A program made the position numbers and the translations under genes. Below the pieces are notes generated by a model. It ran no database searches, had not been told where the DNA came from, and worked only from the letters and a program-made list of their open reading frames with translations. Positions 1 to 64,000 of a DNA stretch of 64,000 nt are shown here, piece after piece. Source of the DNA: Botryllus schlosseri (Eukaryota); the NCBI GenBank assembly GCA_051294905.1, contig CM119371.1, positions 28,088,001 through 28,152,000 on the forward strand, written 5' to 3'. Numbering within the stretch: position 1 is the stretch's first letter; each line of letters opens with the position of its first letter.

Positions 1-231
1 CAATCCGAATATACACAACACACATTGATTTATTCGACACCGCTTACTTAATGACTTGAAATTGACTCGTAAATTTTGCTCCGAGTCACGAGTCAATGTA
101 CATTTTTGGAGCTCCGAGTCAAGTCAAGTCAAGTCATTTTTCCAAAGTGACTCGAGTCAAGTCAAGTCATACGAAAAAGTTGACTCGAGTCTGACTCGAG
201 TCAAGTCATGACTCGAGTCATCCCAACACTG
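1..231. mobile_element. Right end of non-autonomous hAT-type element with (GACTCGAGTC/AAGTC) subterminal repeats
   Basis: Ends catcccaacactg, the reverse complement of cagtgttggga seen near 36978. Further copies at ~1500-1637, ~34560-34770, 37897-38452 and 53013-53591. Confidence 0.75.
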
Positions 232-332
232 CTGAAGACTGAACGATATTATGGCGCTTACTTTCCTAATGCGAAGCCGCGAGACTATATGAACTAGTCT
301 CTGAAAGGAACACCAGATGTCATAATGATTAG

Positions 333-900
333 TAGGGCGATTTTTTTACCTAAAAACAGAAGATTTTGACCTAAAAAAAACATTGACATTTTCTGATCTG
401 AAAAAACTTAATTTTGACCAAATTTTGACCTCACGTATGCAAATTAGATGTTTTCGCACAGGATTTTAAAATTGTACCCCTTACCCTCATTTCTGGATGG
501 AACTATCTGTCCTTCCGAAGTAGATTGGCCTGAAATAATGTTATTGACTTGAAAACTGACAAAAATTTTACATGAAAAAACTTGTATTTCAACTAAATCT
601 GACTCTATGAAGAATTCCAGTAATTACATCACGTATTATGGTATGAAAAATTTAAATTTATTTATTCAACGAAAGATACGTTCCTACTTCCTCGGGTAGA
701 AAGTGTATTTCCTTGCTAAATAGCTCGCCAATAATGGAGAAAGAACGTTCAACTGCAGCAGTTGTTTGCTGATAACACTGGAGTTTTGCGTACACTGCTG
801 CTGAAAAACCGTGTTATTGCTTCATTCTTACAATGCTGTCTACATCACAATTTTTCATCATGGGCTTCTTGATGTAAGAATCATGAAATGGTTAAGCAGT
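333..900 (-). pseudogene. hAT transposase C-terminal remnant
   Basis: Minus-strand translation ~690-880 reads SYIKK..NCDVDSIVRMKQ*..AAVYAKLQCYQQTTAAVERSFSIIGELFSKE, containing the hATC T-x-A-x-VERSFS motif. tagggcg terminus-like sequence at 333. Confidence 0.6.
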
Positions 901-1879
901 CCTGCTTCAATTAGGATATTGTGTACTTCGAGCATAACACCATGTCAACCTATTTGTTTCATTTGACCGTTTATGATTCTCAGTGAACAGACAATGGGCC
1001 GTCTACAACGGTAGGCCCATAAAGTAGGCTTCACGCTGTATCGCCAACACATACTTAGCGCTGCTAAACTATGCAAAAGTAACTGCCTCTGTCGATATTT
1101 ACCAGACAAAATAGAGAATGGAATGCGAAAACTCAGAAAGCTGAAACGAATTAATTTGATGCAGTACATACTCCGACTCCCCTTCACATCTATGAGATGC
1201 AATTCAAGCCTGCGTCAATGGTTGGCGAGTAACATGAACTTATAAACTCTATACAAATTCGATATAAATCATGCAAGAGGTTTGGTTGAGGTGAGCACTG
1301 ACCACAATGAGCAATCTATAGAACAGAGATAGATACTTTGCTATCGGATCATCTTCTTACTATTTTACGGCAATGTAAGCATTAGCTTCGATCATTTCGT
1401 TTGCGGCTCAGTATAACGCACAACCATTGATTGGCGCTCTCACCCGTCCCACCAAGTTATCGTGAACAATCCGCACATGTGCAAGATACGGTGATCTTGA
1501 TCGACACCAATTACTCGACGACTTGATATTGACTAGTAAATTTAGTTTCGAGTCACGATTCAATCCACATTTCTGAAAGGCCAAGTCAAGTCAAGTCAAG
1601 TCATGCGAAAAAGGTTACTCTAGTCATGTCAACACTGATGTCATAGCAGTGTTTTAAAACCCCAGAGTGAAGGTGAGCCGAGCCAAAAGATCAAGTTACG
1701 CGCGCATGAAAATGAGAGACCGATGGTGAAAGAGCTCGAGCGCGGAAGTCGTCCGTAATATTACAAAGACCAATAAAGACCCTTGTAATAACTGAAGTTA
1801 CTGTCGTCTTTCAAATGACCTTATAGGCGATGAGCGCCACTGTTATACGTGCGAATTAAACATATACTAAATATTAAGG

Positions 1880-2197
1880 TAGGGTTACCATAATTTGGAA
1901 ATCTGAAAAGTGGACACTTTTTCAAAATTTTCAGACTTGCAATACCGGAGGAAAATCCTGAATAAGCGGTAAATTTTTCCAACCTCATGGTCGGTTGACT
2001 AAAAAAGGCATACTTTCTGGCTCAACTCCCCATTTACGGTTTTTCTTTCACACTATCCGTTGGTTGACTAAAAAAGGTCAGTCATAAAAGAGGAAAAAAT
2101 CTCAAAAAGAGGACATTTTTGCGTCCTCCATGGACACTTTCAAAAATTTCAAAAGAAGAGGACAAATCCTCTTAAAATAGGACGCATGGTAACCCTA
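1880..2197. mobile_element. hAT MITE (TIR tagggttaccat)
   Basis: 12-bp TIR; degenerate 8-bp TSD tattaagg/tgttaaga; gaggaca subterminal motifs. Confidence 0.8.
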
Positions 2198-3270
2198 TGT
2201 TAAGATCCATACTGCCCGATGCAGCTCATTAATTTTTGTTTTATAGAAAATATTAGACATAGAACCAGCATTTTAAAAGTGTCGAGTTTGGAATGGGAGG
2301 GGTATAGACCTCAGACCCCACCCGCTGGCTACGCCAATGTTCGTATCGATGACTATGAGCTGACAATGTCTGCAAGCTCATCATACAACAGTAACCCGGT
2401 ATCACGGTTGACGCCAAATGATGACACCTAGTTTCTAGTTGTTCGGCAACTAATATTATTTTAAATACGCAACCAGAACTAGAACTACTGACTTTTCAAA
2501 ATATGCAACTACTACTAGAACTACCGGTACTTAGTTTTTGAAATCCACAACTAGAACAAAACTAGACCTACGCACATTTCAAAATCGGTAACTAAAATTA
2601 GAACTTCTCACGTTTAGAATTCCGCAATTAAAACTAGAAATACTTAATAAACCGTTACTGTCATGACTGTCAACTAACTAAATGGTTAGTTTGTACAAGG
2701 CTGTCTGCATCGCATATTCGTTATGTAATTTCCCCCGTTACAGTGATCTACTTGAATGAAAGTATGGAGCATGCATATCTATTTGCGCTGTCGGTATATA
2801 GCTGCAATAGTTCAGTAATCCCTAAACTCGTGGTGACGTACTGTTTAGATGCCAACTCTTCAATCACAACTTCAAAATTTCAACTAGACATGAATGATGT
2901 CGGATCATATTCAGGAGCGCTTATTGTAACTATAATTCCCCGGACTAGGGCTGCATTTAAAACAGAAATAAATTTAAAACAAACATGTTTAAAACAAGAC
3001 CCGTGTATAAAATATGTTTTTTACTGTTTGTTTAAGCCATGACGTCACGGATATTCAGTTGTGACGCCATAGTGGATTGACATTACGAATTGAAAATATA
3101 GGGTAAATATAGCTTTTTGACGAAATATCTACGTACTATGGCTGTTGAACCGACTATTTTGAGGGTTTCAACCATCCCATATCGTATACATCGGCTATAT
3201 CCGATGGTAATTGTCCGTAGGCTCATACAACTGGAATTTTTTTAAAAGGCGGTTAAAACATGTTTTAAAC

Positions 3271-4840
3271 CAGAGGTCTCAAACGCGATACCATTTTGTG
3301 CGGCCCGCGACGGTATTTTGGATTTCGAAGTATTCGACAATATTTAACTACCATTTTTTTAATTTGAGAACTTAAAATTCGCTCTAAAACAACTCCAGAA
3401 GCCTGAAACTACTCTTCAAACTTCACTAATACATCACTTTCAAAAGTTACCACGCAGTGGAAGATCAACTATTACGTGAAATTACTTGTTTATAATGGTA
3501 AAACATGACCCGTTGATGATTCGTGACGGAAAATTGTGAATTTGACTTTGGCGCGACCTTCTGTAGAATTACTCGAACTCGTACTCGTCGCGTCAAACGC
3601 TACAATCAGAGAAGGACTTTGGTGACTCGGAATGCCGCGACTTGGTACAACCACGTGCGCAACAAACCATGGTGTCCTATATGGTGTGGACACAAGCAAA
3701 TCTCACGGCTCATTGAAATTGGTGTACGTCACACTTTCCATTTGGTCAAAGGCAATTTGACGGTAATTTTTGACCGACTTGCCTCGCAAGAAATTTGATA
3801 AAACGGGTATCCATCGCTACCGCGGTACTGATTGCGAGAATATATATTTATTCTGCTCGTGGTCCTGGAACTCCCCAAAAACAGCCTAGAATGTTGCATT
3901 GTAAGTGAGTTTGGTATTGTGTCGCAGCAATGACGTCTGGGAGCAGGTGAGGACCACCACAAGCTACAAGCGTATTGGCCATTGTTGCGCAAGCGATTGA
4001 GCATTCTCACTCTCGTGCGCATTTGCTCCTGAGCTGCTGAGACGGCATGGTTGCATCACAATACCAAACTCACTTACAATGCAACATCGGAGGCCTATTT
4101 GGCGAGTTCCAGGGCCACGAACTGAATAAAATTTCGCAATCAGTACCGTGGTAGCTTTCCATTGATACTCGTTTTATCAAATTTAATGCTGGACAAGCCG
4201 GTCGAAATTACCGTCAAATTGCCTTTGACCAAATGAAAAGTGAGACGTGAACCAATTTCACTGAGCCGTGAGATTTGCTTGTGTCCACACCATATAGGAC
4301 ACTATGAACAAACTATCAAACTGGTATGAGAAATAGTAAAATATCAAAAGGTCGTAGCTTGCGTTGCGTAGCTTATTTAGATATCTAAGCAGGTAGGTAT
4401 GGCAAATGCCATTGGCATTATGTTGCCCCTTTGATGTATAGTTGGTTGTTACATCCTGTGCCATCTTGGGTATATGCTATTATCGCCAATTTAATGTCGC
4501 GAGTTTTAACTAGTCGTGCCTACGCTTCACAGCTGTAACACCAATGAATACTTCGGCTATTGCACATTTCTATTGTTGTGGCACAAATCCATTATCTTCA
4601 AGTTGTTATTGATCTGTTCCAACATTCGAAGGTAAAATCAAACGCTGATTCTATTTAACTTTCGTAATGACATGTCAATATAGCCTATAGTTATCAGGAG
4701 TAGGCCTATGCTCCAAGTCCGGAAATAAGACCTACTTTGAAATACATTGAATTCCCCTATTATTTATTGGTGCTGTGGCCCGCGGCGCCATCAACAAGTA
4801 GGAAATTGACCCGCGAGCACATTTGAGTTTGAGACCTCTG
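3271..4840. mobile_element. hAT (Charlie/Buster-type) non-autonomous element
   Basis: 14-bp perfect TIR cagaggtctcaaac; perfect 8-bp TSD ttttaaac; gcggcccgcg subterminal motif. Confidence 0.92.
3668..4306. mobile_element. P-element-like foldback MITE
   Basis: ~270-bp inverted arms beginning cat(g/a)gtgtcctatatggtgtggacac; 7-bp TSD aacaaac (3661-3667, 4307-4313). Confidence 0.82.
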
Positions 4841-4985
4841 TTTTAAACAAAGTGTTTTAAACAGCCATTTACTTTAAATACAACCCTATTTATACCTTGG
4901 TAATTGTTTTGGTATCCGTAACGTTTCGAACGTTCAGTCAATTCACAGTAGTCCAACTTGGCGCTCGGTCAGCTTGTGCTTTAGG

Positions 4986-5263
4986 TAGGCTTACCATATT
5001 TTGTAAATCTAAAAAGAGGACACTTTTTCAGAAATTTGAGACTTGCAAAGCCGGAGAAGAATTCTCAAAATTCGGCGAACTTTTCCCCCTTTGTGATCGG
5101 TTGATTAAAAAAAAGGTCATATTTTCGCTCAGAGCTCAAAATACCGTTTGAGCGTCACTGCTGTGCTAATTTACGGCATATCACTCGCATTTTGCTCTAA
5201 ATATTACCTAAATTTTCAAAAAAGAGGACAAAATCTCAAAAAAGAGGACGTATGGTAACCCTA
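4986..5263. mobile_element. hAT MITE, second copy of the 1880-2197 family
   Basis: TIR taggcttaccat/atggtaacccta; perfect TSD gctttagg. Confidence 0.9.
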
Positions 5264-6224
5264 GCTTTAGGTCTTCACAAGTTACCGGCGGTCAATTAAT
5301 ATTCACGTCACAACAAAATGAATTTTACAACGTGCAACACGTCAACGAGTGTGCGTGTCACTTGAGAAATCATGGAGGTGAGGAAAATTAATTTTGATTG
5401 GTGGTAATTGCACTAATTGAAAACTGCCAACGTTCTTTCATTGATCAACGATCAACGATCAACAGAGTCCTTCCTGACTCGACTGGAGGGGACAGTCAGC
5501 GTATTCAGCGCTCGGTAAACGCTTATCGGGCTTGCAATACTACATTGAGCATCTGTTGCGTGAGTTACGTGTGCACTGTACAAAGCATGCTAATTTGCGT
5601 TCACGCTTATACATTAGGCTGACCAACAAATGTGGGTTAATCTTGTCAGGCAGATTGCTTTGCAGATTATAATCATCTCTACCCTCGGATTTCCGCAGAG
5701 GCTTTCTGGACTATTTTTATTTTGTTTGATGTCGACGTACGTGTGCGAAGCTATATTCTCTGACCTCGTTGCCATTGAAAGTTACGTGACCGTATAGTAA
5801 TTTGCCTTCACGCTGGTAAAATTAATCTAACACACGAATAACAATGGGATTTATGTTTTGAGGTTTTCCGCTTGCATGGCAGATTACAAATATCACTATA
5901 GTATCTCCACCATAGCATTTTCGCACAGCAGACTTGTACAAACTATTCGATTTTAAACATTCGCTACTAGAACTACGACTAGAGCTATGATCACTTTTAA
6001 AACAACGTAGCCAAACTAACTAAAACACAACTAGCTAGCTTAAATTCTAAAGTATCTTATTGTTTTAATTTTATCGGAATCACATCGGCTTTCCATGCAA
6101 GCATTGTTACAAATATATGGGGTTTGGGCCTCCAAAACTGACCGTTTGCCCTCTGGCTGCGCCTTAGTAGTGTTGACTTAGAGCTAGCAATGGTGAGTGT
6201 CTTTATTTTGTACTATGAACTTAA

Positions 6225-6415
6225 TGAAAAAAGGAAGCTAATGGAAAATCAAGCTAACGAAACAAGCTAATGAAACAAGAAAGCGAATGAAAATATGAAG
6301 CTACGGAGTTAACGAAGCTAATGAAACAATGAAGCTAGCAAAACACGAATTCAATGAAACAACGAACCTAATGAAATAAGGAAGCTGGTGACAATCTGAA
6401 GCTAATGAAAACAGG
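6225..6415. repeat. Degenerate short tandem repeat (GAAGCTAATGAAAC-like)
   Basis: About ten imperfect copies of aagctaatgaaa. Confidence 0.7.
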
Positions 6416-6959
6416 ATACATCGATATGCGCTGCTAGTAGACCTATAGCAACGACAGTAATTATAACTCTTCGTAACATAGAATTTGGAAGTCAACTCCT
6501 CTATAGCAAATTGGAAATTTCAGCTATACATGAATGATCCCGGATAATATTCAGTATCACATAATGTGATTGTAATGCCCTAAGATCTGAGCATGAGGGA
6601 AATAATAACGACACACACTCTCGACACTATACCGAACTTGCGACTCGATAACGCTAGCCAGCTGATTAAGCGACTGATTACTATGGCAAGGTTATTCCTC
6701 ACGCAAAGAATGAATAACTGTCGCAGTGCAGCTGTGTTAGCAAGACATGCGACGTGCTGCCGTATCCGTTTCCTTATTGCTGCACCTATTCAGTGGTGGC
6801 TTTTGGGGTAGGCGAGGTAGGCGGTCGCCTAGGGCCCCCCCTGGTTGATTTACGCGCTTTCGAGGGGCCCCCCCCTCCTCAGTTTACGCGCTTTTTTCAA
6901 CTATTTCTCCGGTTTACGCGCTTTTTTTCGAGTATTACCATTTCCCGAATAACCGCGGA

Positions 6960-8085
6960 ATCCTTGTATCCATAAAGAATCCTGGTATTGTACCGTAAAG
7001 AGGGGTCAAACATCAATCCACATTTTGTAGTTATCATTTTACGAATAACCACAAAAATCCATGCACCAATGTAGAATATGGTACCGTAAGCAATTGTCGA
7101 TCATTAAATTCCTGCACTTGGTGCAAGAGCTCACTTCGATTTTATAATCTCTATCCATTTTGCCATTAGTTAAAGGGCCCCCCTCCTACATTTACGCGAA
7201 TGTTATCATTTTGCAGATAACTGCGAAAATACATGTACCCATGTAGAATATAATACCGTAAACAGTAGTCAACCCGCTAAAAGAGCTTACTTTGATTTTA
7301 TAGGGGGGGGCCCCCCCTCCTACATTTATGCAAATTTTAGTTATCATTTTGCGAATAGCCGTGAAAATACATGTAGGCCTACTGCCTACATATGTAAAAT
7401 ATAGTACCGTAAGCAGTAGTCGATCATTAAATTTCTGCACTAGTTGCAAGAGCTCACTTTGATTTTATGATCTCTATCCATTTTGACAGTAGGTAAAGGG
7501 CCCCCCTCCTACATTTACGCGAATGTTATCATTTTGCAAATAACTGTGAAAATACATGTACCCATGTAGAATATAATACCGTAAACAGTAGTCAATTATT
7601 AAATTTCTGCACCCGCTAAAATGGCTTACTTTGATTTTATGAGGGCGCCTTCTTCATTTATGCGATTTTTGGTTATCATTTTACGAATAACCGTGAAAAT
7701 ATATGTACCCATGTAGCATCTGGTACTGTAAACAGCAGTCGATCATTACATTTCTGCATCAGATAAATAGCTTGCTTTGATTTTATGAGGCCCCCCCCCC
7801 TACATTTATGCGAATTTTCGTTATCATTTTGCGAATAACCGTGAAAATATATTTACCGATGTCGAATATGGTACCGTAAACAGTCTATCATTAAATTTCT
7901 GCACCCGCTTAAAGAGCTTACTTTGAATTCATGAGGGCCCCCCTCCCACATTTATGCGAATTTTCGTAATCATTTTGCGAATAACCGTGAAAATACATGC
8001 AGGCCTACCGATGTAGAATATGGTACTATAAACTGTGTTCGATAATTGAATTTCTGTGCTTGTTAAAAGAGCTTCTATTTTATGT
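6960..8085. repeat. ~145-bp tandem array inside the hAT element
   Basis: Recurrent unit gggcccccc-tcctacatttatgcgaa...gaataaccgtgaaaatacatgtacccatgtagaata...gagcttactttgatttta; about 7 copies. Confidence 0.88.
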
Positions 8086-8232
8086 CAATGAGGTCATATT
8101 ATAACATGTAATGAATTATTATTGAATATATACTTCCTAGTGGCAGCAGTGTATATTTCAGTGCATCAAAATTTTCAGTATATGTTTGTGTGAGATTCTA
8201 CTTGATAGCTCTTGATGCCAGCTTTCATATGG

Positions 8233-8498
8233 TGAGAGAGAGAGAGAGAGATATGATATTCTTTCTCGCCTGCACCATCGAGATGCTTTGGCGACGGAGT
8301 TGCGATACGGCCCCATGAGGTCATCTAGTCTGCGCCCCCGTTTATTTTTTCTCCTCCATGCTATCCGTGATTGCTGAGCGCCTAGCAGGATAGCTGCGGA
8401 TACCATTTTTCGAGTCTTTGGTATGACCCGGCCGGGGATCGAACCCACGACCTACCGCTCGAGAAGCCGGACGCATAACCATTACACTATCTCGCTGG
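8233..8498 (-). mobile_element. tRNA-derived SINE with (CT)n tail
   Basis: On the minus strand: A box tagtgtaatgg, B box ggttcgatcc, then gtcataccaaagactcgaaaaatggta...ggcgctcagca (resembles the Meta-SINE central domain, from memory), then the (CT)n tail. Confidence 0.85.
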
Positions 8499-11400
8499 TA
8501 TGTTAATTTCTAATGAAGCGAGTCCACACTGAGCCTGAATATCCAAAATATCAAAGGAAATAGTCATTTAAAAAGCCAATGAAAGCATGTAGGCTATTAT
8601 AGCCTATATATTGTTGTTTACTGAGCCATTCTCATGACTCAACATATTTGTTGTGAATTAGGCCTTTTCTGAATGGAAATCCATTCTCAGGGTTGTCATG
8701 ATTTGTTCATTTCTTGTCTGGCAGCTTCCTAAATACCCAAAGGTTATGTAGTATGGTGTTTTAAGCTGTTTGCAGGAATCTTAAATTGCAACTTTTCTTC
8801 ATTTTTTCAAGCAATTTTTGGAGCTTTTCGATTTTTCATGCAACTCACTCTTTACTGGAAATATTTGGTAGGCTACTATATGTAAATAGATCGCTTGATT
8901 ATTTCACTGTGGTTTGAATTTGAGGTCATTTCAGATTTGACGTACATTCAGGCTAGACCGCCGTAAATTATATTACCACTGGGTCAATTTTTTCAGACAA
9001 TTGATTTTGTCGAAGGCGCTAACACTGAGTTTTGCGACGGTGCCTTGGATACGCATCGATTCGAGTGTCTCATACCTTAATAATTTCAAGGAACTTATCC
9101 ATAAATGTACCTTTTTAATGTAACTTTAGTGAAAAATAAATGCAACTTTCCACGGATTTGACTGCAACCAAGATTTGCCCTAAGATCAGGTGTTGCATAA
9201 GACAATTTTGACCATTACATTCTTCAAATGGGCTACCAGTTCAATATAAATATGACCCGGTAAACAGCATATTAAGTAAGGCGCACTCGTCAGTTGACAA
9301 CCGTACACTTCATTAGCTACGATCAGTTTGGTCACTCATTTAAAAGTTATGCTGTAATTTGTTGCATCAGTATCTCCTAATTACCGTACTCTAGTCAAGT
9401 ATCTGCTACAATGCCGTGAGTACATGCTAAATGTAAGTCAGAATCTCAGAAAAGGAAGTGGTTCAGATTCAGAAAGAAATGACAGTGCAAATTTTGAACT
9501 GCTACACAAATATTTTAACAATCAATGTCAGCTCAGGAATGTTCTGCACAAATTGAGGATGATGCTGTTTTCCCAACAATTATAATGCCTTATGACTTGA
9601 ATGATGTAACAGTGCTTTCAAATACGTATATGGTATTTGATTGTAGTGGTCTTTTGTCTGTGCTATTTGTGGCTTTTTAGGTTTAATCCAACCAGGCAAG
9701 TTCTTACAGACAAAAAGATTTTCTCCAATCTTACAAATTTCTCATTAGTGAGTGTTGTTTCGTGTGTGTAACAGTTTATTTACAAATTGTGCTGCTACTG
9801 TAGTACCGTATGTCCGTATACTTCAAAGTTTGTTGTTGTTGCCATTGTTACAATGTGAATGTCATGGTTTGTGATTTTAACTGTTGCATCATATTTGCCT
9901 TTTTGGTTTTGCTTTTAAATCTGTTTAAATCCCTTTGGTGTGCCGTTAACTCTTGACAAGTGGCACCCGAAAATTCGAGTGCAAGAAATATTATATTACA
10001 ATGGATGTTGTATTGAAAGCTATATTCTTACTGATCGTGGAACTAGCTCTTCACAGGTTATACCAGTGCTGATGTGTTCCTGTGGTATTACTGGTGTTGT
10101 ACCACGTTGCCGCACATTTTGCTCTATGCCTAATCATACAACAAAATCTTCTTGGTAGAAAAAAGATAGGCCCAATCCAGCACCTGGCTGAAACCTTGAC
10201 GTGGTGTGCTGGCTTATTACTAATGTCATCCGACAGCTTTCTGGATTTATTTTTATATGGTCTATTTGGCGTGCAGTTGCCTTGGTATACTATTATGTCA
10301 TGATACATCCCATAATTCTTCTAAATAGGTGGGTCTCGACACGCACTATAGTTCACTTGAGTCACTTGTTTTCAAATATGACAAGTAGTACTTTGGCATG
10401 GCATTATAATTATTGAATATGGTTACAGTTTTATCATGATGTACAGACAATGTACTACCGGAACAGTGCATACGAGGTGTACAACAATAAAAGCTTCTTT
10501 CAACGTTAGTAAGGGGGGTCTGGGGGGCGTAGCCCCCCAGAAGTTGCGATAATGTAGATAAGGGGGGCCCCCCGGAAGTTTCGCCTAGGGCCCCCCTAAT
10601 CGTAAGGCCACCACTGCACCTATTGGTTTATTGCGTAAGCTTAAACTGCAGCTTAACGCTATACGACAAACCCTACATGAGTTTTACTTGTATACCGAGC
10701 CGCCAGCAAAGCCCTGTCGAGCGCATATACGTGTAGCCTACTTATACAAAACATTTCCTGTTCCAAAGTAACGTTCGCAGCCGTTGTTCAGTTCATAGTT
10801 ATTCGCATCGTTATTCGTTACGGCAAACTTGATGATGATTGACTAATTTCAGTCCCTACCTATGAGGCAAGCATATCATTCGTCCATATACTCTGGAACA
10901 ATTTTATAATATTGTGCCTATGTATAACAACAAATTGACATGCATCCCATTCGGTTTTTCCCACCATGGAAACTTGGAACGGTATTGTATACATGGGATA
11001 GGCCTACTGTCTAACACACCAGTTCCCAACCAGGGGAAATATGGCGACTTACTGAAATCGTGTACAAGGTACATGGCAAAAAAGGTATGTCATAGTGAGC
11101 TATCAATATCCTTGCTTCGCAATCGGCACCGCGATCCGACGACAACTACGACGCAGTACTACGGTAGTGATCGGAAACTCAGATACGGCTTTCACCAGCC
11201 GTTTTAAAACGTTCTCACTCAGCACCCCGTTATCAAGCTACACGAAATATCGTCGTCGACCCCTAAAAGCTTGTGGTCATCAGTAACAAAATACTTCTAC
11301 TTTTTCGTATTACTCAATCGGGTTTCATTTACTTGTTTCACTTGCTCAAGTAGCTTTGTTTCCATATACTTCAACAAGGTATACGTATTTGATGTAGTCA

Positions 11401-12812
11401 AGTGAAACGGTTTTTTTAAGTACTTCAACGAGGCGTTGCTTCGAAATTGAGAAGATTCATAAACAAGTTAAATTGGTGAAATGCAGTAACCCGCGGAACA
11501 CTTACACTATTCTGCAAGCCTTCGCGTAACCCCAAATTTTCGCGGGTCATAAAAACTTCAAGCTACATCTATAACTACACATCTGATGCGTTACTAGTGA
11601 TTATTGGTGTACAAAATGAAATGCGCAGCAACAGAGTGTTAAAAGAACGAAATTATTGAAATGTCATTTTCACAGGAAACGAAGAAATGATAATGAATAT
11701 TTATTGAAAATCTGTGGTTACCCTTCCGATACCAATTTAGAAACGCGAGGCTTCGCCTTGCAAACTAACAACGTATTTTCTGATTATGCTAGCGGACCGC
11801 TGCCATATAAACATTGATTCACGTACATGTACTTCGTACAGTCGTACACCTAGTTCACAAGATAAATTTCGCGCGTCGTGCGCATATCGCAAATCCTATT
11901 CACACATTGACGACTCGCGATTATACGCAATCTCCCTGATGTAGCCTTGTGACGACCAACGAGGCTTATGTTCACACAGTCGCGGACATTCAACCATGGT
12001 TGCTAGTGACACAACCTTCATTCCAACTTCAGGTGTCGCTTTTCCATCATGTTGCAATATCAATAACATCATATATAATTAAATATCAAGCAGACGTAGT
12101 TTTTAGAGAAGTAATTCTAGTTATTTTGAGTACTCGAGTAGGTTTGCTTACTTCCTCGAGTGATTGTGTTTTCATACTACTCACCAAACAAAAACATCAC
12201 GACTTGGTTTTTGCCAAGGTGCCAAGGATATCTATAAATATCCCTGGGTTTTGAAAATAGCACCCACATATTCAATGGCCATTTTGCGGTAGTCCCTAAG
12301 CGTCACCCTGCAATTTCAAAAGTAACTATTTCCAACTGACCCCGAGCGAACAACCAAATCTACTTTTAGAACTTTTTAAAAGTAGGCTACTCTATACAGA
12401 TTTATATTTTCGCTACTTCTACTTTAACCTGAGTAAATAATTGTAGCAATACTTCCACTACTTCAGTAGCCTCCCCTAGGTGTCCGCGAAGCATTTCCAG
12501 GGGGTCCGCGAAGCCTCTAAATTTGCAAATTGAATAATGTCCTAATTTTTTTTTTTTAGCAGAATCACGAGGCAGTTTGTGGCTCATTACGGCTAAAAAT
12601 TAATGATTCGCATCAACAGAAAGGTCGTCTTCGAATAAATATTCTATTGTGAAAACTCATTTTAATAGCCAATAGCCAACTGATACAAACATATTGATTT
12701 TTGGAGAGGTTTTGTTGGGGATAGTGGAAAAAATAGAAGTTGGAGTAGGAAGATCGGGAAGGGTGACAGCTGACTTCGAAATGTTTTTAAAAATCCATTA
12801 TCACCTTAGATA

Positions 12813-15800
12813 GGGGAGATGTGGTACCGATGGATCAAAAATTGCAAAATGATCTCTGGCCTCGAATCTTCAGCCGAGAATAGTAGATCTTTTGCTGTCT
12901 CAACACTTCGATACAAGCTCTACCTATCGCGGACATTTGCATGAATATCCGCCTTATAAAAAAATATTTATGAATGTTTAACATTTGTTGCTTAAACGTG
13001 TCATCGGTCCCCACCCGGTGGGTCCAAAGGCACACGACCATGGGACCTATCAGACACACGCTCAAAAACTCAAATTTGTTAACTTGTTTTGTTGTGTACT
13101 ATAAGCCAGTGCTCTTCAATCTTTTTCGTCGTGGTATACCCTTTTAAGGTTTACTTGAAACTGGTACACCCCTGACCGGATAACTCATTGATTCCGTATA
13201 GTAAGCCTAGACCAGGGGTGTTCAACCTCCTTGTTATTCACGGCCGTGCTTCGATACCTTACATAGCATACTACCGCATTCCGGCGTAGAGTCGTAATGG
13301 CCCATCTGGACGTCATATAATCAGGACTCTAACTGTCTCACCCCAAACCCGTCGATTGGGGGGGGGGGCTAACTCGAAGGGGTCCCGAAATTATTTCTTG
13401 AATAAACATAAATTATCGAGTATATTTTTTTTTTAAATTTCAACTTCATTCAATTTTTTTTCTCCCTACGCTCGATTTAATGTCAAATTTCTTGATTATT
13501 GGGTAGTCTTCCCCAAGACAAAATATGCAAGATTAATAGCAATAGGCATTTCGGTGTCGGCCATTACCGTGCCACGACGCTCCAAGACATGTGAAGTTTT
13601 AGGCCACAAAATGCGATCCTAGAAGTGTGCCAGAATGATCGGCAGCGAGAAAACATTGGTCAAAAAGGACCGCCCTTGTGCTGGCTGAAAACCCCGAGGG
13701 GACCAAGAGGGCCACCCGAATTAGTTTGATTTACGCGCCCTACATTTTCCAAAACATTTCCTTTAGATTGTAAATCTTAAAGTAAATCTGATTACCTGGG
13801 CAGAGAGAGAGAAAAACAAAATTTATAACAATATGTTTGCAATTTCTGATATTATTGACGGATTCAATTACGAATTATAAAAAATTTTACGCCTCGCGCG
13901 ATCTTACGCTATAAACTAGCCCACTAACGTGTATAACAAATTTCGCAGACAAAGTAGCGATTAAAACGTAGACAGTGATGAGGGGTCTACTGTTTGGTTT
14001 ATGACGCTATGGGGATCCAAAACCAACGTTTTTTTAGGGGGGGCTGACGAAGTGCTGTTTCGACCCTTCATATACTCATGTTAAATTGGCTACTGGCAAC
14101 TTCATACCGCGTAGAGCGCTTGTGGTGATCTGCGCCGTCACTGATTTCTTGAGGTATACCTTGCGTATAGAAGTTTTTAATTGTAACAGTAGTCGCGCGG
14201 GCGCTAAAAACTTTGACATGTGGAAAATTTATTTCGTCTATAATATGGGTAGTTTCATATATTACTGTCAACTATTTATCCATTCTTGGCACACGTGAAT
14301 GATTAAGCGATGCAGCTGATAGAGGAGGTGTAGGCATACACGCATACGAATCCGTCTTGGTATTACTTTATGGGGAGCATCATTTTCCTTTACGGTTTGT
14401 ATTTGTTCGGTGGGACTCAGATTACATTATATATAAAATACGAAAAATCCTGGTCCCCTGAATCGCGCAAGCGTGAATAAAATTTTCAAGTTTAAAATCT
14501 CTCAAAGATTTGAGAACCTTGTCGTTCATTCAAATTTCATATTAACAGACGCCAAAACACGCTCTAACTTAATTAATATGTTTTGCATAAACATTGTTTA
14601 ACGGCTGCATGCGACCGTATGTCTGCAGGTGCTGGCCTGTTGAAATAAGGATGAACAATGCTGCAGCGTATTTGAAATGCTAAATACTTTTCAGGGCTCG
14701 AGGATGCAGACCACCAGCTGGCACAGTGGTTCTCAAACTAGATCCCTCCGAGACACCCTGGCTACGCCCCTGTTATGATATACACTGCGCTATTTATAAG
14801 GAGCTCACAGAAAGTACAAATTCAATATTTCTGAACCGTCGCAGTGGTTTCCTTAAGCATCATTATAGACGGATATTGCAAGCGGAACACATGTCATCTC
14901 CATCCTTTTCTACTCCAAAAGGAATCAAAAAGTACATACCAACATTCAAATGATGTGCACAAACATATGCTTATGGTACACCAAAAGGAATATAGCTTAC
15001 AAGCTCGTACAGCTGATATGAGCATATTTTACGATAATGCACGCCCGATCAACATATTGATGTTCTGAAGCATACAATTGCCTGTTTATTGTGATAGCTA
15101 TATAGTCATCGGTCCATTTTAATTAGGATCTGGTACACCCCTGTACACCCCATGTGAGTGGTACACCCTTTTAAAATTTTGGTACACCCAGGGGTGTACG
15201 AAAACCCCGGTTGAAGAGCACTGCTATAAGCTAAGCTACAGCAAGCCAATGAATAATGTTTCGTCGTGACCTTCAAGAATGAAATAGATTATATCAACTC
15301 AAATGTTGGCCTAAAATCATGTTTTGATTTACGCCTACATTTACAAAATTAATGCCACATACATATTACCCGCAAATCGACATTTTGACTTTCAAATACC
15401 TCGTGATAGCGATAAAACACCACAAATAACTATGATTTACAGCCTATAGGCGAGTTTCTGAAGTGATTATAGTTGGTCCATCTATTTTGCTTGATTTGGC
15501 TGAGGTACCATAGGTCCCCCACCCCATAAATATTGTAATTGACTTGAAAATAGTCCACTCAAGGATGGTATTGATTCAGAAAATATGTGTCATTATATAC
15601 CCTGATATAAGCCCTATACTTCACATCAAAAATTATGGCGGGTTTGTTAGTCTGAAAGGTGATATAGAAAAATGCAAATGTCAATCCAAATTTACTTTAC
15701 ACCCACTAAAACGTAAATCATTCGTCACAGACCTCATAACTTACGCAGGTCCGATTTTTCTACATGTGAGGAAAGATTCTGTCAGCATGTAATTGTAGAC

Positions 15801-15887
15801 AAATTCCCGGAGTGTAATCATGGAATTATCATGGTGAATTTTTCAAGTATTTTAGCTCCCAGTGATTCATCGGTACCACATCTCCCC
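12813..15887. mobile_element. TA-flanked TIR element (probably Tc1/mariner-pogo group), enlarged by nested insertions
   Basis: TIR ggggagatgtggtaccgatg(g/a)atca with TA on both sides. Shorter sister copy at 22370-23189. Confidence 0.85.
13107..15223. mobile_element. hAT non-autonomous element nested in 12813-15887
   Basis: TIR cagtgctcttcaa; perfect TSD ctataagc; ggtacaccc subterminal repeats. Confidence 0.92.
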
Positions 15888-16803
15888 TATACATAGCCGC
15901 TATTCCATAATAACTTCAAGATGAGATGCTATAGAAAAGACTAGGCTGTACGGTATATGTTCGTTAAAAAATCTGTTTCCCTATTCTGGTGCTATTGCCA
16001 CATATGTTGCGACCATACCACAAAGGTATCACTGAAAACGTTCCCCGTTATAATTACAACCGCCAACGCCTATCTTTGTGGAATTTTGGAATTTCAATAC
16101 GTGACTACGTATTATAGAAATGCAGCTGCAGAATGAGCTTTGAAATAAAATAAATCCCCCCAATTTCTACATAAATATTATGATGTTATTATCAAGAAAA
16201 TTCATTTTGTTTGTGTGTATAACAGCCTGTACAGTTATATTTGCATAAGAAATATGATGGTTGCACGATAATAGGGCCAAATTTGAAAAAAAACGTGGGG
16301 GTCCGCGGGGATTCGTGTGGACCCTCACGTGGAACCAAAAAGGTTGAAAACCGCTGCATTAGATGATGGTTATACATGTATATTGTTACAGGTTGAAGTT
16401 TTTATGTCTCGTGAAAATTTGGGGCTCCGCGAAGGCTTACTGATCGGCGTAACTGTTCCGTTACTAACGTTTAACAACCACTGCAATACATCAATTGAAC
16501 TTGCTTATGAATCCTCTCAACTTCGAAGCAACGCCTCATTGAAGTACATCAAAAAACTACGTTTCACTTGATTACAGCAAGTATGCATAACTTGTTGAAG
16601 TAAATACAAACAAAACTACTTGAGCAAGTGAAACAAGTAAATGAAACCTGATTGAGTAATACGGAAAAGTAAAAGTATTTTGTCACCGATGACCACTATA
16701 AGCTTTTAGGGGTCGATGAAGATATTTGTTTTAGCTTGATAACTGAGAACGTCTTCAAATGGCTGGTTTAAGCATTATCTGAGTTTCCGATCACTACCGT
16801 AGT

Positions 16804-17336
16804 CAGGGTTGCATTTAAAACAAATTGTTGTTTAAAACACTTTGTTAAAAACACGTTTTAAACAGTGTTTTAAACAAAGGTATTTTTTTAATTGTGTTTT
16901 TAAGTTGCATAATTATGCCATATTTTTGTAAATAATTTGCAAAAAACATGTTGTATGAGCCTACGCACGACGATTACTACCAGATATAGCCGACGTATAC
17001 GATATGGGATCTTTAGAACCCTCGAAATAGTCGGTTCAACAACTATAGTATGCTACGTAGATATAGATCATTGGTACGGAAAGAATGTACTGATGATGAT
17101 GACCGCCGACCGTAAAAATGCTGCATAACGATGTAGTCCTGGTTAAGGGTATTTTTGGTCCGTACATGACAGGGGTTCGAAGCCTATTTCGTCAAAGGAG
17201 CTATACACTTACATTATATTTTAATTGTGAATATCAATCCACTATGACGTTACAATTGAATATGTGTGACGTCATGGCTTAGAAAAAACATGTTTTTAAC
17301 AAGGGCCAATTGATATTTGTTTTAAACACAACCCTG
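16804..17336. mobile_element. hAT-like MITE (family of 2946-4888, opposite orientation)
   Basis: cagggttgcatttaaaac ... tttaaacacaaccctg; body is the reverse complement of 2946-3270. Confidence 0.78.
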
Positions 17337-17467
17337 TGTAAGAGTAGTATACTGTATAGTAGATATCGCCGAATGGAGGTGCGGATTACGAAGTAAGGCT
17401 ATTGATAGCTAAATAGGAGATGCCTTGTCTGCCATGGACCTCCGACCTTGTGGTTCTATACCAATAC

Positions 17468-17925
17468 CGAGAAAACCATTACCGAGAACGGACATTACCG
17501 AGAACGCTATTACCGAGAATGGACATTACAGAGAATGGACACCACAGAGAATGGACATTACCGAGAATTGACACCACAGAGAATGGACAGAACCGAGAAT
17601 TGACACCACAGAGAATGGACATTACCGAGAATTGACACCACAGAGAATGGACATTACCGAGAATTGACACCACAGAGAATGGACATTACCGAGAATTGAC
17701 ACCTCAGAGAATGGACAGAACCGAGAATTGACACCACAGAGAATTGACATTACCGAGAATTGACACCACCGAGAATGGACATTACCGAGAATGGACACCA
17801 CAGAGAATGGACATTACCGAGAATTGACACAACAGAGAATGAACATTACCGAGAATGGACACCACCAGGAATGGACATTACCGAGAATATGGACATTACC
17901 GAGAATGGACAGTACCGAGAATTAC
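17468..17925 (+). repeat. 16-bp minisatellite (gagaatggacattacc / gagaattgacaccaca; 32-bp higher-order dimer)
   Basis: Direct inspection; identical copy at offset +2571. Confidence 0.95.
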
Positions 17926-19507
17926 CAATGTCGAGAATCTATCTTACTGAGACGGACGTTGTCGGGAAAATTATACCTGCGAATTGACACCGAATGTGGC
18001 AACGCCGTGATGCACATACACGCGATCTGTACCTACATATGCATGACATGCCTGAATGACTGCATGCATAAATTGTACACGTGAACTTATAGTCCTAAAG
18101 CATGTGATCATCAATCAATGGGGTTGGTTTTAAAGCGGTTTTACAATATCAGCTGATTGTCTACAACGTTTCCGATTCGTGTACCAACCGTGACATACGA
18201 ATTAGCCTACTCCGCTTCACTGATACGGAAATCTGTAGCATCCAGTTGTCATGCATATCTCAAAAGAGTATAATATGGTTGAAATCGAGAAGTCATCAAC
18301 TCTCACAGAGCTCGCAAAGTAACAAATATGTTGGCAAATCACGGTCTACATTTTTCATTTGCGGCATACTCATTTTCAGTAGACGGTTAGTCATTCTATA
18401 GATTGGTCAACATATATGTTTAGGCTGACGCGATAATTCATATGTTTAGGCTGACGCGATAATTCGGGAATAGAGTGTATCAAGTAGACAAGAATTAATA
18501 TTGGTAGCAGATAATTACTATGGAGAAAGTGCGTATATAATCAGTAGTGACTGTCACGAAAATCTAGCTGTGATTGGTTTTAAAGCAGCTGATAGTCTCG
18601 AACACTCCACATTGGTGTGGTGATGATACCAACTACGGCATAACATTGAATAATTTCGCTTAACTGGCGCACAAATCTGTAACAACCTGCTGTGATTCTA
18701 ATCTTAAAAGAGCATAATATGATTAAGAGCCACTAAAGAAACTATGGTTCGATAAGGAATTACGTCGCTTCACTGGCATGGATACCTCTAATAACCCATC
18801 AACCTGCTGTGATTCGTATCTCAATTCGTTTTATCTGCTTGAAAGCGAAAAGGCAAACTATGACATAATAGTTTTCTTCAAAGGAACGGATATCTGTGTT
18901 ACTAGCGGAACTCATCGAGCTGCTGTGATTGGTATGAAGCAAGAAGTCATCAATTCTTTCAAATCTCGAAAAGGGGATAAACAAGTATCTAGGCGGATCA
19001 TGGCCTACATTTTCGGTTGATGCAGCTTAGTCATTTTCAGTAAACGGTTGGCTTTAGGCTACTAGTAATGTCCTCTCAATAATGTTTACTTTGCTCGACT
19101 TAGAAAGCCTTATAAGGCTATTCTGCACCTTCCCCTTCCAGCAGCATATTGTTATTATTAATTGTTAATTGTTGAGAAGGAAACAATGCGACGTTTATCG
19201 CCTTATCGGTGGCAGAAAGTAGTACGAGACATTTTACAGTAAACGGGTTAGATTACCACATTTCTGTCCTGTCTCATATGCACAATGCCTATAATGCACG
19301 CATGTTATGCATATGCACATTGCACAAACACAAATCGTATGTGCATCACTCTCTAATTTTTCACGAGGCTGCGCGCACTCCCCAACTCACTGCGCGGTCC
19401 CTTGGACAACAGCGCGTAACAACTATAAATAACATTGATCCCAACGTCGTGATATTAGGTATTTTCTGGTTTAGATTTCACGACATTCTTCATATTCGGA
19501 AATATAT

Positions 19508-20022
19508 ATTCTCGGTAATGGCCATTCTCGGTGGTGTCCATTCTCTGTAATGTACATTCTCTGTAATGTCAATATTCTCGGTAATGTCCATTCCCGGTAT
19601 TGTCAATATTCTCGGTAATGTCCATTCTCTGTGGCGTCAATTCTCGGTAATGTCCATTCTCTGTGGTGTCCATTCTCGGTAATGTCCATTCTCTGTGGTG
19701 TCAATTCTCGGTAATGTCCATTCTCTGTGGTGTCAATTCTCGGTAATGTCCATTCTCTGTGGTGTCCATTCTCGGTAATGTCCATTCTCTGTGGTGTCAA
19801 TTCTCGGTAATGTCCATTCTCTGTGGTGTCCGTTCTCGGTAATGTCCATTCTCTGTGGTGTCAATTCTCGGTAGCGTCCATTCTCTGTGGTGTCCATTCT
19901 CGGTAATGTCCATTCTCTGTGGTGTCCATTCTCGGCAATGTCCATTCTCTGTGGTGTCAATTCTCGGTAGCGTCCATTCTCTGTGGTGTCCATTCTCGGT
20001 AATGTCTATTCTCGGTGGTGTC
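19508..20022 (-). repeat. Same 16-bp minisatellite, inverted (right arm)
   Basis: ggtaatgtccattctc / tgtggtgtcaattctc repeats. Confidence 0.95.
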
Positions 20023-22050
20023 GGTTCTATACCAATACCGAGAAAACCATTACCGAGAACGGACATTACCGAGAACGCTATTACCGAGAATGGACATTAC
20101 AGAGAATGGACACCACAGAGAATGGACATTACCGAGAATTGACACCACAGAGAATGGACAGAACCGAGAATTGACACCACAGAGAATGGACATTACCGAG
20201 AATTGACACCACAGAGAATGGACATTACCGAGAATTGACACCACAGAGAATGGACATTACCGAGAATTGACACCTCAGAGAATGGACAGAACCGAGAATT
20301 GACACCACAGAGAATTGACATTACCGAGAATTGACACCACCGAGAATGGACATTACCGAGAATGGACACCACAGAGAATGGACATTACCGAGAATTGACA
20401 CAACAGAGAATGAACATTACCGAGAATGGACACCACCAGGAATGGACATTACCGAGAATATGGACATTACCGAGAATGGACAGTACCGAGAATTACCAAT
20501 GTCGAGAATCTATCTTACTGAGACGGACGTTGTAAAACCGCTTTAAAACCAACCCCATTGATTGATGATCACATGCTTTAGGACTATAAGTTCACGTGTA
20601 CAATTTATGCATGCAGTCATTCAGGCATGTCATGCATATGTAGGTACAGATCGCGTGTATGTGCATCACGGCGTTGCCACATTCGGTGTCAATTCGCAGG
20701 TATAATTTTCCCGACAACGTCCGTCTCAGTAAGATAGATTCTCGACATTGGTAATTCTCGGTACTGTCCATTCTCGGTAATGTCCATATTCTCGGTAATG
20801 TCCATTCCTGGTGGTGTCCATTCTCGGTAATGTTCATTCTCTGTTGTGTCAATTCTCGGTAATGTCCATTCTCTGTGGTGTCCATTCTCGGTAATGTCCA
20901 TTCTCGGTGGTGTCAATTCTCGGTAATGTCGGTATTGTCCGGACACCCGACCTTGTACACGAGTTCAGTAAGTCGTCATTTCACCCCTGGTTGGGAACCA
21001 GTGTATTGGACAGTAGGCTCATCCTATGGATACAATACCCTTTTTAAGTTTACATGGTGGACAAAACCGAATTCATATGCATATCAATTTGTTGTTGTGC
21101 ATAGGCAAAATGTTATATAATCGTCCCAGAGTATACTGATGAATAACATGCTTGCCTCATAGGTAGTGGCAGCAATGAGCCAATCGTTATCAAATTTGCC
21201 GTAACGATACGAATAACAATGAGCCATGGATGCGAGCAGCTTGCCAGCGCTGTCGAGTCGCAGGTGCAGTAGTGTGGTTTCGTCACTCATGAGTGATTTG
21301 ATGTCATTTCTCTCATTCTCATGGACATTACAGTCACATTGTGCGCTACTCGGCTACTGAATGATATCCGGAATCATTCATGTCTAGTTGAAATTTCTAA
21401 TTTGAGAGTGAGGAGTTGATTTTCAAATGCTAAGTCACTAGGAGTTACAATTACTGCCATTGCTATACTAGCAGCGTAAATCGATGTACATTGTACAATG
21501 TACCAGCTCCAGCACTACTTACAAAACCGTAAATATTGCAATATGTAGTTGAATATGTTCGATCGACAGATAGAGCCAGGAACACCTATTTATAATGTTT
21601 ATGTAGTAGGACTATGTTGCTTTCAAGTTCAAGTTCAAATTTATGCATAAAATCTCATCATTTCAAAACATGTTTAAAGACTGCGATACAATTAAAGATA
21701 GGGAGAAAGGTGCCGAAACGACTTGGAGTAGTCTTTGATATCAGACACACACCTGGGCTAGACGATGTAAATAGGAGGCATGCACACAGAATGAAAGTAA
21801 AAGAAGATAATATAAAATGATAAGCGACAAAATCAGGGGGCGTGTGAGGAAAGGCGATATCGAGATGTCAGGTCGTGGTCCGGTAAATGTTGACGGCTGC
21901 GTAGTATTCATTCAGAAGAAATTGTTTGTATTTCGACTTGAATGTGGACATGCCAGGCGACTGTCGGATAGCCGGCGAGATAACAATCACCGCTTCAGGT
22001 CCGGCATACTTGATAGACCGATGATCTTTCGCGTCGACCATATGATACTT

Positions 22051-22328
22051 TGCTTGTTTCTTTGTTTTAAGGTATTCATGGTGTTTGTCGACTACTATGG
22101 TCATTTACACCAGGCCGATATTCTTCTTATTTTCTGTAACTGTCGACTTATAGCACGGCCCACCTCTAGGCTTTTTGTAAGACACCGCTGACGCGGATGA
22201 GGTGGCGAGGAGGAGCCGAGGTAAACCTCCAACACTTAGGTATCGGAATTCGGAAGTCGACCTCGGTCGTACTCGACCCGCACCCATTGGTGTTGCAGCC
22301 GTGGATTATACCACTGCGCTATTTCGCC
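22051..22328 (-). mobile_element. tRNA-derived SINE
   Basis: 14-bp TSD accatatgatactt (22037-22050, 22329-22342); minus-strand A box tagcgcagtgg and B-box-like ggtcgagtac. Older copies at ~27255-28702 (split) and ~41340-41592. Confidence 0.82.
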
Positions 22329-22369
22329 ACCATATGATACTTGACCAACGACGACGCGCGTGTGTTGTA

Positions 22370-23189
22370 GGAGAGATGTGGTACCGATGGATCAAAAATT
22401 GCAAAATGATCTCTGGCCCTCAAATCTTCAGACGAGAATAGCACTCGGCACTTTGATACAAGCTTTACCTATTATGGACATTTACATGGATATCCCCCTT
22501 TTCAAAAAATATTATTGAACGTTTAAAATTTGTTGCTCGAACGTATATCATCGGTCCCACCGATGAAGAATGGTACTTCGCCACATTCAAGAATAAAATA
22601 GTTTATATCAACTCAAATGTTGGGATAAATCACGTTTTGATCTCCGCCGAAACTTACGAAATGCCTCATACATATTACCCGCAAATCGACATTTTGACTT
22701 TCAAATACCTCGTAATAATGATAAAACATCATAGGTAATTGTGATTTACATCCTCTATATCTGTAGGCGTGTTTCTGTTGTTGGGATTAGTTGGTCCAAC
22801 TTTGTCGTTTGATTTGGCTATGGTACAATATAGGCCCCCACCCCATAAATATTGTAATTGAATTGAAAATAGTCCAGTCAAGGATGATATTGATTCAAAA
22901 AATATGTGCCATTATAAACCCTGATACAAACCCTATACTGCACATCAAAAATTATTGCGGGTTTGTTAGTCTGGAAGGGGATATAGAAAAATGTAAATGT
23001 CGATCCAAATTTGTTTTACACCCCCTAAAACGTAAATCATCTGTCACAGGCCCTATAACTCATGCAGGTCGAATTTTTTTGCATGTGAGGAAAGATTCTG
23101 TCAGTATGCCATTGTAGACGAAGTCTCGTACTATAATCATGGGATTATCACAGAGAATCTTTCAAGTATTTTCGGTCCTGGTGTCTCAT
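22370..23189. mobile_element. Copy of the 12813-15887 family lacking its right TIR
   Basis: Aligns with 12813-13010 and 15270-15872; flanked by the direct repeat cgcgcgtgtgttgta. Confidence 0.85.
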
Positions 23190-26100
23190 CGCGCGTGTGT
23201 TGTACTTATGTACTTTTGATACAGAGGTACAGAAGTCATTGAAATTGTCGAGGCAGTGACCACAATGGTATAGATACATAAACTTGGTGATTTCTAGTTT
23301 CCGCGTATGTTTTATATTTAGGACACCGAATTTTTCGAGCAGTGATTTGTTGGACAGACACACATCCTAGTCATTTTGGGGCCTTGGCTATGATACGGAG
23401 GATATGATGTTGTAGTTTTTGCAGTGACTTCAGTGCGCTTACACTGGCAGCTCCCCTCCCCCAACAGATGATGTCATAATGTAACTTTGATTGGAATAAT
23501 GATCTAAAGAGTATCAGAAGTATACCCAGACGAGCATGTACTGTCTAAGGTTGAACAGCAGGCCACATAGTTCCGTGATAATATTTTCTTTTCTTGCTAT
23601 TGAATGTGACTCTTCCATGACATGTTCGAGTCTAGTAAGACCCCAAGGCATTTCGCATTTTCCGAGTCGGAAATAGGTTGACCTGCGGTTAGGTTATTTT
23701 TATTTTATTTTATGGTTAATAACTGGGATTTCGCGGAGTTGACTAAAATAATGTTGTGGGCTGTCTACTCATGCACTTTGTGTATTTAATCACTGGTCAC
23801 AGCACCCGACTTAGCCGTAGACGACAAGTAAGAGATATTAGAAGACATAACAAACGGAGTGATTTCCATGTCGTGCAAGTTGTATATAAATGATCGATCA
23901 AAGTCCTCGACTTACTAGCTATTCTAGTAGTAGCTTGGATATCATACGACAAAGACTAATTGATTTGACGGTATTTGAGTGTGTGCCTGTGCCGCCTCCT
24001 TCGTATTTTAGAAGATCTATATATTAATATCTCACACAATGAAAAAAATCTTTTTGCCACTGTTGACTTTGTCCATCGAGTGTGATAACGCTTTTGTGAA
24101 TTCTCACAACAACCACGTTTAATGATTTATAAATTCCAATTGACCGATCAATTTCCAGCCACAATTCCTCGCAACCTTTGACATTCACATTGTAGAGCGT
24201 ACAACTGTCTTATGGAATTTATTCTTCAATGTAAATTCCAACACGTCCGTACGATTTCGGCACCGGGGTACACTCAAAGTTGTAGCCCGATATATGAACG
24301 TTCCGAGTTGATTCATTCGAAAAGTTTATTTCTGATACTGCCACAACAGTAAGTAAGTTCAGTTTAGTAAAAAGTTCATTTAGTCGATCACGACAGGATG
24401 GCATCCCTTTGATATTCGTACCAAGGAAACTTATTTGCTTGTCTTTCAGGGCTCGTAGAAGTGATGCTGTTTTTGATATAGATTGAATTTCATTTAATAA
24501 TAAGCGGAAAGCAGTTGTTATTCATGATTCCGAGTTGACCCAGATCCCATGTCGGCGAGTTATGAGCTTAGTGTGCGGTAGCGTTTTTGTTTTCGGATTC
24601 ACGCACGTTGAGTTAATCCAATTACGACGTCCTATTCCGCTGGGAACCAAACACTTACAGCAACATCAGCAGCATGAATTGAAGCATTATCGTCAACCTT
24701 TATTAGTTACCAATATCAGGTGACGTCAGACCAGATTACTCTTAATAATTGTCCGAAGATTGGCGAGATTTATTGCAGTCGATGATAACCCCCGATACGG
24801 CAATTTCAGTATAAAATTAATAAGTCGTTGATTCCATATTTCCTGATGCTATTTCCATCCTGTCTTTTCATTATATCGCAGACTTGTGGTGTTTTGAAAC
24901 GATGAAATTTTATGAATAAACTGAACTGAACGTCATGAATAACGTAGCCAATAACATCTGGCAGCCGGCACATGGTGGTGTTACGGCTGGCTAGTGCTCG
25001 ATTAGACGATTACTGATCGATAGATGCCGTGTGGCTACTATAGTTTGTTATCGTAGGTCCCGAATAGCTCTTTATTCGAGCTATTCTGCCACACAACGCT
25101 ATAGCAAGGGCAAGTTTGATCAGATCCGCAAATGTGCACAGCGTTAGTGAAAGTTACAAGTAGCTTATTCATTATTTCATTAAAATTGAGATCTGATATC
25201 GTGGTGAACTAGCCGTCTAACTGACACAGACAGATGACTCTGTAATTCGCATCTCGGCATTTGGATAATGGTAACATAATTCGTAGGATGGAGCCAGCAT
25301 CATAGTTTGTTGAAGAAATTTTTGCAGCCAGTGAAAATTGTCTTTCTTTACGGATCTCAAATATGGTATCCCTGCGTAAAGTCTATTTGCTGACATACAG
25401 CAGCATCAGGCTACACGCTGCATAATGGTATGATCCGAACGTGATTACCCAACGACATAGTCAAAATGCATAAAGTCAATGGACCCGCTTGCAGGTGATA
25501 TCATCACAATCTCAGATAATCCAGCTATAGCCAACACAGCTGCTTTTAAGGTTAGTCGTATATTTAACTCTTTTTTATGACTTTCATGTTCCAGTTTTGT
25601 GTTATTTTATATTTAAACTACGATTGGCCTGCTTTTCAGACGGACGATATTGATTTTTCGTGCGTCAGCTGATTATTAATATCGACTGAAAATCAGTCTC
25701 GCTTCAACTGTTTTCCTTTTGCTCGTAATACTTCATAATCGCGTAAGTCTGACAGGAAGTGTCACTAAATGAAAGCGTATAGTACTTTGATTAAAAATTT
25801 ATAGAGTTATAGACCTCTCTATACATGATCTGATATTGTGAATTGTGATGTATGATAGATATACAGATTTGTATCTGGAAACCGTGCTGTATTGAACCAA
25901 CCTGGACATAACTCTGTTGTACTATTTTCTTAGATCGATTTTGTTTACTTTAACTATTAGCCTACTCACATGCTCCAACTCTGTCGATGCTTAATGCTTT
26001 CTAATAGAAATTGGTATTCAAGTATAGATACTCATCACTGCCAGCTGCCACGGGGAAAATTGCATAAAGTTACTACTCATAGTCGTTTCGATACCCTCCT

Positions 26101-27425
26101 ATCTTTTCATTACATCGCAATCTTGTGGTGCATTGATTAGATTAAAAATAATAATAAAATGATATCGATGATAATAACAACTATGCGATGTAAACTCTGT
26201 ATGATCGTAACGGATTATTTCGAAAATAGCAGCTATTTTCATGGCCATTAGTTAATCTGTAGTTTTGGCATTCTCTGAAAATCAGTGCTAATACTTGGTA
26301 TCAATTAGAAATTACCGGTTTTATATTTGTTGTTGTTGTTGTTGTTGCTGTTGTAGTTCTACTTCTAGTTGAGTACTAGCAATAACTACTTTGGCCACCT
26401 CGGGGTGTGTTGTAGCGAAATAAGATCTTCTGTGGTGACGAAGCGTATTTTCATGCTGAAATAATTTGAAACTTTTGGCGCGATAAATAATGAAAGGCTT
26501 ATGTATCAGTCAATCAGACCTTGTTATTTAAAACTGCTGGTAAATCTTGACAATTACACGTTCGTATGAAACCGTGTATGCATATTGAGCCAACCTGGAC
26601 CATGTTCAGATGTGGTTAGTAATGAAATCCGTTAAGATTAGTGAATTAGCCTGCTCAGTAGGAGTTGTTCATTTTGACTATAGTAGCCCACTCGCGTGCT
26701 CAAGTAGAATATTCCCCCGCCACTTACAACAGATTTCACCAAATTCACCTATGTTTCGTGTTGTTGATGAAGCTTTCGTGTAGAAAATAGTATTTCGGTA
26801 GATTAGCATCACTGTCACGAGGGTAATTGCATAACAACCATGCGATGTAGACTCTGTGTGATGGCATCGAAATGTTTGAAAACAGCAGCAATTTCCGTGG
26901 TCATTAGTCCAGAGCTGGTCAAAGTAGTCACTCCCGCTACTCAAGTAGAAGTATAAGCAACGCCGTAATTTTTTACTGAAATATTCCAAGTCTAGTTTTG
27001 CCTAGAAAACTGAAAACTGTCTAGCTCTAGCAGATGCACAAAAAGCCTAAAATAATAACCACTTTAAGAAGCAGTGCAGGTAAACAGATTCTACTTGAAG
27101 CACATCGAATGTAGAAGCACTTCGTTACTGCCTACCTATGCGTTGGTCATTCTGCGCTGATCGTGAAGATGCATATATAATATACCTTCAGACTACTTAC
27201 TTACACGTGTCTACTTGACCGCATGTGGCTCTGTTCTATCGAATAGTGATCTTGTCGTTTGTTCTTGTAGTTGTTGTGGTATTCATGGTTCTTGTCGACT
27301 ACTATAGTGCACTATGCCAATTTCCATCATTTTTATTCAGTAGCTGCGGACTTGTAGCACGGCAAACTTCAAGACTTTTGTAACACACCGCCTACATGGA
27401 TGGAACGGTGACGAGGAGTCTATAT

Positions 27426-28587
27426 CAGGGGTCACCTTGCACGCGGCGCGCGACCTGATTTGAAATTTCGGAAGAATGCTTAGTAAAGCATTTTAAAATT
27501 CTGAAATTGGAGATTGGAGATTGGAGATTGGAGATTGTTTCCAAGCAAACAACTAACGTCAATATCGATTCTTTAGTCCAGGGGGGGGCAGCCTTCTGCA
27601 GTAGAAGATAAATTATATGCCCCCGTCGATACTTCCTTATATTACAGTGGTTCCCAACCTGGGGGCGCGCCACCCTTGGGGGCGTGAAAGCTCTGAAGGG
27701 GGTGCAAAAAAGCGGTCAACTGAAAAAAAAATTCGCGCATTGCGCGATTTACCTCCAATTCATGCGTGTTTCTCTATATATACACCGAATTTCATATTTT
27801 TCAATTCTCTCATCAACAGTTAACCTTCCATGCCATGAACAATCTGTTGGGGTTGCTAGCATCCCGGTTGGACTTTGTGATATGACAATAAGGGGCGTGA
27901 AATTTTACACGATCATTAAGGGGGGCGTGTCTAAAAAAGGTTGGGAACCACTTAATTAGGATGTGTTGGCTGCCGTCAATATGCGAATTGAATTTACGAA
28001 TTGACTTCCTAATTAATGAGAGGTTTGAAGTATTCTTGAAATCTCCTTCGCTCTATGCGTGGTCCAATGCGAGTTGATTCTCGATTTTAATATAGTATTA
28101 TATTGGCCTTTGTAATCTAAGTCCCAAAGTACAGATGCGCACAGCAGAGGAAAATGAAGTGCCCCATCAAGAATTACCAATTTGCAATCGTTTTCTCGTC
28201 ATCACGAAGGAAATCTATTTCTGGTAGGCGTAAATTTGGGTGAATCCAAAATCTATCCACTAATCCGACAATCCTGATGGGAGGTCAAGACACAACAGCA
28301 TGCGACAAAGGGAACTAATAGCAATTGGCCCAATCAAAGATGCAGCACCGCAGCATTAATAACTTCCCAAAATTTTCGAAGACATCCCCTGCATCAACTC
28401 TACCGGTGAATCTGATCACATGGGCTGAGAAAGGACGTATATTTGATAGTAATATGTGAAACTATACTTATATTATTGACGAAATTCAATCATGGATAAC
28501 AATAAATTTTCGCGCTTGCGCAACTACGAAACGCGCATACGAATTTCGAAATGTGGCCCGCGACCCATTTTGAGTTGGCGACCCCTG
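27426..28587. mobile_element. hAT MITE upstream of ZF1, containing a second MITE (27645-27953)
   Basis: TIR caggggtc(a/g)cc; TSD gtctatat/gtctaaat; empty site at ~41478 in the paralogous block. Confidence 0.88.
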
Positions 28588-28847
28588 GTCTAAATAAATC
28601 TCGAACACTTGGTTAGGAATTCTGGAGTCCAGCTCGGTCGGACTCAAACCCGCAATCCATTGGTGTTAAAAATGTGGGCTATATCACTATATGAAATCTC
28701 GCTACCTATAGAGATCTTATGTGACTTGAAAAGAGACTTTTCATGTAATCTTATGTTCATTTTAGAACGCTGCATTAGACAGGATTACATTATATTAAAT
28801 TATAGAGGCAGTGCAGTTAATAACAAAAAATTTTGGCCAAGTCGGAA

Positions 28848-30068
28848 ATGACCCATTCTCAAAGTCATAATGACCGCAATGAAAATAAATGCAAGGTTTG
28901 CGGAGAAGGATTCATCAACCGGTCTAGCTTGGGACTACATATGAAATTTCACGCTGCACTCAACGACTTTGAGTGCTACATGTGCGGAAAATCATTCGCC
29001 ACCAAATATAGCATGAAAATGCACATGAAAATTCACTCCGTTTCGAAAGAGTTTGAGTGCGACATATGTGGAAAAAGCTTTTTGCAAAAATCATGCCTGA
29101 AAACTCATTTTACGCGCCACACGGGAAAGAAAGACTATAAGTGCGACATATGCGGGAAGACATTCAGCAGCAACTCCCAAATGAGAGGACACGAAAAAAA
29201 TCATTCCGCAGTAAAACAGTTTGAGTGCGAAATCTGCGGGAATGGCTTCGTAAGCAAGTCTACTTTTAGGGAACATTATTTGCGTCATACAGGAGCGGCG
29301 AAAGATCACGAGTGTCAAATATGCGGGAAAGGTTTCGAGAAAAAATCGAACCTGGAAACACATTATTTGATTCACACCGGAGAAAAAGAACACAAGTGCG
29401 ACATCTGCGGGAAAGCTTTTCGTAAGAAGTCGCACATTAGGGAGCACATGAAGAGGATACACTCAAATACGAGAGAATATGAGTGCGATATATGCGGGGA
29501 AACTTTTGTGCACGGGTCTCACCTGAAATATCACTATTCCGTCCACATGGGACCAGGATACCTTTGTGAAGTATGTGGGAAACCGTTTGTTATCAAATCC
29601 AAGATGAGAAGACATATGAATAGTATGCACTTCGGATTGAAAGAATTTGAGTGCGACATATGTGCGAGACCATTCGCCGCGAAATCCGTCATGAGAAGAC
29701 ACATGAAACTTCACGCCGGATTGAAGGAGTGCGAATGTGAGATTTGTGGTAAAGCATTCCATTCGAAGTCGTACGCACAGAGACACACTGAGTCGGCTCA
29801 CTTAGAAGCGAAAGGATATGAGTGCGACACATGCGGCAGTGTCTTTCGACATAAGTCTAACCTCGTAGCTCACTACTTCATCCACATGGAAAAGAATTAC
29901 CCGTGTGCAATATGTGGGAAACTATTCAATGTCAAATCCTCATTGAAAAAACACACCAAGATTCACTTGGGAGTAAAAGACTATGAGTGCGAGATTTGCG
30001 GAAGGACATTTGGTTCAAGGAGTTGTATTGTCCGTCACTTTCGAGTTCACGGAATCGACAGGAAGTAA
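28848..30068 (+). CDS. Tandem C2H2 zinc-finger protein ZF1 (14 fingers, ~406 aa, single exon, no visible effector domain)
   Basis: Uninterrupted ORF with 14 C-x2-C-x12-H-x3/4-H units and TGEK-like linkers. ATG at 28848 aligns with the ATG of both paralogs; in-frame TAA at 28821 upstream. Confidence 0.93.
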   Translation: MTHSQSHNDRNENKCKVCGEGFINRSSLGLHMKFHAALNDFECYMCGKSFATKYSMKMHMKIHSVSKEFECDICGKSFLQKSCLKTHFTRHTGKKDYKCDICGKTFSSNSQMRGHEKNHSAVKQFECEICGNGFVSKSTFREHYLRHTGAAKDHECQICGKGFEKKSNLETHYLIHTGEKEHKCDICGKAFRKKSHIREHMKRIHSNTREYECDICGETFVHGSHLKYHYSVHMGPGYLCEVCGKPFVIKSKMRRHMNSMHFGLKEFECDICARPFAAKSVMRRHMKLHAGLKECECEICGKAFHSKSYAQRHTESAHLEAKGYECDTCGSVFRHKSNLVAHYFIHMEKNYPCAICGKLFNVKSSLKKHTKIHLGVKDYECEICGRTFGSRSCIVRHFRVHGIDRK

Positions 30069-31823
30069 GGATGCGATCAGTCCGTAAAACAATTCAGAGG
30101 CGGGTCTCTTAAAAAAGAAATTACTTATCTAGATGGCCTGGTCCTATACAATTGAATTAGTCACATTCAGACGACTGAAATTGGAATCTAACAGGACTAC
30201 AATGACCGTGTTATTTTCAAATATACATTGGGGACTAGCCTACATGATATTAACAAGAGCAATGGAATTCCACGCTCACGCTCGCTGATAGTCAGTGAGC
30301 GTTACTTATGAGGATTTATCGACGATTCGTACTTCGAGTTCTTTTCCCCTTTGTGATTCAGAACCATTCCGTATCGTCAGACTTGTACAAACAACTTGAT
30401 TTTCAAATAGCGCAACTGAAACTAGAACTACATCGCAACTATAACTAGAATTAGAACTACCCAATTTCCAAAATCCGCAACTAGAACTAGAACTACTCAC
30501 ATTTCAAAACCCGCAACTAGAATTCGAACTAACAAGATTAGAAAATCTCCAACTATACTAAAACACAACTAATAAATAGATCAGTGTTTCTTGACCGGTG
30601 TTTCCGGGTGCACAATCTAAGTAATGTATCAACCAGGGCTTTGGAGCAGCCGTAAATTTAAACTGCTCCAGCTCCGGCGCTCTCTTCTATCATACATTAG
30701 CTCCGGCTGCAGCTCCGGAGCCGCATTATAACCACTGCTCCGGCTCCGGCTCTGAAATTATCGAATAGTCCTGTCTATATCAGGGGTGGCTTACAAATGT
30801 GGCCCGCGAGAGGGTTTTGCGTGGCCCGCGAGGTAATGTCCTATCATATTATCGAAAATGAATTGCTCAGATTGTGAACTTGCAATGCCAACCAAAAATT
30901 ACAATTCTGGCTGCGACACTTGGGATGTTGATGACTAAGATATCAATTCCGACGCATTGGCAGATCCAGGGTCGAGTAACATTTTCAGTAAATCGTCGTA
31001 CATTACAATAAACTAAAATGATAGCGAATTTTTTCTTCACACTTCGCGTGTTTAATTGTTACACGATTTCTTGCTTGGTGGGCTACCCCCTACTGAAAAT
31101 GAAAAAAAAACGCCTGATTTACCCGATTGAGTCTAAGGCCCTTTTCATACCGGGGTGCCGGGAATAACATTTCTCGAAAATGTTTACCGGAACCTCTCTA
31201 TGTGAACATAACACTGGTGTTTCGGGGCGGTATGAACGCACTTATTTTCGGAGATTTTTACGGGACCGACTGAGTATGAACACGAATGGCGCAGCTGGGT
31301 TCCCAGAACGCTGTCAATCAAACTTTTAGTTACGGTAACGCGCTGTTCATTCCGACTGCTTGTATTTCGAGGTCAGCTACCTGCGGCATTTTGATCTTCT
31401 AGTGTAATGGTGTTGGGAATGTATTATTCTTGGATTTATATTCTGTATGCTCACAATACGTAGTCACTGACTACTAGTCAGCTTCTTTTTGCTGTGGTTT
31501 TGTAAACAGAGCACGGCTAAAAAGGTAGAACACCATCTCCAAATGATGCAGCATTGGGTGAGTTGCCTGAAAACTTTAGTAGGACTAATTTGTTACATCA
31601 AAGGCTAGTTTCTAACCACGGATATGTTGTGCGTAGGTTAGTCACCGTCATATACCCCTACTGAAAAGAGGATTTAGTAACATCTGCTTTGATAGTGGCA
31701 GCACAGCAGAGAATGATGTCCTTAGCTCTGAATCACTAACCAAAATTGAAATTGTATCAACGGGCTGGTAAACCATCGTACATCATCCAAGCCATAATTT
31801 GGTTTTCACCTATGCCTTCATTA

Positions 31824-32410
31824 TAGAAATTAAACATGGAACGGCAACGACCGATTTTGCAGCTTCGTTCCGCTTCGCCGAGGCTGGAGTGGAGAGTGGT
31901 TTTGCGTAAGTTGACTGTAGGATTTCTGGCAATCCAAAAGCTATCTTCCCGAGCACAGAAATTATTGAATCTGGTCTTGATCGAAAGCCACTGTTGCACC
32001 GATTCCGAAAATATAAAGTAAAATAATGATCAGGCACTGATCCACCTAGAATCCGTCCTCCAAGTCGAAATATCGGCATTGTTCGAACAATCGGAGAGTC
32101 GCAACGGGTCATTGTTATGGTCATTGTGTTGCGGTTACCCGATTTTTCTGAACAATGCCGATATTTCAGACTTGGAGGGCAGATTCTAGGTGGATCAGTG
32201 CGTGATCATTATTTAAATTTATATTTTCGGAATCAGTGCAACAGTAGCTTTCGATCAAGACCAGATTCAATAATTTCTGCGCTCGGGAAGATAGCTTTTG
32301 GATTGCCAGAAATCCTACAGTCGCTTACGCAAAACAATTCTCCTCTCCAGCCTCTGCGAAGCGGAACGAAGCTGCAAAATCGGTCGTTGCCGTTCCATGT
32401 TTAATTTCTA
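31824..32410. mobile_element. Near-perfect hairpin MITE (~280-bp arms, ~22-bp loop), TA-flanked
   Basis: tagaaattaaacatggaacggcaacgaccgattttgcagc... and its reverse complement ending at 32410. Confidence 0.88.
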
Positions 32411-32817
32411 TAGTTACAACCAAGTCATTCCTTTGTTATGCAATGCTAGGCAAGTGTAACTTAATCTGATCTTTCCGCAGGTCTAGATGGAGGATACTGA
32501 TGAAAAAGGTGGAACTGTGCAAGTGTGCATTAAAGTTTCTCTCATGAATAAAATGAAACAGCACAAACACATCTGGTTAAGCAAGAGCATTGTTTATTGA
32601 GAAAGTCACACAGGGCATTTCCGACGTCTGGGCCAGCGATACTTGGATCACCACCAGGACTTCATTGCGTATACCATCCTCTGTATCATTCTGGCCTTAA
32701 CGGATTGCAGTTTCTGAGAAAAGCCGGACACCGCGCCTTCAGTCGACCAAAATCTTTCAACCTTCATGTGTGCTTTGCTAAGTTTCTGAAAAAGCAATTG
32801 TGAATTTAAGGGCAGCA

Positions 32818-33088
32818 TCATCATCATTGGTTTATTAGCAATTTTATCAGTTCAATACACCACAAAAAATGCGATACAATGAATAGACAGGAAGATGTCG
32901 AAGCGACTTGGATTTGTCAATGGAATCGGACACCCACCTTGGCCTAGGCGTAGTAAAGAGGAGGCATGCACACTGAATGAAAGTAAAGAATACAGTATAG
33001 AAAAAGAAAGCGACAAGAAATAGGGCGGCATGTCATGGGAAGCGAGATCGATAGGTCAGTCGTGGTCCGGTAATCTTGAGGATGGACT
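32818..33088 (-). mobile_element. 5'-truncated LINE 3' end (related to the 21620-24930 LINE) with (ATG)n tail
   Basis: Aligns with ~21700-21890; absent from the duplicated copy at ~33455. Confidence 0.78.
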
Positions 33089-33776
33089 GCAGAAAGAAAT
33101 TTATATTACATATTTGAAATTAGCTTCAGTTTATGCTCTGTTTGTGTTTCAGGGAAAAGGCTTCATGAGCCGAGGCTGAAAGGGATAGGCTGCGTCATCA
33201 GTTATGTAGGCTAGTACGGAAACCTCTGGCTTCCAATCATTAAGTCATCCTGACAAACTTGAATGCAGCAAATGCATGTTTGGTACAAATGTTGCTGTGG
33301 TAATTTTTTACCCACCCATCCTCTGTATCATTCTGGCCTTAGCGGATTGCAGTTTCTGAGAAAAGCCGGACACCGCGCCTTCAGTCGACCAAAATCTTTC
33401 AACCTTCATGTGTGCTTTGCTAAGTTTCTGAAAACGCAATTGTGAATTTTAAGGGCAGCAGAAAGAAATTTATATTACATATTTGAAATTAGCTTCAGCT
33501 TATGCTCTGTTCGTGTTTCAGGGAAAAGGCTTCATGAGCCGAGGCTGAAAGGGATAGGCTGCGTCATCAGTTATGTAGGCTAGTACAGAAACCTCTGGCT
33601 TCCAATCATGAAGTCATCCTGACAAACTTGAATGCAGCAAATGCATGTTTGGTACAAATGTTGCTGTGGTAATTTTTTACCCATCCACAACACTCAGACT
33701 TGTACAAAGTACTGGAATTTTAAAATGCGCAACTTTAACTACCCAACTACCCAATTTTTCAAACTAGCAACTAGAA

Positions 33777-34404
33777 CAGGGGTGGTCAACCTTTTCAGCC
33801 AAAGGGCCACATTCGATGACGAACTATTGTGCGGCCCACTAGGCGCGCGCCAGACGCGAAAATTTTTTGAAGTTGATAAATTAATAATATTGTCACTTGA
33901 CTATATTGGAAGCCTGCAAGGACTGGACTATTCGGCACCTGGACATATCGATATCGAAAGCTTCGTCCAACATGCGTCAATCATTTTTTGCCTAGGTTTC
34001 ATAGTCGATGGTATTTCTGCGAGCGTAATCGGGAGGTCGCGAATATATATAGTTAGACTCAATCTGATACATTAGGCGTTCTTTCATTTTCACAAAGGGG
34101 TAACAATAAGCAAGAAATCGAGTTACAAGATGTTGCGCTAAGCGTGTAGAAAAATTTTACTTTTGATAAATCTATCGCAAAGTATTCTGCTTTATTGTAG
34201 TGTACGAAGATCAACCAAAATGTGACTGGCTCATAGATCTACCAATGCGTCGGAACTGATATTTCAGTCATCATATCTCAAGTGTTGCGGCCGGACTAAT
34301 CAAATTTTTTATTGGCCTTACAAGTTCACAATCTGTGCAATCCATTTTTGATAATACTACTTATTTCGGAAATTCACTCGCGAGCCACGGGTAGGCCGGC
34401 CCTG
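33777..34404. mobile_element. hAT MITE of the 30781-36514 family, inverted; deepest nesting level
   Basis: caggggtggtcaacc ... ggccggccctg; perfect TSD aactagaa, within an ACTAGA-repeat element starting at 33696. Confidence 0.85.
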
Positions 34405-34854
34405 AACTAGAACTACCAACTTCTCAAAATCTGCAATTAGAACTAGAACTACTCACTTTCAAATATCCGCAACTATAGAACCAGAAAGTATTCACTTTTT
34501 CAAATCCACAACTAGAACTACTTAGTTTTAGTAACCAAAACCAACTAAATGAGTGAGCCGGGTCACAAGTCACACCAAGTAACAAGTCGATCCCACTTTA
34601 ATAGTTTTGACTAGATTCAAGTCGAGTCATTTTCAATTCACCACCGAGTCAAATCCGAGTCCAACTCATCGAGCAGAGCGTCGAGTTCGAGTCATGGTTT
34701 TATGACTCGAGTCCGAGTCCAAGTCATTGTGTTGACTGCTCAGTTTCCAGTTTAAGTCTATTTTCCATCAATTCTTGTAGTGGTATGCTACGGTATGCTA
34801 TTCAAAAACTGGCTGTCATTCTGCCATGACAAATATAGAAATATTACTATGCAC

Positions 34855-35362
34855 TAGGGATGGGCAAAATCGGGTACCTGAGTGATTCGATTCTGAATCA
34901 CTTATTACGCTTCGAGTCGAGTATCAGTTCAGTATCATCATGATGACATCACAATACAATGTACTATGCCAAAATTCAAATGTGTAGGCTACCTTTTATG
35001 CCACCACAAAGAACATAACGCCTACTGTCCGTCACATTAAAGATACTTTGGTGTTTTTTCGACCATACCGATTTCATTGCACTGCTTGACAGTGTTACGG
35101 GATGATCATGACTTCGGAAATGTGTTATTTCCAGCAACGTTCGTAGCTTTGTACTATATCTCGTATGTTGCAACACGGCCAATCAAGGTTTCAAGGCTTA
35201 CTCAGTGGAAAATAGTATCAAAACTACGGTATAATTCTCATTAGTAAATCAACTTTCAGTATAATTTTAGTACTCGAAAAATAGTATTTTACTACTCGAC
35301 TCGAATCAATAAAGTTGATGCTCGATTCAGATTCGAGTACTCAATCATTGTGGCTAGCCCTA
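34855..35362. mobile_element. hAT MITE with gattcga/gagtac repeats
   Basis: tagggatgggc ... ggctagcccta; degenerate TSD ctatgcac/ctataggcac. Confidence 0.65.
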
Positions 35363-37896
35363 CTATAGGCACCAGCAATTATTTTTATTAAAATCAACTT
35401 GTGACAGTTGCCTTCATAAAATACATCTGATGTTTACCTGGATCTATAAACGATTGGCTTCATTGGCTAGCCTCCAAAGAGCGACAGCTACTCAGCAATC
35501 AAGAGAAATTGAGTTCGTATAATTTGCTGGCTGCTTTTCGTTATGGTCTCGAAGCTTGTTGCAGAGTATACCAAATGTTTCTCTCACGGATTTCTAGAAT
35601 TCCCTGGTTTCTCTGTACAGTATACATAAGATTAGATTTACCAAAACCATTATACAGCAACCACAAAGATAAACTGACTTTGTCGTACGCAGATGTGATC
35701 GGTGGTTCTTTTCATTCCAGGACTCTATCCTCTTTGCTGGCTTTCAGTTTCTACTCTCAGCTTCGGTTGATAATATACAAGCCATGAACATGCTCGGGCT
35801 CTATTACTGATACAGGTATATTGAGTATAGAGCCCCATACTCCATACACATCGAGAAGGCATATCCGCAACATCCCATAGCAAAAAGTTGGAGCCAATTT
35901 CTCCGCATCTCACGAATATGCCTCTTTCACGTCGTTTTCCACAAGCATATTACAACTGGAACACCCCACAGACATGGTTTCGTAACTGTCAACAAACACT
36001 TACGGAGAATCGCGTTCATACTGGCCATAATTTCCCGCGAATTTACCGAAAAAACGACCTGTATGAACAGAAGTTCGCGGTAACTCTAAATAGGTATGAA
36101 CGCGCTCATTTCCCGGAACTGTTTCGGTAATTTTTTCTCTATGTGAACATCGCCTGTTTCGGAACTTGTTCCCGAAAGAGTTTCGTAAATCCGGTATGAA
36201 AAGGGCCTAACTGTATTCGCAATTATGGAAGAAAGTCTTTTCGCGGTTGCGCTCGCATAAAATCATCGACGGTGAAATGTAGGCATAAAATGATTGTCGC
36301 ATATTATCGGAGGCCTTCGATATCGATGTGTCCAGACGCCGAATAGTCGTGTCCTTGCAAACTGAGTCTAGCGGGTGGTATACAATAGACCCGCAATACT
36401 CACCTAGTTTATTTATAAACTTAGAAAGTTTTACCGGCTTGGCGTGGCTAGTGGACCGCGCACTCGTTCGTCAATTGCATCTGCCCCTTTAGCCGTAAAG
36501 GTTGGCCATTCCTGGTCTATATAGATTACTAATCTACTAATAGGTTAGTTATCTATAGTAATCAGAGTCCGTCAGCCGTCAGTAACATCCGATGTAGCAA
36601 CAAAGACATATAGGGGCCGGCTTGTGACTTCATACTGAATACTTGTCAATTGTCGACAACATCATAGTTCCACTAGAACGCAATTTACTCCATGCCATTG
36701 CTGTGCACAACATTAAAATTCAGGCCTGGTGGCTGGCGTTCAATTATGATAAATCAGCAGATGTGGTTGTTGTATATATAATAGCATTTTATGAAATAGG
36801 TCGGAGCCGGAGCTACTCCTCAAATAACGGGCTCCAGCTCCGGCTCCGGCTAAATTTTATGTAGAGCTCCAGCTCCGGCTCCAGCTCCGGTGAAAATGCA
36901 CGGCTCCGGGGCTCCGGCTCCGGGCTCCGGCTCCGGCTCCAAAGCCCTGGTATCAACTGTGTAGTTATTCAGTAATGCAGTGTTGGGACGACTCGAGTCA
37001 TTGAACGCTCTCTCATTCGAAATTTCATGCTGGTGACGTCATATTCTGTGGTACGATTGTTGATGTTCGTCGTATGCGTAATCTCTATTTTAAAAAAGAA
37101 ATCGATATGACATGGGTAAATTTAAGTCGGGATTATGACATATAAGCGCGCAGTTACTTGATCGGCTGAGGCTCCGAGAAGTCGAATTAGGAAAACCTGC
37201 CAGTGAAACCACCAAAACAACAGAACCATATTACCACGCTACACACCGCTCGGGATATTGACCAAGCTCTAACATTCTATACATTTTGGTGTCTTAATTT
37301 AATAGAATGAAGTGTCTGGGGGTTGGTGTGATTAAAAACAGTTAACAATGTTTCTTGTTTACCATTGTTTTCAATAATTACGTGGCGTAAACAATAACAC
37401 ATCTACCTAGATCAGTGGTTCCCAACCTTTTTGTCTTCATTCCCCACTTCAGATTTATTCCGAGTCTTCATTCCCCACTACCCTAAATTATCGTCGTATT
37501 TCCTTTCAACTATTGTCATTGCGGGGCAGATATTTGTTTGTTTGAGTGCGCAAGACACACAACCACACCAGTACGCAAGACAATCGCCTATAACTGCAAC
37601 ATAAAACCTATTGTGAACAGATACAGGTAACCCTCCAAATTCAGCGAATTCTTTATTATACGTCATGGTCGTGCTCTATGCGTTTGTGACGCCATCATTG
37701 GTTATCCAGAGTCAATATGAGTTTTTGTGAACAACACGAAATACAACTTTCGATATACATACATTCCAGAGCAGTTAACTGGTAACGGTAATCGTTCATG
37801 TGTCTCCATAAATATGTAGACCATCCTGCATATAATGTAAACAAATGCGTCTATTCCCCACCAGAAACCATTAAATTCCCCACCGTTTGGGAACCA

Positions 37897-38452
37897 CTGG
37901 GTTGTAACCGAGTAACAAGTCAATCTCACTTATATAGTTTTGACTCGAGTCAAGTCGAGTCAATTCCAAGTCACCACCGAGTCAAGTCCGAGTCCAAGTC
38001 ACGGAGTAGCATGTCGAGTCCGAGTCATAGTGTTTTGACTCGAGTCCGAGTCCAAGTCATTGTGTTGACCGTTCAGTTCCGAGTTAATGTTACATGAAAC
38101 CAACTTTTTACAACTCTGCTCGGTGATATCGAATGCTTCGCACTCATAATATACTAATTTTTTTCACTTTTAACGGTTTCTGGTAACATATTCAAGTACC
38201 GGTACTGATAGACCAACAAATATTAGTGTAATAACTTCACTATTCTTCGAAAGTACAATTAAATGCCTGTCTCGGTAGGCCCATAGTCTCGAGTCATATG
38301 ACTTGGTCCAAGTCATGCGCAATGACTCGAGTACAAGTCGAGTCAATACACAAATTGACTCGAGTCGAGTCATTTTTCATTTTCAAGAAAATGACTCGAG
38401 TCAAGTCGAGTCGAGTCACCAAAAAATCGCGACTCGAGTCATTACAACCCTG
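37897..38452. mobile_element. hAT MITE of the GACTCGAGTC family
   Basis: ctgggttgtaac ... ttacaaccctg; full-length similarity to 53013-53591. Confidence 0.8.
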
Positions 38453-40514
38453 CTGTACCACCATTCTATCGCCTACATGCTATCCGTGCACGCTCAGCGC
38501 CTGGCGGAATAGCCGCAGATCCCAGTTTTCGAGTTTTCTGACCGGGTCAAGAAGCCGGACGCATCCCCATTATGTTATCTCGCTCGGAAGAGACAATACA
38601 AAACGGCAAACAAATTGGCCGAACAAAGATTAGTCACAATTGTCAACTCGAAAATGAGGGTGTAACAGCGCTCATCGTGAAAAGAATCAAATTGGGAACA
38701 TCCACGTTGCATTACACGCATTACACCAGTGGTTCTTAACCGACCTACCACGGAGCACTAGGGGGTGCCATGAGTCAGTCTCGGAGGTTCCGCAGAGGGC
38801 AAGATACACGCTCAAATTTCGCATATGATTTGTGATGATACGCATATCTTGACCATCATTGGTTGCATGCCCGATCTGTAGCCGAATTGTGACTGTTGTT
38901 GTGGTAGTAAGTACGTCGTATGCTGTGACGTGCGCAGAGGAGGTTGAGGTTTGTATTCGAAACCCAGAACTTCCGAAATACCAATGTTATCTCAAATTTT
39001 TATAAGCTTATTTGAAATGAAACAGTTGGTATCTCCATCTCGGTGTTGCGTTTCGGCCAAACAATACGATGTCACTTTGCAAGGCGGATTACCACCGCAT
39101 ATTAAAATTGGTATCTGAAGGGGAACCGCAGAAATCGCACTGATTTAAATATTGGGAAATATTGATCAATGGCTGCGAACGCGCACCGACAGTGTTACGT
39201 AGGAACAGGAAATGGTTGGCATAAATATACAATCGATTGGTGCAGCGCTGGCGTCGCGGTATATGAGAAGATCTCATGTGAGGTTTGTCGCATAGAGTGG
39301 ATATAATTCAAAGCTGCAGTTTGATTTGCGCATTAAAATCAATAAATCATGTAAGACGTGACTTACGAAAAGATACAGGAGTAAGGAAATGGATACCGCA
39401 GCACGTCGCATGGTTTTCTTACGCAGTGGCACTTCAAAGGATATTATTCATTCCTGGCGGGTGGGATAACTTTGTCATACTAATCAGTCGCTTCAGCAGT
39501 TGGCTAGCGTTGTCGAGTCGCAAGAGCAGTAGTGTCGTGAGTGCTTGGATATTATTTATCTCGTGCTCAATTCTCAGGGCATTACAGTCGTTATGCTCTA
39601 CTGATTATAATCCTGCATCATTCATGTCTAGTTCAAATTTCAAATTTGTGATTGAGGAGTTGAATTCCAAATGCTATATTACTAGGAGTTACAATTACTG
39701 CCGTTGCAATACTAGCAGCATAAATCGATGTACAATGTCATAATTTTCCATAGTCTACATACAGATCCGCAGATGTAGAGCAATAAACAGCTATTTATAA
39801 TGTTTATGCAGTATGCTGATTTCATGACATGGGCTCTTGTAAATGACATTCAACGGTAATTTATCTCGGCCATCGGAACAAAAACCTCTATAGATGTAAT
39901 AAGTCCCACCCTGGCCAATGATTTATCTGTGATAATAATATGATAATGATCAATGTCCAATTGTCCATGATCGAATGAGTTACTCTGTTGGCTGATCCAT
40001 GTGAAAGGTGTAGGGATTTAAGTCACCCATTTAGTCAATCAGAGCTTGTTATTTAAAACTGCTGGTATATCTTGACAATTGCGAGTTCGTATGAAAACCG
40101 TGTATACAAATTGAGCCAACCTAGACCATGTTCAGATGTGGTTAATAATGAAATCCGTTAAGATTAGTGAATTAGCATATTCACTTGTTGTTCACTTTGA
40201 CTATAGTAGCCCACTCGCGTGCTCAAGTTTATACGGAATATTCCCCCTCCACTTCCAACAGTTTTCAAACAAATTCACCTATGTTTCGTCTTGTTGATGA
40301 AGCTTTCGTGTAGAAAATAGTATTTCGGTAGATTAGCACCACCGTCACGAGAGTAATTGCATAACAACCATACGATGTAGAGTCTGTGTGATCACATCGA
40401 ATTGTTTGAAAACGGAAGCAATTTCCATGGTCATTAGTCCAGATGTGGTGAAAGTAGTCACCGCCGCTACCTCAAGTAGAGGTATAAGCAACGCCGTGAA
40501 TTTTTACTGAAGTT

Positions 40515-41085
40515 TAAGACAAGTATTCTAAAAAATAACCTCGATTTACCGCGGAATGTTTTGAAGCACGGTAGCAAGACATTTTGTGGTAATGTAACAT
40601 TACCGTTAAGTAAATGTAAATTTAACTTACACTCGTCCAGTATCTCACTTTACACGCCAGACTGTAATGTTACAGTCACCTCCGGTATATCCAATCTACA
40701 AGCTCTCCTGTATATTTGCGACCGATACTGTAATTTTACCGCTTATCTACAACATGACGTCCGTGTAAATCAGGATTACATACGAGCTTGCAAATTCACG
40801 TACATCCATACCAATCGCAAAGCAACGTGGTGCTAAAATATCGCAAAAATTTCTTCACACTCCCAAAACGACATTGGAAAAAACTGTAAATTCATTCATG
40901 ATTCACGAAGAAATGGTTATCGATGGAAAAGTATTGCTGCTGGAGGTCTAATTCTTCTTTAGGAGACATGCAGTAGGCTAACACGAGTGGTCTCGAGAAA
41001 AGTTGAATTAATATAATATAAATAATTCCACCACCGGACAAACTGCCAATTGTTTCTTTTTCTCGTCTTTATTCCTTCTGTGTAA
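40515..41085 (-). mobile_element. Possible LINE endonuclease fragment present only in the ZF2 block
   Basis: ~580-bp extra segment relative to ~26985; minus strand shows RRNK..GGGIIYI and IRPP APE-like motifs. Confidence 0.4.
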
Positions 41086-41740
41086 ATAGTTTTGCCTAGA
41101 AAACTGAAAACTGTCTACCTCTCGCAGATGCAGAAATAGCCTAAAATGATAACCACTTTAGAAAGCAGTGCAGGTAGGTAGATTTTACTTGAAGAACATC
41201 GAATGTAAAAACACTTCGTTACTGCCTACCTATGCATTAGTCATTCTGCGCTGATCGTGAAGATGCATCTATACCTTCAGACTACGTACTTGAGTATACT
41301 TGACCGCATGTGGCTCTGTTCTATCGAATAGTGATCTTGTCATTTGTTGTTAATATTGTTTGTATATGCTCATTTACACCATGCCAATTTCCCTCATTAT
41401 AATTCAGTAACTGCCTACTCGTAGCACGGCATACTTCTAGACTTTTATAGCACACCGCTTACACTGATGGACGAGGAGTCAAAATAAAGCTCCAACACTC
41501 GGTTAGAAATTCTGGAGTCGACCTCGGTCGGATTCGAACCCGCAATACATTGGTGTTTGAAATGTGGGTTATAGCACTACGATATCTTGCTACCTATTGT
41601 GATCTTATGTGACTTTGAAAAGAGATCTTTCATGCAATCTTATGTTCATTTTAGAACGCAGCATTAGACAAGATTATACACTATATAGTAAATTATAGAA
41701 GCAGAACAGCTAGTAACAAGATTTTCTGGCCAAGTCGGAA

Positions 41741-43027
41741 ATGACGCATTCTCAAAGTCATAATGACCGCAACGAAAATAAATGCAAGGTTTGCGGAGAA
41801 GGATTCATCAACCGGTCTAGCTTGGGACTACACATGAAATTTCACGCTGCACTCAGCGACTTTGAGTGCTACATATGCGGAAAATCATTCGTCACCAAAT
41901 ATGGCGTGAGAATGCACATGAAAATTCACTCCGTTTCGAAAGAGTTTGAGTGCGACGTATGTGGAAAAAGCTATTTGCAAAAGTCTTGCCTGAAAACTCA
42001 TTTTACGTGCCACACGGGAAAGAAAGACTATAAGTGCGACATATGCGGGAAGACATTCAGCAGCAACTCCAAAATGAGAACACACGTAAAAATTCATTCC
42101 GCAGTAAAACAGTTTGAGTGCGAAATCTGCGGGTATGGCTTCGTAACTAAGTCTAAATTTAGGGCACATTATTTGCGTCATACAGGAGCGGCGAAAGATC
42201 ACGAGTGTCAAATATGCGGGAAAGGTTTCGAAATAAAATCGAAACTGGAAATTCATTATTTGATTCACACCGGAGAAAAAGAACACAAGTGCGACATCTG
42301 TGGGAAAGCTTTTCGTAAGAAGTCGCACATTAGGGAACACATGAAAAGGATACACTTAAATACGAGAGAATATGAGTGCGATATATGCGGGGAAGCTTTT
42401 GTGCACGAGTTTCACCTGAAATATCACTATTCCGTCCACATGGGACCAGGATACCTTTGTGAAGTATGTGGGAAACCATTTGTTATCGAAGCCAAGATGA
42501 GAAGACACATGAATAGTATGCACTTCGAATTGAAAGAGTTTGAGTGCGACATATGTGCGAGACCATTCGCGGCGAAATCCGTCATGAGAAGACACATGAA
42601 ACTTCACGCCGGATTGAAGGAGTGTGAGTGTGAGATTTGTGGTAAAGCATTCCATTCGAAGCGGTCCGCACAGAGACACACTGAGTCGGTTCACTTAGAA
42701 GCGAAAGGATATGAGTGCGACACATGCGGCAGTGTCTTTCGACATAAGTCTAACCTCGGAGCTCACTATTTCATCCACATGGAAAAGAAGTACCCGTGTG
42801 CAATCTGTGGGAAACTATTCAATGTCAAATCCTCCTTGAAAAAACACACCAAGATTCACTTGGGAGTAAAAGACTATGAGTGCGAGATTTGCGGAAAGAC
42901 ATTTGGTTCAAGGAGTTGTATTGTCCGTCACTTCCGAGTTCACGGAATCGACAGGAAGAAAGGATGCGATGAGTCCGTAAAACATTTCAGAGGCGGGTCT
43001 CTTAAAAAAAATCACTTATCTAGATGA
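41741..43027 (+). CDS. Tandem C2H2 zinc-finger protein ZF2 (14 fingers, 428 aa), recent paralog of ZF1
   Basis: 33 aa differences from ZF1 over 406 aligned residues (manual count). 22-aa C-terminal extension because the TAA of ZF1/ZF3 is AAA here. Confidence 0.93.
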   Translation: MTHSQSHNDRNENKCKVCGEGFINRSSLGLHMKFHAALSDFECYICGKSFVTKYGVRMHMKIHSVSKEFECDVCGKSYLQKSCLKTHFTCHTGKKDYKCDICGKTFSSNSKMRTHVKIHSAVKQFECEICGYGFVTKSKFRAHYLRHTGAAKDHECQICGKGFEIKSKLEIHYLIHTGEKEHKCDICGKAFRKKSHIREHMKRIHLNTREYECDICGEAFVHEFHLKYHYSVHMGPGYLCEVCGKPFVIEAKMRRHMNSMHFELKEFECDICARPFAAKSVMRRHMKLHAGLKECECEICGKAFHSKRSAQRHTESVHLEAKGYECDTCGSVFRHKSNLGAHYFIHMEKKYPCAICGKLFNVKSSLKKHTKIHLGVKDYECEICGKTFGSRSCIVRHFRVHGIDRKKGCDESVKHFRGGSLKKNHLSR

Positions 43028-43334
43028 CATGGTCCTAGACAATTGAATTAGTCACATTCAGTCGACTGAAATCGGAATCTGACAGAACTACAATGACCGT
43101 GTTCTTTTCAAACGTACATTGGGGATTAGCCTACATGATATTAACAATAGCAATGGAATTCCACGCTCACGCTCGCTGATAGACAGTGAGCGTTGCTTAT
43201 AGTTGTTTTTCCCCTTTGTGATTCAGAGCCATTCCGCATCGTCAGACTTTACAAACTACTTGATTTTCAAATAGCGCAACCAAAACTAGAACTACTCGCT
43301 TTTCAAAACCCGCAACTAGAATTAGAACTAACGA

Positions 43335-45775
43335 GGGATGGTGTGAACCTCGGAAAGGTTCTGGTTGGTGTGAACGCGAACGTGACCCTCATGACGTCAC
43401 GTGACGTCATATTGCTAATTCCAACCCTACATTTCAGTGAAGTGAGAGTCCATGCCCCTATATTAATGTACACCAAGGGTCGGCAACCTACGGCCCGCGG
43501 GCCAGATCCGGCCCGCCAAGCGAAATCGTCCGACCCGCGACATAATAATTAGTTATCACACTAATGCGGCCCGAAGTTTCATAATGAGCTTCAATCTGCA
43601 GTGCAGCACTGCAAGAAAATAATGCGGCATTGGTACGATATAATAGTAGCCTGCATCGTATTAGTCAATTGTTACGCCATAAAACGAAGGTGGTTGAAGT
43701 AGGAGATGGAGTGGAGATAGACTAGACTGGATCAGTGCTTATCAATCTAGTGTATCTCGCAACCGAAGGTGTTCTATACTTTTTTAAAGGGTTTACCACT
43801 CTAATGGGGTGTGACTATAGAGGTGTCCTTCATTTGCTTAAAAAACGCTTGGAACATCTCAAACGCAATGACAGAATCTCAAACTGTTCAATTATAGATA
43901 ACAAGCCTCCATATGTTAGTTAGCCATCTATAGTTTAATTCTCCAGAAGGCATTGTGTGCCAAGACAACAAACCTGAATAGTGTTTTGGCCACAATGGTG
44001 AAAACTGGTAATATGAATTTTGTCTCATTAACTGAATCAGTTACGCCAGATATTACTAGGAGCAGAGAATCAATATGGCGATGTCCTGTAGGCCTATATC
44101 TGTCATGTTCGCGCATTAAGTCCAGCAGCTATGCTTACACGAGTGTATGAACTGAGAAATGAAGTACCAACTTTCCTCGAATATCGTCGACTCATAATCT
44201 TGTATTCGAAAATGGGTATCTCATCTTGCTTTCCTGGTACATTTAACGTCACATCTGAACAAATTGAATTTGCAACTTCAGGGGCAAAACTACTAAATAC
44301 ATGAGATGTTGAGGTGCATTCAAAACAAATCTGGGACTCTGGAAATGTCAACAGTACCAACACTACATTTGTAACTGTGATACGAAATTTAACTACTGAA
44401 TATTCACCCGCTTTTCCGACATTCCTTCTCTACAAAATGAATTCTGACTATTCAGTACTCCGTTTAATGTGGACGCCAATACCATTGCCTGAAAATTTCA
44501 AATGGGCCTTTCTCAAATGCGATGCAGTTGAATTGAATGACAAATTTCATACAAAGAGAATATCGCTGCATGACTTTGACAAAGAGTACGTTCTTGAAAT
44601 TGGTTTTTATCCCAGCTTGACAAACAATGCAAAAGAAATTGCATCGATTTTTGGAAGCACGTACGCATGTGAACAATAGTTTTGAAAAATGAAATTCACG
44701 AAGAGCAAGCTAAGATCACGTATTTCGGACGTCCATTTGGATAGGGTGTGATTATTCTTGTTTCATCTGACTTGTTACCAGAAGTTGAAAACCTTTCACG
44801 AAGCAAGCTGCGTCAATTGTAACATTTATTCTGTGTTGTTGAAGTGTAAATACATGTGTTTTCTGATTGGTATGATTGAGAATTGAGATTGCAGCAATGT
44901 AGGATAATATACCGAAGTGAGCGTAAAATATAGTACCAAGAAAAATTCCGGCCCGCCAAAAAGTTGTACGGCCCGCGACTAGCAAAAGGTTGCCGACCCC
45001 TGATGTACACGATACCTAGCGACGACTCGGGCCACATGATGCCACAATGCTGAAGTAAGTATTGACGTTTCAATCGTCGCCAAATGTATCAACTGGGACA
45101 ATCAAATGATATAATCATTCCATAAAATCAATATCTTCCGTCGATTTGCCAACAATCTCGACGAGGACTTGCCAGGGAATATAAGCTTACGCCTTGACGG
45201 TATAGAGGCAAGACCGGACTATGTATTCGGCGTATGAGTATTGCTACGTTGATATTGAGCGGAGTGTAAAACGGTTTTGCTATCGATATTGACCAAGTTA
45301 TACAGCAGTAGCCAACACCACATTCGTAGCCAACATATGAAATCAAGATTGACCCCATACGCCTACTAGATTTTTTACATCAAACAAAGATGTCAATTCC
45401 ATTGATTGGTTGAATAAGAGTCATTCGCTGACTACCTACAAGCAGTGTATTTCGCTCTTGATGTTGTGTGATTGCGAGTCAAGCTCACATCAGAGAGTTA
45501 CTTAATATTCGAGCAAACTTTTTTAACAAAGCAAGAAAATTTTTTGAGATTGTTTAGTGTTGAATATTATATGCTGCCCGCGCCAGGCAGATAGTGTTCC
45601 GCAGTTGAAATGCAATAAATTTCAACCAAAGATGGTATACTGAAGTGAAAATTGTAATATATGAAAAAGGTTCACAGTGCAGAACCTACCAAGGTTCGTT
45701 TGTGAACGTCAACCTCTGAATTTCTGAGGTTCACACACAGAACACGAAAGTGAACCTCACGTTCACAGCATTCCC
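43335..45775. mobile_element. Non-autonomous 8-bp-TSD element with GTGAAC subterminal repeats
   Basis: gggatggtgtgaac / gttcacagcattccc; perfect TSD actaacga; absent from the ZF1 block. Confidence 0.85.
43474..45002 (+). mobile_element. hAT Charlie/SPIN-type deletion derivative with transposase remnant
   Basis: TIR ca(a/g)gggtcggcaacc; perfect TSD atgtacac; LNLQLQGQ (~44265) and FGSTYACEQ*F*KMKFTKSKLRSRISDVHL (44650-44740). Confidence 0.92.
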
Positions 45776-46846
45776 ACTAACGACCATTAAAATCTCCAAC
45801 TATACTAAAACACAACTATTAGATATATCAGTGTTTCTTGACCGGTGTTTCCGGGCGCACAGTGTAAGTAATGTATCAAATGTGTAGTTATTCAGTAATG
45901 TGGTAGACTTTTGTTTTTGTGACTCACGGAAAGCTAGGCGTCCCCCGAAGGCTTGTAGATTAGCGTAGGGCAGACCTGGGCATTTTACTGGGCCAAATAC
46001 GGACCCCACAAAGTTGCTTGGAATTTTGAATTCTACATTTGAATGTGTACTAAAAACAAGGGCTGTACATGAATTGAACCGCAATTGCGTTTACCTTAAA
46101 GCAGTGGTTCCCAACCTTTTCCTACCATACGTACCACAGCGAGGTTTTATGCAGTACTCGCGTACCACCTACATAAGTTACGCCATGAAGAAATATCAAG
46201 TTAGAATCATGCGCGTCTCAGAAATGAAGGTATTTCTGGTACGTAAGGGCGATTCCAATAAATTTTTACTATACTGACCATCTAATGCGAGGTCAAAAAA
46301 TATTACATCATGCAACAAAGTGCATCATCACTAATTTTGTGTATAAGTTATTCGAAAACACCGCTTCCATCAGCTATGCGCCTGTTAATTCGATCGCGTA
46401 GGCTGAGAATGGATATATATTTCACAGTAACATCTGAAACTATACTAATAGCTTTAAAGGCTGTTTAGTGCTTATTTGTTCACCGTGGTTAAGTAGCAGT
46501 AGCAGTTCGTCGTATGCGTAATCTATATTCAAAATAAATTCGATATGACATGGGTAACTTTGAGTCGGGATTATGACATATAAGCACGCAGTTACTCGGC
46601 TGAGGCTCCGAGAAGTCGAACTAGGAAAACCTGCCAGTGAAACCACCAAAACAACAGAACCATATTACCACGCTACACGCCGCTCGGGATAGTGACCACG
46701 CTGTAACATTCTATACATTTTGGTGTCTTAATTCAATAGAATGAAGTGTCAGGGGGTTGGTGTGATTAAAAACAGTTAACAATGTTTCTTGTTTACCATT
46801 GTTTTGAATAATTACGTGGCGTAAACAGTAACACATCTACCTAGAT

Positions 46847-47628
46847 CAGTGGTTCCCAACCTTATTGTCTTCATTCCCCTCTTCAGATTTATTCCGAGTC
46901 TTCATTCCCCACTACCCTAAACTATCGTCGTATTTCCTTTCAACTATTGTCATTACGGGGCAGATATTTGTTTGTTTGAGTACACAAGACACACAACCAC
47001 ACCAGTACGCAAGACAATCGCCCTATAACTGCAACATAAAAATTATTGTGAACAGATACCGGTAACCCTCAAAATTCAGCGAATTCTTTATTACACGCCA
47101 TACTGGTCGTGCTCGATGCGTTTGTGACGCCATCATTGGTTATCCAGAGTCAATATCAGTTTTGTGAACAACACGCAATACAACTTTCGATATACATACA
47201 TTCCAGAGCAGTATACTGGTAACGGTAATCGTTCATGTGTCTCCGTAAATATGTAGACCATCCTGCATATAATGTAAACAAATGTGTCTATTCCCCACCA
47301 GAAACCATTGAATTCCCCACCGTTTGGGAACCACCAAAGTCACTCAACTATATGACAAGTCGTCCGAACGTATTTTCATGGAGCGAGAAATTTTGCACAA
47401 CTTGATGTTATGTAGTAGGGCGCGTAGCTACGAACGCCGGTTTAGGTTGAATTAATTGGAGTTTGCGGCGCAAATATGACTGGATGTGCTGCGAAAGGTT
47501 AAGAAAATGAAGCATCAAGGTAGGATAGCTCAGAAATAAGCAAAATAGTGTCTGATAGAGACTGTACTATTCTATTTCGCTTCCCAAGAAATCCAATCCT
47601 CAACGTTGAGTGACTTTGGGAACCACTG
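46847..47628. mobile_element. hAT MITE (cagtggttcccaa), paralogous to 37413-37899
   Basis: Perfect TSD acctagat; near-identical body in both duplicated blocks. Confidence 0.9.
47335..47618. mobile_element. P-like MITE inserted in the right TIR of 46847-47628
   Basis: 14-bp perfect TIR caaagtcactcaac; 8-bp TSD ggaaccac. Confidence 0.88.
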
Positions 47629-48289
47629 ACCTAGATGCTTGTGTTAACAACGTAATCAAGTGCTTCACTTTAGAAATTATTAGAAATGAATACACCGCCG
47701 TACATAGTGCAAACTTATGACTTAGCTCGCCAACGTTTTTCCTGCCATTCTCAGAAAAATAGTTGCCCATCAGTGACGTAGGGGTTCCCAAGTCACCGGA
47801 TGTTATGAACCGTAGGGAACTAGATTTCAGTCTCCTAGGCAACACATTACTTTCTATTTTATCGGAAATATCAGATATTGAATCGACATTTAAAAATAAC
47901 GAGGCTTCGAGTTTGAGTTGGGAGAGACTCCGACCCCAAAGAAACACCCGCTGGCTACGCATACGCACTGCACAAATATCATTCAACAAAACACCGGTAT
48001 CCCAATTCACGCAAAACGACGACACGCGTTTTCTAGTTGTTCGGCAACTAATATTTTATTCAAATGTGCTACTAGAACTACTGAATTTTCAAAATCCGCT
48101 ACTAGAACTGCTGCTTAGCTCTCTTCTCTGTTTCGTTGGATTACTCATTTTTGATGTGTTCTGGTTTCTTGATATATGCCCGAGTTTAGATTATTATTGT
48201 TTTGAATCTGTATTCGGTTGGAATCTGGTTCAAGAGAATCCCGCTACGTAGCACATTTTTTGAAGAGTGTTTCACTCACCGCGAATGGT

Positions 48290-48660
48290 TCGAACAGAAA
48301 CAAGAACAAGGAACGGCGAAAGCTGGATTTTGTAAGTCTGAGTGCAACAATGAATTTGCTTTCTCGGATATAAATGGAAAACCAATGTGTCATATTTGTC
48401 GAAGAACAGTTTTCGTGAGTCGTAACGAAGCGTAGAAGCTTAAAATGATACCACGACAGTTTCGTCTGGACTTATACTATTTATACATATTGCCTGATAT
48501 TAGAAAAAACCTTGCTAGCTAGGTGTCAAGCCCAGCAATCCATATTTCGAGGCATTGTAAAATTGCTGATGACGTTGCAGACACATCGTTCAAAATTGCT
48601 GGGAGTATCACTAAACCGTATAAATCTGCGAGAGAATGTGTGATATAACTAGAACGGTGC
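48290..48660 (+). pseudogene. hAT (GTF2IRD2/Charlie-like) transposase N-terminal remnant
   Basis: NEFAFSDINGKPMCHICRRTV zinc-finger motif followed by ADTSFKIA..KPY. Confidence 0.65.
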
Positions 48661-49169
48661 GAGTATTTGCTGTTTCACGAACTTAGCAGCAATGACAACT
48701 GTAACATACGTTTAATCGTTGCCTAGTCAACGACCGTACGTTATATTTGGATTGGATATTTGGCAATTTAAGTTTGGCTAGTCGAGAAGCTTGCCAACTC
48801 GGTCGCAATCGCAACCCTACCTTGCTTGTAATTACTTCCTACCTATCAAAGCCTACCCTCGAGACCCTGTCAATATAAACCACTGGTTCACACATAGGAA
48901 AGTAAGTTAAAGGGGCACTGCGCTCAAAAAATGATGTGGTCTCAAATTAAAGGGCAAAACGAAAAAAAAATTTTGGCCGCAGCCGTTTTCTTCAAAACGC
49001 CACCGTAATGGAGCTGCAATTTATTGAAATTTCCAGAAACGCACCCGGCTGCAGCTGTCGCGGCTCCGGGTAATTTCTTAACCCGTTACATGGCACGATG
49101 ACTTCATTGTCGCACTTGCCCGACGCGATTAGGCAGTCACGCAGAGGACGAACTTTAGATAGATGTCAG

Positions 49170-49628
49170 TCAATGTTATGAAGGAATCATGTCTTGCACA
49201 CCAAGGCGGCGCTCAACGTGCGGTGTTAAATCAGGAGGATTTGTGTCTGGAGCTTGTCATGACTCTATAGTCCTGGATATAAACGGCAATTTCCTGCATT
49301 CTTCACCTTTTCTCGCATGCTTTTATATAAATGCCTAACACTTTATAAATTGGGAGCATTATACTCTCCGTCATATATATGCTGCTATTCGTTTTCAGCA
49401 TTTTTTTCATTGCTGCAATGTACTTTGATATTTTCCAATTGCAGACAATATCGCTTGGTGTCTTGTCGACACATAGGCTACTGGAATGGATTATTTGATA
49501 GCGACGTTTTGGGTAGCAAAAGCAGAATGCCCTTGCCAGCCTGCATTGTGACTGCTATAAAGCAAAAGTACCCGAGTGATGATGGACTGTATGTCGGTTT
49601 CAAATGGCCGATAGAAAACGAACTGTGA
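49170..49628 (+). pseudogene. KolX-like accessory gene with P2X7 C-terminal (ballast)-like domain
   Basis: Last exon after ttgcag (49444) reads RQYRLVSCR..W..LGSKSRMPLPACIVTAIKQKYPSDDGLYVGFK; upstream remnant CLAHQG..AVLNQEDL. Confidence 0.75.
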
Positions 49629-49928
49629 TTGATAACACCGCGGCTCTCAAGTCGAAATCTGTTCAGTTACTGTATTAGGCAGTGAACTGGAGCTGTTTGC
49701 ATTCTATATTCCACCAATGGCTGCTGTGCCTGATACATCACTACTTCTCGGTATTTCAGCACAATTTTTAATAAATAATAAAAGAAACATCTGAGGACTA
49801 TATAGGCAGGGTATTACAACGGGGCAGTCAGTGGAAGAATGAAATTGAGCTAGTAAGCTACGCAGCACTGCGCAATTGCGCATGCCATACAACTCGAAGA
49901 TGTACGATAGAAATGTGTTGTATCTCAG

Positions 49929-51069
49929 TCATGTTCTAGAACAACGTTTTGAAAGTAATTCCTCGCAAGGGGAGGCTGGTTCAATGCTGGCTGGATGCAC
50001 ACTTCTTCTGGGGAAGTTGATGCCAGTGCGATTCTCAGCAGTTCGCCTCAAAAGCTCTCTTGCATAGTGGTTCGTCTTCTTTTCATACACGCTTTTCAAG
50101 ATCCACTCTTTTGCTGACCAAGAATAACTTTTTTTGTATCGTAGAACACCTGCTTAGAGTAACATTTGCAAACATTTCATCTGCACAGCAAACCTGCTTG
50201 TGTCACCGCCTGAAATCTACCAACATTCTCATTGTGGTCCAGGACATCCAGTTTGGTTTGTGCAAGCATCGTGTCACAAGTAAAATGAAGACGTTTAGGT
50301 GCAAATTTCAATATGACGTTGTGATAAACTTCCAACGAGCCTAAAAAAGGAAGGTGTGAAATTCAGTGATCTGACCATGCTCCGATAACTGGTGTGCAGA
50401 TGTGATGAGTCATAAAAGACAAATTACCAGTATGTTTGAACAGAGTCATCTGCTCCAAATCCCGGATCAAACTTTTGTTTTCTATCAAAGATTTCAATGC
50501 TTTGAAACTAGGAGATCCACATTGCAATATCTAGTTCTTAGGCTCTTATCCCCAGTCAAAGGGCCATATCTGCAGGAATATGTCTCCCTGTCAACTGTCC
50601 ACTCATGTTCGCCGGTGATGTGATGCAGAAGAGATATCCATTTTCTTTTTAGCACCTGCAATTGCATATTGTTATATAAAAAAGTTCCTAATATGTGATG
50701 TCAGACTTAGTTGATATGTAGACTTACACTGCTGACAGCACCACCACAAGTGATTAGTGATGCTTCTTGTCCATAGTAGCAAGTCTTCCATACCTTTCTT
50801 CTTACCCAGAGACACCAACTTTTTTTTCAGTCCTGAGAAATGGTTAGTAAGGCAAAAAAAGATTCAAATAATAACATCCAAGGCACGCTCCATACCAACT
50901 TTTCCATTGCAACACTGCTGGAGCACTCTGTTTTTTGGACCAATTGGACGTGGACAATCTTTTCAGTCTTCTCCATAAATGAATAAACCATATATTTTGC
51001 AGAAAACCCAGGTGAGTCCGATGAAACGGCACAACTTCTCGATGTCATTGCAGCTTGCAATAATGGCAA
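49929..51069 (-). pseudogene. Decayed Kolobok DDE transposase, spliced
   Basis: DSPGFSAKY..KIVHVQLVQ..SSVAMEK; WTRSITNHLWW; KWISLLHHITGEHEW; FKHTG|SLEVYHNVILKFAPKRLHF..LDHNEN across GT-AG introns (~50342-50428, ~50656-50727). Frameshifts and deletions present. Confidence 0.85.
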
Positions 51070-51126
51070 TGTATATTCTATATACTATTACGAAGACTCT
51101 GGGTAGAGCAAGAAAATAGCGTAGAC

Positions 51127-51813
51127 TAGTGCTTTTCAACCTTTTTGAGCTCCATTTGCACTTTTTTTGAAAAACAATTCAATTCGCACGAGCCAGCTGA
51201 AATTTATTACACAAAAAGAAAATGAAAAGCTTATCACTTTTGTATTTGTAGAGCTTCCTGTAGTTACAGAGTGTCATTATTTCACATTCAGCGTATCATA
51301 TTGTTGATTAATCAAATACTAAAATCACTGCAGTAGAAAAATCACAGATATCGCACTTCTGCTGTTCTCAAGGTCTTCGTTGCTTTTTCTGGGGGTATCG
51401 AGCAGTGATTTCTTTCGAAGCTTAAAGGGCGAACCCATGAACAATATTCACTAGCAACAATATCACTTTTCCACTAAATCGACTTGTTATGTCAACGTTA
51501 TATGAATGTGTGTGCCGAAATTCCAATACTTTGCATTCAAATCAACACTGGCATCGCCCACTATCACTTACAAGGTAGGGTTATCATATTTTTGATTCGG
51601 GTAAGGGGGACACTTATTCAAAGTTTTCAGAAATAGAATAGTGGATAAGTAGAATCCTGAAAAAAATGGTAAATTTTTCAGACTCAGTGGTCAACTTTCC
51701 AGTTCAACTCCGGAAATACAGTTATTCTTTCACACTTAACATTGGTTGACTATTTGGTTGAAATTATTTTCATTCGCACAAGTGCGAACCCTCACACAGG
51801 TTGAAAAGCACTT
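51127..51813. mobile_element. hAT MITE inside the Kolobok (contains a partial tagggttatcat MITE at 51576)
   Basis: agtgcttttcaacc / ggttgaaaagcact TIR. Confidence 0.7.
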
Positions 51814-53012
51814 TATGCTGTAGTCTGTAAAGCACTTTATTAGGTAGTCGTTTTTCGGGATAACAGTAATTTCTTATCCACAACACGAATACCACCAGTC
51901 AGGGTTCCCCATGAACATGACAAAATTCATGACATTAAAAACTGGTGTAGGGTTCGGGTACTGTAGGAAAATTTATCATGCCTAACCGAAATCCAACGGT
52001 ACGCAAACCTAACCTTAACCCACAATTCCGCGGCTGACCCTAAAACACATGTATTCATTATATTGTTATCATACTAATCCCCAAGCCATAATTTTACGAT
52101 ACCCTCATCTTATGATTCTCCAACCTGAATGCGAAACCAATTATGACCGATCTGAATTTTGAAATGTTCAGAGGGCACACTGATTGGTGATGGTAATGTT
52201 TTATACATACGACAACATAAGAATAGGACATGATCTATTCCTGCTCTCAAGAAATGTAATACACTAGGCCCAATTAAGAGAAAAATCTCCTGACTGAACA
52301 TCGTCAGTGGAACGCCGTATCTACACCATCTTGGCGTGTAAGTCATATTTCCTTCACAACATCGGCTGACAAGTGACAACTATCTAAAGTTCGTCCTCTG
52401 CGTGACTGCCTAGTGCAGTGGTTCCCAACCGGGGAGGAATTCCCCCCTTGGGGGGAATTTTGCAATTTTTAGGGAGGAATTTCACTTTAGAATTGTAACG
52501 GATTTCCCAAAATGTTCATGTCCGAACTGTCATGTTGGCAACCAGTTATATCAGAGCGTATGCTCCGTATAGCTGTTTTTTTGCTGAAAGTATGTTCAAA
52601 TGCTATTTGAAATCTCTTTCTCCCATACAAGTTCGCCCTTGTTTTTTTTTTGAACTAGTTCAGATGTGCTGCAGTTCGCAAGACAATTTTGTAGGCCAGC
52701 GACGGTCTCTCAATCAAATATATTCTAAGCGAGCAAATGTCGTGCCGAATCTATCACAGCAAGGCCTCTAACGAAAGTATTTATTTTATATTTTCATGTC
52801 AACATTTTCATAAAGTGACAAAATATTCCAACGTCATCGATTCAAGCCAAAGAGATCGCTAGCCTTGCTTTATTTTTAGTGAACAGCAACTCGATCGAAA
52901 AAATGCATGTCAAACTTGGTGCAATGTTGCCGAAACCGAATGAGTGTCCTAAATTTCAATGAGCTCAAGCAGGAAATCTGATCACGTGTATGTTATATAT
53001 CAAGGTATATAT

Positions 53013-53591
53013 CAGGGCTGTAACCAAGTCACGAGGCTCCGAGTCACAAGTCAATTTCACTTTCATAGTTTCGACTCGAGTCAAGTCGAGTCATTTTCAA
53101 TTCACCATTGAGTCAAGTCCGACGGTCCAAGTCACCGAGCATAGGGTCGAGTCCGAGTTATGGTATTATGACTCGAGTCCGAGTCCAATTCCTTGTGTTG
53201 ACTGCTCAGTTTCCAGTTAAAGTCTTGTTAAACTCACTTTTTATAACTCTGTTTGGTGATATTGAATGATTTTGATTTATAATATACTAATTTTCCTCAC
53301 TTTGAGCAGTTTATTGTCGCATTCTCAAGTACCAGGACCAATAGACGAAATTCCAATAGGAAGGTCACTTTATTGTTCTTCGAAATTACAATGAAATGTC
53401 GGTCTTGGCCGTCTTATAGTCACGAGTCATATGGCTTGGTTCGAGTCATGTACAATGACTCCAAGTCGAGTCAATACACAGATTGTCTCTAGTCGAGTCG
53501 AGTCGTTTCCCTAATTTTAGAAAATGACTCGAGTCAAGTCGAGTCATCAGAAAATGCTGACTCGAGTCCGACTCGAGTGTGGTCAATCCTG
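53013..53591. mobile_element. GACTCGAGTC-family hAT MITE
   Basis: cagggctgtaacc ... ggtcaatcctg; TSD gtatatat/ctatatat. Confidence 0.82.
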
Positions 53592-53816
53592 CTATATATG
53601 AAAATACCAATATTATTGGCCAATTGCATACGCACACTTGAGAAAAAAATCGCGAGACCAGCAAATTTATGCATACTGATTTTTCACAGCAGTTAGATTA
53701 GCGATTGGTGCATGATAAGCCGAAAACACAAATAGAAGTATGGGGGTCTGTTGAGTCAAGCCTTCCAGAATTTGTTTGATTGGGACCAAGACCATGGTTT
53801 TTGGAGGTCTACAAAG

Positions 53817-54712
53817 CAGACTTGGACAACTAGATAATTCTAGTTGTCTAATTTCACTAAATTAGAGCGAAATGCCAGTAATCTAATTCTAATCTAATTT
53901 GTGAAATGCTTCCATGCTCTAATTCTAATTCTAATCTAATTTGTGAAATGTTCTTACGCTCTAATTCTAATTCTAATCTAATTTGTGAAATGTCCGTATT
54001 CTCTAATTCTAGTTCTAATCTAATTATTGTTTTCCTGAAAATGCCTCTTTGTCCAAGGCATATTGCACTATTGCAGTGAGTTAAAAAGAATATCCCGATT
54101 GCGCAGGGAAATCCAGTGCCAAGCCACCATCGCCTTACTTACACCGTGCAGTCATAGTAGATATTATGACGAATATAGCCTGCTAGAGTAGCTTGTAGTC
54201 TGCGAACAACACTCTAGTTTCTAAAACTTTACGTTAGTACATCGCCATGCTGACTAACATGGACGATGCCCACGGTTACCATAAAAGAAGTAATATTTTA
54301 TTAAAGTATAGTAAAAATCGAGCCAAGCTTGGTGTACAGAAGTTAACCATTCTCATGTTTATGGGAATGCACTGTTGTTGTTGTTTATTAAACAAAAATA
54401 TGTGGCGCTTATCGCCTCACAGCCTTTTGCACCACGCACTGTGATTTGATGTGAACTGCATTTTGCTGTATTCATTTACCATATACAATTTCATTCAATT
54501 TCCAAGTTTTTGCAAACCAAGTATAGCTCTAATTCTAATTCTAATCTAATCTGGAAAAAACTTAGTAGCTCTAATTCTAATTCTAATCTAATTTGGAAAA
54601 ACTGTGCAGCTCTAATTCTAATTCTAATCTAGTTTGAAAAAAACTGTGGAGCTCTAATTCTAATTCTAATCTAATTCAGAAAAGCTGAAAATTTTCTAGT
54701 TGTCCAAGTCTG
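53817..54712. mobile_element. hAT MITE with (CTCTAATTCTAATTCTAATCTAAT) arrays
   Basis: 18-bp TIR cagacttggacaactaga; perfect TSD ctacaaag; ~42-bp tandem units near both ends. Confidence 0.93.
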
Positions 54713-56073
54713 CTACAAAGTATTGTTACAGCCCTGCTAGAAACAGACACTCCGTACCTCCGGTCTTATTCGTCGGTCAACAGGTGATTGCGCGGTAAAA
54801 AGTGACCTATTTTAATCATCGGGCAGATTTCTCCTAAGGGGGGAATTTTGGCTCAAATTTCGGCCAAGGGAGGCACGGGATGAAAAAGGTTGGGAACCAC
54901 TGGCCTAGTGCCTAATCGCGTCGAGCAAGTGCGACGATGAAGTCATCGTGCCATGTAACGGGTTAAGAAATTACCCGGAGCCGCGACAGCTGCAGCCGGG
55001 TGCGTTTCTGGAAATTTCAATAAATTGCAGCTCCATTACGGTGGCGTTCTGAAGAAAACGGCTGCGGCCAAATTTTTTTTTTCGTTTTGCCCTTCAATTT
55101 GAGACCACATCATTTTTTGGGCGCAGTGCCCCTTTAATGGCTAACTAAGTTCACGCCAATATAAGGTAGCAGTCGCAACAGGCTAACAACGGTCAACTCC
55201 CCAGGCTAATCTTATGTCGAAATACAATAACAATACAATCAAGTGAATCAACAGAACAATGCCAAATTACAACCTATCCTTCCTAATTCCTAGCTCAAAT
55301 AAATACAAATCACTCAATGAATCACATGAATAAGCAAACGACTGGCAGGCCAGGAAAATGTCTCTGAAACCACGAGGGCAAAGTCGCCACAATGGGCGCC
55401 AGTGAGCGTGATGGCTCATGTACAAAATGGACCATTTCTCGTGTTACAACAACATCACCTGACATATTTCGAACTTACAGTTGTCTTATTCAACCGTGAC
55501 CAACAGAGTAACAGCAATGTCAGTCGGTCTTTTATCGCATGTTCTTAAAGACTTTGCCGCGTACACTATTTATCCAAGCATTGGACGAATTCACCGACTC
55601 CACAGAGATTGCATAGCTAATTATATGGGTGCATTTTATCAAAGTGGATATATTTGCAGAGAAAATGCTGACTGGGCAAACGTGGAAGGGGGACCTGCCA
55701 AAACATCAACTTGACTATGCTAACTTCTGTAACTAGCCTGCAGCGCCCCCGTCATCGAATGAGAGGAGAAGGGTTAATTGGGTTGCTCAAAAATGACCCT
55801 AAACGCGAGACTTCTTGTCATATCACTGAGAGCTCAAAGTGATAATGACTCCATCACAAAAAATCACCATAATTTTATACTTCCTCGCTCTCGCTTTGAA
55901 ACACAGAGTTCGGATCTCCGGTGGAAGGGTTTTAAGGTGCATATACCGGCCCGTATTCGACTGGTAAATAGGCTACAGTAGCCTAAATTTAATAGTAGCC
56001 CACAATTATATGGTGATAATGTTCGGCGGCTAGCAGCGTTTTTTGTTGTTGAAATGCGGCCCACTATGCAAGG

Positions 56074-57510
56074 CAGGGCTTTGGAGCAGCCGTAAATTTG
56101 CATTGCTCCGGCTCCGGCTCCGGAGCTTTCTTCTATGGTACACTAGCTCCAGCTCCAGCTCCGGAGCCGCAATATTACCACTGCTCCGGCTCCAGCTCCG
56201 GCTCCGGGTCTATAAACCATCGAAGGTGCCTTTGTATATCTGGGGTGGGCATCCCGTGGCCTGCGGGCCATATGTGGCCCGCGAGAAGGTTTTGAGTAGC
56301 CCGCGAGCTAATTTCCCATTATATAATCGAAATCCTGTTATATTATCTAAATTGAATTGCTCAGATTGTGAACTTGCAATACCAACCAAAAATATGATTA
56401 GTCTGGCCGCAACACTTGGGATGTTGATGACTAACATATCAGTTCTGACGCATTGGCAGAGCCAGGGTCCAGTCACATTTCAAGTAAATCGTCGTACATT
56501 ACAATAAACTAAAAGAGCAGTAAAATTTTTCTTCACGTTTCGCGTGTTTAATTGTCACACGATTTCTTGCTTTGTAGCCTACCCCCACCTGAAAATGAAA
56601 AAACGTCTGATTTAGCCGATTGAGTCTAACTATACTCATCATTACTTGAGAAATTATTTTCGTGTTTGCGCTCGCAGAAAGATTATCGACGATGAAATGT
56701 ATAGGAACAAAATGATTGTCGTATATTAGCGGAAACTTCGACATCGATATGTCCAGATGCCGAATAGTCCTGTCCTTGCAAACTGAGCCCATAGCGGGCG
56801 GTATACAGTCGACGTGCAATATACCCAAGTAATAATAATATTAACTTTAAGAAATTTACGCGGCTGGTAGGCAGCGCACTCGTTCGTCAATTTCATGTGA
56901 CCCGTTAGCTGAAAAGGTTGACCACCCCTGGTCTAAGTAGATTACTTATTAACCCGTAGGTTAGTTATCTAGCCTATAGTAATCTTGAGTCTGTCAGCAA
57001 TCAGTAACATCGGATGCAGTAACGAATACATAGGTGTCGCCGTGTCGTCTTGTGGCGTCATAATGAATACTTGCCAATTGTCAGTAACACCATAGTTGCA
57101 CTAGAACGCACTTTACTCCATGCCATTGATGTGTACGGTATGAAAATTCTGACGCGGCGTTTTAACACTGGCACTGTATTCGTTAACATTAAGCCATACA
57201 GCTCAATTCAATCTTTAAATAAGCGATTATTATTCAATTGTAACGGTAGAAAGAGCAATATGGGCGGACATCACGACGTGATCAATAGAAATTCGATTTG
57301 TACCAAATGACCAATGGTTTGATGTTCGATATTGGTGCACTCGTTACCAGTCCATCCGCTGTCGATCAAGTTTATCGGAATATAATACCCCCCCCCCCCC
57401 CAAATAACTAGCTCCAGCTCCGGCTCCGGCTCCGGCTGAATTTTATGTAAAGCTCCGGCTCCAGCTCCGGTAAAAATGCACGGATACGGGGCTCCGGCTC
57501 CAAAGCCCTG
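56074..57510. mobile_element. Second copy of the GCTCCG-repeat hAT composite (with inner MITE 56240-56930)
   Basis: Perfect TIR cagggctttggagc; collinear with 30634-31136 plus 36208-36949; no matching TSD. Confidence 0.88.
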
Positions 57511-59649
57511 GTCACAGCTGTCTGCCGGTGTGGATAACGAATTCAGCCTCTGGTAGCAAAATTCGTCGATCTGATAGCCGTTTTGTGAGCTGAAACGGTA
57601 TGTCTAGATATGCCGCTGTCGTCTTCAAGTGATCGCGGTGGGTCGAATAGTGTTCGTAATGATGTCTCGTCGTCATGCCTTCGGGCAAGGGCGCCATCTG
57701 CACTCTATCTAGGTTGCGCTTTCTGTTTTGATGAGTATATTTAATCAACGCGCCTGTTCAAGCATGAAAGGGGTAGACAGGGATATCTAAATCTACTAGA
57801 TATCCCTGAGGGGTGGAGTTGATGGCGATCTCTGGGTCTCTAAGAATTTAGAACGCTGGCAGCAGCGTCGTGAATGAGAAGGGTTCGTGATGTTCTGTTA
57901 TGTTGTTGTGTTCTGCTCCTCTTGTTTAGATTTCTGTAGTTCTAGATTAGAATCAATTGAATGGTTTGAAAGTAAATCCTATCAGCTGAGATATTGGCAT
58001 AAGTTATATCATATCCGGTACGCAGTATTTATTTTATAATTTATATTGCTGCGCTATCTGTCTGGAATCGTTTTCTTTTTTTGTGTCGGTAATTCTATGA
58101 AACCAGGGGTTTCATTGCGGGTCTCTAATTATCGGTTTAGTTTCTGACTCTCACAGCATACACAGCATAATTGTCAGGTAGCGACATCTCATGTTGCAAT
58201 GCAATCTCTGTTACCAGGTAGAGACCGACAGGTGGATGCAGAACCGCAAATACACGCAACAACAGCACCTTGTTAGATTACTAGATACGAGTTATCCAAT
58301 CCCTTTACTACCACTCCTCCCTGGAGTAACAATATTCAATCTTTTGATTATATAGACGCTACCAGGCGTGTTTCGTGCAGATGTTTGAATATGACATTTA
58401 TACCACAACAGATATTGCAGTTAGTGAGACAGTTGCTCTCTGCGTTTTAACTCCTATTTATGATAGCCATGTTCTGGTTTCGTTTAATTTGCTACGTTTC
58501 AACTTCGATTGTTAAGCTTTTCGGATGAACGCTATTTATTAGTCATGCGCCTACCGATTATAGTCTGAAATTTAGTCTCGTCCAACTCTTTTCCATTTAC
58601 TATTATTAATTCGTGATCGCGAAATAAGTCAGCGAGGCATTCTTTTACAAACTACCCATTTAGTTAGTTGGCGGTCAACTAACTAACTGTTTTTTGAATA
58701 GTTCTCGTTTTAGTCCAAGTTACGGATTTTTCAAATTAAGTTGTTCTAGTCCTTGTTCCGAATTTTGAAAAGTGAGTAGTCCGACTTCTACTTCTAGTTG
58801 ATGATATTGGTAAGTAGTTCTAGTTGCAGATTTTGAAAATTCAGTAGATTTAGTTCTAGTTCTAGCTGCAAATTTGAAAAAACTATTAGTTGCCGAACAA
58901 CTAGAAAGCAAGTTATGTCGTCGTTATGCGTGAATCGCGAAACCGGTGCTCTGTTGAATGATATTTGTGCAGCCGTTACTGACTCGGAGCCATCACAAGT
59001 AGCAGTGGCGTAGCTAGCGAGTGTTTTATTTGGGTCGTAATCTCTCACATTTCAAACTCGGAATCCCGTCCCCTTGAAATGTCGATCATATATCTGATAT
59101 TTCCGATAAAATAAAAATTGATGTGTGGCCTAGGAGAATGAAATCCAGTAAAGTACGGAATTTAGAGTTAATGTACAAAAATAGTATTTATACCACGTAA
59201 TTATTCAGAAATAATTGTATACCAGAAACATTATTACCTCTTTTAAATCACACCAACCCCTAGACACGTCCTTCTATTAAGACACCAAAATGTATAGCAT
59301 ATTACAGCTTGGTCAATACGTCCTGAGCGGTGTCTTAGCTTGGTTAACTAGCTTTCTTGTGTTGGTAGTTTCTATGGCAGGTTTTCCGAAATTCGCCTTC
59401 ACGCAGCCTCCATAAATTACGACTTAAATTATTCCGTGTTATATCGGCTTTATTTTGAATCTAGAATACTCATCCGACTAACGTAGGCTACCTAACCACG
59501 GTGCATTAATAGACATTAAACACTAAACAGCCTTCAAAGTAAACGCATTCCCGGTTCAATTCATAAAGCCCATGGTTTTAGTACTTATCCAAATTCGAAA
59601 TTCCAGCAACTTTTCGCAATCCGGATTTGGCCCACGGGTCGTATATACC

Positions 59650-61834
59650 CAAAGGTAGTCAAAGTAAAGCTACTCATGTATGAGTAGAAGTACTTCGTCA
59701 ATAAGCCACCTAAAACTACATGAAGTAGAAGTAGAATTGACTGACTTTAAATCTACTGAAGTAAGTAAGCAGTTTTGAACACAGTCTTAATTCGTTCGCA
59801 TGGACTGTCAAAAGCTGCGAATTGAGCTATGCGGAAGATGCAGAAAGATTGATTGGTATTGATGCATCCCAGGAGGCATCAATTTTCGACAGAATAAGCA
59901 TTGTTTCACATCATGGGATGCAAATTATAGTATTGATATGAAAATGCGATACTAACCCTTTGTTTACTAGGAGACCCCATTTTAGAGAATATCACGGCAT
60001 GGTGCCCTACCCATATTATAAGGCCCCAAGTTTAGGCGAAGAGCAATACGTAGAAGCTGTATCGGATACGGTTTTATCACTTTGCGCGATCACTATACGT
60101 TAACCCTTCTAAAATCGGATTCCGTATACGGAATCGGTCAACTTCATCTGGCCATATCTTTATTTGTCTACGTCCTATAGGCTTCATTTTCGTTTGTAGG
60201 GAAAGCTAGCAATCTTCTGATTAATATAATACCTAATTCGAAGGCATAAGGCATGACAATTTTCGAGCACCGACGATCTTACATAAGGAGTTCGGCCGAA
60301 AATACGCATGCAGAAAAAAGTGGTTATCACCAAAAATTTCCAGATATTTTCCGAGTGGGAAATCTAGTCAAACATTCTGCCAGAACATCAGAAGTCGACT
60401 TGTACGGTGTTCTGTGTAATTTTTCACCGTCTCAAACATCAAAACTTGTTCTTGGAAGTATTCTGAAGGGGTTTGGTAATTGTGGTCACGCTTCGGTGAT
60501 TTTCCAGAACATAGTTAAGTTCGTGACCGAATATGAGTCATAAACTGGTTTACTATGCCTGCAAATGGCTGGATACGACAAGACAAAGTATACCACGTTG
60601 TTTCATGCCATTAACTGGGCGGTAGGGGTCTGATTCGGTATTGATCTTGAAGTTGACCATAGTGACCACTTACTGACCACACCCATATGTAAATTTTTCA
60701 TGTATTTTTGATTTTTCGATAACTGGCGAGCGGCATGGTCTACGGCCGTGGTTGACGGCTTGTTTGAAACCAGGCAACGGTGGCTACGCACTCATGCATC
60801 ATTTTTGACTCTCTGGCGCTATCCTGGGGGTCAGTCTTGAAAAATGAGAGAAAGAAAGAGATTTTTTAGAGAAAAAGTTTGTTTATTTAGTCTTATACAA
60901 AACCCTAGACATGTCTTGGGGTGTCGATCGAGGGCGGAAACGGTAGAGGGATATAGTCCGCCCACTTTTAAACTAAAACAGCCCAGAGTTAAGTCTTGCT
61001 GAGGTCACGGTATGAATTTGAAAAGTGATGGTCAGTTTCGCGAAAATTGACCCGATTTCAAAAGGGTTAATAATAAATATGTGAATCGTAAAAGTTATAT
61101 TTAGTGTAGCTTCATTTTCGGAAATTAGAGGCATTACTACACTTGCTTTTATACTTCAACATTTATGTTCTGCAGACAAAAGAACTGAACGTAATTAGAA
61201 CTCAAAGTATGATACTCGCAATTGAAAGTGAAACACAAATACCACTTCTAAAAAGCGGAAAATATATTTCATGTCTTTTGTCCATAAAGCTTTAAAGGTG
61301 ATCTGCTAAAAGCAGGTGTAACGTTAAAAAAAGCTGTATTTTTCAGATTAGCATGATACGTAATGGGCTGTTAGATTACAATATAATAGGTAAATGCTAG
61401 ATTGCGAAACGGTAGTTTCAAACGTTATGGAGGTGAAATATTTGATATGGGCGACAATGCGGTGTGAGCGGAACTGAGCAATCCGGAACCTAAATTATAC
61501 TCATTGATACTTTCGTCAAAACACATTTGTCACCCCATAATTACTGTGCGCGAAGCGCAACAAAATTTCTGGGCTTTTACTCGACTTTCATGAATATTAA
61601 ATGTTGGTACTCCATGAAAACAGTCCCGAAATTCCTCAGGCTATAATTCGTATTGGGGGATTAAACTACTTCTACTCGACAAACTGAAAATAGCGAAAAG
61701 TAAGTAAGTAGATCACAAAATATTACGAAGTAGAAGTATAGAAAATCAGATCTACTTGAGTAAGTACCAGAAGTTGAGGAAAACAACTTGAGTGCTTCCC
61801 AGAAGTAGAAGTACTTCGTTACTGACCACCTCTG
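59650..61834. mobile_element. hAT element with AGTAGAAGTAC repeats
   Basis: caaaggtagtca / tgaccacctctg; perfect TSD tatatacc. Confidence 0.88.
60104..61066. mobile_element. piggyBac-type non-autonomous element
   Basis: TTAA-cccttctaaaatcgg ... ccgatttcaaaaggg-TTAA. Confidence 0.85.
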
Positions 61835-62601
61835 TATATACCCACTACCCTTTTATGCCCTTTACCCTTATCTGCAAGCCGTTGGGGAACCCGTAATATT
61901 CAGTGAGTCACAGAAACATTAATCTACCACTTTATGCATCTAACTACACATATAGTGTCTCACTTAAATTGCGCGCTCGGAGAAACAGGTCAAAAGTGGC
62001 TGATGTAGTAAGTCTTCTTTTAGTAAATTGCAGATTTTTAAAGGTTGTTAGTTTTAGTTCAAGTTCTCATTGCGGGTTTGAAAAGTGAGTAGTTCTAGTT
62101 CTAGTTGCGTCCTTTAAAAAGTGAGTAGGCTATAAGTTCTAATTTTAGTGTCGAAGAGTTGATAGGTGTAGTTCTAGTTTTAGTCCTAGTTGCACTTTTT
62201 GAAAATCCAATAGTTTGTACAGGCCTGCCGCGAGGTAACGTCTGAAAATGAAGGCGTATGATGTTTGAATTCATAATATATAGAATAGAGTCACATAGAG
62301 CCAAGTCTTTGGTATTTTACTATGCGGTTGATATATGGGATCATCATAAGATCGGTTTCGTAAAATGTCATCCTTTTCCGATTCCAAGATAACCCTATAT
62401 AGTCACTGGCATCCTTGCATCATTGTGACAGGGGAAATTACATAACAACTATACGATACAGACTCTGTATGATCGCAAAAAATTATTTCGATTAGCACAC
62501 AACAATAAAACAAATCAATCTTGCTATTCAATGAAACGCAGATATATCGAATTGTATGCACCTCACAGTCATAGTCACAAACGTTTTTCGTCTAGTAAGA
62601 A

Positions 62602-63732
62602 ATGGCCCATCTCCAACGCCGTAACGGCTGCAATGATATTATATGCGAGGTATGCGGAAAAAGCTTCACCACCAAATATTATCTACCACGACACATGAAA
62701 ATCCACGCCGCATCGAAGGATTTTGATTGCGACATATGCGGTAGAAGCTTTTCGCAAAGGAGTTCCCTGACAAGGCATCTATCGATCCATGCAGCAAAGA
62801 AAGATCATAAGTGCGACATATGCGGGGGATCATTCCACACCAATTGCAACTTGAGAGAACACGTAAAAATTCACACCGAGGTAAAAGAGTTTGAGTGCGG
62901 AATATGCGGGAGAGATTTCTTAAGGAAGGCTGACTTGAAAACACATTATTTGAGCCATACTGCAGCGAAAGATTACGAGTGCCGAATATGCGCAAAAGGA
63001 TTCAAAACAGGATCTCAGCTGAAAAGTCATTATTTGATTCACGTCGGAGGAAAAAAACATAAGTGCGAATTCTGCGGGAAAGCGTTCCGTACGAAGTTCA
63101 ACCTTAAGGGACACATCCAGATGATACACTCGATTACCAGAGAATATGCGTGCGACATATGCGAGAAAGCTTTTGTGCAAGAGTCTCACCTCAAGCGTCA
63201 CTATTCCGTCCCCATTGAAATAAAATACCATTGTCAGGTATGTGAGAAACCATTCAGGGAAGAATTGGGTATCCGAAGGCATATAAAAATTCACGTCGGA
63301 TTGAAAGAGTTTGAGTGCGATGTATGCGCGAAATCATTCTTCAAAGAATCTCACATGAGAGCACATATGAAACACCACGCCGCATTGAAAGATTTTGACT
63401 GTGAGATTTGTGGTGAAGCATTCCGTACGAGGTCGTACATCAAGATACACATGGAGTCGGCTCACTTGCATACAAAAAGATATGAGTGCGATATATGTGG
63501 GAAAGCCTTTGGACTATTGGCCAACCTAAGAGGTCACTGTACCGTCCACGCGGAATGGAAGTACCAGTGTGAAGTATGTGGGAAAATACTCAATCACATA
63601 TCCAGCTTGAGAAGACACAACAAGATTCACTTGGGAGTAAAAAAGCATCAGTGCGAGATATGCGGAGGAACATTCAGAGAAAAAAGTACTCTCTTTCGTC
63701 ACTTACGAATCCACCGAAGAGACAGGAAGTAA
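62602..63732 (+). CDS. Tandem C2H2 zinc-finger protein ZF3 (13 fingers, 376 aa), older paralog
   Basis: Collinear finger array with shared linkers (IHLGVK, ESAHL, DRK-stop) and the same 3' sequence gacaggaagtaaggatgcga. Finger 7 lacks its last His. Confidence 0.92.
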   Translation: MAHLQRRNGCNDIICEVCGKSFTTKYYLPRHMKIHAASKDFDCDICGRSFSQRSSLTRHLSIHAAKKDHKCDICGGSFHTNCNLREHVKIHTEVKEFECGICGRDFLRKADLKTHYLSHTAAKDYECRICAKGFKTGSQLKSHYLIHVGGKKHKCEFCGKAFRTKFNLKGHIQMIHSITREYACDICEKAFVQESHLKRHYSVPIEIKYHCQVCEKPFREELGIRRHIKIHVGLKEFECDVCAKSFFKESHMRAHMKHHAALKDFDCEICGEAFRTRSYIKIHMESAHLHTKRYECDICGKAFGLLANLRGHCTVHAEWKYQCEVCGKILNHISSLRRHNKIHLGVKKHQCEICGGTFREKSTLFRHLRIHRRDRK

Positions 63733-64000
63733 GGATGCGACGATCCGTGGAACAATTTCAGGAACCGATGAATGAAGTGGAAATCATCATTGCTACTAAA
63801 ACATTCGTCCATTACACCCGTGGGAACGTTTTGTAAAATTTAAACGATACCATATGATATTTTGGTAACAATTAATTAGTCTGTTGCGGTACTGGCGTCG
63901 GTCGCATCATCGATTACATAAAGACAAAAAATCATGAATATAACGCAGCGAAATGCCATTTGAAACTAGTCTAGAACACCTGGGTAATAGAATTGGCCTC

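Follow-up and report, generated by a model that had tools for sequence, protein, structure and literature searches.

The question raised by this locus is whether two closely related zinc-finger genes, lying in a window of 64,000 nucleotides of Botryllus schlosseri (the whole stretch of DNA analyzed), diverge preferentially at the residues with which their products would read DNA and, if so, whether they behave as an invertebrate analogue of the KRAB zinc-finger proteins (KZFPs). The window contains three zinc-finger genes:

28848..30068, + strand: ZF1 (locus L001), single-exon coding sequence of 406 amino acids, from ORF and finger parsing
41741..43027, + strand: ZF2 (locus L003), single-exon coding sequence of 428 amino acids, from ORF and finger parsing
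62602..63732, + strand: ZF3 (locus L006), 12 fingers, a more distant member of the cluster family

The ZF1 protein consists of a 14-residue leader followed by 14 C2H2 fingers and ends in ...HGIDRK-TAA. ZF2 has the 14 fingers of ZF1 plus a 22-residue tail, which comes from a TAA-to-AAA stop loss common to the paralog L002. ZF3 is related to both with ~75% nucleotide identity and 55% protein identity. Pfam searches of the three ORFs returned C2H2 families only (PF00096, E=1e-65 for ZF1 and 1e-61 for ZF2), and 14 C-x2-C-x12-H-x3-5-H units were found in each of ZF1 and ZF2, which classes them as tandem C2H2 (Krueppel-type) proteins, whose units match PF00096/PF13465 and are linked by seven residues. 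The linker consensus of the cluster family, H-[TA]-G-x-K-[ED]-[YF]-E-C, is a variant of TGEKP without the proline. The canonical TGEKP is absent from most linkers, so that it can only be assumed that every one of the 14 fingers binds DNA.

Both genes belong to a cluster of at least 14 related genes extending over ~490 kb of one contig (C1:27.98-28.47 Mb). Beyond ZF1 and ZF2, three further intact close paralogs were found (L002, L004 and L005); the five close copies all keep an open frame and 14 fingers, and the 14 cluster members examined have 12-16 fingers. The genomic matches that come next after the cluster family are at most 49% identical, and the best database match is just 26-41% identical, which bears out the view that these genes are recent, intact duplicates arranged in tandem and restricted to one lineage. 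Text searches of the literature found no paper on such a cluster in tunicates. The two-gene ZF1-ZF2 block is duplicated 340 kb away as the L002-L004 block, and the two are co-linear over ~19 kb, with 1.6-3.5% non-coding divergence plus insertion differences; the next genes outward of the two blocks, L012 and L013, are 91.7% identical. Gene conversion is clear from the mosaic structure of ZF2, which clusters with L004 in its 5′ half and with L001/L002 in its 3′ half. In addition, ZF2 and L002 share the stop loss and have identical 3′ ends, which indicates exchange between non-corresponding copies.

Concerning the non-coding surroundings of ZF1 and ZF2, the following features were delimited:

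26508..27404, + strand: 5′ portion of the unit duplicated with ZF1, made up of blocks A and B, non-coding
27405..28587, no strand: insertion of 1.18 kb, found 5′ of ZF1 and L002 but not of ZF2, L004 or L005
28760..28765, + strand: splice-acceptor-like TTTTAG, 82 nt 5′ of the ZF1 start codon
30632..37065, no strand: 6.4-kb repeat block in the ZF1-ZF2 interval, missing from the paralogous L002-L004 block
37065..41740, + strand: spacer 5′ of ZF2, co-linear with the spacer upstream of L004 and used as a neutral yardstick
40033..41471, + strand: upstream part of the ZF2 unit (block A 40033-40511, block B 41087-41471)
40512-41086: 576-bp insertion in the ZF2 upstream unit, common to L004
41649..41654, + strand: acceptor-like TTTTAG, 86 nt 5′ of the ZF2 start codon

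The upstream part of the ZF1 unit matches blocks A (89%) and B (84%) 5′ of ZF2, and also regions upstream of L002, L004 and L005; ZF1 and L002 align unbroken across 26705-30436 at 95.6%. No coding constraint was detected in the longest shared frame of the upstream unit (16 of 49 amino acids differ, with 10, 5 and 11 changes at the three codon positions), and no coding first exon was found upstream of these genes. The stretch 26508..27404 probably holds the promoter and/or a 5′ UTR exon. The TTTTAG motif is kept in members as far as L009, L011 and L014, and its exact form occurs twice in the window versus 0.02 occurrences expected; as it is followed by in-frame stops, it would mark the end of a putative 5′ UTR intron. 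The core of the 6.4-kb block (31133-36209) corresponds to a roughly 3.9-kb multicopy element, with copies 84-99% identical on many contigs. Comparison with two copies gave no ORF of at least 230 amino acids in this element, and the ORFs of 30632..37065 gave no Pfam match. The earlier note had called the locus transposon-saturated, which overstates the case: repeats make up at least 45% of the non-ZF window, yet none of the 110 other window ORFs of at least 75 amino acids contains a transposon protein domain.

ZF1 and ZF2 were compared without gaps, setting the first His of each finger to helix position +7. They differ at 33 of 406 amino acids and 57 of 1218 nucleotides. The differing amino acids occupy 13 of the 56 contact positions (-1, +2, +3 and +6) versus 20 of the 350 others (Fisher odds ratio 5.0, p=1.1e-4), so that the counts given in the earlier note are reproduced exactly. 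When the structural positions (Cys, Cys, Phe, Leu at +4, His, His) are also removed, 266 others are left, 18 of which differ (p=6e-4). Sequence parsing likewise agrees with the helices quoted there for fingers 4-6 (SNSQMRG>SNSKMRT, SKSTFRE>TKSKFRA and KKSNLET>IKSKLEI), with Lys at +3 in fingers 4, 5 and 6 of ZF2, and with the identity of the helices of fingers 1, 3, 7, 10, 13 and 14. The three Lys residues at +3 are common to L004, and one of them to L005, so they predate ZF2. On the ZF1 side, 15 variable nucleotide sites are private to this gene (pattern 01111 among the five paralogs), which means that both lineages have changed, and not ZF2 alone. The changes are unevenly spread, with 34 nucleotide and 21 amino acid differences in codons 1-210 and 23 and 12, respectively, in codons 211-406, partly owing to a recombination breakpoint near codon 210. 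The pairwise contact ω (dN/dS) of ZF1 and ZF2 is 0.81.

The same concentration was observed among the five close paralogs, where 23 of the 56 contact positions are variable versus 51 of the 350 others (p=1.7e-5) or 46 of the 266 that are not structural either (p=2.4e-4). Of the 14 fingers, 10 are variable at +3, and several contact sites display three or four states (for instance, S/C/G/R at residue 55 and Q/E/K/N at residue 111). Across 172 fingers of the cluster, variability at -1, +6 and +3 is among the highest of any position. Outside the contacts, ω was 0.38 by counting and 0.40-0.47 by likelihood, and the nonsynonymous share was below the neutral expectation (p=4.6e-5 by counting). The concentration of replacements at the specificity residues, as seen in the earlier note, is thus supported, and purifying selection acts on the scaffold (non-contact ω 0.27-0.44).

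The rate at the contacts themselves ranged from 1.1 to 2.3 among the five paralogs depending on the method, with ~0.4 off the contacts. The codon models come from our own implementation rather than PAML and cover just five sequences, with site posteriors obtained by naive empirical Bayes. Under five codon-frequency models, contact ω was 2.08-2.31 (p=0.0003-0.0012 against 1). Site models favoured positive selection (M1a/M2a p=8e-4; M7/M8, the comparison advised earlier, p=7e-4). A posterior >0.8 was reached by 12 sites, 10 of them contact positions. As gene conversion is present, these tests are inflated. With segment-specific trees, allowing a breakpoint, contact ω was 1.91 (p=0.005), with p=0.012 for M7/M8 and p=0.002 for M8/M8a; M1a/M2a weakened to p=0.034 when one breakpoint was allowed. 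In 45 null simulations, the median contact ω was 1.02, and the top test statistic was 5.57 versus 10.46 observed. A contact dN/dS above neutral is favoured by these likelihood models (1.9-2.3, p=0.0003-0.005), but tree-free counting (38.5 nonsynonymous versus 9.5 synonymous changes) puts it at 1.13 (p=0.52) and a free synonymous rate at 1.38 (p=0.39), neither significantly above 1; a contact ω above 1 depends on a single synonymous rate assumed gene-wide. Position +3 gave ω of 3.6-5.4 across models (3.6, p=0.10, with the synonymous rate free), although singling it out is post hoc, and -1, +2 and +6 considered by themselves do not exceed 1.

The two co-linear pairs permit a comparison with adjacent non-coding DNA. 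The spacers of ZF2 and L004 differ by 76 substitutions in 4669 aligned bases (1.6%). In codons 1-210 of this pair, contact pN was 0.077 versus 0.016 in the 4.7-kb co-linear flank (4.7-fold, p=0.004), while non-contact pN was 0.41-fold that of the flank. For ZF1 and L002, all 8 changes at contact codons are nonsynonymous and none is synonymous, a level 1.7-fold that of the flank (p=0.09). Six other cluster pairs, analyzed by the Nei-Gojobori method, gave contact ω of 0.73-1.08 versus 0.30-0.37 elsewhere, the contact enrichment reaching p<0.05 in five of them.

Concerning possible effectors, neither KRAB (PF01352) nor ZAD (PF07776) was found in the three ZF ORFs, in the 110 other window ORFs or in the genome (E<=0.01), these genome-wide searches being without positive control and the ORF scan being blind to exons under 75 amino acids. 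Nor was any other effector domain found. The description of the genes as KRAB-ZFP-like is therefore valid for their mode of evolution only. As just 14 residues precede finger 1 and in-frame stops lie further upstream, an N-terminal domain like that of the cyprinid FiNZ genes would have to be encoded by an unseen upstream coding exon. Three subsampled bulk RNA-seq runs of unspecified tissues, far from exhaustive (1.1-1.9 billion letters per run, 6-13% of each), gave 0 reads on the ZF1 or ZF2 coding sequences, and showed that the repeat family of the 6.4-kb block is transcribed. Short exact pieces of the genes occur in another sequencing run, which may be of DNA.

Among known systems, growth of KZFP clusters by duplication, with replacements at the contact positions, is reportedly described by Emerson and Thomas 2009. 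ZF1 and ZF2 resemble the tetrapod KZFPs in the long tandem C2H2 array in one exon, in belonging to a lineage-specific cluster grown by tandem and segmental duplication (at least 14 members, with a two-gene block duplicated), and in a scaffold under purifying selection, with replacements concentrated at -1/+2/+3/+6. Unlike KZFPs, they have no KRAB in gene, window or genome, and their proteins start 14 residues before finger 1. KZFPs are further characterized by transposon binding, co-repressor silencing and early-embryo or germline expression. The KZFP features in this comparison were also taken from excerpts of PMC4592553 and PMC10547255. The FiNZ genes are, like the present family, a lineage-specific zinc-finger expansion without KRAB, with ~700 genes versus at least 14 here (PMC10547256, in excerpt). 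The same excerpts report that M2a was favoured in four of seven FiNZ clades, with base-contacting residues enriched for dN/dS >1 in two, and that FiNZ genes, which have a conserved N-terminal domain in common, are switched on at zygotic genome activation, their knockdown leading to transposon derepression. M2a and M8 were also favoured in our five paralogs, with contacts predominating among the top sites, but the ZF1/ZF2 ORFs lack an N-terminal domain. As with the insect ZAD genes, this is a clustered, rapidly evolving, lineage-specific invertebrate family, although ZAD is absent. In the excerpted text of PMC10547256, Drosophila ZAD genes seem not to target transposons directly (citing Kasinathan et al. 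2020), and base-contacting residues of D. melanogaster are mentioned as a possible exception to their high variability in other species.

Taken together, these results make it likely that the locus belongs to a rapidly diversifying, finger-only zinc-finger family in which the DNA-reading residues change faster than the scaffold and the copies are being retargeted. ZF1 and ZF2 belong to a set of five recent, intact copies of a gene that encodes 14 zinc fingers and nothing else; this gene has multiplied through duplication, both tandem and segmental, of a ~3-kb unit (7.6 kb with the spacer), and its copies swap segments by gene conversion. Selection keeps each finger folded (Cys, His, hydrophobic core and linkers, at ω ~0.3-0.4), while the ligand-reading residues (-1, +2, +3 and +6, above all +3) are replaced at or above the neutral rate. 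From this combination, each copy most likely binds its own long DNA site, like members of other rapidly retargeting poly-zinc-finger families. The anatomy, duplication history, gene conversion, contrast in rates between contacts and scaffold, and lack of a recognizable effector domain follow directly from the data, whereas a DNA ligand, expression of the genes in some tissue or stage, and replacements that are adaptive and not just tolerated are inferred.

Three other readings were weighed. It is possible, but doubtful, that the copies are repressors being retargeted to new transposon families, including the surrounding ones, as an analogue of the tetrapod KRAB proteins. The signature fits the positive selection and enrichment at base-contacting residues of KRAB and FiNZ genes, and a transposon-binding preference has been predicted for zinc-finger genes of octopus, sea urchin, weevil and zebrafish (both from excerpts of PMC10547256). 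Moreover, the repeat insertions are as old as the duplications (the 6.4-kb block lies between ZF1 and ZF2 but not in the duplicate block, its core being 94-98% identical to copies elsewhere), and its family is transcribed. However, no effector domain was recognized in the ORFs or, for KRAB and ZAD, genome-wide, ZF1/ZF2 reads were absent from the RNA-seq subsamples, and nothing ties the proteins to the surrounding repeats or to any binding target. Nearness to repeats says little where they occupy so much of the non-ZF window, and the ZAD genes of Drosophila are an example of rapidly evolving families not necessarily aimed at transposons (PMC10547256, in excerpt). Predicted motifs are of restricted reach in this respect, as just 11 of 236 for human zinc fingers agreed with the experimental ones, according to the same excerpts.

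Relaxed constraint alone, by which redundant and perhaps rarely expressed copies conserve foldability while their specificity residues drift, would make the enrichment real but not adaptive. As contact ω does not exceed 1 significantly by counting or with a free synonymous rate, this explanation retains some weight, and the values near 1 in the six other pairs and the zero RNA-seq reads also agree with it. We nevertheless regard it as unlikely: neutral evolution is a significantly poorer fit under the standard site models (p=7e-4 to 0.034), ω at +3 is high, contact pN far exceeds flank divergence in one young pair, contact codons have changed repeatedly, up to three or four states, and the scaffold of each of the five copies is under purifying selection, which fits poorly with functionless genes. 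Very unlikely is a partial assembly artefact, in which L002-L004 would represent the ZF1-ZF2 block on its alternative haplotype, placed as a false duplication, and two of the five paralogs would be alleles. The long co-linearity and low non-coding divergence of the blocks would fit it, since haplotype divergence in tunicates can reach the order of 1.6-3.5%. But both blocks lie 340 kb apart within one 41.8-Mb contig, their outward neighbours L012 and L013 are just 91.7% identical, and the stop loss with identical 3′ end denotes exchange between non-corresponding copies. Such an artefact would, in any case, leave untouched the ZF1-ZF2 comparison and L005.

Returning to the diversifying finger-only family, its meaning is that ZF1/ZF2 and their relatives join the tandem zinc-finger clusters already familiar in other animals for their rapid diversification; they provide a tunicate example of what has been put forward as general in animals (Wells et al. 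2023, PMC10547256, in excerpt). A bolder extension, which we consider rather improbable, is that tunicates, which are sister to the vertebrates, have a transposon-tracking, finger-only zinc-finger system of their own, which would silence without KRAB, ZAD or FiNZ (for instance, by occupancy or a finger-mediated partner), with ZF1, ZF2, L002 and L004 being retargeted by +3 substitution and finger-block conversion. As a resource, the cluster offers five near-identical genes, with two co-linear pairs carrying their own neutral yardstick. If the diversification is adaptive, it would be a compact case for what drives zinc-finger retargeting in a chordate without KRAB, and would allow one to ask whether a finger-only protein can repress.

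The window, located at C1:28088001-28152000 of a host assembly of 495.5 Mb in 219 contigs and with a G+C content of about 40% over its 64,000 bases, contains two neighbouring C2H2 zinc-finger genes, ZF1 and ZF2, and a more distant member of the same family, ZF3.

Zinc-finger genes of the window and conserved upstream motif
28848-30068, + strand: ZF1, open reading frame of 406 aa
41741-43027, + strand: ZF2, open reading frame of 428 aa
62602-63732: ZF3, more distant third member
28760-28765: TTTTAG then AACGC, conserved, upstream of ZF1 (82-86 nt 5′ of the ATG in the two genes)
41649-41654: the same motif, upstream of ZF2

Both ZF1 and ZF2 consist of a 14-residue leader followed by 14 fingers of the form C-x2-C-x12-H-x3-5-H, and Pfam recognized exclusively C2H2 families in the zinc-finger reading frames. 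In an ungapped comparison the two genes differ at 33 of 406 amino acids and 57 of 1218 nucleotides. With the first His of every finger set as helix +7, the differences fell on 13 of the 56 contact positions (-1, +2, +3 and +6) and on 20 of the 350 other positions (odds ratio 5.0, p=1.1e-4). The fairer comparison, with 84 structural residues excluded, gave 13/56 versus 18/266 (p=6e-4). The contact-position excess is thus beyond chance, and the observation of the earlier note, that ZF1 and ZF2 diverge preferentially at DNA-contacting residues, was confirmed and extended; the helices quoted there were all correct, and the changed fingers are 2, 4-6, 8, 9 and 11.

A genome search with ZF1 gave at least 221 matches, 102 of the 1274 first-look candidates being scored. 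Among the matches scored, ZF2 and the loci L002, L004 and L005 were 89-95% identical to ZF1 over their full length, nine additional loci were 55-64% identical, and the next best did not exceed 49%. All 14 of these loci, ZF1 included, are on contig C1, between 27.98 and 28.47 Mb, and each encodes 12-16 fingers; the reading frames are intact in all five close copies. The start Met (context EM-x-H-x-Q) and the C-terminal end (...R-[IV]-H-x-x-D-[RG]-[KER]) are common to all members. In other genomes, no relative above 41% identity was present among the best 120 proteins listed from 8000 candidates scored, in a search confined to sequences outside the ‘longer’ and ‘shorter’ length bands. Since the best of these outside proteins is 41% identical, the family appears lineage-restricted as far as the searched database shows.

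Concerning the history of the pair, the 3.75 kb that can be aligned between ZF1 plus its flanks and the L002 locus are 95.6% identical and contain an insertion of 1.18 kb (27405-28587) common to both. ZF2, taken together with its 4.7-kb upstream spacer, matches the L004 locus for 6.3 kb with 96.6% identity and a common 576-bp insertion. Judged from these alignments, the ZF1-ZF2 pair is a duplicate of the L002-L004 pair, 340 kb distant. The window has 6.4 kb (30632-37065) at a place where the L002-L004 block has 276 bp, this extra DNA being a repeat that is found many times elsewhere. The history within the coding sequences is less simple, as no single tree fits all sites of the five close copies. 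ZF2 pairs with L004 at fifteen sites, L004 with L005 at ten and L002 with ZF2 at four, and the M0 log-likelihood rises from -2499.8 to -2455.1 once a single breakpoint is placed near codon 210. Furthermore, the TAA-to-AAA loss of the ancestral stop (43025-43027) is common to ZF2 and L002, which are identical for about 110 bases there, in spite of occupying non-corresponding places in two duplicated blocks 330 kb apart. The shared stop loss and identical 3′ end at such sites are evidence of long-range gene conversion, and, together with the conflicting patterns and the breakpoint, they indicate that ZF2 is a mosaic. ZF1 and ZF2 differ by 34 nucleotides in codons 1-210 and by 23 in codons 211-406, and the mosaic character of ZF2 accounts in part for fingers 2-6 having diverged more than 10, 13 and 14.

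The spacer upstream of ZF2 recurs 3′ of the gene at 94% (37065-37897 and 46505-47334; also 45013-46101) and resembles the spacer after L002 at 93-94%. The pattern suggests that the tandem unit may once have had a third gene copy, since lost, on the 3′ side of ZF2.

The selection acting on contact and other positions was estimated by counting, with the results listed below.

Counting estimates of ω (dN/dS) at contact and other positions
ZF1 versus ZF2, pairwise Nei-Gojobori: ω 0.81 at contact positions, 0.27 at others, 0.37 at all sites
Five copies, tree-free minimum-change count, contact: 38.5 nonsynonymous and 9.5 synonymous changes; ω 1.13, not above 1 (p=0.52)
Five copies, same count, other: 55.5 nonsynonymous and 32.5 synonymous changes; ω 0.38, below neutral (p=4.6e-5)
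Five copies, variable positions: contact 23/56, other 51/350 (p=1.7e-5)

Position +3 is variable in 10 of the 14 fingers of the five copies. When the 172 fingers of the 14 genes were considered, the most variable positions included -1 (3.66 bits), +6 (3.51) and +3 (3.27), and helix +2 was mostly Ser. Six other pairs of cluster members gave Nei-Gojobori contact ω values of 0.73-1.08 versus 0.30-0.37 elsewhere, with an enrichment of replacements at contact positions (p<0.05) in five of them. As a neutral yardstick, the co-linear upstream flanks of the pairs ZF2/L004 (76 substitutions in 4669 bases, 1.6%) and ZF1/L002 (75 in 2134, 3.5%) were used. Between ZF2 and L004, compared over codons 1-210 with the 3′ half left out on account of its different history, the contact pN of 0.077 was 4.7-fold the flank value (p=0.004), and the non-contact pN was 0.41-fold. 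Between ZF1 and L002, the contact codons showed eight nonsynonymous and no synonymous changes, with a pN of 0.061, 1.7-fold the flank (p=0.09), versus 0.43-fold at non-contact codons (p=3e-4).

Likelihood analysis was run on the five sequences with GY94/MG94 codon models in our own Python code, the best tree being ((ZF1,L002),L005,(ZF2,L004)). With one synonymous rate, ω was 2.08 at contact positions and 0.40 in the rest, the former differing from 1 with 2ΔlnL=10.46 (p=0.0012). Across five codon-frequency models the contact ω ranged from 2.08 to 2.31 (p=0.0003-0.0012) and that of +3 from 4.1 to 5.4; positions -1, +2 and +6, taken without +3, gave 1.0-1.5, not significant. The site models favoured positive selection, both with M1a versus M2a (2ΔlnL=14.26, p=8e-4; 14% of sites at ω 3.6) and with the M7 versus M8 comparison that had been proposed earlier (2ΔlnL=14.53, p=7e-4), and 10 of the 12 M2a sites with posterior above 0.8 were contact positions. 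When the two segments were given their own trees, the contact ω was 1.91 (p=0.005), and the site tests gave p=0.034 (M1a/M2a), 0.012 (M7/M8) and 0.002 (M8/M8a). Of 45 simulations at a contact ω of 1, one had a statistic above 3.84; the largest statistic was 5.57, and the estimates had a median of 1.02. When the contact partition was allowed its own synonymous rate, a parameter worth only 0.7 log units in fit, the contact ω decreased to 1.38 (p=0.39) and that of +3 to 3.6 (p=0.10). So, it can be said that the contrast between contact positions and scaffold is robust and general within the cluster, and that whether contact ω exceeds 1 depends on the method. Adaptive diversification is the likelier account of these data, with mere relaxation keeping a smaller yet real share of the probability.

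With respect to gene structure, the exact TTTTAG-AACGC word occurs twice in the window versus 0.02 occurrences expected, the distant members retain TTTTAG, and an in-frame stop lies 27 nt 5′ of the ATG in all five close copies. These features point to a putative 5′ UTR intron, with TTTTAG as its candidate acceptor (28765/28766 and 41654/41655), and to a protein that would be made of fingers alone in this gene family. Conserved blocks are found 1.4-2.3 kb upstream, where 26508-27404 (ZF1) matches 40033-40511 and 41087-41471 (ZF2); once translated, they showed no coding constraint. Their sole shared frame (26807-26953 versus 40337-40483) was rejected as a coding upstream exon because 16 of its 49 residues differ and the changes are spread across codon positions (10/5/11). 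The AG immediately 5′ of the ATG was also discarded, its phase not being conserved across the family. Pfam found no effector domain, KRAB and ZAD included, in the three zinc-finger frames or in 110 of the 119 window reading frames of at least 75 aa (the other nine being the three zinc-finger frames and six frames that overlap them), and no reverse transcriptase, transposase or integrase domain in the 110; four weak, unrelated matches were below or near the cut-offs. A genome-wide search for KRAB and ZAD, run without a positive control, gave no match at E≤0.01. Searches for small RNAs gave no tRNA between 24000 and 46000 and no match to an Rfam family anywhere in the window.

Concerning expression, four of the 24 runs listed (X1, X5, X7 and X9; neither X2 nor any single-cell run was among them) were aligned to 26000-44000 with a likeness of 98%. 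X5, X7 and X9, which are bulk RNA-seq runs from two studies, gave depth 0 across both coding sequences with 1.1-1.9 billion letters sampled each (6-13% per run), which is too thin for calling the genes silent. X1 matched ZF1 and ZF2 in short exact pieces (29739-29827 and 42595-43163), but this run may be DNA. Separately, about 85 bases (40890-40975) inside the insertion upstream of ZF2 were covered on both strands by X7 and X9, to a depth of about 30-35; the molecule ends stack at 40890 and the loose ends resemble adapter or related sequence elsewhere. Neither a tRNA (ARAGORN) nor an Rfam family was recognized there.

The locus is repeat-rich. Of the 60.4 kb that is not zinc-finger coding sequence, at least 27.4 kb has another copy, either within the window or in a comparison set of 89 kb from unrelated loci, two of which had been picked as repeat copies, and the 20 kb from 24001 to 44000 gave 43,017 first-look candidates as a genome query. 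Within the extra DNA between ZF1 and ZF2, the repeat at 31133-36209 has listed copies 84-99% identical on many contigs. The element is non-coding, of about 3.9 kb, with no long reading frame or protein domain in the two copies compared. The repeat is transcribed: parts of it reached depths of 5-45 in X5, X7 and X9, hundreds of reads of these three runs span a GT..AG joint (31556 to 32480), and joints of the minus strand (CT..AC) link 32785/33427 to 35438. Most of these reads may stem from other copies, because most continue into unlike sequence.

Elsewhere in the window, short-unit arrays with a match step of about 32 bases lie on both strands at 17449-18146 and 19506-20930, and perfect inverted copies (17746-18146 versus 20930-20530; 401 bases, 100%) form a large palindromic satellite-like structure. 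By self-comparison, 7069-8056 is internally repeated in units of about 100-300 bases, 75-82% alike. On another contig, C9, two glycoside hydrolase family 6 matches (15025585-15029521 and 15068570-15068854) are 43 kb apart, and one of them has a cellulose-synthase domain 3.3 kb to its 5′ side, encoded on the same strand. Fusion of cellulose synthase to a glycoside hydrolase family 6 domain typifies the tunicate enzyme, so the host is likely an invertebrate chordate. Two cellulose-synthase-type genes may lie in tandem there.

According to Wells et al. 2023 (PMC10547256), zinc-finger gene copy number correlates with retroelement copy number across animals, and a preference for transposon sequences is seen in the motifs predicted for zinc-finger genes of octopus, sea urchin, weevil and zebrafish. 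For the zebrafish FiNZ genes, the same paper reports that M2a (positive selection) was the preferred model in four of the seven clades and that base-contacting residues were enriched for dN/dS >1 in two. The present cluster fits that general picture. It belongs to neither the KRAB nor the ZAD family nor, as far as visible, to FiNZ. The literature search returned no description of a comparable tunicate cluster, and the words tunicate, ascidian and Ciona are absent from PMC10547256. The earlier note's reading of this locus is supported in part: the proposed transposon arms race is so far only an analogy, while the diversification at the specificity residues of the family is real and probably adaptive.
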